Positions 1 through 64,000 of a DNA stretch of 64,000 nucleotides are shown in pieces. The DNA is from Bacteroidia bacterium (GTDB lineage: Bacteria > Bacteroidota > Bacteroidia > UBA4408), in the NCBI GenBank assembly GCA_044374175.1, contig JBILPB010000001.1:13889-77888 (forward strand), read 5' to 3'. The notes beneath the pieces were generated by a model. It ran no database searches and was not told where the DNA came from. It worked only from the letters and a program-made list of their open reading frames with translations. Both the position numbers and the translations under genes were made by a program. Every line of letters starts with the position of its first letter. Positions within the stretch are counted from its first letter, which is position 1.

Positions 1-317
1 AACTTTTAATTCAGGTAGATTTTTACAAATAAATATTTTTTTGATCAATAACTTTTTATGTTGATAAAGACTTAAAGTATCGGGTTCATTATTTTGAATA
101 TTAATAATGTATTTTTCAAATTCTTTTTTAATAGACCCATGAGATATTAAAACCTCTATTCCCGTTGTATCTGACAAACCATCAATAGATATAATGTTAT
201 ATAAACCTCTAAATAGTACGTTGCTATTGGGATTGCTTAAACTTTCATTTATAATCTCTATGCTTGCGCTACATCTAAAAGCACCTAATAAAAGTATAAC
301 AATGGTAATTATTTTCA
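1..317 (-). CDS. Hypothetical secreted protein, partial. The N-terminus is in the window and the C-terminus lies beyond position 1
   Basis: ATG at 315-317 on the minus strand. My translation reads MKIITIVILLLGAFRCSASIEIINESL... and stays open to the window edge. The hydrophobic N-terminus looks like a signal peptide. It is absent from the ORF track because it is truncated. Confidence 0.4.
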
Positions 318-411
318 TGTTAATATTTCATTTTCAAATTGCCTCATTTTCAAATTTTCAAATCAAATAGCTTCATTTGCTTTTTGTTTTCCAACAGCTA
401 ATCAAATTGTT

Positions 412-1329
412 TCATTGCTTCATTGGCACATTGGCAAATTGCTTCATTGAATTCTTCAACAACTTCTCAAACGAAAGCCTTGCCTTGCGCCACCTAAATC
501 TTTCAATATGTCCTAAGGTGTGTATAATATTGGGGATGGTCCAAAAACACTCTACATTAAATCTTTTAATAAAATAATTGTTTTTATTCAAGTAGTTTGA
601 CCCAGGAAAAGTGGAATGAAAATAGTTGTAATTTTTAATGATTAAACTCATTTCCTTTTCACCAACGCTAAACAAGGAATTAAAGGGTGCAGAAAAGTTT
701 TCAACGCTTATATTCAATTGTGATTCAATGCTGTTTTTACTTGTTGTGATCTCTCTGTTTAAAACCTCATTGTCACTTGTATTGGCCTTTAATGTATGAC
801 TCATGGTATGAGAACCAACAAGGTGTCCATTGGCAATAATCTCTTTTAATTCGTTCCAGCTTAAGGCAGTAAAATCTTCAGGTTGCGAGTCAATAAATGG
901 ATTAATTTCATTTCTAATATGGGTAGTATAATATTCTTTTTGTTGGGTGGCTGCTATAAAATCGGGTACAATAAATAGCAATGCTTTTATTTTGTATTTA
1001 TCTAAAATTTGTAGCGCATATTTATTGTTGGATAAGCCATCATCAAAGGTGATCAGCAGCTTTGGCTTTTTACTTTCTAATTTATTGGCATAAAAGTTTT
1101 TAAGATCGTTTGGGCTAATGATAGAAAAATGTGCTTGATAAAAATTAATCTGTTTTTCAAAATTGTCTTTGAATTTTAAGGGCGTAGAATGATAGTTGAG
1201 TACAATTAAATCATGCTTGTTAAGATATCCATTTATTTTAAAAAAGGGCATCTCAATACTTCCTAAAACAGACTTAATTAATTGTGCTTTTGTATGAATA
1301 GATTTGTTGTAGAATTCCATGCTTACCAA
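412..1329 (-). CDS. Polysaccharide deacetylase (NodB/CE4 family)
   Basis: The motif LITFDDGLSNN matches the TFDDG signature of the NodB domain, and a downstream His-containing motif (GSHTMSH) is present. Its start overlaps the stop of the upstream GNAT gene, so the two are likely co-transcribed. Confidence 0.7.
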   Translation of the reverse strand: MVSMEFYNKSIHTKAQLIKSVLGSIEMPFFKINGYLNKHDLIVLNYHSTPLKFKDNFEKQINFYQAHFSIISPNDLKNFYANKLESKKPKLLITFDDGLSNNKYALQILDKYKIKALLFIVPDFIAATQQKEYYTTHIRNEINPFIDSQPEDFTALSWNELKEIIANGHLVGSHTMSHTLKANTSDNEVLNREITTSKNSIESQLNISVENFSAPFNSLFSVGEKEMSLIIKNYNYFHSTFPGSNYLNKNNYFIKRFNVECFWTIPNIIHTLGHIERFRWRKARLSFEKLLKNSMKQFANVPMKQ

Positions 1330-2279
1330 GTATCAATATCGCCTCTGTATAACTCCCAGTTTTTTGGATCACTTAGCTCTTCGTTATTGATATTCATGGG
1401 GTAGGTAATGAAATATATTTGTTTATTATAATCTTTAAAATTCAAAGACTTTATTACATTCAATTGATCGATATTACTACTTTCATTCAATGCTATACTT
1501 ATAATTGTAGCCAGCTTTTTGCTTTTTAATTTTTTATATAATTCGTTTATGGCTTTTCTAATTAATTCTTTATTGTAATCTGTTGCTAAAATATTACCAA
1601 TAATTACTTCCTTTATATAGGTTTTTCTTATTTGAACCTTACAACACAATTGAACTTGTTGATTTTGTTCATTGAATTCATAGTTAAAGTAGTTGACCGG
1701 GTTTTGATATCCTTTTCTCCACGCTACAAAAGCATCATCTTCAGATAATTTAAAAAATTGAGGATTGTAATTGGTGATTAATTTTTTAGCCGTATCAAAT
1801 TGCTTGTATTTCTCTAGTTTTAAGGGCGTCAATACACTAAAAACCGAGGCAAATTTTACATACCACTTTAAGTTAAAAACATTGATCCAGCCTTTTCTAA
1901 GAAAGCTATTCAAAGAAGCATCAACTGGAAAACCAATCAAAAAATCGATGTTTAATTCAGCTTTATTTTCATCAATAAATTTCAACAATTTACTAAAAAT
2001 ACCTTTGCCTCTATGATCTTTGTGAATCAATGAATTTCCTGATTGCAACGATTTATACTTAATATTATTTTTTATTAAAGGCCAGTAAAAAAGCGATTGA
2101 AATCCAATCACTGTTTTATCTTCTAAAGCAACCAGGCGAATGGCATTTTCTCTTTGAAATGGCGCATCATAGAACTGATCAAAAAAAGCAGAAAAATAAC
2201 TCTTGGTTACCTTGTATTCCTCTACAAACAAGTCAACCACTTGTTCCTTCATCCAATCTTCATAAAAGGTAATTACCAT
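1323..2279 (-). CDS. GNAT-family N-acetyltransferase-like protein
   Basis: HRGKGIFSKLLKFI resembles the acetyl-CoA-binding motif A (R/Q-x-x-G-x-G/A) of GNATs. It overlaps the start of the deacetylase gene by 7 nt. Confidence 0.45.
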   Translation of the reverse strand: MVITFYEDWMKEQVVDLFVEEYKVTKSYFSAFFDQFYDAPFQRENAIRLVALEDKTVIGFQSLFYWPLIKNNIKYKSLQSGNSLIHKDHRGKGIFSKLLKFIDENKAELNIDFLIGFPVDASLNSFLRKGWINVFNLKWYVKFASVFSVLTPLKLEKYKQFDTAKKLITNYNPQFFKLSEDDAFVAWRKGYQNPVNYFNYEFNEQNQQVQLCCKVQIRKTYIKEVIIGNILATDYNKELIRKAINELYKKLKSKKLATIISIALNESSNIDQLNVIKSLNFKDYNKQIYFITYPMNINNEELSDPKNWELYRGDIDTW

Positions 2280-2555
2280 ATATTTTTATCTCAAGTTAAA
2301 CTAAATTAGTTTTTTGTAAAATTATAAAACTTATGGCATTTGCAAATAGTAAAACGCATTAATTATGGTTAGCATAACGATTCCTTTTAATTTTATTATC
2401 AAGGCAATATGCCTGTAGTATATACTTTAGAAGCAATATTACTCAATAATTAAAACTATTTTACATCATTAAATTAATCAATGTAAGTCTACAAGGTCAT
2501 AAAAAATGAAATAGAAAACTAACTTTGTAAAATATTAATTGAGGCCTTAATAAAC

Positions 2556-3599
2556 ATGAAATTAGTAGTACTTTACGAAGAATTAGCTGGATATTTTATA
2601 TCGTCCATAGAGCATTTTGCCCAAACTACAAAGATAGAGGTTGTTATTATCCATAAATCATCAAATGCAGTTGCGCCCTTTAAATTAGAAACATCACAAT
2701 ATATACAACTCAAAAACAGGGATGAAATAAGTGAGCAACAATTGTATGATTTTGTAAACAAACTGCAACCTAATTATTTATTTTGTGGTGGATGGGCGCA
2801 TAAACCATACTTAAAAATTTGTAAAAACTTTAAAGGAAAAATTCCGGTTGCCGTAGGATTTGATAACCAATGGATAGGCAATCTTAAACAAAGATTATCG
2901 GCCATTTATGCACAGTTTTATTTTAAAAAACTATTTGATAAAGCCTTTGTACCCGGCACTTTGCAAAAACAATTTGCACAAAAAATAGGCTTTAAAGAAA
3001 AGGATATTTTATTAGGAGCCTACTGTTGCGATTATAATTTATTTTCAGGAATCTATACTAATACCGTAAACAAAAAACAAGAGCATTTTCCAAAGGTATT
3101 TTTATATACAGGAAGGTATTCACAAGAAAAAGGAATTACCGATTTGTGGGATGCTTTTGTTGAATTAGGTGACGATCATGATTGGGAACTGTGGTGTGTT
3201 GGTGTTGGGGCAATTCCTCCCATAAAGCATCCAAAAATAAAACATTTTGGTTTTGTGCAACCTAAAGAATTAGCACCCATCATTGATAAATCTGGTGTTT
3301 TTATTTTACCTAGTCATTTTGAGCCTTGGGGGGTAGTAGTGCATGAATATGCTGCCGCTGGTTTTCCAATTTTATGTGCTACAAAAGTTGGTGCCAGTGA
3401 AGTGTTTTTAGAAAATAATATCAACGGCTTTTCATTTTCACCAGGCAATAAAAGTGAAATCAAAAATGTGCTCAATAAAATCATTCAAATGGAAGAAAGT
3501 AAACTCATCGAAATGAGCATAAAAAGTCATCAAATCTCTACAAAAATTACCAATGAAACTTGGACTGCCACCTTCAAACAGTTGTTTGGTATTAAGTAA
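2556..3599 (+). CDS. Glycosyltransferase, group 1 (GT4 family)
   Basis: The C-terminal region reads EPWGVVVHEYAAAGFPILCATKVGASEV, which is the typical EX7E-type GT1 motif region. It is divergent from the GNAT/deacetylase pair. Confidence 0.75.
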   Translation: MKLVVLYEELAGYFISSIEHFAQTTKIEVVIIHKSSNAVAPFKLETSQYIQLKNRDEISEQQLYDFVNKLQPNYLFCGGWAHKPYLKICKNFKGKIPVAVGFDNQWIGNLKQRLSAIYAQFYFKKLFDKAFVPGTLQKQFAQKIGFKEKDILLGAYCCDYNLFSGIYTNTVNKKQEHFPKVFLYTGRYSQEKGITDLWDAFVELGDDHDWELWCVGVGAIPPIKHPKIKHFGFVQPKELAPIIDKSGVFILPSHFEPWGVVVHEYAAAGFPILCATKVGASEVFLENNINGFSFSPGNKSEIKNVLNKIIQMEESKLIEMSIKSHQISTKITNETWTATFKQLFGIK

Positions 3600-3680
3600 T
3601 GAAATTAAAATACAAACACCATATCATACAAACTCCGACAAACAAAATCTGTTTATCGGAGTTCAATCGTTTGAAACTAA

Positions 3681-5195
3681 TTACTTAGCAATAGTGAAAG
3701 ATTGCGTGTAGTTATTTTTTGCCGAAAGCATGCGAAGTAAATAAACACCATTAGGCAAATCAGTAGTATTCAAAGGCCATGTTTGTATACCTTTTGATGA
3801 AAATTTGCTTTCTTCAAAAATAAGCTGTCCTGTAATATCAAAAACTTGAAGCGACAATTTTTCAACCTCATCTCTATTGAACCTCAAATTTAACTCATTA
3901 CTGGCTGGATTAGGATACAAAGTTACATCCATTTTATGCTGCGTTAGATCTCTTGTTCCTATAGAAATTTGAGGTGTTAAAATGTAAGTTTTATTGGTAC
4001 CGGTAAAGTAACTTGAATTCGTCTCGTTAACACCCATCACCATAATCTTTCCACTGGCGGGCATAAAGGTATATGAAGCATAAAAATACTCTTGCGATGG
4101 CAATGTAAATGTTGAATTAGGATGATACACAGCGCCTGTTGTTAAATCAACAGTTACCACACTTACACGTTGAGGCTCAAAACCTGCATCAAAGCCAATT
4201 AAATAAACAAAATTATCGGCTTTGTTTAAAACAAAATCAGCAAATCCTCCATCAGTAAAGGCATCTGCCAGTGAATCAAGCGTATTTATTTTACTAAATA
4301 ATTTCGTCACTGGGTCAAACTTCAAGAGTGCATATTCTAAGGTTGTAACATTGCGGTAAGCCATCATTAAATAAGAGCCATCATTCATTTTACAATCGTC
4401 CATTGGTCTTGTATAAGTAGAAAATGGAATCCAATCAGGGTCTGATGGGATAAGTTGTGATGATTGAAGACTAAATGAATTAGTTGAAGAAGAATAGTAT
4501 TCAACTGTTGTTTTTACAGCACCACCATAACTTGGCCATCCTGAAGTAACAATAGCTCCTCCGTCTGCCGTTGGAAAAACATTTGGTTGAGCACGTGGGT
4601 CATTCAAAGCCCCTGTTGGCGAAAAGGCATCTAAACCAATATCATAAATCTCTCCGTATGTAGCCCCATTGTTGTTATACCAAGCTCCAACTACCAATAC
4701 TTTCCCATCGGCTAATTGAACACCTGTGTGCTGCATACGTGCCATAGTCATCGATGCTTTTGTTTCAAAGGTGCTTGTTGCAGGGTTGTAAATTTCTGTT
4801 GTAGCATATCCTGGCGCTATGCCAAGGTTCTCGCCACCTCCCATCAATAAAAATCTTCCATCAGATAGCTTAACGGTTGCAGATGCGTCATGTGCCAAGT
4901 TCATCGCTGCTTCAGAAAAAGTATTGGTAACAGGATTATACAAATCAGAATAAGCACAAGAGATAAAATTGGTTTCTCTTCCCTAAAATGAGATCACCTT
5001 CCCATCGTTTAATAAGGTGCTTGTTGGAAATACTTTACCTCGCATCATGGTTGGCCCTACCTCAAATGTAGCTCCGCCTGTTTGTGCATCGGTAAAATTA
5101 GCTGTGAGTGTTCCCATTAAAAACAATAGCACAGTACTTGCTTTAGAAATAATTGTGTAGTAAGTTTTCATCGTTTTTTGAATTTTATTACACAA
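3681..5195 (-). pseudogene. Kelch-repeat secreted protein with T9SS C-terminal sorting domain, interrupted by an in-frame TAG at 4983-4985
   Basis: ORFs 4983..5195 and 3681..4943 share one reading frame (5195-4943 = 252). The joint reads ...LLNDGKVISF*GRETNFISCAYSDLYNPVTNTF.... The upstream piece has a signal peptide and a Kelch-like LLNDGKV motif. The downstream piece has repeated Kelch motifs (DGRFLLMGGG, DGKVLVVGAW) and a CTD ending ...LYPNPASNELNLRF...GVYLLRMLSAKNNYTQSFTIAK. The 'M' shown for the downstream ORF is actually a TTG codon. Confidence 0.5.
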
Positions 5196-5523
5196 AGGTC
5201 GCTGCTTTTACAAAGCGCTACAATGACCAATATCACTAACAATTATGATTAATATCATGCGTAAATTGCATAATTCTTTTAAGGTTTTTTGGTGGGGAAT
5301 TATGGCTATTATTTGTTGTATTTAGCTTGATAGACAATGAAAAGGTTGAAACCTTCTGTAAAAGCTTTTATCTTGGCTTAAATGCAAATCAAAGATGATG
5401 AATATAAATAGTGCAAATTGAAATGTAAACTTTCAATTTGCACTCAAAGCTTTATCGCAACAAAGAAAAGCACCTGCCAAAATATAGCAAGTGCTTTTTA
5501 TAAAATCTATAATGAACTATTAA

Positions 5524-5937
5524 CTAGCAAAAATGATCAAAGGCCATTTTTAAGTTGTCTGCAATCATTTGAGGGCTTCTGCCTTCAATATGATGCCTTT
5601 CTATAAAATGCACCAATTTACCTTCTTTAAATAAAGCAATAGAAGGTGATGATGGAGGATAAGGTAACATAAAATTACGTGCCGAAGCAACAGCCTCAGT
5701 ATCAAATCCTGCAAATACTGTCGTTAATTTTTCTGGTTTTTTGCCATTTTCTAATGATAACTTAACGCCTGGACGTGCCGCGCCTGCTGCACAACCACAT
5801 ACTGAATTTACAAATACTAAAACAGTTCCACTTGTTGCGCTTAATGCTTTTTCAACTGCATCTGCACTGGTTAATTCTTCAAAGCCTACTTGGGTCATTT
5901 CAGCTTTCATTGGGTTTACTAATTGTTCTGGATACAT
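5524..5937 (-). CDS. Bacilliredoxin-like thiol-disulfide oxidoreductase (YphP/YqiW, DUF1094 family)
   Basis: The CGC active-site motif sits in the context VFVNSVCGCAAGAARP, which is characteristic of BrxA/BrxB. The protein is 137 aa. Confidence 0.6.
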   Translation of the reverse strand: MYPEQLVNPMKAEMTQVGFEELTSADAVEKALSATSGTVLVFVNSVCGCAAGAARPGVKLSLENGKKPEKLTTVFAGFDTEAVASARNFMLPYPPSSPSIALFKEGKLVHFIERHHIEGRSPQMIADNLKMAFDHFC

Positions 5938-6017
5938 CTTAAATTCAAAGTCTAAGGTTATTGATTATTTTAATTGATGAATTCATTTCACAAACCATGC
6001 CTTGAAGGTCATGTCTG

Positions 6018-6584
6018 TTAAACTGTCATTATTTCTTTCTCTTTTTGTTCAATATGCTTATCTGCCTTGGCAGAATAATTGTCAATAATGGCCTGAACCT
6101 TTGTTTCAGCAGCTTTCGTCATATCCTCGGGAACACCATCTTTGTTCATTTTCTTTAAAGTTTCATTGGCATCACGTCTTAAACTACGCAAGGTTACTTT
6201 GCAGTTTTCTGCTTCTGCCTTGGCTTTTTTAACCAAATCTTTTCTTCTTTCCTCTGTTAATGGAGGCACCATAATGCGTATTAAAACCCCATCATTTTGT
6301 GGATTAAAACCTAAATTGGCCGCCATAATTGCTTTTTCAATGGGAGTAATACTCGATTTTTCCCAAGGCTGCACCACCAATGTTCTTGCATCAGGTGAGC
6401 TTATGCTTGCCACATTACTAATTGGAACATAAGAACCATAATACTCAACTTGAATACTTTCTAACATAGCCGGATTGGCCTTACCAGCTCTTACCTTTGT
6501 TAATTCCGACTCTAAATGAACAATTGCTTTATTCATTTCTGCCTCAGTATGGTCAAGGCATGCTTTTATTTTTTCTGCGCTCAT
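6018..6584 (-). CDS. frr: Ribosome recycling factor
   Basis: 188 aa. The stretch MVPPLTEERRKDLVKKAKAEAE and the overall charge pattern are typical of RRF. It follows pyrH as in the conserved operon. Confidence 0.9.
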   Translation of the reverse strand: MSAEKIKACLDHTEAEMNKAIVHLESELTKVRAGKANPAMLESIQVEYYGSYVPISNVASISSPDARTLVVQPWEKSSITPIEKAIMAANLGFNPQNDGVLIRIMVPPLTEERRKDLVKKAKAEAENCKVTLRSLRRDANETLKKMNKDGVPEDMTKAAETKVQAIIDNYSAKADKHIEQKEKEIMTV

Positions 6585-6614
6585 ATATCTCTTTTTTATT
6601 AATGCATTACAAAA

Positions 6615-7337
<723 letters not shown>

Positions 7338-7512
7338 TTAAATGAGCCTGTTTGAATATTATTTTTAAGAATTGTTATAAGAATATTTTTTGGCAGTTTA
7401 GGCATGTTTTGCGGTTAATAGCAGAGCACCTCTTAACAAAAAACATAACGACAAATGGCGAAAAATATATTATTACAAAATTAAAGGATAAAATTTAAAC
7501 ATGCTCTAGGTT

Positions 7513-7549
7513 CAAAAAAAAAGAGAGAATTAATTTCTCTCTTTTTCTG
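7513..7549 (-). terminator. Rho-independent terminator downstream of tsf
   Basis: The sequence is aaaaaaaagagagaattaatttctctcttttt. The stem is agagagaa/tttctctc with A-run and T-run flanks, so it could act in both directions. Confidence 0.55.
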
Positions 7550-7563
7550 TTTTGTATATTTTA

Positions 7564-8400
7564 TTAACCTAAGGCTACTCTTTTAAATCCTGTAGCAGTA
7601 AGGCCTTTTTCGCTGTCGTTCATGTATTGAGCAACAGTTTTTTTATTGTCTTTTATAAAGTCTTGGTTTAACAAGGTACTTTCTTTATAGAACTTGTTTA
7701 ATTTACCCATAGCTATTTTTTCAAGCATTTCTTCTGGCTTACCTTCAGCTCTTGCTTGTTCTTTACCTATTTCAATTTCACGTTCTAATATAGAAGCATC
7801 AACTTGGTCTTTATCTAAAGCTACTGGAGCCATCGCTGCAGCTTGCATAGCCACATCACGCATTACTTGCTCATCAGCTTTTTTGTTGAAGCCAACAATA
7901 GTAGCTACTCTGTTTCCTGGATGATTATAAACTGTTACACATTCAGCAGCAACAAATTCGTATTTACCTAATTCTATCTTTTCACCAATTTTACCTACGT
8001 AATCAGTAATATTTTCAGCAATTGTTCTTCCATCAATAGTTAATGCTTTAAGTGCATCAATATCAGCAGGCTTGTTTGCCATTGCCATGTCACTAATTTT
8101 ATTAGCGAACGCAGTAAAATCAGCATTAATAGCAACAAAATCTGTTTCACAGTTCAATGAAATAATTGCGCCAAATGTTGCATCGGCAGATAATTTAGCA
8201 ATTACATATCCTTCTTTAGCTTCACGATCGCCACGGTTTGCAGCAACTTTCTGACCTTTTTTTCTTAGGATATCAACCGCCTTTTCGAAATCGCCTTCGG
8301 CCTCAGTTAAGGCTTTTTTGCAATCCATCATTCCAGCACCTGTTTGTGTGCGTAATTTATTTACATCGGCTGCAGTAATATTCACAGTAGTTGATGACAT
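7564..8400 (-). CDS. tsf: Elongation factor Ts
   Basis: The N-terminus reads AADVNKLRTQTGAGMMDCKKAL, which is the UBA-like EF-Ts signature. 278 aa. Confidence 0.9.
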   Translation of the reverse strand: MSSTTVNITAADVNKLRTQTGAGMMDCKKALTEAEGDFEKAVDILRKKGQKVAANRGDREAKEGYVIAKLSADATFGAIISLNCETDFVAINADFTAFANKISDMAMANKPADIDALKALTIDGRTIAENITDYVGKIGEKIELGKYEFVAAECVTVYNHPGNRVATIVGFNKKADEQVMRDVAMQAAAMAPVALDKDQVDASILEREIEIGKEQARAEGKPEEMLEKIAMGKLNKFYKESTLLNQDFIKDNKKTVAQYMNDSEKGLTATGFKRVALG

Positions 8401-8421
8401 GTTATTTATTGTATTATTAAA

Positions 8422-9225
8422 TTATGATTTTCTTGTTCTTTTGCCTTTACGGTCTCCTTCTTCAGCTGGAGTTTCGGCTACTGCCGCTACTTCCATTTGC
8501 TCTTTATCAGCACTTTCGTCATCTTTATCCTTGTCTACTTTTCTTTCAGAAAGTCCTTCTTGAATTGCTTTGACAACAGATTCCATAATTACCTGAACCG
8601 ATTTTGCTGCATCATCATTCGCTGGAATAGCATAATCAACAATGTTTGGATTTGAGTTGGTGTCAACAATAGCAAAAGTAGGAATGTTTAATCTGCGAGC
8701 TTCAGCTACTGCGATATGTTCTTTGCTGATATCAACAATAAACAATGCAGCAGGAAGTCTAGATAAATCAGATACAGAACCTAAAGTTTTTTCTAATTTT
8801 TCTCTTTCTCTAGAAATCAACAAGCGCTCTTTTTTGTTGATATTTTCCCATGTTCCATCAGTGGCCATTCTATCGATGGTCCCCATTTTTTTAATGGCTT
8901 TACGAATCGTAGCAAAGTTAGTTAACATTCCACCTGGCCATCTTTCGGTAACATAAGGCATGTTAATGTTTTTTACTGTGCTAGCAACCACATCTTTAGC
9001 TTGCTTTTTTGTTGCAACAAACATGATTTTTTTACCAGACTTAGCAATTTGCTTTAAAGCCTCGCAAGCCTCATCTAATTTAGCTACAGTTTTATTTAGG
9101 TCGATAATATGAATACCGTTTTTTTCCATAAAAATGTATGGAGCCATAGCAGGATTCCACTTGCGGGTAAGGTGACCAAAATGAACACCAGCTTCTAAAA
9201 GGTCGTTATAATTTGCTCTTGACAT
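8422..9225 (-). CDS. rpsB: 30S ribosomal protein S2
   Basis: LEAGVHFGHLTRKWNPAMAPYIF is present, followed by a C-terminal charged tail. It is adjacent to tsf. Confidence 0.9.
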   Translation of the reverse strand: MSRANYNDLLEAGVHFGHLTRKWNPAMAPYIFMEKNGIHIIDLNKTVAKLDEACEALKQIAKSGKKIMFVATKKQAKDVVASTVKNINMPYVTERWPGGMLTNFATIRKAIKKMGTIDRMATDGTWENINKKERLLISREREKLEKTLGSVSDLSRLPAALFIVDISKEHIAVAEARRLNIPTFAIVDTNSNPNIVDYAIPANDDAAKSVQVIMESVVKAIQEGLSERKVDKDKDDESADKEQMEVAAVAETPAEEGDRKGKRTRKS

Positions 9226-9270
9226 GAGTTAATTTGAAATTTCTTGATTAAAAAATAATTGTAAATAAGA

Positions 9271-9657
9271 TTAACGCTTGCTGAATTGGAATCTCTTACG
9301 AGCTTTCTTTTGACCAGGCTTTTTACGTTCAACCATTTTAGGATTACGAGTTAATAAACCTAAAGGCTTTAACGTTAAACGATGCTCAGCATTAATTTCA
9401 ACCAAAGCTCTAGAGATTGCTAATCTGGCGGCCTCAGCTTGTCCTGTAATTCCTCCGCCATCAACATTAACTTTAACATCATAGTTCCCTGAAATGTTAC
9501 AGGCAGTAAAAGGTTGTACTACTTTTGACTGAAGCGGGCCAGTTTTAAAGTATTCTTTGTAGTCTTTATTGTTAACTGTAATTACACCGCTTCCAGATTG
9601 CACATATACACGTGCTACAGCAGTTTTTCTTCTACCAATGGTATTTGTTACTTCCAT
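9271..9657 (-). CDS. rpsI: 30S ribosomal protein S9
   Basis: GGGITGQAEAARLAISRAL is present and the protein ends with the basic tail ...KKARKRFQFSKR. Confidence 0.9.
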   Translation of the reverse strand: MEVTNTIGRRKTAVARVYVQSGSGVITVNNKDYKEYFKTGPLQSKVVQPFTACNISGNYDVKVNVDGGGITGQAEAARLAISRALVEINAEHRLTLKPLGLLTRNPKMVERKKPGQKKARKRFQFSKR

Positions 9658-9662
9658 TTTGC

Positions 9663-10118
9663 TTATTTAATAGTGTTAAGTTTAACCAATGTTGGTTTTT
9701 GAGCTTCGTGCGGATGCTCAGTTCCTGCATAAACAAATAAGTTACGCTCTAAAGCACTTCCTAATTTTGTTTTAGGAATCATACCATGCACAGCTTTTGT
9801 GATTACTCTTGTTGGGTGTTTTGCCAATACCTCTGCAGGTGTAGCAAATCTTTGACCACCTGGATAACCAGTATATCTTACATATTGCTTATCGGTTAAT
9901 TTATTACCGGTAAGTTTTACTTTTTCAGCATTGATAATAATTACGTTATCACCGCAATCAACGTGCGGAGTATATTCTGGCTTATTTTTACCACGTAATA
10001 TTTTTGCAACTTTTGATGATAAACGACCTAAAACTTCATTTTCAGCGTCTATTAGAATCCATTGCTTATTTACTGTTGCCCTATTGGCAGAAACGGTTTT
10101 GTAACTTAAACTATCCAC
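9663..10118 (-). CDS. rplM: 50S ribosomal protein L13
   Basis: WILIDAENEVLGRLSSKVAKILRGKNKPEYTPHVDCGD is typical of L13. It lies upstream of rpsI as in the conserved operon. Confidence 0.9.
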   Translation of the reverse strand: MDSLSYKTVSANRATVNKQWILIDAENEVLGRLSSKVAKILRGKNKPEYTPHVDCGDNVIIINAEKVKLTGNKLTDKQYVRYTGYPGGQRFATPAEVLAKHPTRVITKAVHGMIPKTKLGSALERNLFVYAGTEHPHEAQKPTLVKLNTIK

Positions 10119-10159
10119 TTTTTTCTATGTTTAAATGTTTTACTTCCTCAAAAAGAGGG

Positions 10160-10200
10160 GTGCAAATGTAAAAACAATTTTTGTTTTGACCAAAATTTTG
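10160..10200 (-). promoter_or_regulatory. Candidate Bacteroidota sigma-A promoter (-7 TAnnTTTG) for the rplM-rpsI-rpsB-tsf operon
   Basis: The plus strand reads caaatgta at 10163-10170, which is TAcaTTTG on the minus strand, about 45 nt upstream of the rplM start. The upstream -33 element is weak. Confidence 0.3.
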
Positions 10201-10405
10201 AACAGTTAATTTGTTGAAAACCCCACTTTTTAGTTAATAAGTCTTAAAGCACACAATATCAACTAGTTACAATAATGATAAAAAATTGGGATTTCTTTGG
10301 ATTTAATCAAATACCTTAAAATTGAACAAATAATCTCCAATTTGAGATAGAACATGAGCTTTAATATTGAATCGCATCAGCAATTTTTAAAATATTGGAT
10401 AGCCT

Positions 10406-11350
10406 TTATTCAACAATCATCTTTTCAAAGTGAATGTTATTTTGTGTTCTAACTTCAATAAAGTAAATGCCTTTGCATCGACTTTCAAATTGAACTGTTA
10501 AGTTCAAATCATCTTTAGCAAAACTTTTGGAATTAATGAGTTGTAAATTGCTGTTATAAACACAGATTGTTTTAACCGCTGATTTTGAAATATTAATGCT
10601 AACTTCTCCATTTGATGAAGGGTTGGGAGATAACACCAATGGTGTCAGTATGCTGGGTTTAATTAGATCCAAACCCACTGAGGTATTTACAATGGGAAAA
10701 ATAGCATAGTCAACATGCAATGGCCAGTTATATTTTAGAGTAAACCAGTTTCCGGATGCATCTTGTTCCCAGGATTGCTCTCTTGTGCCTGCATCGCCAT
10801 CCTTATTGGTGTATAATGCCACTGTATCTGTTAAATACAATTGCTCAAAATTAATGCCTATAGCAAAATTGCTATCAGTAAATAAAGCGTTGTTATAAAG
10901 TAAAACATTGCCATTCACTGTATCAATATCGCTTACTTTAATAGAATCTTTAAAGAAAATGTTTCCTGGACAAGGAGCATTTGTTACAAGGGTATTTCTA
11001 CCTGTATTATTGAGATCATAAAAATTAACACCAACATAAGAGGAATCATTGAGTGAAACATATGATTTGAAGCCAAAATTAATAATTACTCCAAATATGT
11101 TACAAAGGTTCCCTGCGTGAAACTCTTGTACCTTAGCTTTGTCTGAATAGGCATTGTTTCCTGAAACAAAACCACCTCCTAGCGATGGATAGACTTTGTA
11201 AGATAGACTGTCAAAATATTGTTTATTGAGTGTATCGTTTCCAGAAAGTAAAAGAGCACTATTGCAAAAAGCAATCTTACTGTTACTTGTCAAAAATACT
11301 AACAGGACCAAAAAGAATTTATTCATAGAATTAATTAATGAGCGGTGCAA
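10406..11350 (-). CDS. Hypothetical secreted protein with T9SS C-terminal sorting domain
   Basis: There is an N-terminal signal peptide. The C-terminus ...LSPNPSSNGEVSINIS...KGIYFIEVRTQNNIHFEKMIVE is a typical type-A CTD. Confidence 0.55.
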   Translation of the reverse strand: MHRSLINSMNKFFLVLLVFLTSNSKIAFCNSALLLSGNDTLNKQYFDSLSYKVYPSLGGGFVSGNNAYSDKAKVQEFHAGNLCNIFGVIINFGFKSYVSLNDSSYVGVNFYDLNNTGRNTLVTNAPCPGNIFFKDSIKVSDIDTVNGNVLLYNNALFTDSNFAIGINFEQLYLTDTVALYTNKDGDAGTREQSWEQDASGNWFTLKYNWPLHVDYAIFPIVNTSVGLDLIKPSILTPLVLSPNPSSNGEVSINISKSAVKTICVYNSNLQLINSKSFAKDDLNLTVQFESRCKGIYFIEVRTQNNIHFEKMIVE

Positions 11351-11479
11351 AAATAAGAAAACCGACCAATTGGTGGGTTTTCTTAAAAAGTATTTAAGTT
11401 AATTTTTACTTTGTAACAAACATTTTCTTAGTTACACTTTTATCATTGATAGTAATTGAATAATTGCAACATGTTTTAA

Positions 11480-14371
11480 CTAAACAACAAGCGATTGACT
11501 TTCATAACTCTCAATTGGAGGGCAGGCACAAATTAGATTTCTATCACCATAGGCATTATCAACTCTTGCAACACTTGGCCAAAACTTAGCTTCCATAATC
11601 CAAGGTAAAGGATAAACTGCTTTTTCACGAGTATAGGCATGTTTCCATTGGCTATTTATTACTGATTTAGCAGTGTGTGGAGCATTTTTTAATACATTGT
11701 CATCTTTATCAGCAATGCCATTTAAAACTTCATCTATTTCTTTTCTTATTTCTATCATGGCTTCACAAAACTTATCCAATTCTGCTTTTGATTCACTCTC
11801 GGTTGGCTCCACCATAATGGTATCTGCTACTGGGAAAGAAACTGTTGGAGCGTGAAAACCATAATCCATTAATCTTTTAGCAATATCTCCAACTTCAATA
11901 TGCGCTTCACGTTTAAATTCACGACAATCTAAAATCATTTCATGAGCGCATCTGCCATTGCTTCCGCTATATAAGGTTGGAAAAGAATCTTTCAATTTTT
12001 CTTTTATATAATTCGCATTTAAAATAGCAATTTTTGTAGCATCAGTTACACCTTGAGCACCAAGCATTTTAATATAACCATATGAAATCAATAAGATGAG
12101 TGCACTTCCCCAAGGAGCCGCTGATACGGCATGTATGGCTTGTTCGCCACCGGTTTTAACAATTGCATGACCTGGTAAAAAAGGTACTAATTGAGGTGCA
12201 ACACCTATTGGACCCATGCCTGGACCACCACCACCATGCGGAATAGCAAAGGTTTTATGCAAGTTTAAATGACAAACATCGGCACCTATGTTACCTGGAC
12301 TTGTTAATCCAACCTGTGCATTCATATTAGCGCCATCCATGTAAACCTGTCCACCATTTTGATGAATAATATCCGTTATTTCACAAATGCTCTCCTCGTA
12401 TACACCATGTGTTGATGGGTAGGTAACCATTAAACAAGAAAGTTCATTTTTGTGTTTTTCTGCTTTTTCTTTTAAATCGGCCACATCTATATTGCCCTTT
12501 TCATCACACTTCACCACAACAATATTCATTCCACACATTGCTGCAGATGCAGGATTGGTGCCGTGTGCAGATGAAGGAATTAAAGATACATTACGATGGT
12601 GATCCCCTCTCGATTCGTGATAAGCTCTAATAACCATCAAGCCAGCGTATTCTCCTTGTGCGCCTGAATTGGGCTGAAAACTCATGGCTGCAAATCCTGT
12701 AATTTCACAAAGATCTTTTTCCAATTGATCAATCATTGCTTTGTATCCTAAGGTTTGATTGCTTGGGGCAAATGGATGCATATTAGCAAATTCGGGCCAG
12801 GTAATAGGATACAATTCTGATGCTGCATTCAATTTCATGGTGCATGAACCTAAAGAAATCATTGAATGCGTTAATGATAGATCTTTATTTTCTAATCGTT
12901 TTATATAACGCATCATTTCACTTTCTGAATGATACGTGCTAAAAATAGGGTGTGTTAAAATTGGCGTTTTTCTGGACAATTCAGAGGAGTCAACAATGCT
13001 TTTATAGCTACTCAACTGGACATCTTTACCAAAACTTTTTTGACTAAACTGAGCAAATAAATCTAAAAGTGATTTTAAATCATCTACATATACCGTTTGA
13101 TCCATCGCAATCGTCAAATGTTCACCATCAAGGTAGTTCAAATTAATATGAGCATTATCTGCTAATTGTTTTAAACTGTCCATTTTTAATCCACTTGGAA
13201 TTTGAACACAAATGGTATCAAAAAACAAAGGATTAACAATTTTAAAACCTAGTTTAGATAATTCTTCAGCGGCAGCTACTGCAGATAAATGAACTTGTTG
13301 GGCAATTCCTTTTATTCCTTGTGGACCATGGTAAACCGCATACATACTAGCCATAATAGCAAGCAAAGCCTGGGCTGTACAGATGTTTGAGGTTGCCTTA
13401 TCTCTTCTGATATGTTGTTCACGCGTTTGCAAAGCCATACGCAATGCAGGTTTACCCGATGCATCAACAGACACACCAATAATTCTACCAGGAATAACTC
13501 TTTTAAATTCTTCGCGACAAGCAAAAAATGCAGCATGTGGACCTCCAAAGCCCATTGGCACACCAAAACGCTGTGAATTACCTACAACAACATCGGCACC
13601 CCAAAAACCAGGAGGCGTTAAAATTGCTAAACTGAGTAAATCTGCAGCCACAACAACACCAATTTCATGTTTTTTAACTTCATCAACAAAAGCTTTGTAA
13701 TTATTTACAGCACCATCTTTACCTGGGTATTGAATAAGTAATCCAAAGTAGCTAGCATCCAGCTTCGCAGTTTTATAATCTCCAATGATAAGTTCTATGC
13801 CAACTGGTACAGCTCTTGTTTTAAGCACATCAGCGGTTTGGTCGAAACAGTTTTGATCTACAAAAAATTTGTTTGCATTTCTTTTGGTTGCTTCTTTAGT
13901 TCTATTGTGAAACAACATAGTCATGGCTTCTGCTGCAGCTGTACCTTCATCAAGTAATGATGCATTGGCAATTTCCATTCCTGTTAAATCCATTACCATA
14001 GTTTGGAAGTTTAAAATTGCTTCTAAACGACCTTGTGCAATCTCTGCTTGATAGGGTGTATAAGCTGTATACCATCCTGGATTTTCTAAAATATTTCTTT
14101 GAATTACTGCTGGAATTATTGTGTTATAGTATCCTAATCCGATATAAGATTTACATACTTTGTTTTTGCTGGCTATATTTTTTAAATGCTTGTGATACTG
14201 ATATTCGCTCATTGCTGGCGCAATATTCAAAGGCTTTTTTAATCGAATGGCTGAAGGAACAGTTTGATTAATTAACTCATCAACGGATGCAGCGTTAATT
14301 GTTTTTAACATAGCATCTATTTCGTGTTGACGCGGGCCATTGTGACGATTTACAAATTGATCTGTATGCAT
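11480..14371 (-). CDS. gcvP: Glycine dehydrogenase (decarboxylating), glycine cleavage system P protein
   Basis: 963 aa in a single chain. The N-terminal FVNRHNGP and the PLP-binding regions are conserved. Confidence 0.95.
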
Positions 14372-14507
14372 TTTAAGAGTTTTATTTAAGTATCAAAAAT
14401 GATTTTTATAAACAACAAATGTAAGTTGAAATAGTTGAATGTTCAAATCACTTTGCAAAGAATAATTTGGAATTAACTATCATTGTACTGAATTAAATAA
14501 GAGAAAA

Positions 14508-15137
14508 TTGGATATAATAAATCATTATTTTAATGTTTTAAGCGAACAGCAAACTATGCAGTTTGCTAAACTAGATGCTGTTTATCGAAACTGGAACGAG
14601 AAAATAAACGTAATATCCAGAAAGGATATAGAAGCACTTTACGAAAGACATGTATTGCATAGTTTGGCAATAGTAAAGGTGATTGATTTTAAACCCAATA
14701 CTGATATTTTAGATGTGGGTACAGGAGGAGGCTTTCCGGGTATTCCTTTGGCAATTTTGTTTCCTCAGTGTAAATTTACATTGGTAGATAGTATTGGCAA
14801 AAAAATTCAAGTTGTTAAAGCAGTAGCAGAGGAACTTGAGTTAAAAAATGTAGAAGCAATTCATATGCGTGCAGAGCAATCAAAAAAGCACTACGATTTT
14901 GTAGTAAGCAGAGCAGTGGCTCCTGCATTAGAAATAATTAATTGGACCAAAGATTTAATAAGCAAAAATCATTTTCATCAAAAACCTAATGGTTGGTTGT
15001 TACTCAAAGGTGGCGATTTGAAAGAGGAATTGGGAGCTACAAAAAAAAGTTATAAAATATACCCTATAAAACACTTTTTTAAAGAAGAGTTTTTTGAGGA
15101 AAAGGCTGTAATATACATTAGCAGCAAAAAAAATTAA
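14508..15137 (+). CDS. rsmG: 16S rRNA (guanine527-N7)-methyltransferase
   Basis: The SAM-binding motif LDVGTGGGFPGIPLAI is present. 209 aa. Confidence 0.85.
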   Translation: MDIINHYFNVLSEQQTMQFAKLDAVYRNWNEKINVISRKDIEALYERHVLHSLAIVKVIDFKPNTDILDVGTGGGFPGIPLAILFPQCKFTLVDSIGKKIQVVKAVAEELELKNVEAIHMRAEQSKKHYDFVVSRAVAPALEIINWTKDLISKNHFHQKPNGWLLLKGGDLKEELGATKKSYKIYPIKHFFKEEFFEEKAVIYISSKKN

Positions 15138-15164
15138 GATAATAAAATTTTAAATGAGTTGAAA

Positions 15165-15198
15165 TAAAAAAGGGAAGTAAATTACTTCCCTTTTTTAT
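15165..15198. terminator. Bidirectional rho-independent terminator between rsmG and the convergent DUF2723 gene
   Basis: The sequence is aaaaaagggaagtaaattacttccctttttt. The stem is perfect (gggaagtaa/ttacttccc) with an A-run and T-run on either side. Confidence 0.7.
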
Positions 15199-15203
15199 TT
15201 GGA

Positions 15204-18200
15204 TTACATTCCAGCAGAGTAGCCAGCTGTTAATTTTTTAAACCTGTCATCAAAATCCTTAGCAAGCGTTTCCTGCTTATTCATTCGTGCCACTTGACCA
15301 ATCCTTTGCATCACGGCCATTGCTTGTTGTTTTTCAGAGTCAATGTTTTCGGCCAGTTTTCCTTTAAAACGGAAGTAATATTTTAAATCTTCTTCATATA
15401 TGTCGGCAATATCCTTTAAAAGTTGATTGGCTTCATTGTTCATACTTAACTTATAGTATACTTCAGCAATTGGGAGCATAAAATAATTGTAAGGAATGTT
15501 TTTTCTTGGCATTTCTTTCATACATAATGCTAATGCTTTTTTAGCTTGTTCAGTTTTTCCTTCAAGCAAAAGTGATTCAGCCAAACGAGCAAAATTGTTT
15601 CTTAAATTCATGGTCATACGAAGATTATTTTCGTCCATATAAACACCTTCGGTGCTCATGCCTCCCCATTTAAACTTATTCATCATATTGTTGTACATGA
15701 TGTCAGTATTTGCTTTCCCTGTTTGTCCATCATTAGTTTGCATACGCATAGGAACTAAACGGTAAGCAAGGCCTTCTAATTGAAAATATGGTTCAAGATT
15801 CATATAGGCATCATCACCAACCGTAACGGCAAAATAAATAGGTCTTTTCCAATTATTTGTAGCAATGATATCCATAATCATCAAATCATTTTTCATGATG
15901 TATTGCTTGTTAATTTTCCAAGGCATTTCTTTTAAAATTTGGCCCTCCATTCCTTTAGGAACTGTTCCATTATTTACTACCGTAGCACTATCAACCGGTA
16001 TTTTAATTTTATCTGTTGGTAAATAGCTCAATTCCATACCACTTTGTGTTTGAATTTTTGCTTGTGGTTCTTCACTTGCTACAAACTCCATTAATTGCTT
16101 AATACTGTAGTACTTTGTACTGTCCTTAATAATGTTTGGGTTATAATAAACGGGCACATAATCTCTGGTACCTTGACGATATTGTTCTTCCTTTAAAGTT
16201 AATGGAATTGGATCTGAATCATAGGCTTTTCTTCGCATTTGTTCAATATACCAATCAGTATTTGATAAACTCAAATTTACAACTCGTACATCTGTTCTTA
16301 TTCCTTCAACTTCCTGCGCATACCAGAGCGGGAAGGTGTCATTATCACCGTTAGTAAATAATATGGCATTTGGAGCGCATGAGTTCAAATAATTAGCAGC
16401 AAAGTCACGTGCTGTGTATCTATCGCTGCGATCATGATCATCCCAACCTTCTTTTGCCATAAGCACCGGTGCTGAAAATAATCCTATAATTATTGCGATT
16501 AATGTGGCAATATTGGCAGCAACTTTTTTAGAGAGTAAGTCAGCAATTCCATAAACACCTAATCCAATCCAAATGGCAAAGGCATAAAATGAACCAACGT
16601 AGCCATAATCTCTTTCACGAGGCTGATATGGTGTGTTGTTCAAATAAATAATAATGGCAACGCCCGTTAAAACAAATAAAAGGAAAACGATAAATCCATC
16701 CAACCTGTCACGTTTAAAATGAAAGAATAATCCTATTAATCCTAAAATAAGTGGTAAAAAATAAAAACGGTTATATCCTTTATTGGAAGTCATGCTAGAA
16801 GGCAAGTTTTCTTGAGGACCTAATCTGGCTGCATCAATTGGAGCGACACCACTAAGCCAATTTCCTTTTAAAACACCTCCATGTCCTTGAATATCATTTT
16901 GACGACCCACAAAATTCCACATAAAATATCTGGCATACATGTGACCAATTTGATACCTAAAAAAGAAGGTTAAATTTTCGCCAAAAGTTGGTTTCATTAA
17001 TGTTTTAGGCTCTCCACTTTGATCAGTAATACTTACTGGTGTACCTTGTATATCAGCCCAATCGCGATAACCGGTCACATGATTTCTTTGGTCACTATGC
17101 ATTCTTGGGAAAATTGTACAAAAACGCTTGTCATAGTTAGGAATACTGTTTTTTTTATCTTGTGTAATTACGTACTTGCCAACTTTGGTATCTTTGGTAT
17201 AAGTCGGATTCCCATCTTTATAGGGCTGTGCTGGGTCTAGTGGAGCATTGTAATATTGACCATAAAGAATTGGCCAGTCGCCATATTGCTCTCTGTTTAA
17301 ATATGATAATAGATTAATGGCATTTTCTGGATTGTTTTCATCCATTGGAGGGTTTGCTTGAGAACGAATAACTAATGTAAAAAATGATGAATAGCCAATC
17401 AATAACATAGTAATGGCTAAAATACCCGTGTTTAAAGCGGCTTTATTAGTTTTTGTAGTATACCATAAGCCCCAGATTGATGCCGATAAAACCAGGATAA
17501 AATAAAATATTGTTCCTGAATTGAAAGGCAATCCTAAACTATTTACAAAAAACAGCTCAAACTTGGCAGCCCAGCTAACAATACCAGGGATTATCCCAGC
17601 CTGCACAATTCCTAAAGTAAGAACGGAAATAACTGAAGCTAAAATAAATCCATTGCGCGTAATTTTATAGCGTTTAAAGTAATAAACAAATACGATAGCA
17701 GGTATTGCAAGTAAGTTTAACAAATGGACACCAATAGATAAGCCCATTAAAAATGCAATTAAAATAATCCAACGCAGAGAATGTGGCTCATCAGCGACTT
17801 CTTCCCACTTTAAAATGGCCCAAAATACGATTGCAGTAAAGAAAGATGACATGGCATAAACCTCACCTTCAACTGCAGAGAACCAAAATGAATCAGAAAA
17901 TGTATAAGCTAAACTTCCTACGATTCCACTGCCTAAGATGGTAAGAATTTTTGTGTTATTTAATTCTCCTGACTTTATCGCTATTTTTTTTGCAAATGCA
18001 GTAATAGTCCAAAAGAGGAAAAGAATAGTAAACGCACTGCAAATACCATTCATTGCATTAATCATGAGTGCAGCTCCGTGCTCATCAGAAAATAAAGTAA
18101 AAAACCTGCCTATCAAGTTAAATAAAGGAGCACCTGGCGGATGCCCAACTTCTAATTTAAATGCCGTAGAAATATACTCACCACAGTCCCAAAAACTAGC

Positions 18201-18287
18201 CGTAGGTTCAATGGTTGAAAGATAAACAAATGCTGCAATTAGAAAAACTGCCCACCCTGTTAACGTATTAATTTTTTTATAGGTCAT
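15204..18287 (-). CDS. Large polytopic membrane protein, DUF2723 (TMEM260/PMT-like glycosyltransferase-fold) with a C-terminal TPR-like region
   Basis: The N-terminus reads ...YLSTIEPTASFWDCGEYISTAFKLEVGHPPGAPLF, matching the DUF2723 signature. Many TM helices span the first ~600 aa. The C-terminal ~250 aa is helical and repeat-like. Assigned from memory of the family signature. Confidence 0.55.
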   Translation of the reverse strand: MTYKKINTLTGWAVFLIAAFVYLSTIEPTASFWDCGEYISTAFKLEVGHPPGAPLFNLIGRFFTLFSDEHGAALMINAMNGICSAFTILFLFWTITAFAKKIAIKSGELNNTKILTILGSGIVGSLAYTFSDSFWFSAVEGEVYAMSSFFTAIVFWAILKWEEVADEPHSLRWIILIAFLMGLSIGVHLLNLLAIPAIVFVYYFKRYKITRNGFILASVISVLTLGIVQAGIIPGIVSWAAKFELFFVNSLGLPFNSGTIFYFILVLSASIWGLWYTTKTNKAALNTGILAITMLLIGYSSFFTLVIRSQANPPMDENNPENAINLLSYLNREQYGDWPILYGQYYNAPLDPAQPYKDGNPTYTKDTKVGKYVITQDKKNSIPNYDKRFCTIFPRMHSDQRNHVTGYRDWADIQGTPVSITDQSGEPKTLMKPTFGENLTFFFRYQIGHMYARYFMWNFVGRQNDIQGHGGVLKGNWLSGVAPIDAARLGPQENLPSSMTSNKGYNRFYFLPLILGLIGLFFHFKRDRLDGFIVFLLFVLTGVAIIIYLNNTPYQPRERDYGYVGSFYAFAIWIGLGVYGIADLLSKKVAANIATLIAIIIGLFSAPVLMAKEGWDDHDRSDRYTARDFAANYLNSCAPNAILFTNGDNDTFPLWYAQEVEGIRTDVRVVNLSLSNTDWYIEQMRRKAYDSDPIPLTLKEEQYRQGTRDYVPVYYNPNIIKDSTKYYSIKQLMEFVASEEPQAKIQTQSGMELSYLPTDKIKIPVDSATVVNNGTVPKGMEGQILKEMPWKINKQYIMKNDLMIMDIIATNNWKRPIYFAVTVGDDAYMNLEPYFQLEGLAYRLVPMRMQTNDGQTGKANTDIMYNNMMNKFKWGGMSTEGVYMDENNLRMTMNLRNNFARLAESLLLEGKTEQAKKALALCMKEMPRKNIPYNYFMLPIAEVYYKLSMNNEANQLLKDIADIYEEDLKYYFRFKGKLAENIDSEKQQAMAVMQRIGQVARMNKQETLAKDFDDRFKKLTAGYSAGM

Positions 18288-18622
18288 AATGTAAATTTAG
18301 TATACTTTTATTTGACTTTTATTAAAGCAAAGAGTTTTAGAATGCTTTTTAAAGGCTGCGAATTTAGAAAAATTAATTCTGAAAATTTAAATTGATAAAT
18401 TTTAAACGTGATGTAGATTTTATTTTATTTTTTTTAACCCTTATTTTAACAAATTAAAAAGCTGAAAATAAGTTATTTAACCTAATTTTTGATAAGGGAG
18501 TATAAACGCAGAATGCCAATAATTGTTTCGAAAAATAAAAAAAATATTTGTTAAAACTAATTTTGTACCTAAATTGCGCTATCAAATCTAATTCATTTAA
18601 ACCCAAAATCAAATAAATAACT

Positions 18623-19147
18623 ATGTTAAACAAACCAATTAAAATCAGAAAGATGGCCATCTTGTCAATGGCTCTTATTTTTTGGCTTTCAGGTGTAAGT
18701 TTATTTGCTCAAAACAAGCAAGCTAACTCTACCGAGCCAGAAAAAAAGCAAGTTCCAACAGCTCAACCAAAAGTTTCATTGAGCAATCAACAACCTAGTG
18801 TTGTGAAACAAGATGATGCTTCAAAAAAAAGAGCAGCATTGGAACAGAAAAGAAAGGATGAGCAAGCCCTTGAGGCAAAAAAGCAATCTTTAGCTAAAGA
18901 AAATGCAAAGGAAACAAAAACCTCAAGTCAAATGCAATCTACCTCTGCAAAAGCCCCGATTAATGCTGTGCAAAGTGCTTCTGCAAAAAATGATGTAAAA
19001 GCAAATGATGTTCAAAAAGATTGGGAAATAAAGAAAGCTAAAATAAGTGCTGATTTAAAGGCCAAAGGCGCTTCTCAAAATGATATTGATAAGCAAATTG
19101 CCACTATGGAAAAGCAAATGAACATTAATAACAAATCAAACAAATAA
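18623..19147 (+). CDS. Small secreted low-complexity (K/Q/A/E-rich) protein, co-transcribed with the giant adhesin gene
   Basis: The signal peptide is MAILSMALIFWLSGVSLFAQN. The rest is a lysine- and glutamine-rich, probably coiled-coil or disordered region. Its stop is 3 nt before the start of the 2381-aa ORF. Confidence 0.5.
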   Translation: MLNKPIKIRKMAILSMALIFWLSGVSLFAQNKQANSTEPEKKQVPTAQPKVSLSNQQPSVVKQDDASKKRAALEQKRKDEQALEAKKQSLAKENAKETKTSSQMQSTSAKAPINAVQSASAKNDVKANDVQKDWEIKKAKISADLKAKGASQNDIDKQIATMEKQMNINNKSNK

Positions 19148-19149
19148 CT

Positions 19150-22100
19150 ATGATAAACAGGTACAAATTATTTTCGAAGCTGAGTGCATTTATTGCGCTT
19201 TTTGCTTTGATGTGCAATACCTTGTGGGCTCAAACCTATCAAGTAGGCACAGGGACAATACAAAATACAACTTTTGGTTATCCTGCCCCTTATGGAAACT
19301 TTTACTGGGGTGCAAGACATCAGTTTTTAGTAACTGCTGCTGAATTACAGGCTGCAGGAGCTTCAAATGGAGATATCAATTCAGTTGGCTTTGATGTGGT
19401 TACTCCAGCAGGAATTCCATTAACTAATTTTGAAATAAAAATTGGAACAACTGCCACCACAGACTTAACCACATGGGAAGCAGGCTTGATATCTGTTTTT
19501 TATGCACCAAGCTATACTGAGGTTGCTGGTGTGAATGTACATCCATTTACCACACCTTTTAATTGGGATGGTGTTAGTAACATTATTATTGAAACTTGTT
19601 TTAATAATTCAGCTTTTGATTTGAACGCAGTTGTTAATCAATCTGCAACTGCTTTCAACTCAACAGTTTTCTATCGTGCTGATGCACCTGGAGTTTGTGC
19701 TAATCCAGCAATAGCTTTTGATGCACCAGTAGCTCAAAGACCTAATATGTATTTTGATATTAGTGGTGGATTTCCTTGTATTGACCCGCCAACAGCAGGT
19801 GTTACAATTGCAAACTTAAACCCAGTTTGTGCGAATGATAATTTAGTTTTAACACTACAAGGTCAATCTACAGGTTCAGGCCAAACATACCAATGGCAAA
19901 ATTCACCTGATGGAACCAACTGGTCTCCTATAATCGGTGCAAACTCTTCTGCCTATGTAACAAATCAAACAGTTACAACTTATTATAGATGTTTAGTAAC
20001 TTGTGGAGCTTCTAGCGTACCTTCAGATTTTGTAATGGTTACTAGTAATCCGCCAACGCAATGTTATTGCGATGCGAGTATCACTTTTGTACCGTTTGAT
20101 GAGTATATTTCTGATGTGCAAGTTGCAGGTATCACCAACCCAAGTGGTGGTACTCCTGGAGGTTATATAGATTATACTTCTATTGTTATTCCAATGTCAA
20201 TTGGAACCGATCATCCAATTACAGTAATTAATGGTTTGGCTCCTTTGTATGCAGGCGATCAAGTTGGTATCTGGGTTGACTGGAATCAAGATGGTGATTT
20301 TTATGATTTAGGTGAAGCTATGTCTGTTACTGGAAATCCAAGTGCAGGACCATATACCTCTATTATTAACCCACCTGTTGGAAGCCCACTAGGATTGACA
20401 AGAATGAGAGTGAGATTAACTTTCACAGGCATCGTAGATCCTTGTGGAATTACTACTTATGGTGAAACAGAAGATTACACAGTTGATGTTCAGCCAGCAC
20501 CTACTTGTCCTTTTGCAACAGGTATCGCATTTAGTAACATTACAACAACAAGTGCTGATATCGATTGGGCTGATGGTCCAACCGCTGTGGGTTACGAAAT
20601 TCGTTGGAAGGCTTTAGCAGACTTACCTACAGTTCCAACATGGGCAACTCCAACTGCAACAGCTACTTCAAACTATAGCTTTGCAGGTTTATTACCAAAC
20701 ACAGTGTATGAAGCACAAATTTCTATAGATTGTGGTGGAGGTGATTTAAGTGGATTTACTTTCAGTTATACTTTTCAAACTTCTTGTGGACTTACAGTAT
20801 GCCCAGTTGGCGCTATTGTTGAAGCCGAAGCTTGTGGCGATGATTTAAATGGAGGCTGTAACATGCCAGTTCCAGTGTATGATCCTATTGCTTGTGGTGA
20901 AACAGTTTGTGGAAATGCATATTCTACTGCCGCGACACGCGATACTGATTGGTATACCTTTACTTTAACTCAACCTAGTACAGTTACTTGGAGTGTTGAT
21001 GCCGATTTTCCTGCATTAATTGGTTACGTTGATCCTGCAGCAGGTTGTGCTGCTCCGGTTTTCTTTAACCTTGCTCAAAATACTGGAGAATGTACAGGAG
21101 CGGTTTCTGTTCAAAATTTAGCTGCGGGTACTTGGTGGTTATTTGTAGCAAACTCTACATTTGATGATGCTTATAATTGTACTTCTGGTAAAACCAAATA
21201 TGTTGGAACTTTATCATGTGTACCTTTAGCTGTTGCAGCAAATGATGAGTGCGCAGGTGCTATTTCATTGGTTCAGGATGTAAACTGCAACCCAACTACT
21301 GCAAATATTGATAACTCAACACAATCTTTACCTGGTTGTGCTGCAGGTAGCACGGCCAATGATGACGTTTGGTTCTCATTTGTGGCTGTAAATACTACTG
21401 CTCAAGTTATAGTAGCAGGTTCAGCTTCTTTTGATGCAGTGGTTCAAGTATTTGATGCCTGCGCTGGAAACAGTTTAGCTTGTATCGATGGAACGCTTGC
21501 CGGTGGAACAGAAACCGCTACAGTTACAGGTTTAACTATTGGAAACACTTATTATGTAAGAGTATTTGATTATGAAATTGGAACTCCCGCAACTACCACT
21601 TTCGATATTTGTGTTGTTGACCCAGGAAGTATTATCATCATGAATAATAATAATGATGAAACAACTTGTAGCGCTGTGTTCTACGATTCAGGAGGTTCAG
21701 GTGCTGCTTACCAAAATAATGAAGCATTCACTAAAACAATTTACCCTGATGCGCCAAACAGTTTAGTGCAAGTTGTATTTAACTCTTTTGCAACTGAAAA
21801 TGGGTATGATGGTTTATTAATCTATAACGGACCTAATACTGCTTCTCCTTTAATTCCTTCAGGCTTGGCCGCAGGTTTCAATCCTGCAACTGCTCCAGCA
21901 AATTCATGGTATGGAACTACTAGCCCTGGTATTGTAACTTCAACAGATGTAACAGGTGCTTTAACTTTTGTATGGGCTTCTGAAACTTCATTTACTGCAG
22001 CAGGTTGGGATGCAACAGTAGGTTGTATTTCTTCTTTATTAGCTCCAAACTGTGCTGCAAATATTCAACCAGTTGATTTAAGTGTAGGTGTTAATCCAAA

Positions 22101-25100
22101 TCCAATCTTAACATGGTCGGCTGGTGCTGGTGCTCCTCCAACTGGTTATGATGTTTATTTTGGAACCACTCCTACACCTCCATTAGTGAGTGCTAATCAA
22201 GCAGGAACAAGTTATAGTCCTGGATTATTGTCTTTTGGAGCAACATACTATTGGAGTGTAGTTCCAGTTAATGCTAATGGTGCTGCTACAGGCTGTACAG
22301 AACAAAGTTTTGTTACTGGTACTTCTGTTGTTTATTGTAATCCAACTTCAACTTTTTGTGATGAATTTGTAAGTAATGTTGTTGTAGGAACTATCAATAA
22401 CCCTAGCGGATGTACAGCTGGTGGTTATACTGATTATACAACTATTTCTACCGATGTTTATCAAGGCTTAACTTATCCTATTACAATTTCGAATGGTCCT
22501 CCAACATACGCTGCTGACCAATGTGGTATTTGGATTGACTGGAATCAAGATGGCGATTTTACTGACCCTAATGAAACTGCAACTGTTATTGGAACTCCAG
22601 GCACAGGACCTTATACTGCTAACATTGATGTTCCAGTTACTGCTAACTTAGGTTCTTCACGTTTACGTGTTAGAATTACCTTTACAGGTGCAGTTGACCC
22701 TTGTGGTAATACTACATATGGAGAAACTGAAGATTATTTATTCAATGTATTGCCTGAGCCATTCTGTGCTTATCCAGGTGGTTTAACTGTAACTAACTTA
22801 ACACCAACCGATGCTCAATTAAATTGGAATAGTGTAACTAGTGCTGTTAATTATTTAGTACGTTATAAAGAAGTGGCCGATCCAGGAACTGCGCCAACAT
22901 GGGTAACACCAACTGTTGTTGCTGCTCCAACTAACTTCTTAGCTATTGCTGGTTTAAATGGTAACACGCAATACGAATTCCAGGTTCAAACAGATTGCGG
23001 CTCAACTCCTTTTGGATTTAGCCCTTCATCAACTTTCTTAACACCTTGTAGTAATACAGTTTGCCCTGTAAATGCTATACAAGAAGGTGAAGTTTGTGGA
23101 ACTGATGTAAACGGTGGTTGTAATATGACTGTACCTTTTTACACACCAATTGAATGTGGTGATACCATTTGTGGTACTTCATGGGCCGATGGTGGAACAA
23201 GAGATACTGATTGGTTTACATTTACATTGACGCAACCAAGTACAGTTACTTGGACCGTTGATGCTGAGTTTCCAATGGTTATTGGTTTTGTTGATGCTTC
23301 ACAAGGTTGTGCGGCTCCTCAATTCTTTAATTTAAATACTACAACAGGTCTTTGTGGAAATACATTCTCTATCGACAATTTAGCTGCTGGAACTTGGTGG
23401 ACATTTATTGCCCCTAATGGCTTTGCCGGATTCCCTTGCGGAACAAGTAATAATTATGTTGCTTCTTTAAATTGTGTGCCTTTAGTGGTTGCAGCTAATG
23501 ACGAATGTGTTGGCGCTCTTCCTGCAGTTTGGAATACAACATGTAACCCAATCACAGGAACAGTTGATAATGCAACTCAATCTTTAACAGGTTGTTCAGG
23601 TACTGCTAATGATGATGTTTGGTATTCATTTGTTGCTACTAATACAACAGGTGTTATAGAAGTGGCTGGTTCAGCTTCTTTTGATCCGGTTATTGAATTG
23701 TTTGATGCTTGTTTTGGTAACTCTTTACAGTGTATTGATAATAATTTTGGTGCTGGTACAGTAGAGTCTGGTATTATGACTGGTTTAACTATCGGTAATA
23801 CTTATTATGTACGTATTTATGATGCTGGTTTAGGCATACCTGCTACTACAAGCTTTACTTTATGTATTTATGATATTCCTCCTCCACCAGTTAATGATGA
23901 TTGTTCAGGTGCTATTGCTGTTGTATGTAATACGCCAATAAGTGCCTCTACTACCTTTGCAAATGCAGAAGTTGGTGTGGCTACTTGTGGAACTACAATT
24001 ACTTCTCCAGGTGTTTGGTATACAGTAATGGGTAACGGTGGTTTAATTACTGCTAGCTTATGTACTGGTACTGGCTTTGACAGTAAGATTAACGTGTTCT
24101 CTGGCGACTGTGCTAACTTAATTTGCGTTGGTGGTAATGACGACTTCTGTGGCTTACAATCAGAATATAGTTGGACAGGTGCTGCTGGAACAATGTATTA
24201 CATATTGGTTCAAGGATATAATAATGCTGTAGGTAACTTTACATTAACTGTTACAACACCATTGACTGCTCCAGTAATTACTGCTTCTGGCGCTACCACC
24301 TTATGTTCAGGTGCTACCGTTGATTTAAGTAGCGATCTTGCTAATGGAAATGTTTGGTCAACTAACGAAACAACACAAACTATTACTGTAGGTATAACAG
24401 GTGATTATTCATCTACCATTACTGATGGCAACGGATGTTCTGCTACAAGTAATATCATTACAGTTACAGCTTCTGCTCCTCCAACACCAGTAATTACTTC
24501 TAGTGGTTCTACTGTTTGTGAAGGTGATACTGTTACTTTATCGATTGTTTGGACTGGTGATATCACTTGGTCTCCAACATTTGAATTTAATGATACCGTG
24601 CAAGTTTCGGCTGTTGGAACTTACGATTATTCAGTTGTTATTACTGATGCTCTAGGTTGTACTTCGCAATCAGCAATTGAAGTAGTTACAATTAACGCAA
24701 CGCCAGTTGCTCAAATTCAAGCTAATGGCCCAACTACAGTTTGTGGTTCAGGTTCAGTTGATATTACAGCAAGTGGTGGTGACTCTTATTTATGGAATGA
24801 TGGTGTTACAACTACGCCAACAATTACAGCTTCAGCTGCTGGTGATTATTTCTGTGTGGTATCTAATGCAAATGGTTGTACCTCAGTAACAAGTACCATT
24901 ACTGTGGGTATTTTCCCAGCCCCCGCAACACCAACTGTTACAGCAAGTGGTGCAACTACTTTCTGTGATGGTGGAACGGTAACTTTGTCTTCATCAACAG
25001 CAAATGCTTATGATTGGGGCAATGGTAATACTGCGCAAGATTTAATTGTAACTGTTTCAGGTTCTTATACAGTTACTACTACAGATGTTAATGGTTGTAC

Positions 25101-26295
25101 TGCGGTTTCAACTGCTGAGGTTGTTACCGTTAATCCTAATCCAATTGTTACGGTAACAGCTAACGGTCCAACTACTTTCTGTTTAGGTGGTACTGTTGAT
25201 TTAACCTCTTCTCAAGCTACTGGAAACCTTTGGACTAATTCACAAACTGCGCAAACAATTGCTGTTAACGCAAGCGGAAACTACTCCACTACTGTAACTG
25301 ATGTAAATGGTTGTACAGGTGTTTCTAATGTGATTGCTATCACTGTAAACTCTGTTCCAGTACCTACAATTACTGCTAATGGTTCATTATCATTATGTAA
25401 TGGTGCAACAGTTGATTTAACTTCTAGTAGCGCTACTGACAATACATGGAGTACAGGTTCAACGAACCAAACTATTACGGTTTCAACTGCTCAATCAATT
25501 ACTGTTACTGTACTTGATCCTGCAACTGGTTGTTCTGCAACTTCATTGGCTACTGTAACCACAGTTGGTGCAGGTGCAACTCCATACATTATTGTGGGTG
25601 GCCCAACCATCATCTGTGAAGGTGAAGAAGTGCAATTATTAAGCAGCGAGCCAAGTGGAAATACTTGGAGTAATGGTGCAACTACGAATTCAATCTCGGT
25701 TGCTACTACTGGAATTTATACAGTAACGTATACTTCTCCAGGTGGATGTACTGCAGTTTCAGCTAGTGTTCCTGTTTTGGTTAATCCAGATCCTACACCA
25801 AGTTTCACCTTTAACGCTTCGTTAGGTGGCTTTACACAATTTACCAATACTTCGCAAGATTACTTAACAAGCAATTGGGATTTTGGAGATGGCAGCCCTT
25901 GGTCTAATGCCGATAGCCCTTCACATACTTATACTGGCGATGGTACATTTATTGTAACTTTAACAGTAGGTAATGGTTGTGGTACTGAAACGATAGTTGA
26001 CACAGTTGTAATTGTTGGAACAGGCATCGAAACATTGGCTGATGGAACTTCTTTAGAGTTGTATCCAAACCCAACATCAGATGTAATTAATGTATCCTTC
26101 AGTGGTTCAAAAACCCAAAACCTAGCGGTTAGGGTAGTGAACATGAATGGTCAATTGGTTTACACAGATGCAGTAGGTCAATTCGCTGGTCAATACAAAA
26201 ATGCTATTGATTTAGGCGCTGCTGCTAAAGGTGTTTACTTTGTTCAATTAATTACTGATCAAGGTACAATCAACAGAAAAGTTGTATTGCACTAA
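19150..26295 (+). CDS. Giant multi-domain cell-surface protein with internally duplicated GEVED/FN3/Cys-rich modules, a CUB-like domain, Ig-like repeats, a PKD domain and a T9SS CTD
   Basis: 2381 aa with a signal peptide. Two GEVED motifs occur (TYGETEDYTV, TYGETEDYLF), and WVDWNQDGDF appears twice. The Cys-rich region VCPVGAIVEAEACGDDLNGGCNMPVPVY appears twice. About 20 Ig-like repeats of ~75 aa with C..C and NGC motifs follow. The PKD-like segment NWDFGDGSPWSNADSPSHTYTGDGTFIVTLTVGNGCG is present, and the CTD ends ...LELYPNPTSDVINVSF...GVYFVQLITDQGTINRKVVLH. Confidence 0.85.
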   Translation: MINRYKLFSKLSAFIALFALMCNTLWAQTYQVGTGTIQNTTFGYPAPYGNFYWGARHQFLVTAAELQAAGASNGDINSVGFDVVTPAGIPLTNFEIKIGTTATTDLTTWEAGLISVFYAPSYTEVAGVNVHPFTTPFNWDGVSNIIIETCFNNSAFDLNAVVNQSATAFNSTVFYRADAPGVCANPAIAFDAPVAQRPNMYFDISGGFPCIDPPTAGVTIANLNPVCANDNLVLTLQGQSTGSGQTYQWQNSPDGTNWSPIIGANSSAYVTNQTVTTYYRCLVTCGASSVPSDFVMVTSNPPTQCYCDASITFVPFDEYISDVQVAGITNPSGGTPGGYIDYTSIVIPMSIGTDHPITVINGLAPLYAGDQVGIWVDWNQDGDFYDLGEAMSVTGNPSAGPYTSIINPPVGSPLGLTRMRVRLTFTGIVDPCGITTYGETEDYTVDVQPAPTCPFATGIAFSNITTTSADIDWADGPTAVGYEIRWKALADLPTVPTWATPTATATSNYSFAGLLPNTVYEAQISIDCGGGDLSGFTFSYTFQTSCGLTVCPVGAIVEAEACGDDLNGGCNMPVPVYDPIACGETVCGNAYSTAATRDTDWYTFTLTQPSTVTWSVDADFPALIGYVDPAAGCAAPVFFNLAQNTGECTGAVSVQNLAAGTWWLFVANSTFDDAYNCTSGKTKYVGTLSCVPLAVAANDECAGAISLVQDVNCNPTTANIDNSTQSLPGCAAGSTANDDVWFSFVAVNTTAQVIVAGSASFDAVVQVFDACAGNSLACIDGTLAGGTETATVTGLTIGNTYYVRVFDYEIGTPATTTFDICVVDPGSIIIMNNNNDETTCSAVFYDSGGSGAAYQNNEAFTKTIYPDAPNSLVQVVFNSFATENGYDGLLIYNGPNTASPLIPSGLAAGFNPATAPANSWYGTTSPGIVTSTDVTGALTFVWASETSFTAAGWDATVGCISSLLAPNCAANIQPVDLSVGVNPNPILTWSAGAGAPPTGYDVYFGTTPTPPLVSANQAGTSYSPGLLSFGATYYWSVVPVNANGAATGCTEQSFVTGTSVVYCNPTSTFCDEFVSNVVVGTINNPSGCTAGGYTDYTTISTDVYQGLTYPITISNGPPTYAADQCGIWIDWNQDGDFTDPNETATVIGTPGTGPYTANIDVPVTANLGSSRLRVRITFTGAVDPCGNTTYGETEDYLFNVLPEPFCAYPGGLTVTNLTPTDAQLNWNSVTSAVNYLVRYKEVADPGTAPTWVTPTVVAAPTNFLAIAGLNGNTQYEFQVQTDCGSTPFGFSPSSTFLTPCSNTVCPVNAIQEGEVCGTDVNGGCNMTVPFYTPIECGDTICGTSWADGGTRDTDWFTFTLTQPSTVTWTVDAEFPMVIGFVDASQGCAAPQFFNLNTTTGLCGNTFSIDNLAAGTWWTFIAPNGFAGFPCGTSNNYVASLNCVPLVVAANDECVGALPAVWNTTCNPITGTVDNATQSLTGCSGTANDDVWYSFVATNTTGVIEVAGSASFDPVIELFDACFGNSLQCIDNNFGAGTVESGIMTGLTIGNTYYVRIYDAGLGIPATTSFTLCIYDIPPPPVNDDCSGAIAVVCNTPISASTTFANAEVGVATCGTTITSPGVWYTVMGNGGLITASLCTGTGFDSKINVFSGDCANLICVGGNDDFCGLQSEYSWTGAAGTMYYILVQGYNNAVGNFTLTVTTPLTAPVITASGATTLCSGATVDLSSDLANGNVWSTNETTQTITVGITGDYSSTITDGNGCSATSNIITVTASAPPTPVITSSGSTVCEGDTVTLSIVWTGDITWSPTFEFNDTVQVSAVGTYDYSVVITDALGCTSQSAIEVVTINATPVAQIQANGPTTVCGSGSVDITASGGDSYLWNDGVTTTPTITASAAGDYFCVVSNANGCTSVTSTITVGIFPAPATPTVTASGATTFCDGGTVTLSSSTANAYDWGNGNTAQDLIVTVSGSYTVTTTDVNGCTAVSTAEVVTVNPNPIVTVTANGPTTFCLGGTVDLTSSQATGNLWTNSQTAQTIAVNASGNYSTTVTDVNGCTGVSNVIAITVNSVPVPTITANGSLSLCNGATVDLTSSSATDNTWSTGSTNQTITVSTAQSITVTVLDPATGCSATSLATVTTVGAGATPYIIVGGPTIICEGEEVQLLSSEPSGNTWSNGATTNSISVATTGIYTVTYTSPGGCTAVSASVPVLVNPDPTPSFTFNASLGGFTQFTNTSQDYLTSNWDFGDGSPWSNADSPSHTYTGDGTFIVTLTVGNGCGTETIVDTVVIVGTGIETLADGTSLELYPNPTSDVINVSFSGSKTQNLAVRVVNMNGQLVYTDAVGQFAGQYKNAIDLGAAAKGVYFVQLITDQGTINRKVVLH
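20065..23880 (+). repeat. Ancient intragenic duplication in the giant adhesin gene: two ~1.55 kb copies (20065-21625 and 22330-23880) separated by a CUB-like/FN3 insert
   Basis: The encoded copies align over about 520 aa at roughly 55-60% identity, from CYCDASITF.../...YCNPTSTFCDEF to ...TFDICVVD/...TLCIYD. Confidence 0.75.
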
Positions 26296-26313
26296 GCTTA
26301 ATTAGTTTATAAT

Positions 26314-26356
26314 AAAAAAGGGGCTTCTGAAATTCAGAAGCCCCTTTTTTGTTTTG
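26314..26356 (+). terminator. Rho-independent terminator of the giant adhesin gene
   Basis: The sequence is aaaaaaggggcttctgaaattcagaagcccctttttt. It has a perfect 11-bp stem and a T-run, and lies 20 nt after the stop. Confidence 0.85.
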
Positions 26357-26691
26357 TTTAAATTGTAGAAGTTCTTATGTGTTGTATAGTCGTTATTTGT
26401 TTAAAATGATGGTGAAGTATATTAGCAACGAAATACTGCTAGGGAAAAGATGAAAATGCAAGCCAATCTCATTAAGGCTACCTACTAACTTTAATGAGAT
26501 TATCAACGCGTGTTTATTTTTTGTGTTGATGCTGCTTTGCGGTGCTTCGGGCGCTGCCCTCGAAATGACGTGTGAACCAATGGGCGCGCTGGTGGAGCGG
26601 GCTCGTAAAGAAGTTAAGATGAATAGGCGTGATGTTATGAAAGACTTACAAGTATAGCACTAGCGCTATGAAATGACACTATGACTAACAA

Positions 26692-26735
26692 CAAAAAAAA
26701 GCCTGAATAAATCTAATTATTCAGGCTTTCATTTT
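26692..26735 (-). terminator. Rho-independent terminator downstream of the response-regulator gene
   Basis: The plus strand reads aaaaaaaagcctgaataaatctaattattcaggctttcatttt. On the minus strand this is a hairpin (gcctgaataa/ttattcaggc) followed by a T-run. The plus-strand T-run also follows it, so it is possibly bidirectional. Confidence 0.6.
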
Positions 26736-26748
26736 ATAGAAACTTATA

Positions 26749-27459
26749 TTAAAGCGTATTTTTAACTAAAAGTTTAAATCCTTTACCGTGTACATTTACA
26801 ATTTCTAAATTTGGATCCTCTCTTAAATACTTGCGCAGTTTGGCTATGTATACATCCATACTACGTCCGTTAAAGTAGTTATCATCGTGCCATATAGATT
26901 TTAAGGCAAATGTTCTGTCTAATACATCATTTACATTAATACAAAGCAATTTTAAGAGTTCTGCTTCACGCGTGGTTAACTTTTGCGCCTTGCCTCCAAC
27001 TTCTAATTTTTGCAAGTTAAAATCAAACTTGTAATCGCCCACTTCAAAATTATTTTGATCGCTATTGGTTAAGGTCTGGTTTTTTGTTCTGCGCAAAATG
27101 GCTTTTAAGCGTAACAGCAATTCTTCCATGCTAAATGGCTTGGTTAAATAGTCATCGCCACCCGCATTAAAACCTTCAATGGTATCTTCTTTCATTGATT
27201 TGGCGGTAAGAAAAACGATAGGTGTTTCGGCATCTAGTTTTCTTACTTCGCGGGCTAGGGTATAGCCGTCCATTACTGGCATCATTACATCAAAAATACA
27301 TACATCAAATACATTATTTTTGAATTGTGTAAGTCCTTCTTTACCATTGGTAGCTAAGGTAGTATCATATTCTTTGGCTTGAAGATATTCGAGCAATAAA
27401 TTTCCTAAATTAGGATCATCTTCAACTAATAACACTCTTGGTTTGAATTCTTTTGTCAT
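26749..27459 (-). CDS. Two-component response regulator, OmpR/PhoB family
   Basis: The receiver domain shows VLLVEDDPNLGNLL...DVCIFDVMMPVMDG...LTAK. A winged-helix domain sits at the C-terminus. 236 aa. Confidence 0.85.
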   Translation of the reverse strand: MTKEFKPRVLLVEDDPNLGNLLLEYLQAKEYDTTLATNGKEGLTQFKNNVFDVCIFDVMMPVMDGYTLAREVRKLDAETPIVFLTAKSMKEDTIEGFNAGGDDYLTKPFSMEELLLRLKAILRRTKNQTLTNSDQNNFEVGDYKFDFNLQKLEVGGKAQKLTTREAELLKLLCINVNDVLDRTFALKSIWHDDNYFNGRSMDVYIAKLRKYLREDPNLEIVNVHGKGFKLLVKNTL

Positions 27460-27478
27460 AAATCTTTATTTTTAAATA

Positions 27479-29071
27479 TTAGTTTTCTAATTGCTTATAA
27501 GGGAAGAAACATGTAAAGGTGCTTCCAACTCCAAGGGCACTCTCTACAAAAATGCTGCCACCATGCTTTTCTATAATTGCTTTAACATAACTTAACCCTA
27601 ATCCAAATCCTTTTACATTGTGAATGTTGCCCGTTGGCACCCTATACAATTTATCAAATATTCTTTTTTGATTTTCTTTATTGATGCCCATTCCGTTATC
27701 TTTAACGCCAATGTACACTCCTTTATTATCGCTTTTAGTAAAAATTGTGATTTTAGGATTTTCGGTGGAATACTTCAATGCATTGTCTAAAAGATTATAA
27801 ATAATATTTGAAAGATGCACCTTATCGGCACTCACAACCGATTCAATGGCATCAAATTCAATTTCTATTTCTGCTTTTTTATTTTCAATTTGTACATAAC
27901 TGTTGTTGAGCACATCTTCAATAATCTCGTGCACATCAAGTGATTTTAATTTTAATTTTAGTTCTCCTTTATCTAACACCGCGGTTTGTAATACATTTTC
28001 TACCAAGAGTCCTAATCTTTTATTTTCATCCTTTATTACCTTAACGTAATTACTTAATTTCTGGGGACTTTTTTCTACAGTTGTATCACCAAGTACTTCG
28101 CAAGCTAAAGAAATAGTAGAAATAGGTGTTTTAAATTCGTGCGTCATATTATTAATGAAATCGTTTTTGATTTCGGAAAGCTTCTTTTGCTTGAATATAG
28201 TGGCAATAGTATATGAAAACATCCAAATAATTAATAAAATTAAAAATGCCGAGCCAAGCAGCATATACCATAGGTTACGTAAAATATAGTTCTGTTGTGA
28301 GGGAAAATATAAACTTAAATACCTGGGATTAATAAAAATGTTCTGAGCGGTAAGACTGATGCGGTAAGGCGATTTTAATAAAACAGGAATTAATTGCGCT
28401 TTAACCGGAAAAACAAAGGCATTTTGATTTTGATTGAGGATGCCATATTCATATTTTGTATCGATGCCCTGTTCTTTCAATTCGCTTCTAACCATGCTGT
28501 CAAGTAAAACAGTGTCAATTTTGTTGCTGTAATCGTTGTAAATATTGATACTCACCAATTCATCAAAAATATCGTTCATCATATCCTCCTGATTTAAAAA
28601 CCAGCTCAGGCTTTTATTGCCCCCTTCTTTTTGGTTTACCGAAAAAGGTTCTTTCTTTTTTAAATCTACATTTATTTTAAAATCGGGGTGATTAAGGGCA
28701 TTGCTTTTATATGTTTTGGTGCTTTGTTTTTTGGTTTGTACGCCACCGCTATCGGTAATTATTTCTTCAAACACATTTAAACGCATGTCTTTGTAGTCGT
28801 TTTTTCTTTTATTGAAGGATATTTTATTTTCAGATAAATGATCATCGCGTTCTGATTGACGGTGCATGTTTAATCTGCGTGTTACTTTAGCAGCAACAGC
28901 TTTCTTTTCGAGGTTATAAGCTACTTTGTGCAAGGCTTCGCTTACAGCAGCATCAAATCTTTCTTGTTTAATTTCTACTGCACTTTTAATCCAATACAAC
29001 TGAAAGGCAATTAATCCACCAATAGCAAGCAGGATAACGACAATTGCTAATAAAATTTTTTTATTGTTCAC
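27479..29071 (-). CDS. Sensor histidine kinase (two TM helices, periplasmic domain, HisKA + HATPase_c)
   Basis: The H-box is HEFKTPISTI. The N/G-box region reads IIYNLLDNALKYS...GFGLGLSYVKAIIEKHGG. It is adjacent to the response regulator and on the same strand. Confidence 0.85.
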   Translation of the reverse strand: MNNKKILLAIVVILLAIGGLIAFQLYWIKSAVEIKQERFDAAVSEALHKVAYNLEKKAVAAKVTRRLNMHRQSERDDHLSENKISFNKRKNDYKDMRLNVFEEIITDSGGVQTKKQSTKTYKSNALNHPDFKINVDLKKKEPFSVNQKEGGNKSLSWFLNQEDMMNDIFDELVSINIYNDYSNKIDTVLLDSMVRSELKEQGIDTKYEYGILNQNQNAFVFPVKAQLIPVLLKSPYRISLTAQNIFINPRYLSLYFPSQQNYILRNLWYMLLGSAFLILLIIWMFSYTIATIFKQKKLSEIKNDFINNMTHEFKTPISTISLACEVLGDTTVEKSPQKLSNYVKVIKDENKRLGLLVENVLQTAVLDKGELKLKLKSLDVHEIIEDVLNNSYVQIENKKAEIEIEFDAIESVVSADKVHLSNIIYNLLDNALKYSTENPKITIFTKSDNKGVYIGVKDNGMGINKENQKRIFDKLYRVPTGNIHNVKGFGLGLSYVKAIIEKHGGSIFVESALGVGSTFTCFFPYKQLEN

Positions 29072-29212
29072 TCAAATTTTTGTTTGATTTATTAAAGCAA
29101 TTCAAAGTTATACAAGCCTTGTGAGTACTGCCTTGGCTTAACCTTTTTTAACATGCTGTTTTACATATAATTACCATTCATAACAATTAAAATTGGCAGT
29201 TGTTGAATTGCT

Positions 29213-29764
29213 GTGTACTTTTATTGCAGTTTAAAATTACAAGCACATAACTTCCTTAAAAAGATTGGAATGTATTATAGATTTTTATTGTTTTTTCTTT
29301 TTTTGAGTGAAATAGGTTTATCTCAAACATCAGTAAATACTGAGCAAAATGTAATTGTTGGCATTTCTGATGTAAGGGTATTGGAACGAAGTTTAAGTTA
29401 TAGATGGTACAAGGATGGCTATTTTAATTATCAGAGCAATATTTCGGCCATAAACGCCATAAAAGAAATGCCCAAAGACATACAATTTATGGTGTTTGCA
29501 GGTACCTGGTGTGAGAAAAGTCAACAGTTGCTACCACAGTTTTATAAGGTTATGGATTTAGCAGGCATAAGCAGACAGCGCGTAAAATTATGTTTTTTAG
29601 ATAGAGATAAAAGATCGCCTCAAGGCATAGAAAATAATTACAGTATAAACAGTACACCAGTTTTTATTATCCTGCAAAAGGGGATAGAGATTGGCAGAAT
29701 TACCGAAGCAATAAACCAATCGATAGAAGCAGATATTGCCGATTTAATTCCCACAAAACAGTAA
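29213..29764 (+). CDS. Thioredoxin-fold protein (CXXS variant), probably secreted; the true start is likely internal (MYYRFLLFFLF...)
   Basis: MVFAGTWCEKSQQLLPQF gives a WCxxS motif in a thioredoxin-like context. A signal-peptide-like segment is present. Confidence 0.5.
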   Translation: MYFYCSLKLQAHNFLKKIGMYYRFLLFFLFLSEIGLSQTSVNTEQNVIVGISDVRVLERSLSYRWYKDGYFNYQSNISAINAIKEMPKDIQFMVFAGTWCEKSQQLLPQFYKVMDLAGISRQRVKLCFLDRDKRSPQGIENNYSINSTPVFIILQKGIEIGRITEAINQSIEADIADLIPTKQ

Positions 29765-29776
29765 GGAAAATACTTT

Positions 29777-31000
29777 ATGAATGAATTTGATATTTTTGAA
29801 TTACCCAACGGTTTGCGTGTTATTTATAAGCAAGTGGTGGGCGAAGCGGCACATTGTGGTATCATTTTAAATGCTGGAACCAGAGAGGAAAAGCAAACAG
29901 AGCAAGGCTTAGCACATTATATTGAACATACTTTATTTAAAGGGACCTCAAAACGCAGGTTTTATCACATTTTAAGCAGAATTGATAGTGTGGGCGGAGA
30001 GCTTAATGCTTATACATCCAAGGAAGAAACTTGTATATACGCTTCATTTCAAAAACAGTATTTAGAACGAGCTGTGGAACTTATTGCTGATATTACTTTT
30101 AACTCTACTTTTCCGGTAAAGGAAATAGAAAAAGAAAAGGATATTATTATTGATGAAATTCACTCCTACAAAGACACTCCTGCTGAGCAAATTTATGATG
30201 ATTTTGAAACACATTTGTTTAATAAACATCCATTAGGAAACAATATTTTAGGCACTATAGAAAGTGTAAAAAGCTTTAAACAAAAACACATTATTGATTT
30301 TATTAAACGCCATTACCTTATTAAAAATATGGTGTTTAGTATTGTTGGAAATTACAAAAAGGAATCTGTAAAAAAAGTAATGGAAAAGTATTTCTCACAG
30401 TATATCACAAAAGGAAATCCATCCATTAGAAAGGCTCCAGCACCTAACAAAACATTTCATGTAACTAATAAAATAAATTCGAACCAGTCGCATAGTATCA
30501 TTGGCAGCATTGCGCCCTCTTCCGCTTCCAAAAAAAGAACGGCTATGGTGTTGCTTAATAATTTACTGGGAGGAACAGGTATGAACAGCAGGTTAAATTT
30601 AAACATCAGAGAAAAGTATGGATTTGCTTATAATTTAGATTCTAACTATGTGGCTTATAGCGATACAGGGCTGTTTGCCGTGTATTTAGGTACCGATAAA
30701 AAGTACTTGCAAAAAACCACTACTTTGGTCTACAGAGAGCTTAAAAAGTTAAGAGACACACCCATAAGCGCCATGCAATTGCACAGAGCAAAGCAGCAAT
30801 TATGTGGCAATATTGCTTTGGCGCAAGAAAACAATAGTAGTGTAATGCTGGCGCTAGGCAAGAGTTTGCTGATGTTTAATAAAGTAGATACATTGAATGC
30901 TATTTACGAAGAGATAGAAAAAATTACTGCCAAACAGTTATTTAATATTGCCAACGAAGTTTTTGATGAAAAACATATGAATTCATTAACATTTGAGTAG
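29777..31000 (+). CDS. M16-family (pitrilysin/insulinase) zinc peptidase
   Basis: The inverted zinc motif HxxEH is present as GLAHYIEHTLFKGT, with the downstream glutamate region ELNAYTSKEETCIY. 407 aa. Confidence 0.85.
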   Translation: MNEFDIFELPNGLRVIYKQVVGEAAHCGIILNAGTREEKQTEQGLAHYIEHTLFKGTSKRRFYHILSRIDSVGGELNAYTSKEETCIYASFQKQYLERAVELIADITFNSTFPVKEIEKEKDIIIDEIHSYKDTPAEQIYDDFETHLFNKHPLGNNILGTIESVKSFKQKHIIDFIKRHYLIKNMVFSIVGNYKKESVKKVMEKYFSQYITKGNPSIRKAPAPNKTFHVTNKINSNQSHSIIGSIAPSSASKKRTAMVLLNNLLGGTGMNSRLNLNIREKYGFAYNLDSNYVAYSDTGLFAVYLGTDKKYLQKTTTLVYRELKKLRDTPISAMQLHRAKQQLCGNIALAQENNSSVMLALGKSLLMFNKVDTLNAIYEEIEKITAKQLFNIANEVFDEKHMNSLTFE

Positions 31001-31643
31001 CATGGAAATTGTAAATGTTGACATAGAGAAATATTGCGAATTGCATAGTGAAGCAGAGAGCCTGTTATTGCAAAAAGTGAATAGAGAAACTCATTTAGAA
31101 GTATTAATGCCTCGCATGCTATCGGGCCATTTACAAGGAAGGTTTTTGGCTATGTTGAGCAAAATGATTCAACCTAATTGTATATTAGAAATTGGAACCT
31201 TTACAGGCTATGCCGCACTTTGTTTAGCTGAGGGCTTAAAGCCTAATGGCAAATTAATTACAATTGATATTAATGAAGAATTGGCTACGCGTGTAAATCA
31301 ATATTTTGCCCAATCTGATAAGGCTTCTCAACTTCATTATATGAACGGAGATGCACAAAAAATAATTCCGGATTTAAATGAAAAGTTTGACTTGGTTTTT
31401 ATTGATGCCGATAAAAAAAACTATGCTAAATACTACGAAATGGTGTTTGATAAAGTAAATCCAGGGGGTTATATTATTGCTGATAATGTATTGTGGAGTG
31501 GAAAAGTGGTTGATGCTAATTATAGCAATGATGCAGATACATTAAATATGTTGGCTTATAATAAAATGATGGTTAATGATGCTCGTGTGGAGCCTTTGTT
31601 GGTGCCTTTGCGTGATGGTTTGATGATTTGCAGGAAGAAGTGA
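30993..31643 (+). CDS. Class I SAM-dependent O-methyltransferase (caffeoyl-CoA OMT-like)
   Basis: ILEIGTFTGYAALCLAEGL and LVFIDADKKNY motifs are present. Its start overlaps the stop of the M16 gene by 8 nt. Confidence 0.8.
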   Translation: MSSMEIVNVDIEKYCELHSEAESLLLQKVNRETHLEVLMPRMLSGHLQGRFLAMLSKMIQPNCILEIGTFTGYAALCLAEGLKPNGKLITIDINEELATRVNQYFAQSDKASQLHYMNGDAQKIIPDLNEKFDLVFIDADKKNYAKYYEMVFDKVNPGGYIIADNVLWSGKVVDANYSNDADTLNMLAYNKMMVNDARVEPLLVPLRDGLMICRKK

Positions 31644-31644
31644 T

Positions 31645-31941
31645 TTAATTTAAATTCATTTTTGGTAAACGATAGAGTTCGCCATCGGCAATCATAATGG
31701 CATGTATTTTGAATTTAATAAGATCAAAAATTGGCATTTTTAGTAAAGCCGTCATGACTTCATTTTTGTTTCTACAATTAAATAAAATCCAACCCTTAGT
31801 ACGCGCTGCATTGATGGTATATTGCTGAATAATGCCCTTTTCAATCAAATCATTAATAAGCATACGATGTGAGGGTATCAAGTTAAAAAACTCCTCATCT
31901 TGTATTTCGGGTAAGGTTATTTCTACCATAAAATTTTCCAT
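31645..31941 (-). CDS. Hypothetical small protein (98 aa)
   Basis: A clean ORF immediately after the OMT on the opposite strand. I cannot assign a family by eye. Confidence 0.35.
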   Translation of the reverse strand: MENFMVEITLPEIQDEEFFNLIPSHRMLINDLIEKGIIQQYTINAARTKGWILFNCRNKNEVMTALLKMPIFDLIKFKIHAIMIADGELYRLPKMNLN

Positions 31942-32261
31942 AAGTGCTGCTTTTTTGATTGGTGAATTTTAAAAATTGTTGTCCTATTTATTAGTTCAAC
32001 ATTTAATGTGTGCTCAAAACATATACCACTAATTTTGAACTGACAAATTAAACGATTTTGTTGGTTTGGCGATGACGCAAATACATAACGTGTATGAAAA
32101 GAGAAAAGTACTTTTTTGAAAGGTGTTTTAGTAATTAGAAGATGGGTTGCCCCAAAAAAAGGTTTGCTGTGTTGTTTTCCTTTTAATTCTATTATTTCAA
32201 TCAATTAATATTTTATCAGTCAATTAAATTCTTAATTTCGCTGCAATTATCATAACATACT

Positions 32262-32516
32262 ATGTTGGACAACGACTTAAATCAAAGAATAGAGGAAGCC
32301 TTAAAACAAATAAGACCATTTTTAGAAGCTGATGGTGGCAATGTATCACTGGTGGAGGTTACTGATGATTTTGTGGCAAGAGTAAAGCTTCACGGAAGTT
32401 GTAGTACATGCAATATGAGTATGATGACGATGAAAGCAGGCGTTGAAGAAACAGTTAAAAGAGCAGTAAAAGAAATAAGAGCAGTAGAAGCTATTAATTT
32501 ACCAGTTGGTGTTTAA
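32262..32516 (+). CDS. NifU-like Fe-S cluster assembly domain protein
   Basis: FLEADGGNVSLVEVTDDFVARVKLHGSCSTCNMS matches the NifU C-terminal domain CxxC pattern. 84 aa. Confidence 0.8.
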   Translation: MLDNDLNQRIEEALKQIRPFLEADGGNVSLVEVTDDFVARVKLHGSCSTCNMSMMTMKAGVEETVKRAVKEIRAVEAINLPVGV

Positions 32517-32527
32517 ACTATTTTATC

Positions 32528-33034
32528 ATGATTAAAGCAGACCTCAACAACCATGTATTTGATATCGTATTTGACGATAAGGGTTATCAATTAGGGAAAA
32601 TCAATAATCAGGCATTTACAATTGACAGAGTTAAGTCTTCGGACAACAATTGGCACATTCTTAAGGAAGGAAAATCGTATAACATAGAAATTTTAAAGGT
32701 AGATAAAGTTGCCAAACAGGTTGACTTAAAAATGAATGGCAAATTAAATTCGGTTAAACTAAGTGATCAGTTTGATGCTTTACTTAAAAGCCTGGGGATG
32801 GACAATTTGGCAGCTAAAAAAGTATTGGAATTAAAAGCCCCTATGCCTGGATTGGTCTTAAGTATTTTAGCAAACGAAGGCGACACCATTGCAAAAGGTG
32901 ATTCCTTGCTGGTATTGGAAGCGATGAAAATGGAAAATATAATTAAATCACCTACTGAAGGTGTGATTAAAAAAATACATGCTATTAAAGGCAATGCAGT
33001 AGAAAAAAATCAATTGTTGATTTCGTTTCAATAA
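32528..33034 (+). CDS. Biotin/lipoyl attachment domain protein (biotin carboxyl carrier-like)
   Basis: The C-terminal LVLEAMKMENII contains the AMKM biotinylation motif within a hammerhead-fold context (KAPMPGLV...GD..AKGD). Confidence 0.7.
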   Translation: MIKADLNNHVFDIVFDDKGYQLGKINNQAFTIDRVKSSDNNWHILKEGKSYNIEILKVDKVAKQVDLKMNGKLNSVKLSDQFDALLKSLGMDNLAAKKVLELKAPMPGLVLSILANEGDTIAKGDSLLVLEAMKMENIIKSPTEGVIKKIHAIKGNAVEKNQLLISFQ

Positions 33035-33043
33035 ATAGGTAAC

Positions 33044-33961
33044 ATGTTGGTTTCTGTTGTTATTCCTTGTTACAATGTTGAGAAATACATCCTGCAATGC
33101 TTGCAATCATTGTTAAATCAAAAGCACAAAGATTTACAAATTATTTTTGTCAATAATCAATCTACAGACAGCACCCTTAGCTTATTAACACGTTTAGCTA
33201 CAGAGCATAGTTCTTTAATTACTTTGGCTGAAGAGCCACAAAAAGGTGCGCCATACGCAAGGAACAGAGGTTTACAAGAGGCTAAAGGGGAGTATGTTCA
33301 GTTTTTAGATGCCGATGATTTGTTAGAGCCCGATAAAATTGCACATCAGGTTAAATTAATCAATGAAAATAACTTTCCAGATATTATTGCATCTGATTAC
33401 CACAGACAAGCGATTGACGGGAATAAAAAACTTCATCAAGTAAATGCTAAAGATTTTTGGCAAGCCTTATTATACACACAGTTGGGCATCACAAGTGCTA
33501 ATTTATTTAAAACTATTGCTGTAAAAAATGCGGGTGGTTTTGATGTAACTCTTAAAAGCAGTCAAGAGTATGCATTGATGTTCAAAATGATGTGTAAAGA
33601 GGCTGTATTAATTCATGATACTAATCCACTCTCTATAATTAGAGATAGAGTAGAAGGGGCCATATCGCAACAAAATGCTGCCGAAAACATGGAGCGTTAT
33701 TTGAATTTAAGAATTGCCATCGTAAAATATCTTGAAATAAAAAAGGGTAAAGAAAAAATGCACCCTTATTATCAAGCATTATTTGATGCCATAAGAGTAC
33801 TTTACAAACATAATCAAACACTTGCTATTAAGGCATTTAAAGAAAATTTACCACAAGATTTTAAGCCCTCTGCAAGCGCTGCCACAACAAGTAGTTATGC
33901 TTTGCTTTTTAAAATTTTTGGCTTTGAGCGTACTGAAAAAATAAAGGCTTTGTTCAAATAA
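33044..33961 (+). CDS. Glycosyltransferase family 2
   Basis: VSVVIPCYNVEKYI is present, and the DxD motif appears as QFLDADDLLEP. 305 aa. Confidence 0.8.
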   Translation: MLVSVVIPCYNVEKYILQCLQSLLNQKHKDLQIIFVNNQSTDSTLSLLTRLATEHSSLITLAEEPQKGAPYARNRGLQEAKGEYVQFLDADDLLEPDKIAHQVKLINENNFPDIIASDYHRQAIDGNKKLHQVNAKDFWQALLYTQLGITSANLFKTIAVKNAGGFDVTLKSSQEYALMFKMMCKEAVLIHDTNPLSIIRDRVEGAISQQNAAENMERYLNLRIAIVKYLEIKKGKEKMHPYYQALFDAIRVLYKHNQTLAIKAFKENLPQDFKPSASAATTSSYALLFKIFGFERTEKIKALFK

Positions 33962-34151
33962 AACAGGAGCAATAAGGTTGGCGAGGTCCGATAGCTCGGA
34001 CGCAGAACCTTTGACAGAATTCGAGAGATTTTTATTGCGGCATTCTAGTTGGAAAAACATACTCAAGTTTTAATAAAAGTAGCCTTGTAAGAAAAACAAA
34101 GGTGCTAATTAAATAAACTTACGATTATTAGTAGCTTTGCATTTTTAAAAA

Positions 34152-35237
34152 TTGACCATGCAAGACAATACACCACCGAGGACTGAACTAGAAAAATTAG
34201 GTGAGTTTGGGCTCATCAACTTTCTTACAAAAAACATTATACATAAACAAAATAGCACTTTAAAAGGTGTTGGTGATGATGCCGCAGTGCTTAGTTTTGA
34301 TGCTGCTAAAAAATGTGTTGTAACCACTGATATGTTGGTAGAGGGAGTCCATTTCGATTTATCGTATGTGCCATTAAAACATTTGGGTTATAAAGCAGTA
34401 ATGGTTAACATTTCTGATTTGGCAGCAATGAACGCTATGCCTCGCCAGATAACGGTTTCAATAGCTTTAAGCAATCGTTTTTCTTTAGAAGCAGTTGATG
34501 AATTGTACCAGGGTATTTATTTGGCTTGTGAGAAATACAATGTTGATGTTATTGGTGGCGATACTACCTCTTCAACTTCGGGATTGGTAATTAGTGTTAC
34601 TGCTATTGGTGAAGCTTTAGAAGAGGATTTGGTATACAGAGATGGTGCCAAAGAAAATGATTTAATAGTAGTGAGTGGCGATTTGGGTGCTGCTTATGTT
34701 GGTTTGCAATTGTTAGAGCGCGAAAAGGATGTTTATTTAAGTTCAAACAAGCAAGTGCAACCCGATTTAGAAGGCCATGATTACATTTTAGAAAGACAAC
34801 TTAAACCTGAAGCAAGAACTGATATTACAGAATTGCTTAAAAAGTTAGATGTTATTCCCACTTCCATGATTGATATTTCGGATGGGCTTTCTTCTGAAAT
34901 GTTGCATGTTTGCAAGGCTTCGGGAATGGGTTGTAATTTGTATGAAGAGAAAATTCCGATTGATCCAACGACTTATAACACGGCCAGAGAGTTTAATTTA
35001 GACCCAACAGTTTGCGCTTTAAATGGAGGAGAAGATTATGAATTGCTTTTTACTATTGATTTAACGGACTTTGATAAAATAAAAGCTAATCCTAATTTTA
35101 CGGTTATTGGACATATTACTGAGCAAGCGCAAGGTTGTAACCTGATAACAAAGTCCGGAGCATTATATCCGCTTACAGCGCAAGGCTGGAATGCATTGCA
35201 AGAGCCAGAAAAAGAAGAGGAAAAACCAGAAGAGTAA
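34152..35237 (+). CDS. thiL: Thiamine-monophosphate kinase
   Basis: It has the AIR-synthase-related fold and the GDDAAVL motif. It is ThiL-like along its length, with a C-terminal acidic extension (EEEKPEE). Confidence 0.75.
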   Translation: MTMQDNTPPRTELEKLGEFGLINFLTKNIIHKQNSTLKGVGDDAAVLSFDAAKKCVVTTDMLVEGVHFDLSYVPLKHLGYKAVMVNISDLAAMNAMPRQITVSIALSNRFSLEAVDELYQGIYLACEKYNVDVIGGDTTSSTSGLVISVTAIGEALEEDLVYRDGAKENDLIVVSGDLGAAYVGLQLLEREKDVYLSSNKQVQPDLEGHDYILERQLKPEARTDITELLKKLDVIPTSMIDISDGLSSEMLHVCKASGMGCNLYEEKIPIDPTTYNTAREFNLDPTVCALNGGEDYELLFTIDLTDFDKIKANPNFTVIGHITEQAQGCNLITKSGALYPLTAQGWNALQEPEKEEEKPEE

Positions 35238-36572
35238 TTAATTCACTCTTTTTATTTTTGCTCCTATAGCATTCAAACGCTCGTCAATTCTTTGGTAGCC
35301 ACGGTCTATTTGTTCGATGTTGTCGATAACACTTTTTCCTTCGGCACTCATAGCAGCAATCAACAAAGCTACACCAGCTCTAATATCTGGCGAAGTCATA
35401 GATATACCTTTTAAAGCGTGGTGGTGATTTAAGCCTATTACCGTTGCTCTGTGCGGATCGCAAAGAATAATTTGCGCACCCATATCGATAAGTTTATCTA
35501 CAAAAAACAACCTGCTTTCGAACATTTTTTGATGAATCAATACACTGCCTTTTGCTTGCGTGGCTACTACTAGTGCAATGCTTAACAAATCGGGTGTAAA
35601 GCCCGGCCAAATAGCATCAGCAACAGTCATAATAGAGCCATCAATAAAGGTGTCAATTTCGTAAGAGTCTTGGGCAGGAATAAACAAATCATCACCACGT
35701 AATTCCATCTTTATGCCTAATTTACGGAACACATCAGGGATCACCCCTAACTCTTGATAAGCCACATTTTTAATTGTAATTTCCGATTGAGTCATAGCGG
35801 CAAGTCCAATAAAACTGCCTATTTCAATCATGTCGGGGAGCATTCTGTGCGTGGTGCCTCCAAGATATTCAACACCATCGATAACCAATAAATTACTTCC
35901 AATTCCGCTTATTTTTGCGCCCATTCTGTTCAACATTTTACACAGTTGTTGAATATACGGTTCACAAGCAGCATTGTATATGGTAGTGGTTCCTTTAGCC
36001 ATTACAGCGGCCATTACAATATTGGCAGTGCCTGTCACAGAGGCTTCATCTAAAAGCATGTAACAGCCTTGCAGGTTACTTGCTTCTACCCTGTAAAAAC
36101 TATCATTTTCATCATACTCAAACTTAGCGCCCAGGTTTTGGAAACCAATAAAATGAGTGTCTAACCTTCTGCGACCAATTTTATCGCCACCTGGACGTGG
36201 TATGTAGCCCTTTCCAAAGCGGCTTAACAATGGACCAACAATCATGATGGATCCGCGCAAAGCGGCACCTTTCTTTTTAAATTCAGGACTATTGAGATAA
36301 TCGACATTTACAGCATCGGCCTGAAAAGAGTATTCTTCATGTCCAGTTTTTTCAACTTTTACACCTAATGCTTTGAGTAAATCAATCAGTTTGTTTACAT
36401 CTACAATATCGGGCACATTACCAATAATTACCTTTTCGGGAGTTAATAAAACTGCACATAAAATTTGCAGCGCCTCATTTTTTGCTCCTTGAGGAATTAT
36501 TTCACCTTTGAGGCGCGTGCCGCCTGTTACTTCAAATGTTGCCATTGTATACGCATTTAAATATTTATACAA
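35238..36572 (-). CDS. murA: UDP-N-acetylglucosamine 1-carboxyvinyltransferase
   Basis: 444 aa. The EPSP-synthase fold is recognisable, with the PGGDKIGRR and catalytic Cys regions conserved. Confidence 0.95.
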   Translation of the reverse strand: MYKYLNAYTMATFEVTGGTRLKGEIIPQGAKNEALQILCAVLLTPEKVIIGNVPDIVDVNKLIDLLKALGVKVEKTGHEEYSFQADAVNVDYLNSPEFKKKGAALRGSIMIVGPLLSRFGKGYIPRPGGDKIGRRRLDTHFIGFQNLGAKFEYDENDSFYRVEASNLQGCYMLLDEASVTGTANIVMAAVMAKGTTTIYNAACEPYIQQLCKMLNRMGAKISGIGSNLLVIDGVEYLGGTTHRMLPDMIEIGSFIGLAAMTQSEITIKNVAYQELGVIPDVFRKLGIKMELRGDDLFIPAQDSYEIDTFIDGSIMTVADAIWPGFTPDLLSIALVVATQAKGSVLIHQKMFESRLFFVDKLIDMGAQIILCDPHRATVIGLNHHHALKGISMTSPDIRAGVALLIAAMSAEGKSVIDNIEQIDRGYQRIDERLNAIGAKIKRVN

Positions 36573-36724
36573 AGTTTCATTTTTATAGTATGAAAGCTGC
36601 TATCAAAAAAAAATATTGTTAACGATGTATTGTGGATTGTTTAAATTAGACTCATCCCTAAATTTAACATTTTGTTGTTTTATAGAATCTCTTAAAATAA
36701 TACTTTTGTGTCACAAAATTACTC

Positions 36725-37069
36725 TTGAGAAAACTAGTAGCCCATATTTTACTTCTGTCATTTGTCCTGCAAATAGGTCATTCTATGGCTATTGGGAATG
36801 TTATACATAGAGTTGTTTATGAAATAAATTCTTTTTACAATGACGATTGTTCATCAAGTTTTTTCGATTTTATTTTTAGTGATGTAGTGAACGAAACGCA
36901 GGAAAATGAGGAGGAAACCCAAAAGAATTTGAGTGCCGATTTATTTTGCAAATATGAAGTTGCGCATACTATAACTTGCGGTTTTGAAACAGAGCAAAAA
37001 TTATATTTAACACTTTCGGCATTTTTTGCCACAGGCTTTTACTTTTCGCTGATACAGCCGCCTGATTAA
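36725..37069 (+). CDS. Hypothetical small protein (114 aa), uncertain
   Basis: An ORF sitting in an otherwise non-coding ~900-bp gap. It has a hydrophobic N-terminus and no recognisable motif. Confidence 0.3.
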   Translation: MRKLVAHILLLSFVLQIGHSMAIGNVIHRVVYEINSFYNDDCSSSFFDFIFSDVVNETQENEEETQKNLSADLFCKYEVAHTITCGFETEQKLYLTLSAFFATGFYFSLIQPPD

Positions 37070-37477
37070 TTCATTATTTCTTTTCTATTGCTTTTAATTG
37101 AATCAATCTGATGATTGATTTGATGTGTTTTTTATTTCATTTTTTTAAAGATAGTACCCGGATGTTTCTGTGGTGGATAATTTAAGGGCAGGTTTTGAGT
37201 TTTCCTGCCCTTGCATCCGGGCTCTTGAGGCTTTTCAGTAGCGGATATCAACAAATAAGCAATTAATTAAGAGAGCATTGCAGGACCCATTTAAGTAGTT
37301 TTTTTAAAAATAAGTTTGTTCAAACACCAGAAAAAAAGGCTATTACAAGGGGCTATTATTCAAATTTTTATTGATAATAATGAATTTGAAAAGTAAACGC
37401 AGGCATCCTAATAGTATCAGCTGTTAACTTGAGGATAAAAAAACACTCAAGTGTATTTGTCAATCAACTTAACTTTT

Positions 37478-38203
37478 TTAACTATTATAATACTTACTAT
37501 CCCAGCTGATATCACTAAAATTTTTATGGGCAGTGGAGCCTAAAAAGATAGTAAAAAAGAACAAAGCAATAAATGAATGTATGGTTAACCAAACCCTTAA
37601 TGAAAGCTCATTATCAGGCGCCACGTTTAACCAATTGTAAGGTATTCCAAAGGCGATAATGGCTGCTGGTAACCACATAAAAATAAAGTAGCTGTAAACA
37701 CTTTTTATTGGATAAGAAATCAAAGCTCTATACCAAGCCAAATCGTTGCCCCATTGGTGTATTAAATAATATCTGTTGTCGGCTAACTGCGCAAATAAGA
37801 GTGGATCTTTGTTGCAGTCTTCTAGTTTAAAAACTTCGGCAGGAGCCACCACTTTAAAGGTTTTAATTTTTACATTGTATTTTTCTTCAAAAGCTTTTAT
37901 TTTTGAAATAGCATCATAAGGGAAAGGGGCTTTAAAATAAGATGAATCTAAAAAACGCAAATTGTATTTTAGGCAAATGGTTTTGATTTCTTTTATAGTA
38001 AACAAATTTACATTATCGCTTTCATCAAGAGTGTTTATATCTAATATTTGATCTACCGGATGATGCTGTAAACGGTACAATACATCTTCATCGAGCTTTA
38101 CCGATGTGCTTAAAATTGTAGCCACATGATCGAGTATGTTAGTCGACTTTTCCTTTTGTTCAACTAAGGCTGTTTTAATATTTACTTGCTTAAAATTCAT
38201 CAT
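37478..38203 (-). CDS. Hypothetical membrane protein (soluble N-terminal domain plus 3 C-terminal TM helices)
   Basis: 241 aa. TM segments FIFMWLPAAIIAFGI and LTIHSFIALFFFTIFLG are present. No family recognised. Confidence 0.45.
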   Translation of the reverse strand: MMNFKQVNIKTALVEQKEKSTNILDHVATILSTSVKLDEDVLYRLQHHPVDQILDINTLDESDNVNLFTIKEIKTICLKYNLRFLDSSYFKAPFPYDAISKIKAFEEKYNVKIKTFKVVAPAEVFKLEDCNKDPLLFAQLADNRYYLIHQWGNDLAWYRALISYPIKSVYSYFIFMWLPAAIIAFGIPYNWLNVAPDNELSLRVWLTIHSFIALFFFTIFLGSTAHKNFSDISWDSKYYNS

Positions 38204-38305
38204 GCTAAAGTTATAGTTATTGCACTTTTTTATTAATATAAAAACAAGAATGTAAAAACAATGTTTATGGCGCTTTTAAGATTAACAAATTAAACGATGT
38301 TATAT

Positions 38306-39691
38306 CTATTTAGCAACAACAATTCGTTCAGTAAAACATGTAGTATTTGTTTTAATTGTACAAATATAAATACCAGGTAATAAATCCTGCGTTGAGGTTT
38401 GTATAACGTGCTTACCAGCTGGCAGTTCTTGCATAATAGGTTGTTGCATTAATCTTCCTGTTAAATCGTTTAAGGTATATGAAACATCTGCTTTTTCGTT
38501 AAGGTCCAGTTTGATTGTAAAACTTTCGTTGGTTGGATTTGGATAAATTTCTAATGCACTACTGGTTATTTTTTCTGATACATTTAAAGCACTTGGTGTA
38601 TTTGCAAACCCGGCTTGAAATACTTCTTTTGTGGTGGGGTTTTGCACCCAACTTACTAAAGTAAAACCTGCACTGGTACCCCATATATTGTAACTCCCTG
38701 GAGTAACATTGCCATAGGTAACTTTATAATTTTTATTGATGGTATAAATAGTATCTTCATTGATGTTACTAATTACTGTTCCCACATAATTAGGCAACAT
38801 TTTACGCATCACATAATGAAAAGTAGTTTGGCTGGTAGTGCCACCTGTATAAGTATAAAAATCTTCTGTTAATGCTAAATAAACCCTTAAAGGTGTGCTC
38901 ATGGCTGTGTATGGTGTTATTGAGCTGGTTGCCTTAACAGTATCGCCTGATAAATAAAAATAGGGCACTAAATTAAATGCCGATTCACCGCTGGCTGCAT
39001 CAATAACTGATTGATCGAATGTAGCCGTTGCAACACCATTTAAATATGTTTTTGGAATTGCATTTACAGCATACATACTTCTTCTTCCACTGCCATCGTT
39101 ATTATAACTTGGGTCATCATCTGGCGCAGGCCAATTCATTTGGTACTTCACTGCAGCTACTTGACCACCGTCCTCATTGGCATTGATAGAAGCTAAAAAA
39201 GGATCAAACATAACATTGAAACTTGCGCATGGCCCACAAGTACTGCTTGTAAATTCTTCAATTAAAGGCAGCTGTGGAACTGTTGTTCTAGCCACAAAAA
39301 ATTCAGTTTCAATGCTGTTTAATGAATTATTTAATTTATCAGTAAACCAAACTTTAAGCTTATGATCGGAAACAGGAAGGTTAAAAAGATGGGTGAACGT
39401 TATTTCCTGTGATTGTTGATGTAAGATAGCTAAAGAAATATTTTTAGTTCCAGAGACTTCATTATCAATGGCAAAATTTGCAACTATTTCTTCATGCAAA
39501 TCTTTCCCCAAATTAGTAACTTTTACCTTAATTGTGTTTGAGGTATTTTGTTTGATTGCCATAGGAAATTGAATGAATTTACATTGAATATCGGCATTAT
39601 TTTGTGCAAATACATTTGCACTTATAACACAAATAAAAAAGCAGAAAATGAAGTATTTGTTTTTCATCTGATTTAAAGTTTGGTTAATCAA
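38306..39691 (-). CDS. Secreted thioredoxin-domain protein with T9SS CTD (HBP35-like architecture)
   Basis: A signal peptide is followed by an Ig-like N-domain. The thioredoxin active site appears as EEFTSSTCGPCASFN. The CTD reads ...LEIYPNPTNESFTIKLD...GIYICTIKTNTTCFTERIVVAK. Confidence 0.65.
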   Translation of the reverse strand: MINQTLNQMKNKYFIFCFFICVISANVFAQNNADIQCKFIQFPMAIKQNTSNTIKVKVTNLGKDLHEEIVANFAIDNEVSGTKNISLAILHQQSQEITFTHLFNLPVSDHKLKVWFTDKLNNSLNSIETEFFVARTTVPQLPLIEEFTSSTCGPCASFNVMFDPFLASINANEDGGQVAAVKYQMNWPAPDDDPSYNNDGSGRRSMYAVNAIPKTYLNGVATATFDQSVIDAASGESAFNLVPYFYLSGDTVKATSSITPYTAMSTPLRVYLALTEDFYTYTGGTTSQTTFHYVMRKMLPNYVGTVISNINEDTIYTINKNYKVTYGNVTPGSYNIWGTSAGFTLVSWVQNPTTKEVFQAGFANTPSALNVSEKITSSALEIYPNPTNESFTIKLDLNEKADVSYTLNDLTGRLMQQPIMQELPAGKHVIQTSTQDLLPGIYICTIKTNTTCFTERIVVAK

Positions 39692-39784
39692 ATGTAATTT
39701 TATTTGCTTTATAAATCAAATTTTAATGATTCATTTTCAAGCCTTTAATATAAATTCATTTTATTTGAAGAATGATACACTAGA

Positions 39785-42319
39785 CTATCTTACCAAACTT
39801 ACTGTGCCTCTGCTTTGGATATCATTTAACAAAGGTTTTCCATTTTTATCTGAGGCTTCTAATTCCCAGATATACAAACCAAGTGGAGAAGCAGTTCCTT
39901 TATAAGTTCCATCCCAGCCTAAATTGATATCTTTTGTCTGAAAAATTTTTTCTCCCCAACGATTGTAGATAATTAATTGATACTCTTTTAAATCCATTCC
40001 AAAGGCAGTAAACACATCATTTAAACCATCGCCATTTGGAGTAAAGGCGCTAGGCATATAAATAGAACTACACTCTGCAGTAACTACAAGTGAATCTGTT
40101 GCTTTGCAAGTTCCATTATCAACAGTTAGGTAATAAGTAGTAGTGTTTATTGGAAATGCATTTACATCAAAAGTATTGTTATTACTCAAGCCTAAGGCTG
40201 GCTCCCATAAAGGTGTTCCATCACCTATACCATTAAGCATAACACCATTAACACAATCGCTTGTAACATCCTCTCCAGCTTCTACCATAGGTTTTGGTAA
40301 AAAAGTGATATTTACATTATTAGAAGCTGTGCATCCTCCACTGCTAACCACCATTACACCGTAATTTCCAGAGCTGGTTACTGCTATTTGTATGCCACTT
40401 TCGCTAGTTGTCCAATCAATTTGATTGAAGTTTTGCGTAGTACTTAAATACACAATATCGCCATCGCAAGGAAAAGGGTTAGCATTGTATATACTAACAG
40501 ATATACTAGCGTTAAAAGAAACGATTACTGCATTGGATGCGGCAGAACAGCCTGAAGCATTGGTTATAACCACACTGTAATCACCAGTTTGGGCAGCCAA
40601 AAAAGTATTTAAAGTGGCTCCGGCAATACTTATACCTGCATTATACCACTGGTAAGATGCAGCACCCGAAGCTACCTGCAATAAAACAGGAACGGCATTA
40701 CAAATAAGCACTGGTCCTGCAGGTGTAATCTGAGCGGTTGGTAAGGGTAAAAGATTTATAATTGTTTGTGCGGAACTAGTATTGCAACCATTTGCATTTG
40801 TTGTAGAAACAGTATAGCTGCCTGTTTCTGTAACAACTAATGTATCTGCTGTAGCTCCTGCAATAATATTATTATTTACATACCACTGATAATTTGCTAG
40901 TCCTGCTGTTGCTTGTAAAGTAAGTGATTGGCCTTGACAAAAGCTAAGCTGCCCATTGGTAGAGGCAATGGTTGGTATAGTTGCAGTGAGTAAAGTTACT
41001 GTGGTTGGTGTTGATATGGCAGAGCAGCCATTGGCGCTGGTTACCTGTAAAGTATAATCACCTGCACTGCTTACTGTAAATTGTTGATTAGTTGCACCAG
41101 CAATTGCTACACCATTGAGCAACCATTGATAATTATTGGCAGTGTTTGTACTTTCTAATATTACATTTTCGCCAGTACAAATTGTTGTTGATGACAGGGC
41201 ATTGATAACGGCTGTTACAGCTGGTGTTACATTTACCTGGATTGTATTAGAAATTCCTGAACACGAACCACTGCCAACCGAAACAGTGTAGTTGCCACTT
41301 TGCGTTACAACTAAACTAGCATTTGTTTCTCCTGGTATTGCTGCTCCATTTAACTGCCATTGGTATGTTCCAACGGTGCTAGTGCTCAATGTTACATTAT
41401 TTCCTTCGCAAAAACTTACAGGTCCGTTGGCGGTAATATTTGGTGTTGCACCTGCTCCAACTTGAATATAGCCAATTTGTGTACTTGTAAATGTACCGCA
41501 GGTATTTGTAATTTGTAAAGTTACCGTAAAGTTGCCTGAATTATTATAACAAACTGAACTTGGATTTTGTGCATTTGAGGTACCTGTTGCAGCACCCGAA
41601 AAAGTCCAAAACCAAGCCGATGGACTTCCTAAACTATTATCTGTAAAAGCAATACAATCGCCAGGGCAAACTGATGTATTTGATGCTGTAAAAGCTGGTA
41701 CTCCCAATAGGCCGTTTGTTGCACCCATAGTAATATTTGCATTACATTTTATTTGCCAAGTTGATGCTGCATCGCAAGTTCTTCCCACAGAACAGCCATC
41801 GGTTGAAGTAGGCACCAATGCAAAACCAGCATTATTTGGCTTATTAATATTTAATGGGGCGCATGCAGCTAAAGCTATTGAGGTAATGTTTATTGGAAAT
41901 TGCCCAGCTCCCCAATAAATAGCATCTTGCTGCACCCCTGCACTATTTACCAGAATTATTTGTTCATCAGCGTTTGAAAGTATGCCTATCGTATTGCCTG
42001 CTGTGCAGCCACAAGTTCCAATATTCAAATCTACTGTTCCTCCTGAACCATTGCTACCGATAATAAAATATCCATTTGCTGCTATGCTTGATCCAGCAGG
42101 GAAGGTTACGGAATAATCACCATCTGTTAGTACAAAGCAGCTTAAATCTACTGCTGTGTTGCATGTATTGTATAATTCAATCCACTCTGCGGTATTGGGC
42201 TCGCAGGCGCCATCACAAGCATTGCTGGGGTTAACCATAACTTCATTAATTAGCACGCATTGGGCATTGCTGTTAAGGGTTAAAAAAAATAAGCTAATAT
42301 TTAGCAATAAAAATTTCAT
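39785..42319 (-). CDS. Ig-like-repeat cell-surface protein with T9SS type B (gliding-motility-associated) C-terminal domain
   Basis: 844 aa with a signal peptide. At least six Ig-like repeats are present (ITANGPVSFCEGNNVTLST..., NGC motifs). The C-terminus YMPSAFTPNGDGLNDVFTAFGMDLKEYQLIIYNRWGEKIFQTKDINLGWDGTYKG is the type B sorting-domain signature. Confidence 0.8.
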   Translation of the reverse strand: MKFLLLNISLFFLTLNSNAQCVLINEVMVNPSNACDGACEPNTAEWIELYNTCNTAVDLSCFVLTDGDYSVTFPAGSSIAANGYFIIGSNGSGGTVDLNIGTCGCTAGNTIGILSNADEQIILVNSAGVQQDAIYWGAGQFPINITSIALAACAPLNINKPNNAGFALVPTSTDGCSVGRTCDAASTWQIKCNANITMGATNGLLGVPAFTASNTSVCPGDCIAFTDNSLGSPSAWFWTFSGAATGTSNAQNPSSVCYNNSGNFTVTLQITNTCGTFTSTQIGYIQVGAGATPNITANGPVSFCEGNNVTLSTSTVGTYQWQLNGAAIPGETNASLVVTQSGNYTVSVGSGSCSGISNTIQVNVTPAVTAVINALSSTTICTGENVILESTNTANNYQWLLNGVAIAGATNQQFTVSSAGDYTLQVTSANGCSAISTPTTVTLLTATIPTIASTNGQLSFCQGQSLTLQATAGLANYQWYVNNNIIAGATADTLVVTETGSYTVSTTNANGCNTSSAQTIINLLPLPTAQITPAGPVLICNAVPVLLQVASGAASYQWYNAGISIAGATLNTFLAAQTGDYSVVITNASGCSAASNAVIVSFNASISVSIYNANPFPCDGDIVYLSTTQNFNQIDWTTSESGIQIAVTSSGNYGVMVVSSGGCTASNNVNITFLPKPMVEAGEDVTSDCVNGVMLNGIGDGTPLWEPALGLSNNNTFDVNAFPINTTTYYLTVDNGTCKATDSLVVTAECSSIYMPSAFTPNGDGLNDVFTAFGMDLKEYQLIIYNRWGEKIFQTKDINLGWDGTYKGTASPLGLYIWELEASDKNGKPLLNDIQSRGTVSLVR

Positions 42320-42534
42320 TTTAAAAAATAATGTGCAAAGTTAATTCTAAAAAAATGAGTAATGTAAAGGATATGTTAATTTAGGCAAACAACTTATTAA
42401 TATAGGTAAAAAAATTATCTACATTCTATTTTTTAATAATACGTAACAACGAATATTGCCGTTTGTTTTATGCTGTTGTTAATGCTTTGATTGCATTTCA
42501 AAGTTTTATAGATAGGCCTATAAATAATAATATT

Positions 42535-43731
42535 TTATTTTCCGTTAAAGGGATTAAACTGCCTTGTATGAATGCCCATTGCCACTGCACGCCCTATTTT
42601 ATCTGCGCCAAAGCGCTGTCTCATTTTATCCATGGCTTGGTATAAACGAATAATTTCTTCGCTGTCTTCAAACAAATTAATTTGCTGGCCACCACCTACC
42701 AAATGGCTAAAACGAACGCCCACCAAGCGTATCAGCATTCTGCGTTCGTATAGTTTATCAAATAATTCTTTTACTTTAGGGATAAGTAAATGGTCGCTAG
42801 CCGTGTAGGCTACTCTGCATTGTGTAGTATGTGTATCAAAGTTGGAGTACCTTATTTTGACAGTTACACAGGCGGTTAACTTGTTGGAAGCGCGCAATTG
42901 ATAGGCTAATTTTTCGGTCATTTTAATTAATAAACTTTTAATCATAGCAACATCTATGGTATCGCTTTCAAAGGTTTCTTCGCTGCTTAAACTTTTTCTT
43001 TCGTTGTAAGGTAACACGGGCGAATCGTCTTCGCCATTGGCTTTGCGCCAAATGCTAATGCCATTTTCGCCAAAGGCTTTGGCCATGAGCTCCACAGGCA
43101 TTTGCTGTAAGGTATATACTTTTTCTACTCCCATGGTGCGTAATAGATGGTATGTTTTTTCGCCAATCATGGGTATTTTTTTTACAGATAATGGGGCCAG
43201 AAAACTTTTTTCGAACCCGAAATCTACTTTAAGCTGATTGTTGGGTTTGGCTTCATCGGTGGCAACTTTGCTTACCGTTTTGTTGGGCGACATGCCAAAT
43301 GAAATAGGCAAACCCGTTTCTTTAATAATGCGCTGCCTAAGCTCACTGGCTAATTGATAACACCCAAAAAAGCGATCCATTCCAGTAAGGTCCATGTAAA
43401 ATTCATCAATAGAAGATTTCTCGTAAAGCGGAACACTTTCTTTTACAATATCAGTAACCATGTTGCTGTATTTACTGTATTGCTCGTAATCTCCTCGCAC
43501 AACTAGCGCTTCGGGGCATAGGCGTTTAGCATTTTTCATGGGCATGGCAGAGTGAATCCCGTAAGCGCGCGCTTCGTAACTACATGCAGCCACCACACCA
43601 CGGTCGCTGCCGCCACCTACAAGCACAGGCTTGCCTTTTAAACGCGCATCCATTAAACACGATACAGATACAAAAAAACAATCCATATCCATGTGCACAA
43701 TGGTTCTGTTGAAATTAGTTGTTGAAGACAT
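42535..43731 (-). CDS. dinB: DNA polymerase IV (Y-family translesion polymerase)
   Basis: The N-terminus IVHMDMDCFFVSV (catalytic DxD) is present, the fold is UmuC/DinB-like, and the length is 398 aa. Confidence 0.9.
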   Translation of the reverse strand: MSSTTNFNRTIVHMDMDCFFVSVSCLMDARLKGKPVLVGGGSDRGVVAACSYEARAYGIHSAMPMKNAKRLCPEALVVRGDYEQYSKYSNMVTDIVKESVPLYEKSSIDEFYMDLTGMDRFFGCYQLASELRQRIIKETGLPISFGMSPNKTVSKVATDEAKPNNQLKVDFGFEKSFLAPLSVKKIPMIGEKTYHLLRTMGVEKVYTLQQMPVELMAKAFGENGISIWRKANGEDDSPVLPYNERKSLSSEETFESDTIDVAMIKSLLIKMTEKLAYQLRASNKLTACVTVKIRYSNFDTHTTQCRVAYTASDHLLIPKVKELFDKLYERRMLIRLVGVRFSHLVGGGQQINLFEDSEEIIRLYQAMDKMRQRFGADKIGRAVAMGIHTRQFNPFNGK

Positions 43732-43863
43732 AAAATGACAATTTAATAATCAATTATAATGACCTAAATATAATCATTTTTAAATAACTTATAAATTTAA
43801 AAATAAGTTTTTAACTATTCATTTTAGAGGGAATATAAGTTTCACAAAAAAGAAAATAATTTA

Positions 43864-43871
43864 TACTTTTG
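43864..43871 (+). promoter_or_regulatory. Candidate -7 element (TAnnTTTG) of a Bacteroidota promoter for the FN3-repeat gene
   Basis: The sequence tacttttg lies 45 nt upstream of the ATG at 43916. There is no convincing -33 TTG. Confidence 0.3.
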
Positions 43872-43915
43872 TTTGTCAATTTAATCAATACATTATTCAA
43901 CTTTAACGAATAAAA

Positions 43916-46900
43916 ATGAAAACAAGAATTCTATTATTACTGATCAGTTTGGGCTTGTACAGCTCAAGTTATGCGATATTAACTACACCAACACAGCTAG
44001 CTCCTGCAAACGGAGCAACAAATCAAGATGCAAATGCTATTTTGGATTGGAGCGCAGTTACAGGATCAACGGGTTACAATTATCAATATGATACTTCTCC
44101 AGCATTTAATAGCCCCAACTTCTTTAACGGAACTTTGGGAGCAACCTCGCAAGTAACTTTAGCAAATTTACAATTTAACACCACCTATTATTGGAGAGTA
44201 AGGGCCATAAAAACTACGGTACCTATAGATTCTAGTTTGTGGACTGCAGCTTTTACTTTTACAACCATTAATAATATTACTAACCTTTCACCTGCTAATG
44301 GCGCTACCAATCAAGATGCCAATACCATTTTAGACTGGACCGCATTTTCAGGCATTAGCGGCTATTTGTATCAATACGACACCTCGCCCACCTTTAATAG
44401 TGCTAATTTATTTAATGGAAGCACAGGAGCCTCCTCACAAGTAACCTTAGCTAACTTGCAGTTTAATACCACTTACTATTGGCGCGTGCGTGCTTTTCAT
44501 GCTACTGATACCAGCGCTTATGGGCCAACTTGGAGTTTTACAACGATCAACGCCATCACCAACCTTACACCTGCCAATGGTGCCACAAATCAAGATGCCA
44601 ATACCATTTTAGATTGGACCGCGTTTTCTGGTATTAGCGGATATTTGTATCAATATGATACTTCACCTACCTTTAATAGTGCTAATTTGTTTAATGGAAG
44701 TATTGGTGCAACCTCTCAAGTAACCTTAGCTAACTTGCAGTTTAATACCACTTACTATTGGCGTGTGCGTGCTTACCATGCTGCTGATACAAGCGCTTAT
44801 GGGCCAGTTTGGAGTTTTACCACCATAAACTCTATTATCAATCTTTCACCAGCCAATGGCGCTATCAATCAGGATGTAAATGCCATTTTGGATTGGACTG
44901 CGTTTTCTGGTATTAGCGGATATTTGTATCAATACGACACTTCACCCACATTCAATAGTGCTAATTTGTTTAATGGAAGCATTGGTGCAACCTCTCAAGT
45001 AACCTTAGCTAATTTACAGTTTAATACCACTTACTACTGGCGTGTACGCGCTTTTCATGCTACTGATACCAGTGCTTACGGACCAGTTTGGAGTTTTACA
45101 ACGATCAATGCCATTACCAACCTTACACCAGCCAATGGCGCCATAAATCAAGATGTCAATACTATTTTAGATTGGACTGCGTTTTCTGGTATTAGCGGAT
45201 ATTTGTATCAATACGATACCTCGCCCACATTCAATAGTGCTAATTTATTTAATGGAACCACAGGAGCCACCTCACAAGTAACCTTAGCTAACTTGCAGTT
45301 TAATACCACTTACTATTGGCGTGTGCGTGCTTTTCATGCTACTGATACTAGCGCTTATGGGCCAGTTTGGAGTTTTACCACCATTAATTTAATTACACAT
45401 CTTGCACCTGCCAATGGAAGTATTGGAACAACGCTAACGCCTATTTTAGATTGGACTGCATTTAGTGGAATTTTAGGTTATCAGTACCGCTATAGCGAAG
45501 ATTCAACATTTGCTACTGCAAACTTTGGTGTGTTGGGAGGAACTTCTCAAGTTACCTTGCCTACCTTACTTTATGGAACGCAGTATTTTTGGTCGGTAAG
45601 AGCCTTTCATGCTGCTGATACAAGCGATTGGTCAAATAAGTGGAACTTTACAACCAATTATCAAATGACAGCTGCACCATTGTTAATTGCACCTGCTATC
45701 GCAGCTACAAACATTCCCTTAAATGGCGTGCAGCTTGAAATTGGAAGTGTTGTTAATGCTACCGACTATCAGTATCAAATTTCGGGGAACAGCAATTTTA
45801 GCAACGCGTCATTATACTCGAGTCCAACACTGACTTTAGCATTAGGCACTTTAAATCCTTCAACAACATACTATTGGAGGGCCCGTGGACGCAATGCAGC
45901 TGGTAATTCTCCTTGGGCAAGTCCTTTTACATTTACAACTGTAGCTGGTGCACCGCCTGCGCCTACAAATGTAGGTCCATTGGATGCTGCCATCAACGTT
46001 GATTGGTTAGGAACCACCTTTAATTGGTCGCAAGTGGCTGGTGCCACAGGTTATGTGTTAGTTTTTGATGACAATGCCGGTTTTTCATCTCCTATCACCA
46101 TCAACACTACTGATAATTTTTACACTTCAGGTATTTTAGATCCCAACACCACTTATTATTGGCAGGCACAATCGGAGAATGGCAATGGTAGTTCTTCGTT
46201 TTCAACGGTATGGTCATTTACTACAGGACCAGTGCCGGCTCCAAGTTTATCTTTACCTTTAAATGGTGCAACAGGTATTGCTATAAACGGCACATTACTT
46301 ACTTGGTCGGCAGTGAATTCAGCCACATCATATTATGTTGAATATGCCACTAATGCTGCTTTTACAGGAGCAATGGGAACATCAGTAACACTGACTTCCT
46401 ATGCATTACCAGCGTTGATGAATAATCAAACCTACTATTGGCATGTATATGCAAATTATAATTCATTTTCTTCAGTTTATTCAAACACATTTTCATTTAC
46501 AACTGCATCATTAGCCTTATTGCAGCCTCCAGTTTTAGTTAGTCCTTCCAATTTAGCCACTGCAGTTCCAATTACTGGAACAAGTTTAACTTGGCTGGCT
46601 GCATCAGGTGCATTAAGTTATGATTGGGAAATAAGTACCGATGCTGCCTTTACCACAGTAGTAAATGGAAATACAAGTAATTTAACTACATTATTGGCTG
46701 CATTAAATAACAATACTACGTATTACTGGCATGTAAGAAGTGTTGATGCTTCAACGGTTTCTGCGTGGAGTGCAGCTTTTAGTTTCACTACTGCACAAGC
46801 TATTCCTGGTGTACCAAATAATATTTCACCTGCCGATGCATCAATTAATATTGATTGGTTAGGAACAACAATTACTTGGTCGCAAGAAGTTTATGCTACA

Positions 46901-47908
46901 GGTTATGTTTTGTTGTTAGATGACGATATTAATTTTGGCTCACCAAGCACTTTTACTACTTCTGATAACTTTTATGTAACAGGGATGCTTTTGCCAAACA
47001 CAACGTATTATTGGCAAGTGCAAGCTACCAATGGTAGTGGTAGCTCTTCATTCTCTACAGCCTGGTCTTTTACAACAGGAACTATTCCTGCTCCGGTATT
47101 AAATAACCCGATAAACAATGCTACTGGATTGGCTATTAGTGGCCTATTGTTAGAATGGCTACCAGTAATGGGTGCCACCGATTATTATATCGAATATGCT
47201 GACAACGCTGCATTTACAGGAGCTAGTGGAAATACAGTATCTTCAACAAGTTATTTATTACCCACATTAAATAATAATCAAACCTATTATTGGCATGTTT
47301 ATGCAGGCTATAATGCTTACTCTTCAAATTATTCTTCTAGTTTTATGTTTACTACCATTGGTAGCAATATACTAGCGGCACCGCAACTGATAAGTCCTTC
47401 TAACTTAGCTACTGCAGTTCCTATTGTGGGTACAAGTTTAACTTGGCAAAGTGTTTTGGATGCCTTAAGTTATGATTGGGAAATTAGTACAGATGCCTTA
47501 TTTACTACAGTTGTTAATGGAAACACAAGTAATACTAACACCTTGCTTATAGGATTGACCGACAATACTACCTACTATTGGCATGTAAGAAGTGTTAATG
47601 CTGATACAATTTCTGATTGGAGTAATACATTTAGCTTTACAACAGATTTACTTTCAGGGATTAATGATCTGTTGAATAATAAGCTCAATTGCTTTATTGG
47701 CAATCAACAAATTATTATTGTTTGTGATGTTGAGGCTGTTGGCAATCAATTCCAAGTTTATAATGGTGCGGGTCAGTTGGTATATGAAGATAGGATACTT
47801 GGTTTATGGAGCAATTATAATCTAGCGCATTTGAAAAGCGGGTTATACTTTGTTCGAATTCATAATCCTAAAGTTAGCCGAACCTTTAAAGTGATGCTTG
47901 CAGACTAG
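43916..47908 (+). CDS. FN3-like tandem-repeat secreted protein with T9SS CTD
   Basis: 1330 aa with a signal peptide. About 13 ~93-aa repeats share a conserved TTYYW motif and FTT termini. The C-terminus ...GLYFVRIHNPKVSRTFKVMLAD is CTD-like. Confidence 0.8.
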   Translation: MKTRILLLLISLGLYSSSYAILTTPTQLAPANGATNQDANAILDWSAVTGSTGYNYQYDTSPAFNSPNFFNGTLGATSQVTLANLQFNTTYYWRVRAIKTTVPIDSSLWTAAFTFTTINNITNLSPANGATNQDANTILDWTAFSGISGYLYQYDTSPTFNSANLFNGSTGASSQVTLANLQFNTTYYWRVRAFHATDTSAYGPTWSFTTINAITNLTPANGATNQDANTILDWTAFSGISGYLYQYDTSPTFNSANLFNGSIGATSQVTLANLQFNTTYYWRVRAYHAADTSAYGPVWSFTTINSIINLSPANGAINQDVNAILDWTAFSGISGYLYQYDTSPTFNSANLFNGSIGATSQVTLANLQFNTTYYWRVRAFHATDTSAYGPVWSFTTINAITNLTPANGAINQDVNTILDWTAFSGISGYLYQYDTSPTFNSANLFNGTTGATSQVTLANLQFNTTYYWRVRAFHATDTSAYGPVWSFTTINLITHLAPANGSIGTTLTPILDWTAFSGILGYQYRYSEDSTFATANFGVLGGTSQVTLPTLLYGTQYFWSVRAFHAADTSDWSNKWNFTTNYQMTAAPLLIAPAIAATNIPLNGVQLEIGSVVNATDYQYQISGNSNFSNASLYSSPTLTLALGTLNPSTTYYWRARGRNAAGNSPWASPFTFTTVAGAPPAPTNVGPLDAAINVDWLGTTFNWSQVAGATGYVLVFDDNAGFSSPITINTTDNFYTSGILDPNTTYYWQAQSENGNGSSSFSTVWSFTTGPVPAPSLSLPLNGATGIAINGTLLTWSAVNSATSYYVEYATNAAFTGAMGTSVTLTSYALPALMNNQTYYWHVYANYNSFSSVYSNTFSFTTASLALLQPPVLVSPSNLATAVPITGTSLTWLAASGALSYDWEISTDAAFTTVVNGNTSNLTTLLAALNNNTTYYWHVRSVDASTVSAWSAAFSFTTAQAIPGVPNNISPADASINIDWLGTTITWSQEVYATGYVLLLDDDINFGSPSTFTTSDNFYVTGMLLPNTTYYWQVQATNGSGSSSFSTAWSFTTGTIPAPVLNNPINNATGLAISGLLLEWLPVMGATDYYIEYADNAAFTGASGNTVSSTSYLLPTLNNNQTYYWHVYAGYNAYSSNYSSSFMFTTIGSNILAAPQLISPSNLATAVPIVGTSLTWQSVLDALSYDWEISTDALFTTVVNGNTSNTNTLLIGLTDNTTYYWHVRSVNADTISDWSNTFSFTTDLLSGINDLLNNKLNCFIGNQQIIIVCDVEAVGNQFQVYNGAGQLVYEDRILGLWSNYNLAHLKSGLYFVRIHNPKVSRTFKVMLAD
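43991..45664 (+). repeat. 279-bp tandem repeats inside the FN3-repeat gene; copies starting at 44270, 44549, 44828 and 45107 are near-identical at DNA level
   Basis: Copies 2-5 encode N[IA]ITNL[ST]PANGA[TI]NQD[AV]NTILDWTAFSGISGYLYQYDTSPTFNSANLFNGS.GA.SQVTLANLQFNTTYYWRVRAFHATDTSAYGP.WSFTTI with only a few substitutions. Copies 1 and 6 are more diverged. Further on, a supra-repeat (three FN3-type units A-B-C) is itself duplicated. Confidence 0.85.
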
Positions 47909-48689
47909 TGATTGTTAGCGTTACTTTTTAAAAGATTATAATTCTATATCCCCCAATTCGGGTTTACTTTATAGTTATTTCATTAGATTAATTGTCTTAT
48001 TGGTCATTTGAACGATTTCGATTGGAGTAATAAAATACTAAAGGTCAATTTATAAGTCCAATGACCTATAAATTAATGCCATTATTTGCCTGTGAAATAC
48101 CCATTGGGTCTTTTGTATAGCCTATCATTAAGGTAAATAATTTGATCTAATGAAGTATGCTTTACTTTAACTGCCTGATGAGTTGGAAAACAAGTTATAC
48201 TGTGAGAAATATATTTTTTATCTGATTCTTTTTTGTCCAAATCATTTTTAACATCAAAAACTAAATTTTGGTTAGGCAATCTATTTCCAATTGGTTTCAT
48301 TGGTATTAGCAAAGCCCGCCTTTGCCCAAAACTGGTCTCACAAAACAAAAAGTTAAGCAACAATACTGAAAAAAATAAAATAATTTTTCATTTTAATCAG
48401 TTTTAACAACCTGTTTATCAAGCAAATATAAAAATAATTTAAAATAAATGAAATTAATTATGAAAAAAATATGTTTAATGCATCTAAAGCGTAAATCAAT
48501 GTCATAACAATATGTTAATGTACCCAACAATAAACCAAAAAAAGTTAATTGATGCACATTTGAGGAATAAATTAAGGGCTCACAATAATTAAAAACCAAA
48601 TACGTTTTGTCATTTGGGAAAAGTTTTAGTAAAATTGCCCCTCTTTTAAAAAAATCAATACAAACTAAAATCAATTAATAAATTAAAAC

Positions 48690-49484
48690 ATGAGCAATCA
48701 AAATTCTTCTTCAGGCGGTTTTAAATCGTTATTTGCATCCTTGGCCATTGTTGTTGCCTTTGCAATAGGTGTGTTAGTGTACATAGTAGTTTTAGGTGCT
48801 GCTAGTAATTTTGATGCTGAAGGGCATCCACTTCCAGGAAATTATTTAGGAATGATGTACAAAGGTGGATTTATTGTACCTATCTTGATGGGTATTTTTA
48901 TTACCATCGTTATTTTCTCTATCGAAAGAGCTTTAACCATTGCGCGTGCAAAAGGGAAAGGAAATATAGAAGGTTTTGTGAGAAATATCAAAAACTTAGT
49001 AGCTGGCAATCAATTTGATGCTGCTATTGCAGAATGCGATAAGCAACAAGGTTCTTTGGCGAATGTAGTTCGTGCAGGCATCGAAAAAATACAGTCAATA
49101 AAAGGCGAAAATATGGATAAGGAAAGCCGTGTAGCAGCTATTCAAAAAGAAATTGAAGAAGCTACAGCACTTGAGTTACCAATGCTTTCTAAAAACCTGG
49201 TTATTATTTCTACATGTGCTACTATTGCTACATTATGGGGACTAATTGGAACAGTATTAGGTATGATTCGTTCATTTGCGGCTTTATCTAATGCTGGTGC
49301 ACCTGATACAACTGCGTTGGCAACTGGTATCTCTGAGGCTTTGATTAATACAGCATTAGGTATTACTGCTTCGGTAATTGGAATCATTATGTACAATTAT
49401 TTTTCAACTAAAATTGATGCTATTACTTACAGTATGGACGAGGCTGGTTTTACCATTGTTCAATCTGTAAACATTAGTAAGTAA
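48690..49484 (+). CDS. exbB: MotA/TolQ/ExbB proton-channel protein
   Basis: There are three TM helices, and the C-terminal motif TALATGISEALINTALGI is typical of ExbB/TolQ. Confidence 0.85.
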   Translation: MSNQNSSSGGFKSLFASLAIVVAFAIGVLVYIVVLGAASNFDAEGHPLPGNYLGMMYKGGFIVPILMGIFITIVIFSIERALTIARAKGKGNIEGFVRNIKNLVAGNQFDAAIAECDKQQGSLANVVRAGIEKIQSIKGENMDKESRVAAIQKEIEEATALELPMLSKNLVIISTCATIATLWGLIGTVLGMIRSFAALSNAGAPDTTALATGISEALINTALGITASVIGIIMYNYFSTKIDAITYSMDEAGFTIVQSVNISK

Positions 49485-49528
49485 TTTAATTAAGTACTTG
49501 TTACTTAAACATTTTAAAACAAAAGAAC

Positions 49529-50185
49529 ATGCCTAAAATAAAAATGCCGAAGGCAAACCCTTCGCTAGATATGACACCCATGGTGGATTTGGCTTTCCTT
49601 TTGGTTACCTTTTTTATGCTTACAGCTTCGGTGAGGGTTTCTGAACCTGTGGTGGTGGATACACCATCATCTACTTCAGATAAATTATTGCCCGATAACG
49701 TATTACTTGTAAGTGTAGACAAGTTTGGTAAAGCATTTTTTAATATCAGTAATCCACAAGTGAGAATCAGTACGTTGGAACGTATGGGCGAACAATATAA
49801 AATTACCTTTACCGACCAAGAAAAAAAGCGCTTTGGTGCCATGACGAGTATTGGTGTTCCAATGGAAAAGCTAAAGGAGTATATTAATCTAGAAGATTCG
49901 CAAAGACAAAAAGTAAAATCGCCTGGCGTGCCTATAGACTCTACTAACAATCAATTGGGAGAGTGGATACAGTTTGGTCGCATTGAAGCAGCTAAGCAAG
50001 CGAAATTTGAAAAAGATAAAGCAGAAAGTGCAGGCCGTGAATTTAAATATGAGCCTATGCGCTTTGCAATAAAAGCAGATGGTGCTGCAAATTATATTGC
50101 TGTGCAAGATGTAATTAAAATATTTACTAAAAAAGATATCTATCGTTTTAACCTCATTACTAATCTGGAACAACCAGAAGAATAA
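49529..50185 (+). CDS. exbD: Biopolymer transport protein ExbD/TolR
   Basis: The N-terminus reads DMTPMVDLAFLLVTFFMLTAS, which carries the ExbD TM signature. Confidence 0.85.
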   Translation: MPKIKMPKANPSLDMTPMVDLAFLLVTFFMLTASVRVSEPVVVDTPSSTSDKLLPDNVLLVSVDKFGKAFFNISNPQVRISTLERMGEQYKITFTDQEKKRFGAMTSIGVPMEKLKEYINLEDSQRQKVKSPGVPIDSTNNQLGEWIQFGRIEAAKQAKFEKDKAESAGREFKYEPMRFAIKADGAANYIAVQDVIKIFTKKDIYRFNLITNLEQPEE

Positions 50186-50227
50186 GCTAAAAATGATAAG
50201 TTTAAACACATTTAAAAATATAAATAA

Positions 50228-50869
50228 ATGGCTGAAGTAAATACCGGTGATGGTGGTGGTGGCCACGGTAAGCACGATAAAAAACGTGCCAAGAAACTAT
50301 CCACACGAATAGACATGACACCCATGGTGGATTTGGCTTTTTTGTTGTTGACATTCTTTGTAATGACTTCTACATTTAATAAAGCTAAAACCATGGAAAT
50401 TAATTTTCCTGCTGAGCCCAAGGCGGAAGATGAAAGACAAAAAGTAAACAATGCCCTTACCTTTATTATGAGTAAGGATAATTCCATTTATTATTATTAT
50501 GGAGAGTTTTTTCCTGCTAGTAATAAAGATGGTAAACCTGCGACAGAGTTAACAAAAACAGATTTTTCTAAAGATGGTCTGCATAAACTATTATTAGATA
50601 GAAATAAGCCTACCATTGAAGAAATTAATAAACTTTCGGACCAGTTGAAAAAAGGTGAAATAGCCGATACAACTTACAAACGCAAGGCAATCTATGCGAA
50701 AGGAAATATGGCTGCATTAACAGTGCTTATTAAAGCAGATGATAAAGCAGTGTATAAAAATGTAATTGATTTAATTGATGAGTTAAATGTATGCCAGGTA
50801 GGTAAATATGCTGTGGTTGATATGATGCCACAAGAGTTTGAGTTAGTAACTGCTGCTGGAGCTAAATAG
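50228..50869 (+). CDS. exbD: Biopolymer transport protein ExbD/TolR (second paralog)
   Basis: It reads IDMTPMVDLAFLLLTFFVMTSTF. The tandem ExbD paralog arrangement is common in Bacteroidota. Confidence 0.85.
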   Translation: MAEVNTGDGGGGHGKHDKKRAKKLSTRIDMTPMVDLAFLLLTFFVMTSTFNKAKTMEINFPAEPKAEDERQKVNNALTFIMSKDNSIYYYYGEFFPASNKDGKPATELTKTDFSKDGLHKLLLDRNKPTIEEINKLSDQLKKGEIADTTYKRKAIYAKGNMAALTVLIKADDKAVYKNVIDLIDELNVCQVGKYAVVDMMPQEFELVTAAGAK

Positions 50870-50883
50870 TAAAACACTTTTAA

Positions 50884-51714
50884 TTGTATAATAAAATGGC
50901 AGAAAATTCAGTGTTTAACAGTTGGGACAATGTGGTGTCCGATGGCCGTAATAACTTGGTGTTTGAAAACAGACACAAAGACTACGGAGCCTTCGATATC
51001 CGTAAAAAGTACACCAACTATGTAAATAGAGCATTAATCATTAGTTGTTTATCCTTTGTGTTGTTGGTATCTGCTCCAAAAATTTATTCTTGGATTGTAG
51101 CGCAAGCCGAAGCCGAGAAAGTGGTAGAAATGGATATGACACAAATTGACTTAGAGGCACCACCTCCAGTTGATGAAACAGAACCACCACCTCCACCACC
51201 GCCACCCCCACCAGTAATGGAAACTGTAAAGTTTACGCCACCTGTGGTTGTTGATGAAGAAGTATTGGAGGAAACTCCTATTATTACTCAGGAAGTAGAA
51301 ACCCAAATTGCTACGGTAACTAACGAAGGAACAACAGATGAAATTATCATTCCTGAAGAAACAGGGAATGGTGTTGTGGCTGAAAACCCAGAAACACCTT
51401 TTGTTTCGGTAGAAGAAATGCCAGGTTTCCCTGGAGGTGAAGAAGCGCTTTTTAAATATTTGGGTAAAAACATCAATTATCCAGCTATGGAAAAAGATGC
51501 CGGTATCTCAGGTACAGTATATGTTTACTTCGTAATTAATAAAGAAGGAAAAGTATCTAATGCCGAAGTAAAAAGAGGTGTAAAGGGTGGTCCAGGATTA
51601 GATAAAGAAGCCTTACGTGTAATTTCAAACATGCCTAGTTGGAGTGTTGGTAAGCAAAATGGGCGTCCAGCGGCTGTACAGTTTACTTTACCTGTGAAGT
51701 TTGTATTGAAATAG
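50884..51714 (+). CDS. tonB: Energy transducer TonB
   Basis: It has an N-terminal TM anchor and a proline-rich spacer (PPPPPPPPPPV). The C-terminal TonB domain is present (FPGGEEALFKYLGKNINYP...GKVSNAEVKRG). Confidence 0.8.
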   Translation: MYNKMAENSVFNSWDNVVSDGRNNLVFENRHKDYGAFDIRKKYTNYVNRALIISCLSFVLLVSAPKIYSWIVAQAEAEKVVEMDMTQIDLEAPPPVDETEPPPPPPPPPPVMETVKFTPPVVVDEEVLEETPIITQEVETQIATVTNEGTTDEIIIPEETGNGVVAENPETPFVSVEEMPGFPGGEEALFKYLGKNINYPAMEKDAGISGTVYVYFVINKEGKVSNAEVKRGVKGGPGLDKEALRVISNMPSWSVGKQNGRPAAVQFTLPVKFVLK

Positions 51715-51734
51715 ATAAATCAATAAAATTATAT

Positions 51735-51770
51735 AAAGCGCAAAGCCATTGGTTTTGCGCTTTTTTTATT
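51735..51770 (+). terminator. Rho-independent terminator after tonB
   Basis: The sequence is aaagcgcaaagccattggttttgcgcttttttt. The stem is aagcgcaaa/tttgcgctt, followed by a T-run. Confidence 0.7.
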
Positions 51771-51867
51771 TGTAACCTACATTATAACGAGAATTGGACA
51801 AAGGCTTGTGCTTTTGTCTTGCTGAGCAAAGCGAAGCAACCCTGCGTTTATAATAGGACCAATATTT

Positions 51868-52422
51868 TTGCTCTTTAGGTTATATTTCCTTATCATTGCA
51901 GACGCATTGAAAAAATTATTTACATACCTGTTTCTCGCTTTTGTTCTGTTTAATTTCAGCAGTGTAATGCTGGCATTAAAGCTCTGTCAATGGCAGGCTA
52001 AATACGAAATGTCGCATAAATTGAATTTGCAACAAAAAACCGAAAGCCTAGCATTTCACAAAAGCTTCTTTAAAGAGCGTTTACAGCGCGGCAGCGAATT
52101 TGATTGGGATAACAAGCGTTATGATGTGGTAAATGCGTCTTACGAAGCGGATAGTGTGTTTATTGATGCCATTAACGATACCCGAGAGAAGGGAATTTTG
52201 CATTATATTGGTAAATTTATGCATCAACAACATAAACAGGGCAAAAATCCTTCAAAAATAAGCACCTTAAGTTTACTGGTTTTTCAAGCACCATTGCCAG
52301 AAACTTTAGCCATTGTGGCCCCAATAAATCAAGTCTCTTTTGATTATTTTTATAAGAATTTGCGCATTAGCAAAATGTATTCGCTTGTAAAATCACCTCC
52401 ACCAAGGATGTTGTTGGGTTAA
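51868..52422 (+). CDS. Hypothetical membrane-anchored protein
   Basis: The N-terminus is hydrophobic (LFTYLFLAFVLFNFSSVMLAL). No family recognised. The true start may be further downstream. Confidence 0.35.
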   Translation: MLFRLYFLIIADALKKLFTYLFLAFVLFNFSSVMLALKLCQWQAKYEMSHKLNLQQKTESLAFHKSFFKERLQRGSEFDWDNKRYDVVNASYEADSVFIDAINDTREKGILHYIGKFMHQQHKQGKNPSKISTLSLLVFQAPLPETLAIVAPINQVSFDYFYKNLRISKMYSLVKSPPPRMLLG

Positions 52423-52506
52423 CAAAACACTTTTACAAATTCTATTTTTATTCAACCGGTCTTAGTAATTATTCGTTACTAAAGGCTTCTATTATTTATA
52501 TATATT

Positions 52507-54726
52507 ATGAGAAAAAAACTATTGCTATTATGGACAATCATAGCCAATGGAGTGGTTTTTAGTCAGGAAGCTAAGCAAAAACATGACTCAATAAAAAACA
52601 CGGTTACCTTATCGGAGATGGTAATAAGTGCCAATAAAGTGGAGGAAGACAAAAAACAAATTGCACAACAAATAGAAAGCATAAGTAGCTTGCAAATAAG
52701 GAAATCGAACGCGCAAAACACAGCCGATTTATTACAACAAAATGGTTTTGTGAATGTTCAAAAAAGCCAGCAAGGAGGCGGTAGTATTATCATTCGTGGG
52801 TTCGAGGCAAGCAGGGTTTTGATGGTGGTAGATGGAGTAAGAATGAATAATTTAATATATCGTGCTGGCCATTTGCAAAATGCAATTACAGTGGATCAAA
52901 ACATGCTCGAAAGAGTTGAGGTTCTTTTTGGTCCTTCTTCCACAGTTTATGGCAGTGACGCCTTAGGTGGAGTGGTGGCGTTTTATAGTAAAAATCCATT
53001 GTTTGCCGAAGGAGATGAAAAACTGAAAACTAAAGTGGGCTTATTTACCCGTTATGGTAGTGTAAACCAGGAAAAAACAGGACACTTCGACTTTAATTTA
53101 GGTACTAAAAGATTCGCCTCGTTAACCTCATTTACCGTAAGCGATTTTGATGATTTAAAGATGGGAAAATCTAAAAATCCATATTATAAATCAGGTTTTG
53201 GAGAGCGCAATTATTATGTTGAAAGAATCAATGATAAAGATTCTTTAGTAGCCAATACTGATAAGTATCTGCAAAAGTTTTCGGGTTATACACAATATGA
53301 TTTATTGCAAAAATTTAGTTTTAATCAAAACGAAAAAATAACGCATGGATTAAGCTATCAATACAGCAATAGTAGCAATATTCCAAGGTATGACAGATTA
53401 ACTGACCCTAAGGGAAAAGGCTTGAACTCCGCAGAGTGGTATTATGGGCCACAAATGCGCATGTTGGGCATATACAATTTAAGTGCAAAAAATTTAACAG
53501 GGTTCTTTACAGCTATTAATGCCAATTTAAGCTATCAAAAAATAGAAGAAAGCAGGCATAATAGAAATTTTAATTCGAGCAACAAAAACAGCAGGATAGA
53601 AAAAGTTGATGTATATGGTTTGAATGTTGACTTCCAACGTAAAAAAGAAAAATCCGATACCAGAGTTGGCATAGATGCACAATACAATACCGTAAACTCC
53701 ACAGCCTTTAGAACCAACATTATTTCTGGTGAAAAATCTGCTTTAGATACAAGATATCCTGATGGAAAAAATGAAATGTATAACATGGCCATTTATGCTA
53801 CAAATACTTATAGAATTACAGAAAAACTTATTTTGAATGACGGGTTAAGATTGGCGCAAATAGGGCTGAATAGCAACTTTGCAACAAAAGATTTTTTTCC
53901 CTTTCCTTTTGATCAAATAAAGCAAAATAATACTGCTTTGAGTGGTAATTTGGGATTGGTATATTTACCTGACGATAAATGGAAAATAAGTTTAATGGGA
54001 AGTACTGGATATAGGGCTCCTAATGTGGATGATTTAAGTAAGGTTTTTGAGAGTACTCCAGGCAGAATTATAGTGCCAAATCCAAATTTGAAACCAGAAA
54101 AAACATACAATGGAGATTTACAAATCACAAAAATATTTGGCAAGGTAATACGATGGGAAAATGTTTTCTTTTACACCCTTTTTAAAGATGCATTGGTTGC
54201 CGATAAATTTACCTTTAATGGTGAGGATTCTATCTCCTATGATGGCATCAAGAGTGCAGTATTTTCGGTACAAAACAAACAGTCGGCCTACATTTATGGC
54301 GTCAGTAGTAACTTGTATGTAAGCCTCTTTGAGCATATCAATGTTACTGGAGGTTTAACTTATACCTATGGTAGAATTAATACTGATTCTAGCGATTATC
54401 CATTGGATCATATTTCTCCCTTGTATGGCAGAGGTGGTATAAAATACTATAGAAGTAAATTTGAGGTCGAAGCATTTGTTATGTTTAATGCTTGGAAGCG
54501 AATTAGTGATTTTAATTTAGGTGGTGAAGATAATCAACAATATGCGCCTGCAGAAGGAATGTCTGCTTGGTATACCCTTAATGTTAGAATAAATTATAGT
54601 ATTACCAGAAATATAACTTTACAAGCAGGAGTAGATAATTTATTAGATACCCAATACCGTGTTTTTGCAAGCGGTATTAATGCGCCTGGGCGAAATATTT
54701 TTGGAACTGTAAGATTGAGTTTTTAA
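52507..54726 (+). CDS. TonB-dependent outer-membrane receptor
   Basis: A signal peptide is followed by a plug domain (GGGSIIIRGFEASRVLMVVDGVRMN) and a C-terminal beta-barrel ending in an aromatic residue (...TVRLSF). Confidence 0.85.
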   Translation: MRKKLLLLWTIIANGVVFSQEAKQKHDSIKNTVTLSEMVISANKVEEDKKQIAQQIESISSLQIRKSNAQNTADLLQQNGFVNVQKSQQGGGSIIIRGFEASRVLMVVDGVRMNNLIYRAGHLQNAITVDQNMLERVEVLFGPSSTVYGSDALGGVVAFYSKNPLFAEGDEKLKTKVGLFTRYGSVNQEKTGHFDFNLGTKRFASLTSFTVSDFDDLKMGKSKNPYYKSGFGERNYYVERINDKDSLVANTDKYLQKFSGYTQYDLLQKFSFNQNEKITHGLSYQYSNSSNIPRYDRLTDPKGKGLNSAEWYYGPQMRMLGIYNLSAKNLTGFFTAINANLSYQKIEESRHNRNFNSSNKNSRIEKVDVYGLNVDFQRKKEKSDTRVGIDAQYNTVNSTAFRTNIISGEKSALDTRYPDGKNEMYNMAIYATNTYRITEKLILNDGLRLAQIGLNSNFATKDFFPFPFDQIKQNNTALSGNLGLVYLPDDKWKISLMGSTGYRAPNVDDLSKVFESTPGRIIVPNPNLKPEKTYNGDLQITKIFGKVIRWENVFFYTLFKDALVADKFTFNGEDSISYDGIKSAVFSVQNKQSAYIYGVSSNLYVSLFEHINVTGGLTYTYGRINTDSSDYPLDHISPLYGRGGIKYYRSKFEVEAFVMFNAWKRISDFNLGGEDNQQYAPAEGMSAWYTLNVRINYSITRNITLQAGVDNLLDTQYRVFASGINAPGRNIFGTVRLSF

Positions 54727-54744
54727 AATGGTGGTGTAATTTCA

Positions 54745-54781
54745 AGAAGCCTTATTCAGAGATGCATAAGGCTTTTTTCTA
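54745..54781 (+). terminator. Rho-independent terminator after the TonB-dependent receptor gene, overlapping the era stop
   Basis: The sequence is gaagccttattcagagatgcataaggcttttttct. The stem is aagccttat/ataaggctt, followed by a T-run. Confidence 0.65.
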
Positions 54782-55660
54782 CTCTTCATACCCAAATTGC
54801 TTCAACATATAATCATTATTCCTCCAATCTTTTTTCACTTTTACAAAAAGTTCGAGGAATACTTTTTTATCGAAAAACTTTTCAATATCAATACGGGCTT
54901 GGGTGCCAACGCGTTTTAAGCCAGAACCTTGATGGCCAATAATGATGCCCTTTTGTGATTCGCGCGACACAAATATTAATGCTCTAATTTTTAAAATGGT
55001 AGGTTCATCTTTAAAACTCTCGACATACACCTCGCAGCTGTAGGGTATTTCTTTGTCGTAGTTGATTAATATTTTTTCACGAATAATTTCGCTCACAAAA
55101 AACTTTTCTGGTCGGTCGGTTAATTGATCTTTATCGTAAAAGGCAGGAGAATCGGGCAATAGCGCAACAATTCTTTTGGTAAGGTAATCAGTATTAAATT
55201 TTTCTAAGGCAGATATTGGAATGATTTCTGCTTCGGGCAAAAGAGCAGCCCAAGCAGCACTAGTTGTTTCAAGTTCTTCCGGTTTTATTAAATCAATTTT
55301 ATTAAGTAATACTACAATTTTACTTCCCGATTTTTTCAGCTTTTCCATCAACTCATCTTCTAATTGATCTTTGCTTGTAACATCAATAATCAATAAAAGT
55401 ACATCGGCATCTGATAAAGCAGTATATACAAACTTCATCATTGATTCGTGCATTTTATAATGTGGGGTGAGTATGCCAGGCGTATCAGAATAAACAATTT
55501 GATGTTCATCAGAACTTACAATACCTAATATACGATGGCGAGTGGTTTGTGCTTTAGAAGTAATGATACTCAATTTTTCACCTACTAAAATGTTCATTAA
55601 AGTAGATTTTCCCGCGTTTGGTTTTCCAATAATATTTACAAATCCTGCCTTGTGTGCCAT
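54779..55660 (-). CDS. era: GTPase Era
   Basis: The G1 motif appears as GKPNAGKSTLMN, with DTPG and NKID motifs. A C-terminal KH domain is present. 293 aa. Confidence 0.9.
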   Translation of the reverse strand: MAHKAGFVNIIGKPNAGKSTLMNILVGEKLSIITSKAQTTRHRILGIVSSDEHQIVYSDTPGILTPHYKMHESMMKFVYTALSDADVLLLIIDVTSKDQLEDELMEKLKKSGSKIVVLLNKIDLIKPEELETTSAAWAALLPEAEIIPISALEKFNTDYLTKRIVALLPDSPAFYDKDQLTDRPEKFFVSEIIREKILINYDKEIPYSCEVYVESFKDEPTILKIRALIFVSRESQKGIIIGHQGSGLKRVGTQARIDIEKFFDKKVFLELFVKVKKDWRNNDYMLKQFGYEE

Positions 55661-55687
55661 GTTTAATTTTTTACAAAGTAACGATTA

Positions 55688-56040
55688 ATATGGAAATGAT
55701 GTGAAACCTCGACTGAAATGTGTAATGAGACATTAAGGGCTTTTGAAGATTTGAAGCTATGTGTTGGTTGGCGAGGACACCAACCAATTACCAATTACCA
55801 AAATTCTTAACCCATGTAAACGAATCTCTTTAAATTTGAAGCTATGTGTTGGTTGGCGAGGCTGCAAGCAATTATCAAATATGGAAATGATGTGAAACCT
55901 CGACTGATATATGTAATGAGACATTAAGGGCTTTTGAAGATTTGAAGCTATGTGTTGATTGGCGCGGACACCAACCAATTACCAATTACCAAAAACGATG
56001 TCCGAGGTTTGGCGTCCTCGCCAACCTTTTTTTTGATCTG
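55688..56040 (+). repeat. Tandemly duplicated ~115-nt non-coding element (copy A 55688-55802, copy B 55879-55993), a partial third module at 55838-55862, and a closing plus-strand terminator hairpin at 56009-56038
   Basis: Copies A and B are near-identical (tatggaaatgatgtgaaacctcgactga...gggcttttgaagatttgaagctatgtgttggttggcgaggacaccaaccaattaccaattaccaaaa). Each ends in an 8-bp hairpin (ttggttgg / loop cgaggaca / ccaaccaa). Downstream, ggtttggcgtcctcgccaacc followed by tttttttt forms a terminator-like structure. A degenerate fourth module lies at 56128-56160 (gttgtt-gaggacaag-aacaac). Confidence 0.7.
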
Positions 56041-56189
56041 TTTGCATTAATTTCGACTTATATTAAACTTGATAATTTATGTATTTTTACTGCAACAATC
56101 AATAGTTGGCAAAACACTTTTACTTAACTTGAAGATGTAGGTTGGTTGTTGAGGACAAGAACAACTTACAGAAACTTGAGGATATAGGA

Positions 56190-59100
56190 TTAAATCCTAA
56201 TCCCCATGATTAAAATATCATCCACTTGTTCATTGGCTCTTCCCATCCAGGAGCGATAAAACCCATTGAGAGATTTTCCTTGCTGCTCCATCGTTTGGCT
56301 TTGTATATCAAACAGCAATTGTCTAAAACCCTTTGTTGTAAGTTTCTTGCCTTTAGGTCCTCCAAATTGATCGGGTGCACCATCTGTAAACAAGTAAATT
56401 GTATCTCCCTTAAAAAGTTGTATTTCTGTTTCTTTATACACTTGGTCGGCACTAGTATGGCCTGCAATACCGGCTTTAGTAGGTTTAATAATTTCAACGC
56501 TATCCAGGGTGCAATCTTTTCTGTAAATCCATAAAGGTCGGTTAGCGCCAGCAAAGGTTAAAATGTTAGTATCTGTATCTAAAAAACATAATGATATTTC
56601 CATACCATCTTTAGACTGACTGTTGCCCTCTTCTTGTTTCAATGAATCTTTAATTTTACGATTCATAAAAGACAAAATATTTGCAGGCGTTAAATCGTCA
56701 ATTTCTGCAATAGATTGGTTTAATTTTTCGCTTCCAATCATACTCATAAATGCACCAGGTACCCCATGTCCTGTACAATCGGCAGCTACAATAATGTGTT
56801 GACTTAAATTGTATTTAGTTTTATTATTTACACCAGCTAAACTAAACCAATAAAAATCGCCACTGACAATATTTCTTGGTTTAAAAAGGATGAAAGAGTC
56901 TGTAAATGTTTTCTTAAACGTGTTTACATCAGGTAAAATACTTTGTTGAATAATTTTAGCATAATTGATGCTATCGGTAATTTCTAAGTTAGCTTCGCTT
57001 AGTTTATCACGTTCCTCCCAAAGTTCGTGGGTTCTATCTTTTACTGTTTTTTCAAGCAAATCATTTACAGCACGCAGCCTTATGGTATTAAATTTAATGA
57101 TGCCGTAAATTAATACAATAGCCAACACAAAATATAAAAAATAGGCTATTGTTGTTCTGTACCAAGGTGGTGCAATTTCGAAGGTGAATTTTTTAGTGTT
57201 TGAATAGTTGTTGAAAATATCCTTTGCTCTTAGTTCAAGTGTATATTTACCCTCAGGCAAGTAGTTATAATTTTTATTTCTCAATAGCGTCCATTCACCA
57301 AAATGGTCTTCCAATGGTAATAACCGGCTAGAGAAAAACAAATCATTAACACCTGCATAATTTACGGCTGAGAACTCAAAAGAAATATCATTTAAATCAA
57401 AGGGAAGGAGTTTTTTTAGAACATCTGGAACAAGACCTCTTGTTAAGGAGAAACTTGAGTCGTTTTTGAGGGTAACTTTCTTAATAAAAATTGGGAAATG
57501 GTGCTTATAATGAATTTGTTTTTTTGTATTGTATTTAAGCAAACCATCATTGGTTGCAATCCATAAGTTACCATATTTATCCTCAGCAAATCCATTTTTT
57601 TGAATACCTAAAAATTTACTAAAATATAAGTTATCAAAGTTGTAATTATTAGTAGATGATTTACTGTAATGAGCAATAATGCCATTTTTTAATTTACTGT
57701 CATAAGCCAACCAAAAATTTTCCGTCTTATCAATATAAACTTTAAATACGTAGTTGTGCTGAATTTCTATATCACTTGGAAAAAAATCTGACTTGGTAAA
57801 TGATATATTTTTACTGTTGTTATTAATCTCATAAATTCCTCTTAAAGATGAAATTGAAATTTTATTTTTGTATTTAAAAATGTAATTTTCGGACTTAACG
57901 TTAATCGGTATTTGCAGCGGAATTAACTCGAAAATACTTTCTTCCTCTAAGGAAGGGTCAAATCTTACAAGCACTTTATTGTCACCACTTGTCCATAAAT
58001 ATCCAGCATCATCTTCTACAATAAACCTAAACTGCGATAAGTGTTCGAATTTTCTGATGAGCTTGTATTGTTTGTTTTCTAATTTATATAGGGTAATTAT
58101 ATTTTTTCCAACGGCAACAAGTAAATTTGGGTTTTTAGAGCACTGTAACGAATTATCAAACCTAATATCTTCTTCAATCGCTATTTTTTCATTTCCTCTG
58201 ATTGCATAAAGTCCATCCAGTGAGGCTACTATTAAATCGCTAATGCCATCTTTGCTAAATTTAGAAACTGAAGAACAATTGGTTTTAAAATTGGGGTTTG
58301 CCTTAAAAACAATTCCTTCATTTGTTTCACTTCCTTCAAATAAACCCACATCACAACTTGCATAAAGTTTATCATTAATAATATTGATATTATTAACTAA
58401 ACCCGAAAGGCCCTGAAAAGAGTTATACAGCCTAATTGGTGTTAAATAATCAATCATTGAAATTCCTTTACTTGATACCACCCATAAATTTTTATTTTTA
58501 TCTTCTAGGGCATGCCAAGTTTTGTTGTTGATTATACCTTTGTCAGTGGAGTAATGTTCAAGCAAATTCCCATTCAAATCTGAAATGAAAACGCCTTTAG
58601 ATTTAGTTGTGAAGCAGAAATTGCCATTACTCAATAAAATTCCACTGTAGAGCTCAGCCTCTTCAAAGTATTTGCTTACGGGGAATTTTATAGGGGTTAA
58701 AACGCAGGAATTAGCGTTTTTGCTTGGATCCCAAGTCATCTCATAAAATCCATTTTTGCGCGTACCAACTAATATTTTACCATCAATTTCTTGCACAAAA
58801 TCAACCATTGTTTCTTCAAATATTTCAGAGCCTTTAATAAAGTTTAATTTGTTACCTAAAAGGTAAGAAAATCCACCGCCAATTTCACGAACCAAATAGT
58901 TGTTTTTAAGTTCAAAACACTTATGAATACCAGTTCCTTTTGCAGGTTTAATGGTCGAAATGATATTGTTTTTATATGTGTAAATTTGCTCCCTAGTTGA
59001 AAATAAAACTTGATTGTCAATACATTTTATGGTCCAAACTTCTGCAAATGTATCATAGCCTTTAGGGATTAAATGGAGGAAAGATTGTTGTACTAATTTA

Positions 59101-59471
59101 CCGGACTCGTTTTGTATGATACATCCAAAATCACCATCAGCGCCATAGTATATTTTCCCTTTTTTATCTTTTGCTAAGGAGTAGATTACACTTTCAGTAG
59201 GTAAAAAATCAAAATCAATACCATCAAATACAAGTAAACCTATATTATTTCCTATATATATTAAACCCAACGAGTCCTCAAGAAGACACCAACTTTGATC
59301 GTGTGCTTTATGTTCATTTTTGGTATAGTTTACAATATGTGGCAAGCCACTTTCAAACGTATTGGTTTGGCAAAATGATTTACTTGGCAAAAAGATAAAA
59401 CACATCAACAACAGTAATGTGGCCATTACTACATGTTTGTAATTGAAGTGAATGAATTGAAATTTAAGCAC
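56190..59471 (-). CDS. Periplasmic beta-propeller sensor (Reg_prop repeats plus Y_Y_Y domain), TM helix, and cytoplasmic PP2C/SpoIIE-family serine phosphatase
   Basis: 1093 aa with a signal peptide. Reg_prop-like motifs are NLWVVSSKGISMIDY, GYLWTSGDNKVLVRFD and GNLWIATNDGLLKYN. The Y_Y_Y region reads YNYLPEGKYTLELRAKD. The TM helix is IAYFLYFVLAIVLIYGII. The PP2C-type motifs include FSLAGVNN...IVAADCTGHGVPGAFMSMIG...DGMEISLC...FTDGAPDQFGG. Confidence 0.8.
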   Translation of the reverse strand: MLKFQFIHFNYKHVVMATLLLLMCFIFLPSKSFCQTNTFESGLPHIVNYTKNEHKAHDQSWCLLEDSLGLIYIGNNIGLLVFDGIDFDFLPTESVIYSLAKDKKGKIYYGADGDFGCIIQNESGKLVQQSFLHLIPKGYDTFAEVWTIKCIDNQVLFSTREQIYTYKNNIISTIKPAKGTGIHKCFELKNNYLVREIGGGFSYLLGNKLNFIKGSEIFEETMVDFVQEIDGKILVGTRKNGFYEMTWDPSKNANSCVLTPIKFPVSKYFEEAELYSGILLSNGNFCFTTKSKGVFISDLNGNLLEHYSTDKGIINNKTWHALEDKNKNLWVVSSKGISMIDYLTPIRLYNSFQGLSGLVNNINIINDKLYASCDVGLFEGSETNEGIVFKANPNFKTNCSSVSKFSKDGISDLIVASLDGLYAIRGNEKIAIEEDIRFDNSLQCSKNPNLLVAVGKNIITLYKLENKQYKLIRKFEHLSQFRFIVEDDAGYLWTSGDNKVLVRFDPSLEEESIFELIPLQIPINVKSENYIFKYKNKISISSLRGIYEINNNSKNISFTKSDFFPSDIEIQHNYVFKVYIDKTENFWLAYDSKLKNGIIAHYSKSSTNNYNFDNLYFSKFLGIQKNGFAEDKYGNLWIATNDGLLKYNTKKQIHYKHHFPIFIKKVTLKNDSSFSLTRGLVPDVLKKLLPFDLNDISFEFSAVNYAGVNDLFFSSRLLPLEDHFGEWTLLRNKNYNYLPEGKYTLELRAKDIFNNYSNTKKFTFEIAPPWYRTTIAYFLYFVLAIVLIYGIIKFNTIRLRAVNDLLEKTVKDRTHELWEERDKLSEANLEITDSINYAKIIQQSILPDVNTFKKTFTDSFILFKPRNIVSGDFYWFSLAGVNNKTKYNLSQHIIVAADCTGHGVPGAFMSMIGSEKLNQSIAEIDDLTPANILSFMNRKIKDSLKQEEGNSQSKDGMEISLCFLDTDTNILTFAGANRPLWIYRKDCTLDSVEIIKPTKAGIAGHTSADQVYKETEIQLFKGDTIYLFTDGAPDQFGGPKGKKLTTKGFRQLLFDIQSQTMEQQGKSLNGFYRSWMGRANEQVDDILIMGIRI

Positions 59472-59541
59472 GAAAAAAATATTGAGCGAATATAGTATTT
59501 TAACTAATTTCTATTTACTTTTGTCGATAAATAGATAAAAA

Positions 59542-62500
59542 ATGTATATGAAATCAAAAACACTTCGTTTCTTTTTAGTATTTATACTAATCCCATTTGC
59601 AGTTTTTAGCCAATCAAAAATTTGGGGAATTACAAACAAAGGGGGAAGCGGAACTATAGGCACCGTTTACAGCACTGATAATAATGGAAGCAATCAATTA
59701 TTGCTCAATGAGTTTTTAGCCAATAATGCAGGGAGCAAACCTACAGGCAACTTAATTGAAGTGAATAATAAACTTTATGGTTTTACTTCCGAAGGTGGAA
59801 CTTCAAACAAAGGTGTTCTTTTTAGTTTTGACATAACTACCCAGCAATATGCCTTGCTGTTCAATTTTGATGGTACACCAAATGGTGCAACACCAAAAGG
59901 AAGTTTGATGTTAGCTAATAATGGTTTGTTGTATGGTGTTACCTCAAAAGGTGGCCTTAATGATGGAGGTGTGTTGTTTTCTTTTGATATCAATACCAGC
60001 ACATTTACTAAATTACATGACTTTACATTTGCAAGTGGTATTGAACCAGATGGTGCGCTTGTAGAGCAAACTATTGGTGAACTTTATGGTGTTACATTTA
60101 GAGGAGGTGTAAGTGATAAAGGGGTGCTTTTTAAATTTACAATTGCTGGAAACAACTATCAAAATTTATATAATTTTAATGCCTTAAATGGCGAAAATCC
60201 AAGAGGTACTTTGCTTAAAACCCCAAATGGTTATTTAATGGGATTAACCAGTAATGGTGGGGTTAACAGTAGAGGTGTAGTTTTTGGATATAGGGTAAGT
60301 TCTAGTACTTTTACAAAACATGTTGATTTTAGTGCTGTTGTAGGTGGTAATCCAGAAGGCAGTTTAGTATTTCACCCCATAACAGGAAAATGCTACGGGC
60401 TGGCAGCCAATGATGGTGTAAATAGTCAAGGCACCTTGTTTCAAGTGGATACTAATGGAACAGCATTTTTAAAAATTTATGATTTTCAACAATTGACGGG
60501 AGGACATCCAAAAGGATCTTTGACCTTGGCTGGCAGTAGCAAACTTTTAGGCAACACTTATGATGGTGGTCCAGCCAACTATGGGGTTGCCTTTACCATT
60601 AACACCAATGGTTCAAATTATAATGCAAGTGGTATTTTCGATTTCTTTGGTGTGGGTGCGAACTCAAGCTCAGGTTTCTACTACTCATTTCAAGAAGGAA
60701 AATATTTTACACTAACTACCAATGGAGGCAATACTTCCAATGGGATGTTGGTGAGTGTAGATACCACAAATTTTGTTTTATCTGCCGAATTTTCATTTAA
60801 TGATGCTGGTGTTGACGGTGGCTTTCCTATTGGTGGCATTGTAAAAGGGAGCAATGGAAAAGTATATGGCACCACAAGTAAAGGAGGAGCCAATGGAACA
60901 GGCACCGCATTCCAATTGGATGCCAATGGGAGCAACTTTTTAAAAATGGCAGAGTTCAATGGCACCGGTGGCGCTGACCCTAGAGGCAGTTTAATTGAAA
61001 CAGCTAACGGAAAATTTATTGGAATGTCGTTTGATGGCGGCTCTTTTAATTTTGGTTGTATTTATGAAATAGACCCTGCACTTCCATTCCCATCAACACC
61101 AATACAAAAATTAGCACTAAGTAGTGGCTTGGGAACCTATCCAAGAGGAGGAATTATAAAAGCCAACAATGGGAAATATTACGGTTTAACTTCTTCGGGT
61201 GGCGTTAATAATGATGGTGTCTTGTTTGAATATAACCCCATCACAAATAATTATATAAAACGCCATGAGTTTTCTTCATTAACTAGTGGGAGTGCCCCAG
61301 TTGGCAATTTAATACAAGCAGCTAATGGCAATTTGTATGGTTATACAAGCTCGGGAGGAGCCAATGGTGGCGGTGTAATTTTTAAATATAATCCTACAGA
61401 TTCATCTTACACAAAAATACATGATTTTAGCAATGCCTCAGGGATATCACCCGAAGGTACCATGTGCTATAATCCAGCCAATGGTTTATTGTATGGAATG
61501 ACAAAACTCGGTGGAACTAATGCTAGAGGTGTTTTGTTTTCTATTAACCCATTAAACAATACTTATGCTGCTCTGTTTAATTTTGGATTAACAAATGGCG
61601 ATTATCCCGTAGGAAAACTAGTGCGTTCTGATAATGGTAAATTATATGGATCTACGGAGTTTGGTGGTACCAATGATTTAGGGGTGTTTTTTGAGTTTAC
61701 GACTGGTGCAAATACCTATTTAAAATTATTTGATTTTAACTCTGTAAATGGTGCTAAAGCGCCATCAGAATTGTTGTTAATGAATTGTGCAGCACCTGCA
61801 ATAACAGTACAACCAATCAATGTAAACTCTTGCCCAAATAACAATGTAAGTTTTTCTTTAACAGCTTCTGGAACTGGATTAAGTTATCAATGGTATAAAA
61901 ATGGCCTAATCATAGCAGGGGCAACGAGTGCTACTTTGAACTTAAACAATGTTACTATATTAGATAATGGCAATTATCATTGCATCATTAACAATCAATG
62001 TGGTTATGTATTAACTCAGTTTGCAAAATTAAGTATTGTAAGTAAGCCAGCTTCCTTCATTACAAGATTTGGGCCTGCCGTGTTTTGCGATGGTAATTTT
62101 AATACTGAATTAAGCATCGTGTTTAATCCATTGTATACTTATCAGTGGAATTTAAATAGTACACCTATTGCTGGGGCTACCACAAATTTATACAACCCAA
62201 CACAAACGGGTAACTATACTTTAACAGTAAGCAGTGGTGTTGGTTGCGATAGTACTTCAGTTCCTGAAGCAATTACTGTGGTGGCAAATATTACAGGGAC
62301 ACCCGATATAAATGTAATTCCAAGCACTAACCTCATTTGTGGACCCACCAGTATTACTTTTGATGCAGATACTACCCTGGTGGGAATTAACCCATACTGT
62401 GAGTGGAAAAAGAATGGTTTTTTGGTTTCTAATGGGATTAATTTTTTAACCTATACTGGTATTGTACAAAATAATGATCAAATTACAGTAGAAATAATAC

Positions 62501-64000
62501 CCAACTTTTGCCCAAGCAATGTCATCTATTCTGATACATTAATCATGATTGATACTTGTGCAGCGCTTGTGATCAACATTGATTCTTTATCATCTAATAG
62601 TTTTTGTGCTGGACAATCGGCTTTGGTTTATTATCATGCCAGTAGTAATTTATTAACAGGCAATATCCTCACCGTGCAACTTTCTGATGCCAGCGGCAGC
62701 TTTACCAATGCAACCACCATTGGCACTTTATCGAGTGTAAATGCTATTGGAAGTATTAATGTAACTATTCCTGCCACTGCTGTTGGAACCGGGTATCGTA
62801 TGAGAGTAAATGTCTCCTTACCATTAAACACAGGAAATGATAACGGAGTTGATTTATATGTTTCGGTGCAGGATTTTAATTTAAGCTATGTAATAACACC
62901 AGGCACCCCATTAGTGGTGCAGCCTTTTAATGCAAGTTTTCAAAACACAACACCAAATGCATCGCTTTATAGTTTTGATTGGCATTTTGGAGATGGGACC
63001 TTTGTCAATGACACTTTAGATTATACGCACTGTTATGTAAACAATGGTGTTTATCAAACCGCTTTGGTAGCCACCGACTTGGTTTCTGGATGTACAAGCA
63101 CACTTTATGATCAAAACAACAGTAATCATAAAGTAATATGTAATGATCCTAATGCTAATAGCTGTACCCAGCCAGTAGTAGTTACTCCCAATGGTTTAAT
63201 CAATTCTTGTGTGGGAGGAAACATTTTGCTATCGTGCAATCAAGCGCCCAATTATACCTATCAATGGAGTAGAAATGGGGTGCTTATACCAGGCGAAAAC
63301 ACCTTTCAGTTGCAAGTTACACAAGCCGGTTTTTATACTGTTATTGTATATTTAAATGGGCAGTGTCCAGTAATATCTAATCCAGTACAAGTTAATTTTA
63401 ATAATCCAACACCAGCAGCGCCAACCATTACTTTTAGTGGAGGAGCAACTAACAACTGTGGGAACTCAAATGGAACCTTAACGGCTGCAGGTGCTTTTCC
63501 ATCGTTTATTTGGAGTACAGGTGAAACAGGACAATCAATTAATATCAATACCGCTGGTACTTATACGGTTATTGGTCAAGGTACGCAAGGTTGTGATGCT
63601 GTTTCTGCTCCTACCCAAGTTACAGGTCAAACTATTCCTATCCCAGAAATATGCACTGTAACCGCTATTGAGGATGATTTACATCATTTAGTTATTTGGT
63701 ATAAACCAGTAAGTGCTGTTATTGACTCCTTCATTATTATGAAAGACAGTTTAAACAACGGCAATTACACCCGAGCAGGTGCGCAAGCCTATGTTGAATT
63801 GAGTGAGTTTGAAGATTTAAACAGTAATCCGCAATTGGGTGCAGCCACTTACCGTGTTATTGCAAAAGATACCTGTGGTGGCCTTTCTCAGCCAAGTGCC
63901 CCTGTGCGCCCTATGTTTTTGCAAGTGCAAGCCAACATTGGTATTCAACGCTGGTTAAACTGGAACCAGTATATTAGTCAAACACAAAATATAAATACCT
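59542..64000 (+). CDS. Choice-of-anchor GloVer tandem-repeat protein with C-terminal Ig-like and PKD-like domains; partial, the 3' end lies beyond the window
   Basis: ATG at 59542 (alternative ATG at 59548). I translated it by eye and it stays open to position 64000, giving more than 1480 aa. The signal peptide is MYMKSKTLRFFLVFILIPFAVFSQ. About 13 ~47-aa repeats have the pattern G..P.G.L......LYG.T..GG....G.LF. Ig-like C-containing repeats follow (QWYKNGLIIAGATSATL..., NGNYHCIINNQCGYV). A PKD-like segment FDWHFGDGTFVNDTLDYTHCYVNNGVYQTALVATD is present. It is not in the ORF track because it is open-ended. Confidence 0.8.
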   Translation, partial: MYMKSKTLRFFLVFILIPFAVFSQSKIWGITNKGGSGTIGTVYSTDNNGSNQLLLNEFLANNAGSKPTGNLIEVNNKLYGFTSEGGTSNKGVLFSFDITTQQYALLFNFDGTPNGATPKGSLMLANNGLLYGVTSKGGLNDGGVLFSFDINTSTFTKLHDFTFASGIEPDGALVEQTIGELYGVTFRGGVSDKGVLFKFTIAGNNYQNLYNFNALNGENPRGTLLKTPNGYLMGLTSNGGVNSRGVVFGYRVSSSTFTKHVDFSAVVGGNPEGSLVFHPITGKCYGLAANDGVNSQGTLFQVDTNGTAFLKIYDFQQLTGGHPKGSLTLAGSSKLLGNTYDGGPANYGVAFTINTNGSNYNASGIFDFFGVGANSSSGFYYSFQEGKYFTLTTNGGNTSNGMLVSVDTTNFVLSAEFSFNDAGVDGGFPIGGIVKGSNGKVYGTTSKGGANGTGTAFQLDANGSNFLKMAEFNGTGGADPRGSLIETANGKFIGMSFDGGSFNFGCIYEIDPALPFPSTPIQKLALSSGLGTYPRGGIIKANNGKYYGLTSSGGVNNDGVLFEYNPITNNYIKRHEFSSLTSGSAPVGNLIQAANGNLYGYTSSGGANGGGVIFKYNPTDSSYTKIHDFSNASGISPEGTMCYNPANGLLYGMTKLGGTNARGVLFSINPLNNTYAALFNFGLTNGDYPVGKLVRSDNGKLYGSTEFGGTNDLGVFFEFTTGANTYLKLFDFNSVNGAKAPSELLLMNCAAPAITVQPINVNSCPNNNVSFSLTASGTGLSYQWYKNGLIIAGATSATLNLNNVTILDNGNYHCIINNQCGYVLTQFAKLSIVSKPASFITRFGPAVFCDGNFNTELSIVFNPLYTYQWNLNSTPIAGATTNLYNPTQTGNYTLTVSSGVGCDSTSVPEAITVVANITGTPDINVIPSTNLICGPTSITFDADTTLVGINPYCEWKKNGFLVSNGINFLTYTGIVQNNDQITVEIIPNFCPSNVIYSDTLIMIDTCAALVINIDSLSSNSFCAGQSALVYYHASSNLLTGNILTVQLSDASGSFTNATTIGTLSSVNAIGSINVTIPATAVGTGYRMRVNVSLPLNTGNDNGVDLYVSVQDFNLSYVITPGTPLVVQPFNASFQNTTPNASLYSFDWHFGDGTFVNDTLDYTHCYVNNGVYQTALVATDLVSGCTSTLYDQNNSNHKVICNDPNANSCTQPVVVTPNGLINSCVGGNILLSCNQAPNYTYQWSRNGVLIPGENTFQLQVTQAGFYTVIVYLNGQCPVISNPVQVNFNNPTPAAPTITFSGGATNNCGNSNGTLTAAGAFPSFIWSTGETGQSININTAGTYTVIGQGTQGCDAVSAPTQVTGQTIPIPEICTVTAIEDDLHHLVIWYKPVSAVIDSFIIMKDSLNNGNYTRAGAQAYVELSEFEDLNSNPQLGAATYRVIAKDTCGGLSQPSAPVRPMFLQVQANIGIQRWLNWNQYISQTQNINT

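Follow-up and report, generated by a model that had tools for sequence, protein, structure and literature searches.

A probable BIME-like cluster of RAYT-associated REP hairpins between a sensor phosphatase gene and era in a Bacteroidia bacterium

What fills the unusually repetitive DNA upstream of era in this genome, an RNA gene or mobile repeats? Within the window (the whole 64-kb stretch of DNA that was analysed), the gap at positions 55661 to 56189 (~530 nt) lies 3' of a PP2C/SpoIIE sensor phosphatase gene and 5' of era. A first-pass annotation of the sequence had described it as a duplicated hairpin module, either a candidate structured small RNA (sRNA) or a repeat family. REP elements, small repeated palindromes, owe their spread to a RAYT transposase, and we conclude, with a probability of roughly 85%, that the gap is a BIME-like REP cluster of a family that accompanies RAYT (TnpA_REP, HuH-Y1) genes across the Bacteroidota. 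The cluster comprises a palindrome of ~24 to 30 nt in five copies, four direct and one inverted. On this reading, the era-upstream modules are an ordinary kind of bacterial repeat and not a new structured RNA. Of the two initial alternatives, the repeat family was the correct one, and it can now be named as a RAYT-associated REP family of Bacteroidota.

Anatomy of the gap between the phosphatase gene and era

The features of the gap and its flanking genes are as follows.

54779 to 55660, minus strand: era, encoding GTPase Era (293 aa; Pfam MMR_HSR1 and KH_2), the gene downstream of the gap
55661 to 55686, minus strand: era-proximal leader with a promoter-like box, TTACTTTG, at 55674 to 55681
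55687 to 55803, plus strand: module 1, consisting of an A-part (55687 to 55750) and a B-part with the hairpin TTGGTTGGCG-AGGA-CACCAACCAA (55764 to 55787) and a tail of 2.7 ACCAATT units
55804 to 55833, no strand: unique 30-nt linker from module 1 to the partial copy
55834 to 55877, plus strand: partial module B', with a degenerate REP at about 55849 to 55871
55878 to 55994, plus strand: module 2, 97% identical to module 1, with the hairpin TTGATTGGCG-CGGA-CACCAACCAA at 55955 to 55978
55996 to 56036, minus strand: inverted REP, the most canonical of the window, reading GGTTGGCG-AGGA-CGCCAAACC-TC-GGACA on the minus strand
56136 to 56170, plus strand: diverged REP with a GTAG foot, GTAG-GTTGGTTGTTG-AGGA-CAAGAACAAC-TTAC, which keeps the AGGA loop
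56190 to 59471, minus strand: sensor phosphatase gene (1,093 aa; Reg_prop/Y_Y_Y and SpoIIE [PP2C] domains), upstream of the gap and co-directional with era

The phosphatase gene had initially been called convergent with era, which is wrong, as both genes are encoded on the minus strand. Other parts of the first-pass annotation held up. The gap contains no long open reading frame with coding support, and it is not a CRISPR array, because the spacings are irregular (85, 106, and 187 nt) and the would-be spacers are repeats too. The two near-identical copies that had been noticed correspond to a 117-nt direct repeat (55687 to 55803 and 55878 to 55994; 97% identity; 191-nt spacing). Its 64-nt A-part had no match elsewhere in the window or in the ~1 Mb of fetched family loci and therefore belongs to the era locus only. 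From this uniqueness, we infer that the mobile unit is the hairpin and that the 117-nt module is a REP reiterated together with its local flank. TRF did not report the 191-nt duplication; it found solely a 7-nt microrepeat (ACCAATT, 2.7 units) that makes up the 3' tail in each full module (55783 to 55801 and 55974 to 55992) and that may have arisen by slippage of a drifted REP tail motif.

The hairpin core of the family reads GGTTGGCG-NGGA-CGCCAACC, and the canonical unit is GT-GGTTGGCG-NGGA-CGCCAACC-AC-GGACAA. A covariance model of the family (R1) was run across the whole 64-kb window with filters off, and all significant matches fell within the gap. Module 1 was matched at 55756 to 55795 on the plus strand (38.7 bits; E = 1e-8), and module 2 was matched at 55947 to 55986 on the same strand (31.5 bits). 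Both had been credited with a perfect 8-bp stem and a conserved loop; this is true of module 1, but in module 2 the stem reads ttgAttgg, which leaves a plus-strand A.C mismatch, and the loop (cgCgg) has a changed base. As single-stranded DNA (ssDNA), the module 2 hairpin folds at -2.5 kcal/mol, no better than shuffled sequence. The proposed partial third module was confirmed at 55834 to 55877, where the first 28 nt are identical to the full modules. Its hairpin is below the R1 threshold in the window and folds no better than shuffles (ssDNA, -3.4 kcal/mol), whereas the version in L001, one of the compared loci, scores 27.1 bits.

The inverted copy (R1, 27.2 bits, minus strand, 55996 to 56036) had been read as a classical rho-independent terminator. 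A hairpin preceded by TGTCCGA (56006 to 56026) and followed by T8 (56027 to 56034) is indeed present on the plus strand, but it is not a plain terminator: the hairpin is an inverted copy of the repeat (18 nt, 94%; R1, 27 bits), and its GGACA tail is common to the copies that flank RAYT genes. The diverged fourth module was also borne out; it lies at 56136 to 56170 with its AGGA loop retained, matches R1 at 56137 to 56173 on the plus strand (17.5 bits; E = 0.012), and has an ssDNA fold z-score of -3.6. In L002 and L003, its 3' foot is CTAC, giving a "double foot."

Overall, stems in the window are 8 to 10 bp long, and loops are 4 to 8 nt long. Two of the five hairpins are decayed. The ssDNA folds of the window hairpins are weak, ranging from -2.5 to -8.4 kcal/mol, compared with -13.4 kcal/mol for a RAYT-adjacent copy. 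The canonical REP foot (guide) motif next to the hairpin is GT[AG]G; within the window, GTAG occurs only in the fourth copy, and the GGACA tail occurs only in the inverted copy. Foot and tail of modules 1 to 3 read TGTT...AATTACC. The direct copies carry TT..AA and TTACCAA rather than the canonical GT..AC foot and GGACAA tail; canonical family copies read GT-GG...CC-AC plus GGACAA.

Dispersed copies had been suggested at 33983 and at about 32070. These are only word matches of 11 to 13 nt, and R1 detects neither. The sequence at 33974 to 34012, AAGGTTGGCGAGG[TCCGATAGCTCGG]ACGCAGAACCTT, has a 13-mer in common with the REP and complementary closing ends; to judge from these features, this site, undetected by R1, might be a family hairpin with an insertion nested in its loop. 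No RAYT homolog was found in the 64-kb window.

The hairpin family accompanies RAYT genes

A scan of one genome per species with the pattern GTTGGTTGGCGAGG-N2-4-CCAACCAA produced four matches (L009, L010, L011, and L012). L012, a GTDB metagenome-assembled genome (MAG) contig, represents the same locus in a relative that is ~90% identical. In L010 and L011, from other Bacteroidota MAGs, the hairpin occurs in tandem intergenic modules with periods of ~188 and 143 nt, respectively. A conserved syntenic era leader was considered for these two arrays and rejected, as their flanks encode SPFH, a T9SS-tail protein, and a methyltransferase. The remaining genome, a Verrucomicrobiae MAG (L009), has a single match to the pattern at 3001 to 3024.

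Metagenomes scanned with GGTTGGCGNGGACNCCAACC yielded at least 120 stretches. Low-GC contigs (GC, 0.30 to 0.47) have an identical 20-mer core within unrelated flanks, arranged as singletons, as inverted doublets ~14 nt apart inside larger palindromes, as 34-nt arrays, or as 144-nt tandem repeats. A contig may have the hairpin at several loci; one of 151 kb carries 10 copies in 34-nt tandem arrays, seven in L063 and three in L040. The repeated unit of these arrays (L063, 165 to 286 and 2102 to 2328; L040, 2478 to 2681) is the REP hairpin plus CTCCGGATTTTTTT, and at several loci the 34-nt arrays are bounded by the conserved flanks atcctgttcatcccatacc ... atctgtgaaatc; their appearance is that of a composite mobile element in which the count of internal REPs varies. 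In L071 (8932 to 9240) and L021 (~9440 to 9500), half-hairpin units, GGGACGCCAACCACGGACA, recur right after full REPs. Core or near-core matches were also seen in three viral contigs (L133 to L135; GC, ~0.65), the flanks of which are identical to one another. High-GC matches outside the Bacteroidota (L009 and L133 to L135) are probably coding or due to chance, and the high-GC matches of the metagenome and viral scans were rejected as coding or chance matches.

The family is extragenic, with 25% of the low-GC copies lying in a long stop-free frame compared with 83% of background bases. When 50 diverse copies were aligned, 92.6% of the cells were paired and 43 cells were changed on both sides, a degree of covariation reached by none of 500 shuffles. 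The foot pairs vary freely (outer pair, GC, UA, CG, or AU; next pair, UA, CG, or AU). Orientation of the genes around family copies is near random (25 co-directional, 11 convergent, and 9 divergent) and offers no support for a dedicated terminator role. The GGTTGGCG/CGCCAACC variant was not found in the supplements of two REP catalogues (Quentin et al. 2018; Di Nocera et al. 2013) or in the searchable text of the papers. The survey defines a REP family, GT-GGTTGGCG-NGGA-CGCCAACC-AC-GGACAA, together with its RAYT, that has an identical 20-nt core in many Bacteroidota lineages.

Six-frame translations of all fetched loci were searched for the HuH...W...YxxxNP motifs given for Bacteroidetes TnpA_REP subclasses (Quentin et al. 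2018, PMC6006769). One open reading frame was recovered, at L071 8414 to 8920. It matches the NCBIfam REP-associated tyrosine transposase model (REP_Tyr_transpos) with an E value of 9e-19 and 67.8 bits, which is below the curated cutoff of 80, and it aligns with E. coli TnpA_REP (PDB 4ER8) across the HuH and Tyr motifs. Among its 1,069 homologs, some are named RayT by JGI and some come from Chitinophagales and Mucilaginibacter. The Pfam model Y1_Tnp did not match the L071 protein at an E value of ≤0.1; several of its homologs carry a precomputed PF01797 match. On the basis of the NCBIfam match, the PDB alignment, and the homolog names, the predicted product of L071 8414 to 8920 is a RAYT.

This gene is preceded by two inverted hairpins and followed by three direct hairpins, the latter within a tandem repeat of 144 nt in which the 3' end of the RAYT gene (last ~85 nt) is duplicated as well. 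Four further RAYT homologs from independent genomes have the same flanking arrangement, inverted upstream and direct downstream, so that this REPtron organization was present in five of the five genomes examined (L071, L136, L139, L141, and L142). The stems co-vary between the genomes.

L136, Chitinophagales MAG: stem GGTTGGCG / CGCCAACC
L141, Bacteroidota MAG: stem GATTGGTG / CACCAACC
L142, metagenome scaffold: stem TGTTGGCG / CGCCAACA
L139, Mucilaginibacter jinjuensis: stem GTTGTTGGTG / CACCAACAAC

The M. jinjuensis stem is that of the Runella slithyformis REP assigned to RAYT subclass 2.6, GCCG-GTTGTTGGTG-TTAT-CACCAACAAC (Quentin et al. 2018, PMC6006769, supplement). Other REPs of subclass 2.6 have a 9- to 10-bp stem and a 3- to 4-nt loop, often TCCT (PMC6006769). 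These stem differences bear on the fourth copy in the window, for which a compensatory stem change had been taken to argue for a conserved structure. Both sides of that stem are indeed changed, but an RNA reading does not follow, because the same co-variation separates REP subfamilies with different RAYT genes. Since it tracks RAYT-linked subfamilies, the co-variation appears to reflect maintenance of the hairpin in a mobile DNA palindrome and not RNA function.

Local amplification and strain polymorphism at the era locus

An identical Era protein is encoded on nine metagenome contigs, most of which break 57 to 400 nt upstream of era, inside the modules; the REP cluster accounts for these assembly breaks. 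L003 has a single module, because of a deletion of 191 nt or else a collapse in assembly, and is without the linker that bears a plus-strand TAAATTTG box in the window. The partial third hairpin, decayed in the window, has a perfect 8-bp stem in L001. L002 and L012 contain a 127-nt insertion inside module 1. A constrained RNA gene would not differ in this way in module number, hairpin integrity, and insertion content.

The 127-nt insertion (L002, 3877 to 4003; L012, 1 to 77) is located between window positions 55731 and 55732. It folds strongly as RNA (-39.4 kcal/mol) and has inverted-repeat-like ends, TACCAATGTGA...TCACATCGGTA; one contig begins within it and another breaks at the site. Within the ~1 Mb of fetched loci, the insertion, perhaps a MITE, had no second copy.

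The family hairpin was absent upstream of era in four relatives, whose gaps are as follows.

L144, Era identity 96%: neighbour, WbqC gene; gap, 87 nt
L145, Era identity 91%: neighbour, amino-acid permease gene; gap, 50 nt
L146, Era identity 84%: neighbour, an apparent tRNA gene (read from sequence), then CrcB; gap, 310 nt
L147, Era identity 74%: neighbour, the same PP2C/SpoIIE gene; gap, 26 nt

Because these gaps are free of REPs, the 530-nt gap of the window is best seen as a lineage-specific expansion, and the REP cluster accounts for its length here relative to 26 nt in L147. The era-upstream junction is a synteny breakpoint among these close relatives, with downstream genes partly conserved.

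The window, L144, L145, and L146 share a conserved box, cgTTACTTTGTAaaaaa, 10 to 15 nt ahead of the era ATG; on the minus strand of the window it can be read as TTACTTTGTA at 55672 to 55683. The Bacteroidota -7 promoter element is TAnnTTTG, and by resemblance the conserved box is likely such an element. If it is the era promoter, era would have a very short leader, and the REP cluster would lie upstream of the promoter, in the 3' region of the phosphatase gene.

Competing explanations, proposed origin, and known systems

The initial proposal, that the modules are a structured regulatory RNA, would take the form of either a plus-strand sRNA of ~190 to 350 nt that ends at 56006 to 56034 and lies antisense to the region of the era promoter, or a cis leader of era. 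On the plus strand, the hairpin with its T8 conforms to the consensus of an intrinsic terminator, and an exact -7 box of the Bacteroidota type (TAAATTTG) occurs once, at 55831 to 55838; the minus-strand hairpins reach 10 bp when G.U pairs are counted, and the fold of module 1 has a z-score of -2.7. We nevertheless consider an RNA improbable. An Rfam scan, which the first-pass annotation had suggested, gave 0 matches in the whole window at the gathering threshold (Rfam 15), and in the gap only chance-level matches appeared at a permissive threshold. Whole-block folds are unremarkable (385-nt plus-strand block, z-score of -0.96; 529-nt minus-strand gap, z-score of -1.8), and the TAnnTTTG match, ~190 nt upstream of the hairpin and T8, occurs at chance frequency. 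The "terminator" itself is a REP copy, two of the hairpins are decayed, the number of modules differs from strain to strain, the linker with the putative promoter is absent from L003, and the element is missing upstream of era in L144 to L147. As for a cis leader, the conserved promoter-like box lies downstream of the cluster, which places the modules probably outside the era leader. The structured-sRNA reading was thus left unsupported, and the block is essentially of a known mobile repeat class, an outcome that had been named at the outset as telling against it. A related scenario, in which the REP cluster has been exapted so that a short plus-strand RNA runs from near the TAAATTTG box (55831 to 55838) to the inverted REP and T8 (56006 to 56034), seems to us a long shot. 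If true, an RNA of REP-derived hairpins, antisense through the gap, would influence era read-through or the stability of the phosphatase transcript, and REP/BIME amplification would have created a new sRNA gene in a phylum without Hfq, ProQ, and CsrA.

It is very unlikely that the 117-nt module is a MITE or insertion sequence fragment mobilized by a DDE transposase and bounded by terminal inverted repeats and target-site duplications. The region is repeat rich and breaks metagenome assemblies, and some strains have the separate insertion with TIR-like ends inside module 1. Yet no terminal inverted repeats were found at the module ends, the A-part is confined to the era locus in the window and the ~1 Mb of family loci, and what the genomes have in common is the hairpin alone, which goes with RAYT genes and not with DDE transposases. 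The same confinement of the A-part, along with the local character of the 191-nt-period duplication, would fit an ordinary stretch of intergenic DNA, terminator hairpins included, that was duplicated in tandem at this locus and has no mobile-element origin. We regard that explanation as extremely improbable, as the identical 20-nt core turns up in numerous unrelated genomes and settings and on either side of RAYT genes, and the stem sequence of an ordinary terminator would not stay the same from one genome to another. Chance as the source of the matches in other genomes is contradicted by the multicopy arrays and the REPtron arrangement.

For the REP cluster, we propose the following origin. 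By analogy with E. coli TnpA_REP, a RAYT would recognise the hairpin and a short foot guide on ssDNA and would cleave and rejoin DNA, seeding REP copies in intergenic regions; the analogy draws on the biochemistry of the E. coli enzyme as cited in PMC6006769. Once two or more REPs are neighbours, unequal crossing-over or replication slippage reiterates a REP together with adjacent nonrepeat DNA. At this locus, as the anatomy and the strain polymorphism show, the reiterated DNA is the 64-nt A-part, giving a duplication with a 191-nt period that grows or shrinks between strains. REP clusters are described as forming by tandem reiteration of REPs with flanking DNA (Di Nocera et al., PMC3733652), and the periods of 191 nt in the window, 188 nt in L010, 143 nt in L011, and 144 nt in L071 fit that description. 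Ageing copies would then acquire stem mismatches, and their guide and tail motifs would drift, from GGACAA to TTACCAA. Their weak ssDNA folds and drifted tail suggest that the window copies are ageing in this way, and they are probably no longer good RAYT substrates. By analogy with REPs elsewhere, any local effect would be passive, with the copies serving as 3' stabilisers or partial terminators on the phosphatase transcript, upstream of the era box.

A REP/BIME cluster should therefore replace the speculative sRNA call in the annotation of this gap. That outcome will not surprise specialists; the useful products are the correct annotation and the family model R1, which could help in masking or annotating these repeats and in following how RAYTs and REPs co-evolve outside the Proteobacteria.

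Comparison with known systems places the cluster among REP elements. As a rho-independent terminator, it would have the expected plus-strand GC-rich hairpin followed by T8, but the hairpin is an inverted copy of a repeat family, no plus-strand gene lies upstream of it or ends at it, and, read on the strand that encodes the flanking genes, the run becomes an A8 ahead of the hairpin. With the REP/BIME/REPIN and RAYT (TnpA_REP) systems of E. coli and Pseudomonas, the family shares a short extragenic palindrome; copies that occur singly, as inverted doublets, or in tandem clusters along with flanking DNA; an HuH-Y1 gene flanked by inverted and direct copies (REPtron); and stems that co-vary with the transposase lineage. 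It differs from the enterobacterial and pseudomonad REPs in its unrelated sequence, with a near-perfect 10-bp stem, a 4-nt NGGA loop, and a GGACAA tail, and the window copies differ further in being degenerate, with no RAYT seen within 64 kb. A further likeness is to the REPs of TnpA_Y1 subclass 2.6 of Bacteroidetes (PMC6006769), which agree in host phylum, 10-bp stem, and 4-nt loop and in a RAYT of ~166 to 180 aa with NH[LIV]H and YIHxNP motifs. The GGTTGGCG/CGCCAACC variant is absent from the PMC6006769 catalogue, and the RAYT of M. jinjuensis, which has the Runella stem, is homologous to the RAYTs flanked by that variant. By this resemblance in motifs and size, rather than by phylogeny, the RAYTs of the family would be placed in subclass 2.6.

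Follow-up and report, generated by a model that had tools for sequence, protein, structure and literature searches.

A SiaA-like PP2C phosphatase with a periplasmic propeller sensor, and its divergent GloVer-repeat neighbour, in a Bacteroidia bacterium

Introduction

SiaA, a component of the SiaABCD system of Pseudomonas aeruginosa, is a membrane-anchored sensor phosphatase with a PP2C domain (PDB 6k4e; PMC7647112, PMC8457831). The metal site of SiaA includes D457, D474, G477, D600, G601 and D653, and the phospho-acceptor of SiaC is T68 in the motif LLYLNTSSIK (PMC7647112). SiaC is structurally STAS-like (PMC8457831). For PPM phosphatases of the RsbU, RsbP and SpoIIE type, control has been proposed to act via the linker and dimer geometry, and sensors are exchanged in a modular fashion via crossing helical linkers (PMC12143880). 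BguR is a one-component regulator of marine Bacteroidota driven by the same sensor module as the phosphatase described here; this module is exchangeable, and such genes can adjoin their targets (bioRxiv 10.64898/2026.01.10.698779).

Here we describe a propeller-sensor phosphatase and the gene beside it in a stretch of 64,000 nucleotides (64 kb, the window) from a Bacteroidia bacterium.

Domain architecture of the phosphatase

The 1093-residue open reading frame of the original prediction is present, and becomes 1078 aa if a second possible start, the ATG at 59426, is used. The first 15 codons of the GTG form are not conserved across the orthologues, and the entry P0001 in the protein collection is the 1078-aa form. 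Residue numbers of the parts and of the metal site follow the ATG product.

56190..59471, minus strand: sensor phosphatase gene, 1093 aa from the GTG at 59471 (P0001, 100% identical)
59367..59426, minus strand: putative signal peptide, aa 1-20, MATLLLLMCFIFLPSKSFCQ (read from the translation)
57156..59366, minus strand: periplasmic ligand-binding module, aa 21-757, tandem Reg_prop beta-propellers and Y_Y_Y (Pfam; profile against PDB)
57081..57155, minus strand: single transmembrane helix, aa 758-782, TTIAYFLYFVLAIVLIYGIIKFNTI (hydropathy scan)
56898..57080, minus strand: helical linker on the cytoplasmic side, aa 783-843 (alignment with the part of SiaA before PP2C)
56193..56897, minus strand: PP2C (SpoIIE-family) phosphatase domain, aa 844-1078 (Pfam SpoIIE; alignment to 6k4e)

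The N-terminus is taken to be a probable signal peptide, and inspection of its translation reveals no lipobox. In the periplasmic part the Pfam scan matches Reg_prop (E 2e-13), with Y_Y_Y scoring weakly (19.4 bits against a cut-off of 26.6, E 1e-3). The weak score is settled by a profile built on 23 relatives, which matches the BT4663 periplasmic domain (4a2l) as a whole (E 1e-121, profile positions 3-752); further matches are 3v9f (5e-109) and 3ott/3va6 (1e-77). As judged from this profile, the periplasmic part is homologous over its full length to the glycan-binding sensor module of Bacteroides hybrid two-component systems. Among the matches listed, other proteins couple the same module to histidine kinase, LytS, GerE, adenylate cyclase and GGDEF outputs.

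The segment at aa 758-782 is the sole internal hydropathy window above 1.9, with basic residues directly after it on the cytoplasmic side. From aa 801 of the 1093-aa form onwards the NCBIfam SiaA model is matched from position 381 to its end, covering the linker and PP2C half (E 2.3e-51); the equivalog cut-off is missed (175 versus 700 bits), because the N-terminal half of the phosphatase differs.

The Pfam SpoIIE family matches aa 893-1092 of the 1093-aa reading frame (58.4 bits against a cut-off of 25, E 1.2e-15), which bears out the proposed placement of a SpoIIE/PP2C phosphatase on a Reg_prop and Y_Y_Y sensor. The metal-binding residues are D857, D883, G886, D1015, G1016 and D1069 (plus D1019 and D1070). 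These positions are invariant in 23 relatives, and alignment to 6k4e finds every SiaA metal ligand kept; the catalytic Asp and Gly residues of a PP2C fold are thus all in place. A single-sequence search of PDB with this domain gives one match, SiaA-PP2C (6k4e, E 6e-24). With the profile it is again the best PP2C match (E 5.5e-69), taking in chain residues 27-82 of the linker region, and the next PP2C has an E-value of 4e-4 (5mqh). By these searches the nearest solved relative of the domain is Pseudomonas SiaA.

The original prediction treated this fusion as a departure from the usual architecture. The design is common in Bacteroidota, not rare: two collection scans each returned at least about 600 PP2C relatives, and the fetched loci include 147 proteins with both the propeller sensor and PP2C. 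Source annotations for such proteins read 'RsbU/ligand-binding sensor'. To our knowledge the propeller-PP2C design has not been studied in Bacteroidota.

Candidate partner genes

No STAS, RsbW-type, SiaB or SiaC gene is found anywhere in the 64 kb (Pfam on ORFs of at least 90 aa; six-frame HMM searches), in agreement with the reported lack of a partner gene nearby, and the surroundings of five orthologues (20 kb) likewise hold no SiaB, SiaC or STAS gene. The target had been left blank in the original prediction; the SiaA-like PP2C domain, and relatives whose genes adjoin those for a SiaB-family kinase and the phosphoprotein SiaC, now suggest a candidate. When propeller-PP2C proteins are clustered at 50% identity into 97 lineages, 13 have a SiaB-family kinase gene and/or a SiaC gene within 10 kb, in each case beside a confirmed propeller-PP2C gene, and 84 have no linked SiaB/SiaC partner. 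In seven lineages (L031, L059, L068, L095, L118, L127 and L149) the partner lies within 3 genes and 2 kb. SiaB/SiaC genes occur in both independent samples, in 8/80 genome loci and 7/80 metagenome loci, counts that include a few beside PP2C genes without a propeller sensor. The matches in these loci are strong (SiaB_fam_kinase NF038262, 110-271 bits against a cut-off of 85; SiaC PF09345, E 2e-32 to 2.5e-44), and the phospho-acceptor motif of SiaC is retained as YFNTSSSK.

The association makes a SiaABC-type partner switch likely. The linked relatives are more distant (25-40% identity), and since neither the window nor the surroundings of the orthologues hold a partner, its assignment rests on them. 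The SiaB/SiaC family is also very abundant (at least 7998 matches), so that part of the linkage could be due to chance.

The GloVer-repeat neighbour

59472..59541, no strand assigned: putative divergent promoter region (consensus boxes; comparison with orthologous loci)
59542..64000, plus strand: GloVer-repeat surface protein gene, 5' part, 1486 codons, runs past the window end (ORF; orthologues)
59614..61776, plus strand: region of GloVer repeats, aa 25-745, with about 14 units, each of about 52 aa (TIGR03803, 3e-123)
61795..61998, plus strand: Ig-like domain, aa 752-819 (Pfam Ig_2 2e-11, Ig_3 4e-11)
62923..63093, plus strand: PKD domain, aa 1128-1184 (Pfam PKD_4 1e-8)

Divergent transcription at a distance of 70 bp, as first described, holds for the GTG start of the phosphatase gene; the gap is 115 bp with the ATG. 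The promoter function of the region between the genes is suggested by consensus: on the GloVer side, 59516-59523 (plus strand) match a -7 box of the Bacteroidota type, TACTTTTG, and the box on the phosphatase side, TATATTCG, is the reverse complement of 59487-59494.

The neighbour had been described as longer than 1480 aa with GloVer repeats, Ig-like and PKD domains, and all three were recovered. No stop occurs in the 1486 codons from 59542, and the full gene would encode about 1640 aa; the orthologues have 1639-1641 aa and end in a Por_Secre_tail (T9SS sorting domain). The neighbour is read as a T9SS-secreted surface protein with its own putative promoter. The plus-strand reading frame matches the family model TIGR03803 ('choice-of-anchor tandem repeat GloVer-containing') in 12 stretches with 401 bits (cut-off 44). 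At least 1290 homologues of this type exist, mostly consisting of a GloVer region and a T9SS type A sorting domain. They are mostly about 830-1300 aa long, and the neighbour is longer because Ig and PKD domains are added. The Ig-like domain matches phage-tail Ig-like domains in PDB. We know of no member of the TIGR03803 family whose function has been established.

The core motif of the repeat is present in 12 copies with a period of 51-52 aa, and a 14-repeat consensus was derived from 38 homologues. The AlphaFold2 model of the region is all-beta (pLDDT 81.9), and its top fold matches are tandem propellers with a low TM score of about 0.26. The repeats are predicted to be four-stranded beta-propeller blades.

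Alternative explanations

The two genes were originally suggested to form a sensor/effector pair, in which the phosphatase controls expression or phosphorylation of the adhesin; it might also sense something bound or set free by the adhesin. Orthologues of 80%, 69% and 65% identity still have the two genes side by side and divergent, the last despite a rearranged flank from which era is missing. Over a 58-nt intergenic core, three orthologous loci share 98%, 87% and 83% identity with the window, against 70-79% for the flanking coding DNA, and the related sensor BguR adjoins genes under its control. The 57% orthologue, however, keeps era and has no GloVer gene, and of the promoter region it retains just the half next to the phosphatase gene. 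Among four orthologue lineages the GloVer and era sides thus broke once each, as expected under neutral synteny, so the GloVer link is no steadier than ordinary gene order. No GloVer gene flanks any of 160 distant loci. GloVer adjacency is confined to close orthologues (at least 65% identity). As to T9SS cargo in general, 13/68 of the genes directly upstream (-1) of propeller-PP2C genes in the genome sample encode a T9SS sorting domain, versus 25/627 at other positions (p 2e-5), with varying families (GloVer, SprB-repeat, Big_12). After clustering into lineages this falls to a roughly twofold enrichment (9/82 versus 33/662, odds ratio 2.35, p 0.039), and the metagenome sample does not show it (1/48 versus 11/372). 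As 7-8 of about 56 genes in the window encode T9SS cargo, chance could well place one beside the phosphatase gene. Topology makes it unlikely that the phosphatase acts on the adhesin directly, because the PP2C domain is cytoplasmic whereas the GloVer protein is exported. The PP2C domain also lacks a DNA-binding part. A dedicated pair is therefore rather improbable. Lineage-specific synteny is the best reading of the adjacency, which is no evidence that the GloVer protein is the phosphatase target; the pairing seems to reflect local gene order and is not an established functional unit, and regulation through the promoter region is perhaps shared.

Membership of the SpoIIE Pfam family and the automatic annotation 'serine phosphatase RsbU (regulator of sigma subunit)' would fit a switch in which a STAS anti-sigma antagonist is dephosphorylated and a sigma factor freed from an RsbW-type kinase, and the STAS-like structure of SiaC relates the two pathways. 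Against this, the PP2C domain is much nearer to SiaA than to SpoIIE in PDB, the linked small partners are SiaC and DUF6272/SiaB, and STAS and HATPase_c_2-type genes are missing from the window. Both are likewise absent from the Pfam families common to at least two of 102 flanking genes (positions +-1 and +-2 around 31 propeller-PP2C genes, in the loci of 30 full-length relatives). We consider such a sigma-factor switch unlikely. The lack of a dedicated partner in the window would also suit a phosphatase that opposes Hanks-type Ser/Thr kinases on several cytoplasmic substrates with no partner switch. The recurrence of era (directly downstream in 4/5 orthologue groups, in the locus in 7/97 lineages, and, at a distance of 1-2 kb, as der-era in a distinct Bacteroidales clade) would place translation or ribosome-assembly factors among the possible substrates. 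However, the two clades differ in the orientation of era (same strand versus convergent), the gene is missing from the 65% orthologue, neither the window nor the listed flanking-gene families include Pkinase, and the SpoIIE-family/SiaA-like subfamily is the one that serves partner switches. This explanation is very improbable.

We therefore favour a SiaA-type transmembrane sensor Ser/Thr phosphatase that probably acts in a partner switch with partners encoded elsewhere in the genome. Following the 'scissor-blade' model of hybrid two-component systems and the PPM phosphatase models, a periplasmic ligand, most likely a carbohydrate, would alter the dimer geometry. The change would travel via the membrane helices and crossing linker helices, and would switch the PP2C dimer on or off. 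By analogy with the relatives, the substrate may be a phosphothreonine on a SiaC-family (DUF1987, STAS-like) protein, to which a SiaB-family kinase would return the phosphate; SiaC without phosphate would bind and regulate an output protein.

Comparison with known systems

SiaA is homologous to the phosphatase in its linker and PP2C half, and all metal ligands are common to both. The phosphatase relatives likewise adjoin genes for SiaB-family kinases and SiaC-family proteins with the conserved phospho-Thr motif. In contrast to the SiaABCD locus, siaB, siaC and siaD are all missing beside the phosphatase gene in the window, and in place of SiaA's own N-terminal sensor region there is a periplasmic double propeller with Y_Y_Y of about 740 aa. 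Among the Bacteroidota SiaB/SiaC genes examined, none has a diguanylate cyclase gene next to it, and the output therefore probably differs from that of SiaABCD.

RsbU, RsbP and SpoIIE of Bacillus share the general design, in which a helical linker joins an N-terminal regulatory domain to a SpoIIE-family PP2C domain (PMC12143880). Their PP2C similarity to the phosphatase is much weaker (5mqh, E 4e-4), their sensor domains are cytoplasmic or polytopic rather than periplasmic, and they act on STAS proteins whose genes share an operon with that of the sigma factor, unlike the locus described here.

BguR has the same layout of signal peptide, propeller, Y_Y_Y, transmembrane helix and linker, with a non-kinase output. 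That output is a GerE DNA-binding domain acting directly on the neighbouring promoter, whereas the PP2C domain cannot bind DNA and would need intermediaries.

BT4663, BT4673 and BT3049 (4a2l, 3ott, 3v9f) share the whole periplasmic module with the phosphatase, two seven-bladed propellers and Y_Y_Y, followed in each case by a single membrane helix. The cytoplasmic part of the phosphatase has no HisKA, HATPase, receiver or AraC domain and ends in PP2C, and the signal would therefore exit by Ser/Thr dephosphorylation in place of a His-Asp phosphorelay and DNA binding.

The phosphatase and its domains

The propeller-PP2C protein is encoded by the following gene:
56190-59471, minus strand: phosphatase ORF, 1093 aa from a GTG start, or 1078 aa from an ATG start at 59426

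The 1078-aa form is identical (100%) to P0001 in the protein collection, and the 15 extra codons upstream of the ATG are unconserved among orthologues. Residues are numbered from the ATG unless the 1093-aa form is stated. The original prediction placed a SpoIIE/PP2C domain on a Reg_prop and Y_Y_Y sensor module, and the domain searches bear this out. In Pfam the SpoIIE family (PF07228) scores 58.4 bits against a cut-off of 25 over amino acids 893-1092 of the 1093-aa form, and the sensor half gives a Reg_prop match with an E-value of 2e-13 and a Y_Y_Y match below threshold. Profile A1, which was built from 23 relatives, matches the sensor structure of the Bacteroides hybrid two-component system (HTCS) protein BT4663 (4a2l, E-value 1e-121) over profile positions 3-752. 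This corresponds to the complete periplasmic domain, which removes the doubt over the weak Y_Y_Y assignment. The same profile also matches the HTCS sensor structures 3v9f and 3ott/3va6 in the PDB.

Profile positions 782-1057 match the PP2C domain of SiaA from Pseudomonas aeruginosa (6k4e) with an E-value of 5.5e-69. The SiaA metal site is defined by six residues, D457, D474, G477, D600, G601 and D653 (PMC7647112). Their aligned counterparts in the phosphatase are D857, D883, G886, D1015, G1016 and D1069, all six of which are invariant across the 23 relatives, so the catalytic aspartates of the predicted PP2C fold are in place.

A single hydrophobic helix at amino acids 758-782 divides the sensor half from the PP2C half. 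Together with an N-terminal signal peptide, this helix suggests that the propellers are periplasmic and the PP2C domain cytoplasmic. By Pfam, the cytoplasmic part contains the linker and SpoIIE only, and there is no match to HisKA, HATPase_c, receiver or AraC-type DNA-binding domains in the protein.

Relationship to SiaA and candidate partner genes

Among characterised phosphatases, SiaA is by sequence comparison the closest to the PP2C domain and its preceding linker. The SiaA model (NF038263) is the only PP2C model matched in NCBIfam, with an E-value of 2.3e-51 over the linker and PP2C domain, and 6k4e is the only or the top PP2C match in PDB searches with the single sequence or the profile. 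The NCBIfam match covers model positions 381-657 only, and its 175 bits do not reach the equivalog cut-off of 700. We infer that the protein belongs to the SpoIIE-family PP2C phosphatases and has an HTCS-type sensor, but qualifies neither as an HTCS nor as a SiaA equivalog.

In Pseudomonas, SiaC is dephosphorylated by SiaA and re-phosphorylated by the kinase SiaB, and free SiaC activates the diguanylate cyclase SiaD (PMC7647112, PMC8457831). DUF1987 proteins have been proposed to be general modulators of adjacent proteins (PMC8457831). The statement that no partner is encoded near the phosphatase holds: a Pfam scan of window ORFs of at least 90 aa finds no SiaB, SiaC, STAS antagonist or RsbW-type kinase gene, six-frame HMM searches of the window give no SiaB or SiaC match, and the neighbourhoods of five orthologue groups likewise contain no candidates.

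Candidates are found beside more distant relatives. We surveyed 102 genes at positions ±1 and ±2 of 31 propeller-PP2C genes, in the loci of 30 distant full-length relatives, and two of these flanking genes encode SiaC-family phosphoproteins. The SiaC genes near relatives match PF09345 with E-values of 2e-32 to 2.5e-44, and the DUF6272 proteins near relatives are SiaB-family kinases (NF038262 in NCBIfam, 110-271 bits against a cut-off of 85). In 13 of 97 lineages (clusters at 50% identity), genuine propeller-PP2C genes have SiaB and/or SiaC genes, and not SiaD, at a distance of no more than 10 kb. For seven of these lineages (L031, L059, L068, L095, L118, L127 and L149) the distance is at most three genes and 2 kb, and the linkage is seen independently in the genome and metagenome samples. 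The phospho-acceptor motif is kept in the Bacteroidota SiaC proteins (YFNTSSSK); that of P. aeruginosa SiaC is LLYLNT68SSIK (PMC7647112). The SiaC family is large, with at least 7998 homologue matches. An enrichment of SiaB and SiaC near propeller-PP2C genes over the genome-wide background is argued rather than proven.

The divergent GloVer gene

The gene on the other side of the phosphatase start is:
59542 to the window end, plus strand: GloVer ORF, 1486 codons without a stop

This gene and the phosphatase gene diverge from each other, and the space between them is 70 bp from the GTG start of the phosphatase or 115 bp from its ATG. The neighbour had been described as a protein of more than 1480 aa with GloVer repeats, Ig-like and PKD domains, and this description is correct. 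It has an N-terminal signal peptide, a TIGR03803 score of 401.4 bits against a cut-off of 44 in 12 stretches, and Pfam matches to the Ig-like and PKD domains. The core motif occurs 12 times, and alignment gives a 14-repeat consensus, that is, about 14 repeats of about 52 aa. Orthologues of 1639-1641 aa have a T9SS type A sorting domain (PF18962, Por_Secre_tail) at the C-terminus; the repeat region is 74-83% identical to these PF18962-bearing proteins, and the window ends about 155 codons short of the C-terminus. The GloVer family is already named and has at least 1290 homologues, mostly consisting of a GloVer region and Por_Secre_tail.

An AlphaFold2 model of GloVer amino acids 1-750, from a 38-sequence alignment, is all-beta with four strands per repeat (pLDDT 81.9). 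Its best fold matches in Foldseek are tandem beta-propellers, including HTCS sensors, with a TM-score of about 0.26. Homology between the GloVer repeats and the Reg_prop blades of the sensor was considered and rejected, on an hhalign probability of 1.7% and this TM-score; as modelled, the likeness to HTCS sensors appears generic to propellers.

The intergenic region has a 58-nt core that is 98%, 87% and 83% identical to three orthologous GloVer-bearing loci, compared with only 70-79% for the coding DNA on either side. Inside the core are two outward-facing boxes of the Bacteroidota -7 type, 21 nt apart:
59516-59523, plus strand: predicted -7 box TACTTTTG for the GloVer gene
59487-59494, minus strand: predicted -7 box TATATTCG for the phosphatase gene

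This conservation shows constraint on the putative back-to-back promoters. The arrangement allows co-regulation; control of one gene by the other does not follow from it.

Conservation of the gene pair

The divergent GloVer gene is kept in orthologues with 80% (L001), 69% (L007) and 65% (L002) identity. In the 57% orthologue (L003) a Crp-family gene takes its place, and the phosphatase half of the intergenic core is kept. On the opposite flank, L001, L003 and L007 share with the window an era gene 3' of the phosphatase, and L002 has none there. Each flank has thus broken once, as neutral synteny predicts. No GloVer gene is found beside any of 160 more distant loci, so the adjacency expected by the original prediction extends to close orthologues and not beyond them.

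Recurrent adjacency to T9SS cargo in general is doubtful. Among genome-sample loci, a T9SS sorting domain occurs in 13/68 genes directly upstream of a propeller-PP2C gene and in 25/627 genes elsewhere in the loci (p 2e-5); these domains were confirmed by Pfam, and the cargo types vary. The metagenome sample does not reproduce the signal (1/48 against 11/372), and counting by 50%-identity lineage gives 9/82 against 33/662 (odds ratio 2.35, p 0.039). As replication failed and clustering weakened the signal, the enrichment is not relied on here. A cargo neighbour is also not improbable in this window, since 7-8 of its approximately 56 genes encode T9SS cargo. Only if the weak signal for cargo neighbours held under a proper phylogenetic test would the GloVer pairing be of importance, and no functional claim for it is justified now.

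Other features of the window

T9SS cargo with Por_Secre_tail or CHU_C tails is unusually frequent in the window (3681-4943, 10406-11350, 19150-26295, 38306-39691, 39785-42319 and 43916-47908), and includes a 2381-aa GEVED/GBD_T9SS_assoc protein and a 1330-aa protein of multiple fibronectin-type-III (fn3) repeats. Upstream of the 2381-aa cargo gene, on the opposite strand, is a gene for a 1027-aa protein (15204-18287) with a TMEM260-like protein O-mannosyltransferase domain (E-value 1.7e-76). A 174-aa ORF between the two (18623-19147) has no Pfam match. Two adjacent 93-aa ORFs on the minus strand (48082-48363 and 48393-48674), also with no Pfam match, lie upstream of an exbB-exbD-exbD-tonB cluster that runs on the opposite strand. 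Scanning the window for Rfam families and tRNAs gave no match.

In this clade the gene directly downstream of the phosphatase is:
54779-55660: era GTPase gene

The gap between the two (55661-56189) measures 529 bp, where orthologues have 27-89 bp, and is taken up by local repeats, among them two 117-nt copies (55687-55803 and 55878-55994, 97% identical) and a 28-nt core present four times. The folded 117-nt copy has a hairpin with a 10-bp stem, GGTTGGTGTCCTCGCCAACC, with a fold z-score of only -1.8. The repeats have no Rfam match, and outside the gap the 28-nt core is absent from the window and from all 175 loci searched. The gap is 657 bp in a near-identical strain (L177), so the copy number of the repeat may vary.

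The era gene is in the locus in 7 of the 97 lineages (era- or der-era-related loci L012, L060, L078, L081, L093, L126, L133, L136, L139, L155, L173 and L174). In a separate Bacteroidales clade a convergent der-era pair lies 1-2 kb downstream of the propeller-PP2C genes. Some members of that clade share a conserved gene of 320-340 aa that sits before the phosphatase with hardly any gap; its 355-aa counterpart in L012 has no Pfam match. The proximity of era and the phosphatase may reflect either a functional link or ancient synteny.

Proposed function

We hypothesise that the protein is a SiaA-type transmembrane sensor phosphatase that sets the phosphorylation of a SiaC-like protein encoded elsewhere, and regard this as the probable reading. 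A ligand would bind a periplasmic propeller dimer, and the signal would pass through the membrane helix and crossing linker helices to a PP2C dimer, which would control the phosphorylation state of a SiaC-like protein whose gene lies elsewhere in the genome. The proposed signal transmission is based on the general model for PPM phosphatases (PMC12143880) beside that for HTCS.

A classical STAS/RsbW sigma-factor switch is unlikely: the linked STAS antagonist and RsbW-type kinase are absent from the window ORFs of at least 90 aa, and such genes do not figure among the families that recur in at least two of the 102 genes flanking the relatives. That the phosphatase and the GloVer protein form a dedicated sensor/adhesin pair is quite unlikely. 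The sensor/effector pair of the original prediction loses its adjacency at 57% identity and at the 160 distant loci, and direct dephosphorylation of an exported adhesin by the phosphatase is improbable on topological grounds; the observation itself is confirmed and its interpretation only partly supported. An antagonist of Hanks kinases with several substrates is highly improbable.

A broader reading would make the propeller-PP2C proteins with SiaB and SiaC a Bacteroidota-wide periplasmic glycan-sensing Ser/Thr relay over T9SS surface proteins for adhesion, gliding or biofilm, in which some lineages, including this one, couple the sensor gene to a controlled cargo gene through the conserved back-to-back promoter. 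We consider this very doubtful. In one variant of it the sensor would monitor periplasmic cargo or anionic-LPS traffic.

If the SiaA-type reading is true, the glycan-perception module of Bacteroidota also feeds a Ser/Thr partner switch and is not limited to histidine-kinase and DNA-binding outputs. The SiaB/SiaC modules, which in Pseudomonas are known to act on a diguanylate cyclase (PMC7647112, PMC8457831), would in that case amount to a signalling layer that is widespread in the phylum yet unstudied, and there would be a concrete pathway to follow in cultivable relatives.

Comparison with known systems

The propeller-PP2C fusion is not unusual. Many proteins combining PF07494/PF07495 with PF07228 were already among the matches of the first homologue search, and JGI labels such proteins 'serine phosphatase RsbU / ligand-binding sensor domain-containing protein'. 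There are at least 599 confirmed PP2C relatives in one-genome-per-species contigs and at least 585 in metagenome contigs. Among the fetched loci, 147 proteins (97 clusters at 50% identity) join the PP2C domain to an HTCS-type sensor, counted as such when the match exceeds 400 profile positions. The named sources are Bacteroidota MAGs in every case. No close orthologue is among the genome-scan matches listed, where the best full-length identity is 30-42%, in Crocinitomicaceae. Some Bacteroidota genomes have tandem arrays of 3-5 sensor-PP2C paralogues (L031 4936-16315, L050 5753-17288 and L091 8981-20781); the L031 array is directly followed by two SiaC genes and a gene for a double-domain SiaB-family kinase.

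In the homologue list the same sensor module is joined to other outputs, namely histidine kinase, LytS-type kinase, GerE, adenylate cyclase and GGDEF. The GerE-output version, BguR, regulates laminarin use (bioRxiv 10.64898/2026.01.10.698779). Literature searches found no paper on a PP2C-output version and gave nothing relevant for Reg_prop with PP2C, for a link between T9SS and PP2C, or for GloVer; the words GloVer and Y_Y_Y led to unrelated papers only.

Profile A1 also matches PorZ of Porphyromonas gingivalis (PDB 5m11) with an E-value of 4.6e-10. PorZ is a T9SS surface component that shares the double-propeller layout of the phosphatase sensor, and it is reported to hand anionic LPS over to the sortase PorU (PMC8545088). 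The PorZ match is a possible lead on the kind of ligand bound by such propellers. In Pseudomonas, the SiaA gene shares an operon with siaB, siaC and siaD, the last of which encodes the diguanylate cyclase, whereas the phosphatase described here has none of these in the window or beside its orthologues. Among known signalling proteins it represents a common but unstudied variant.
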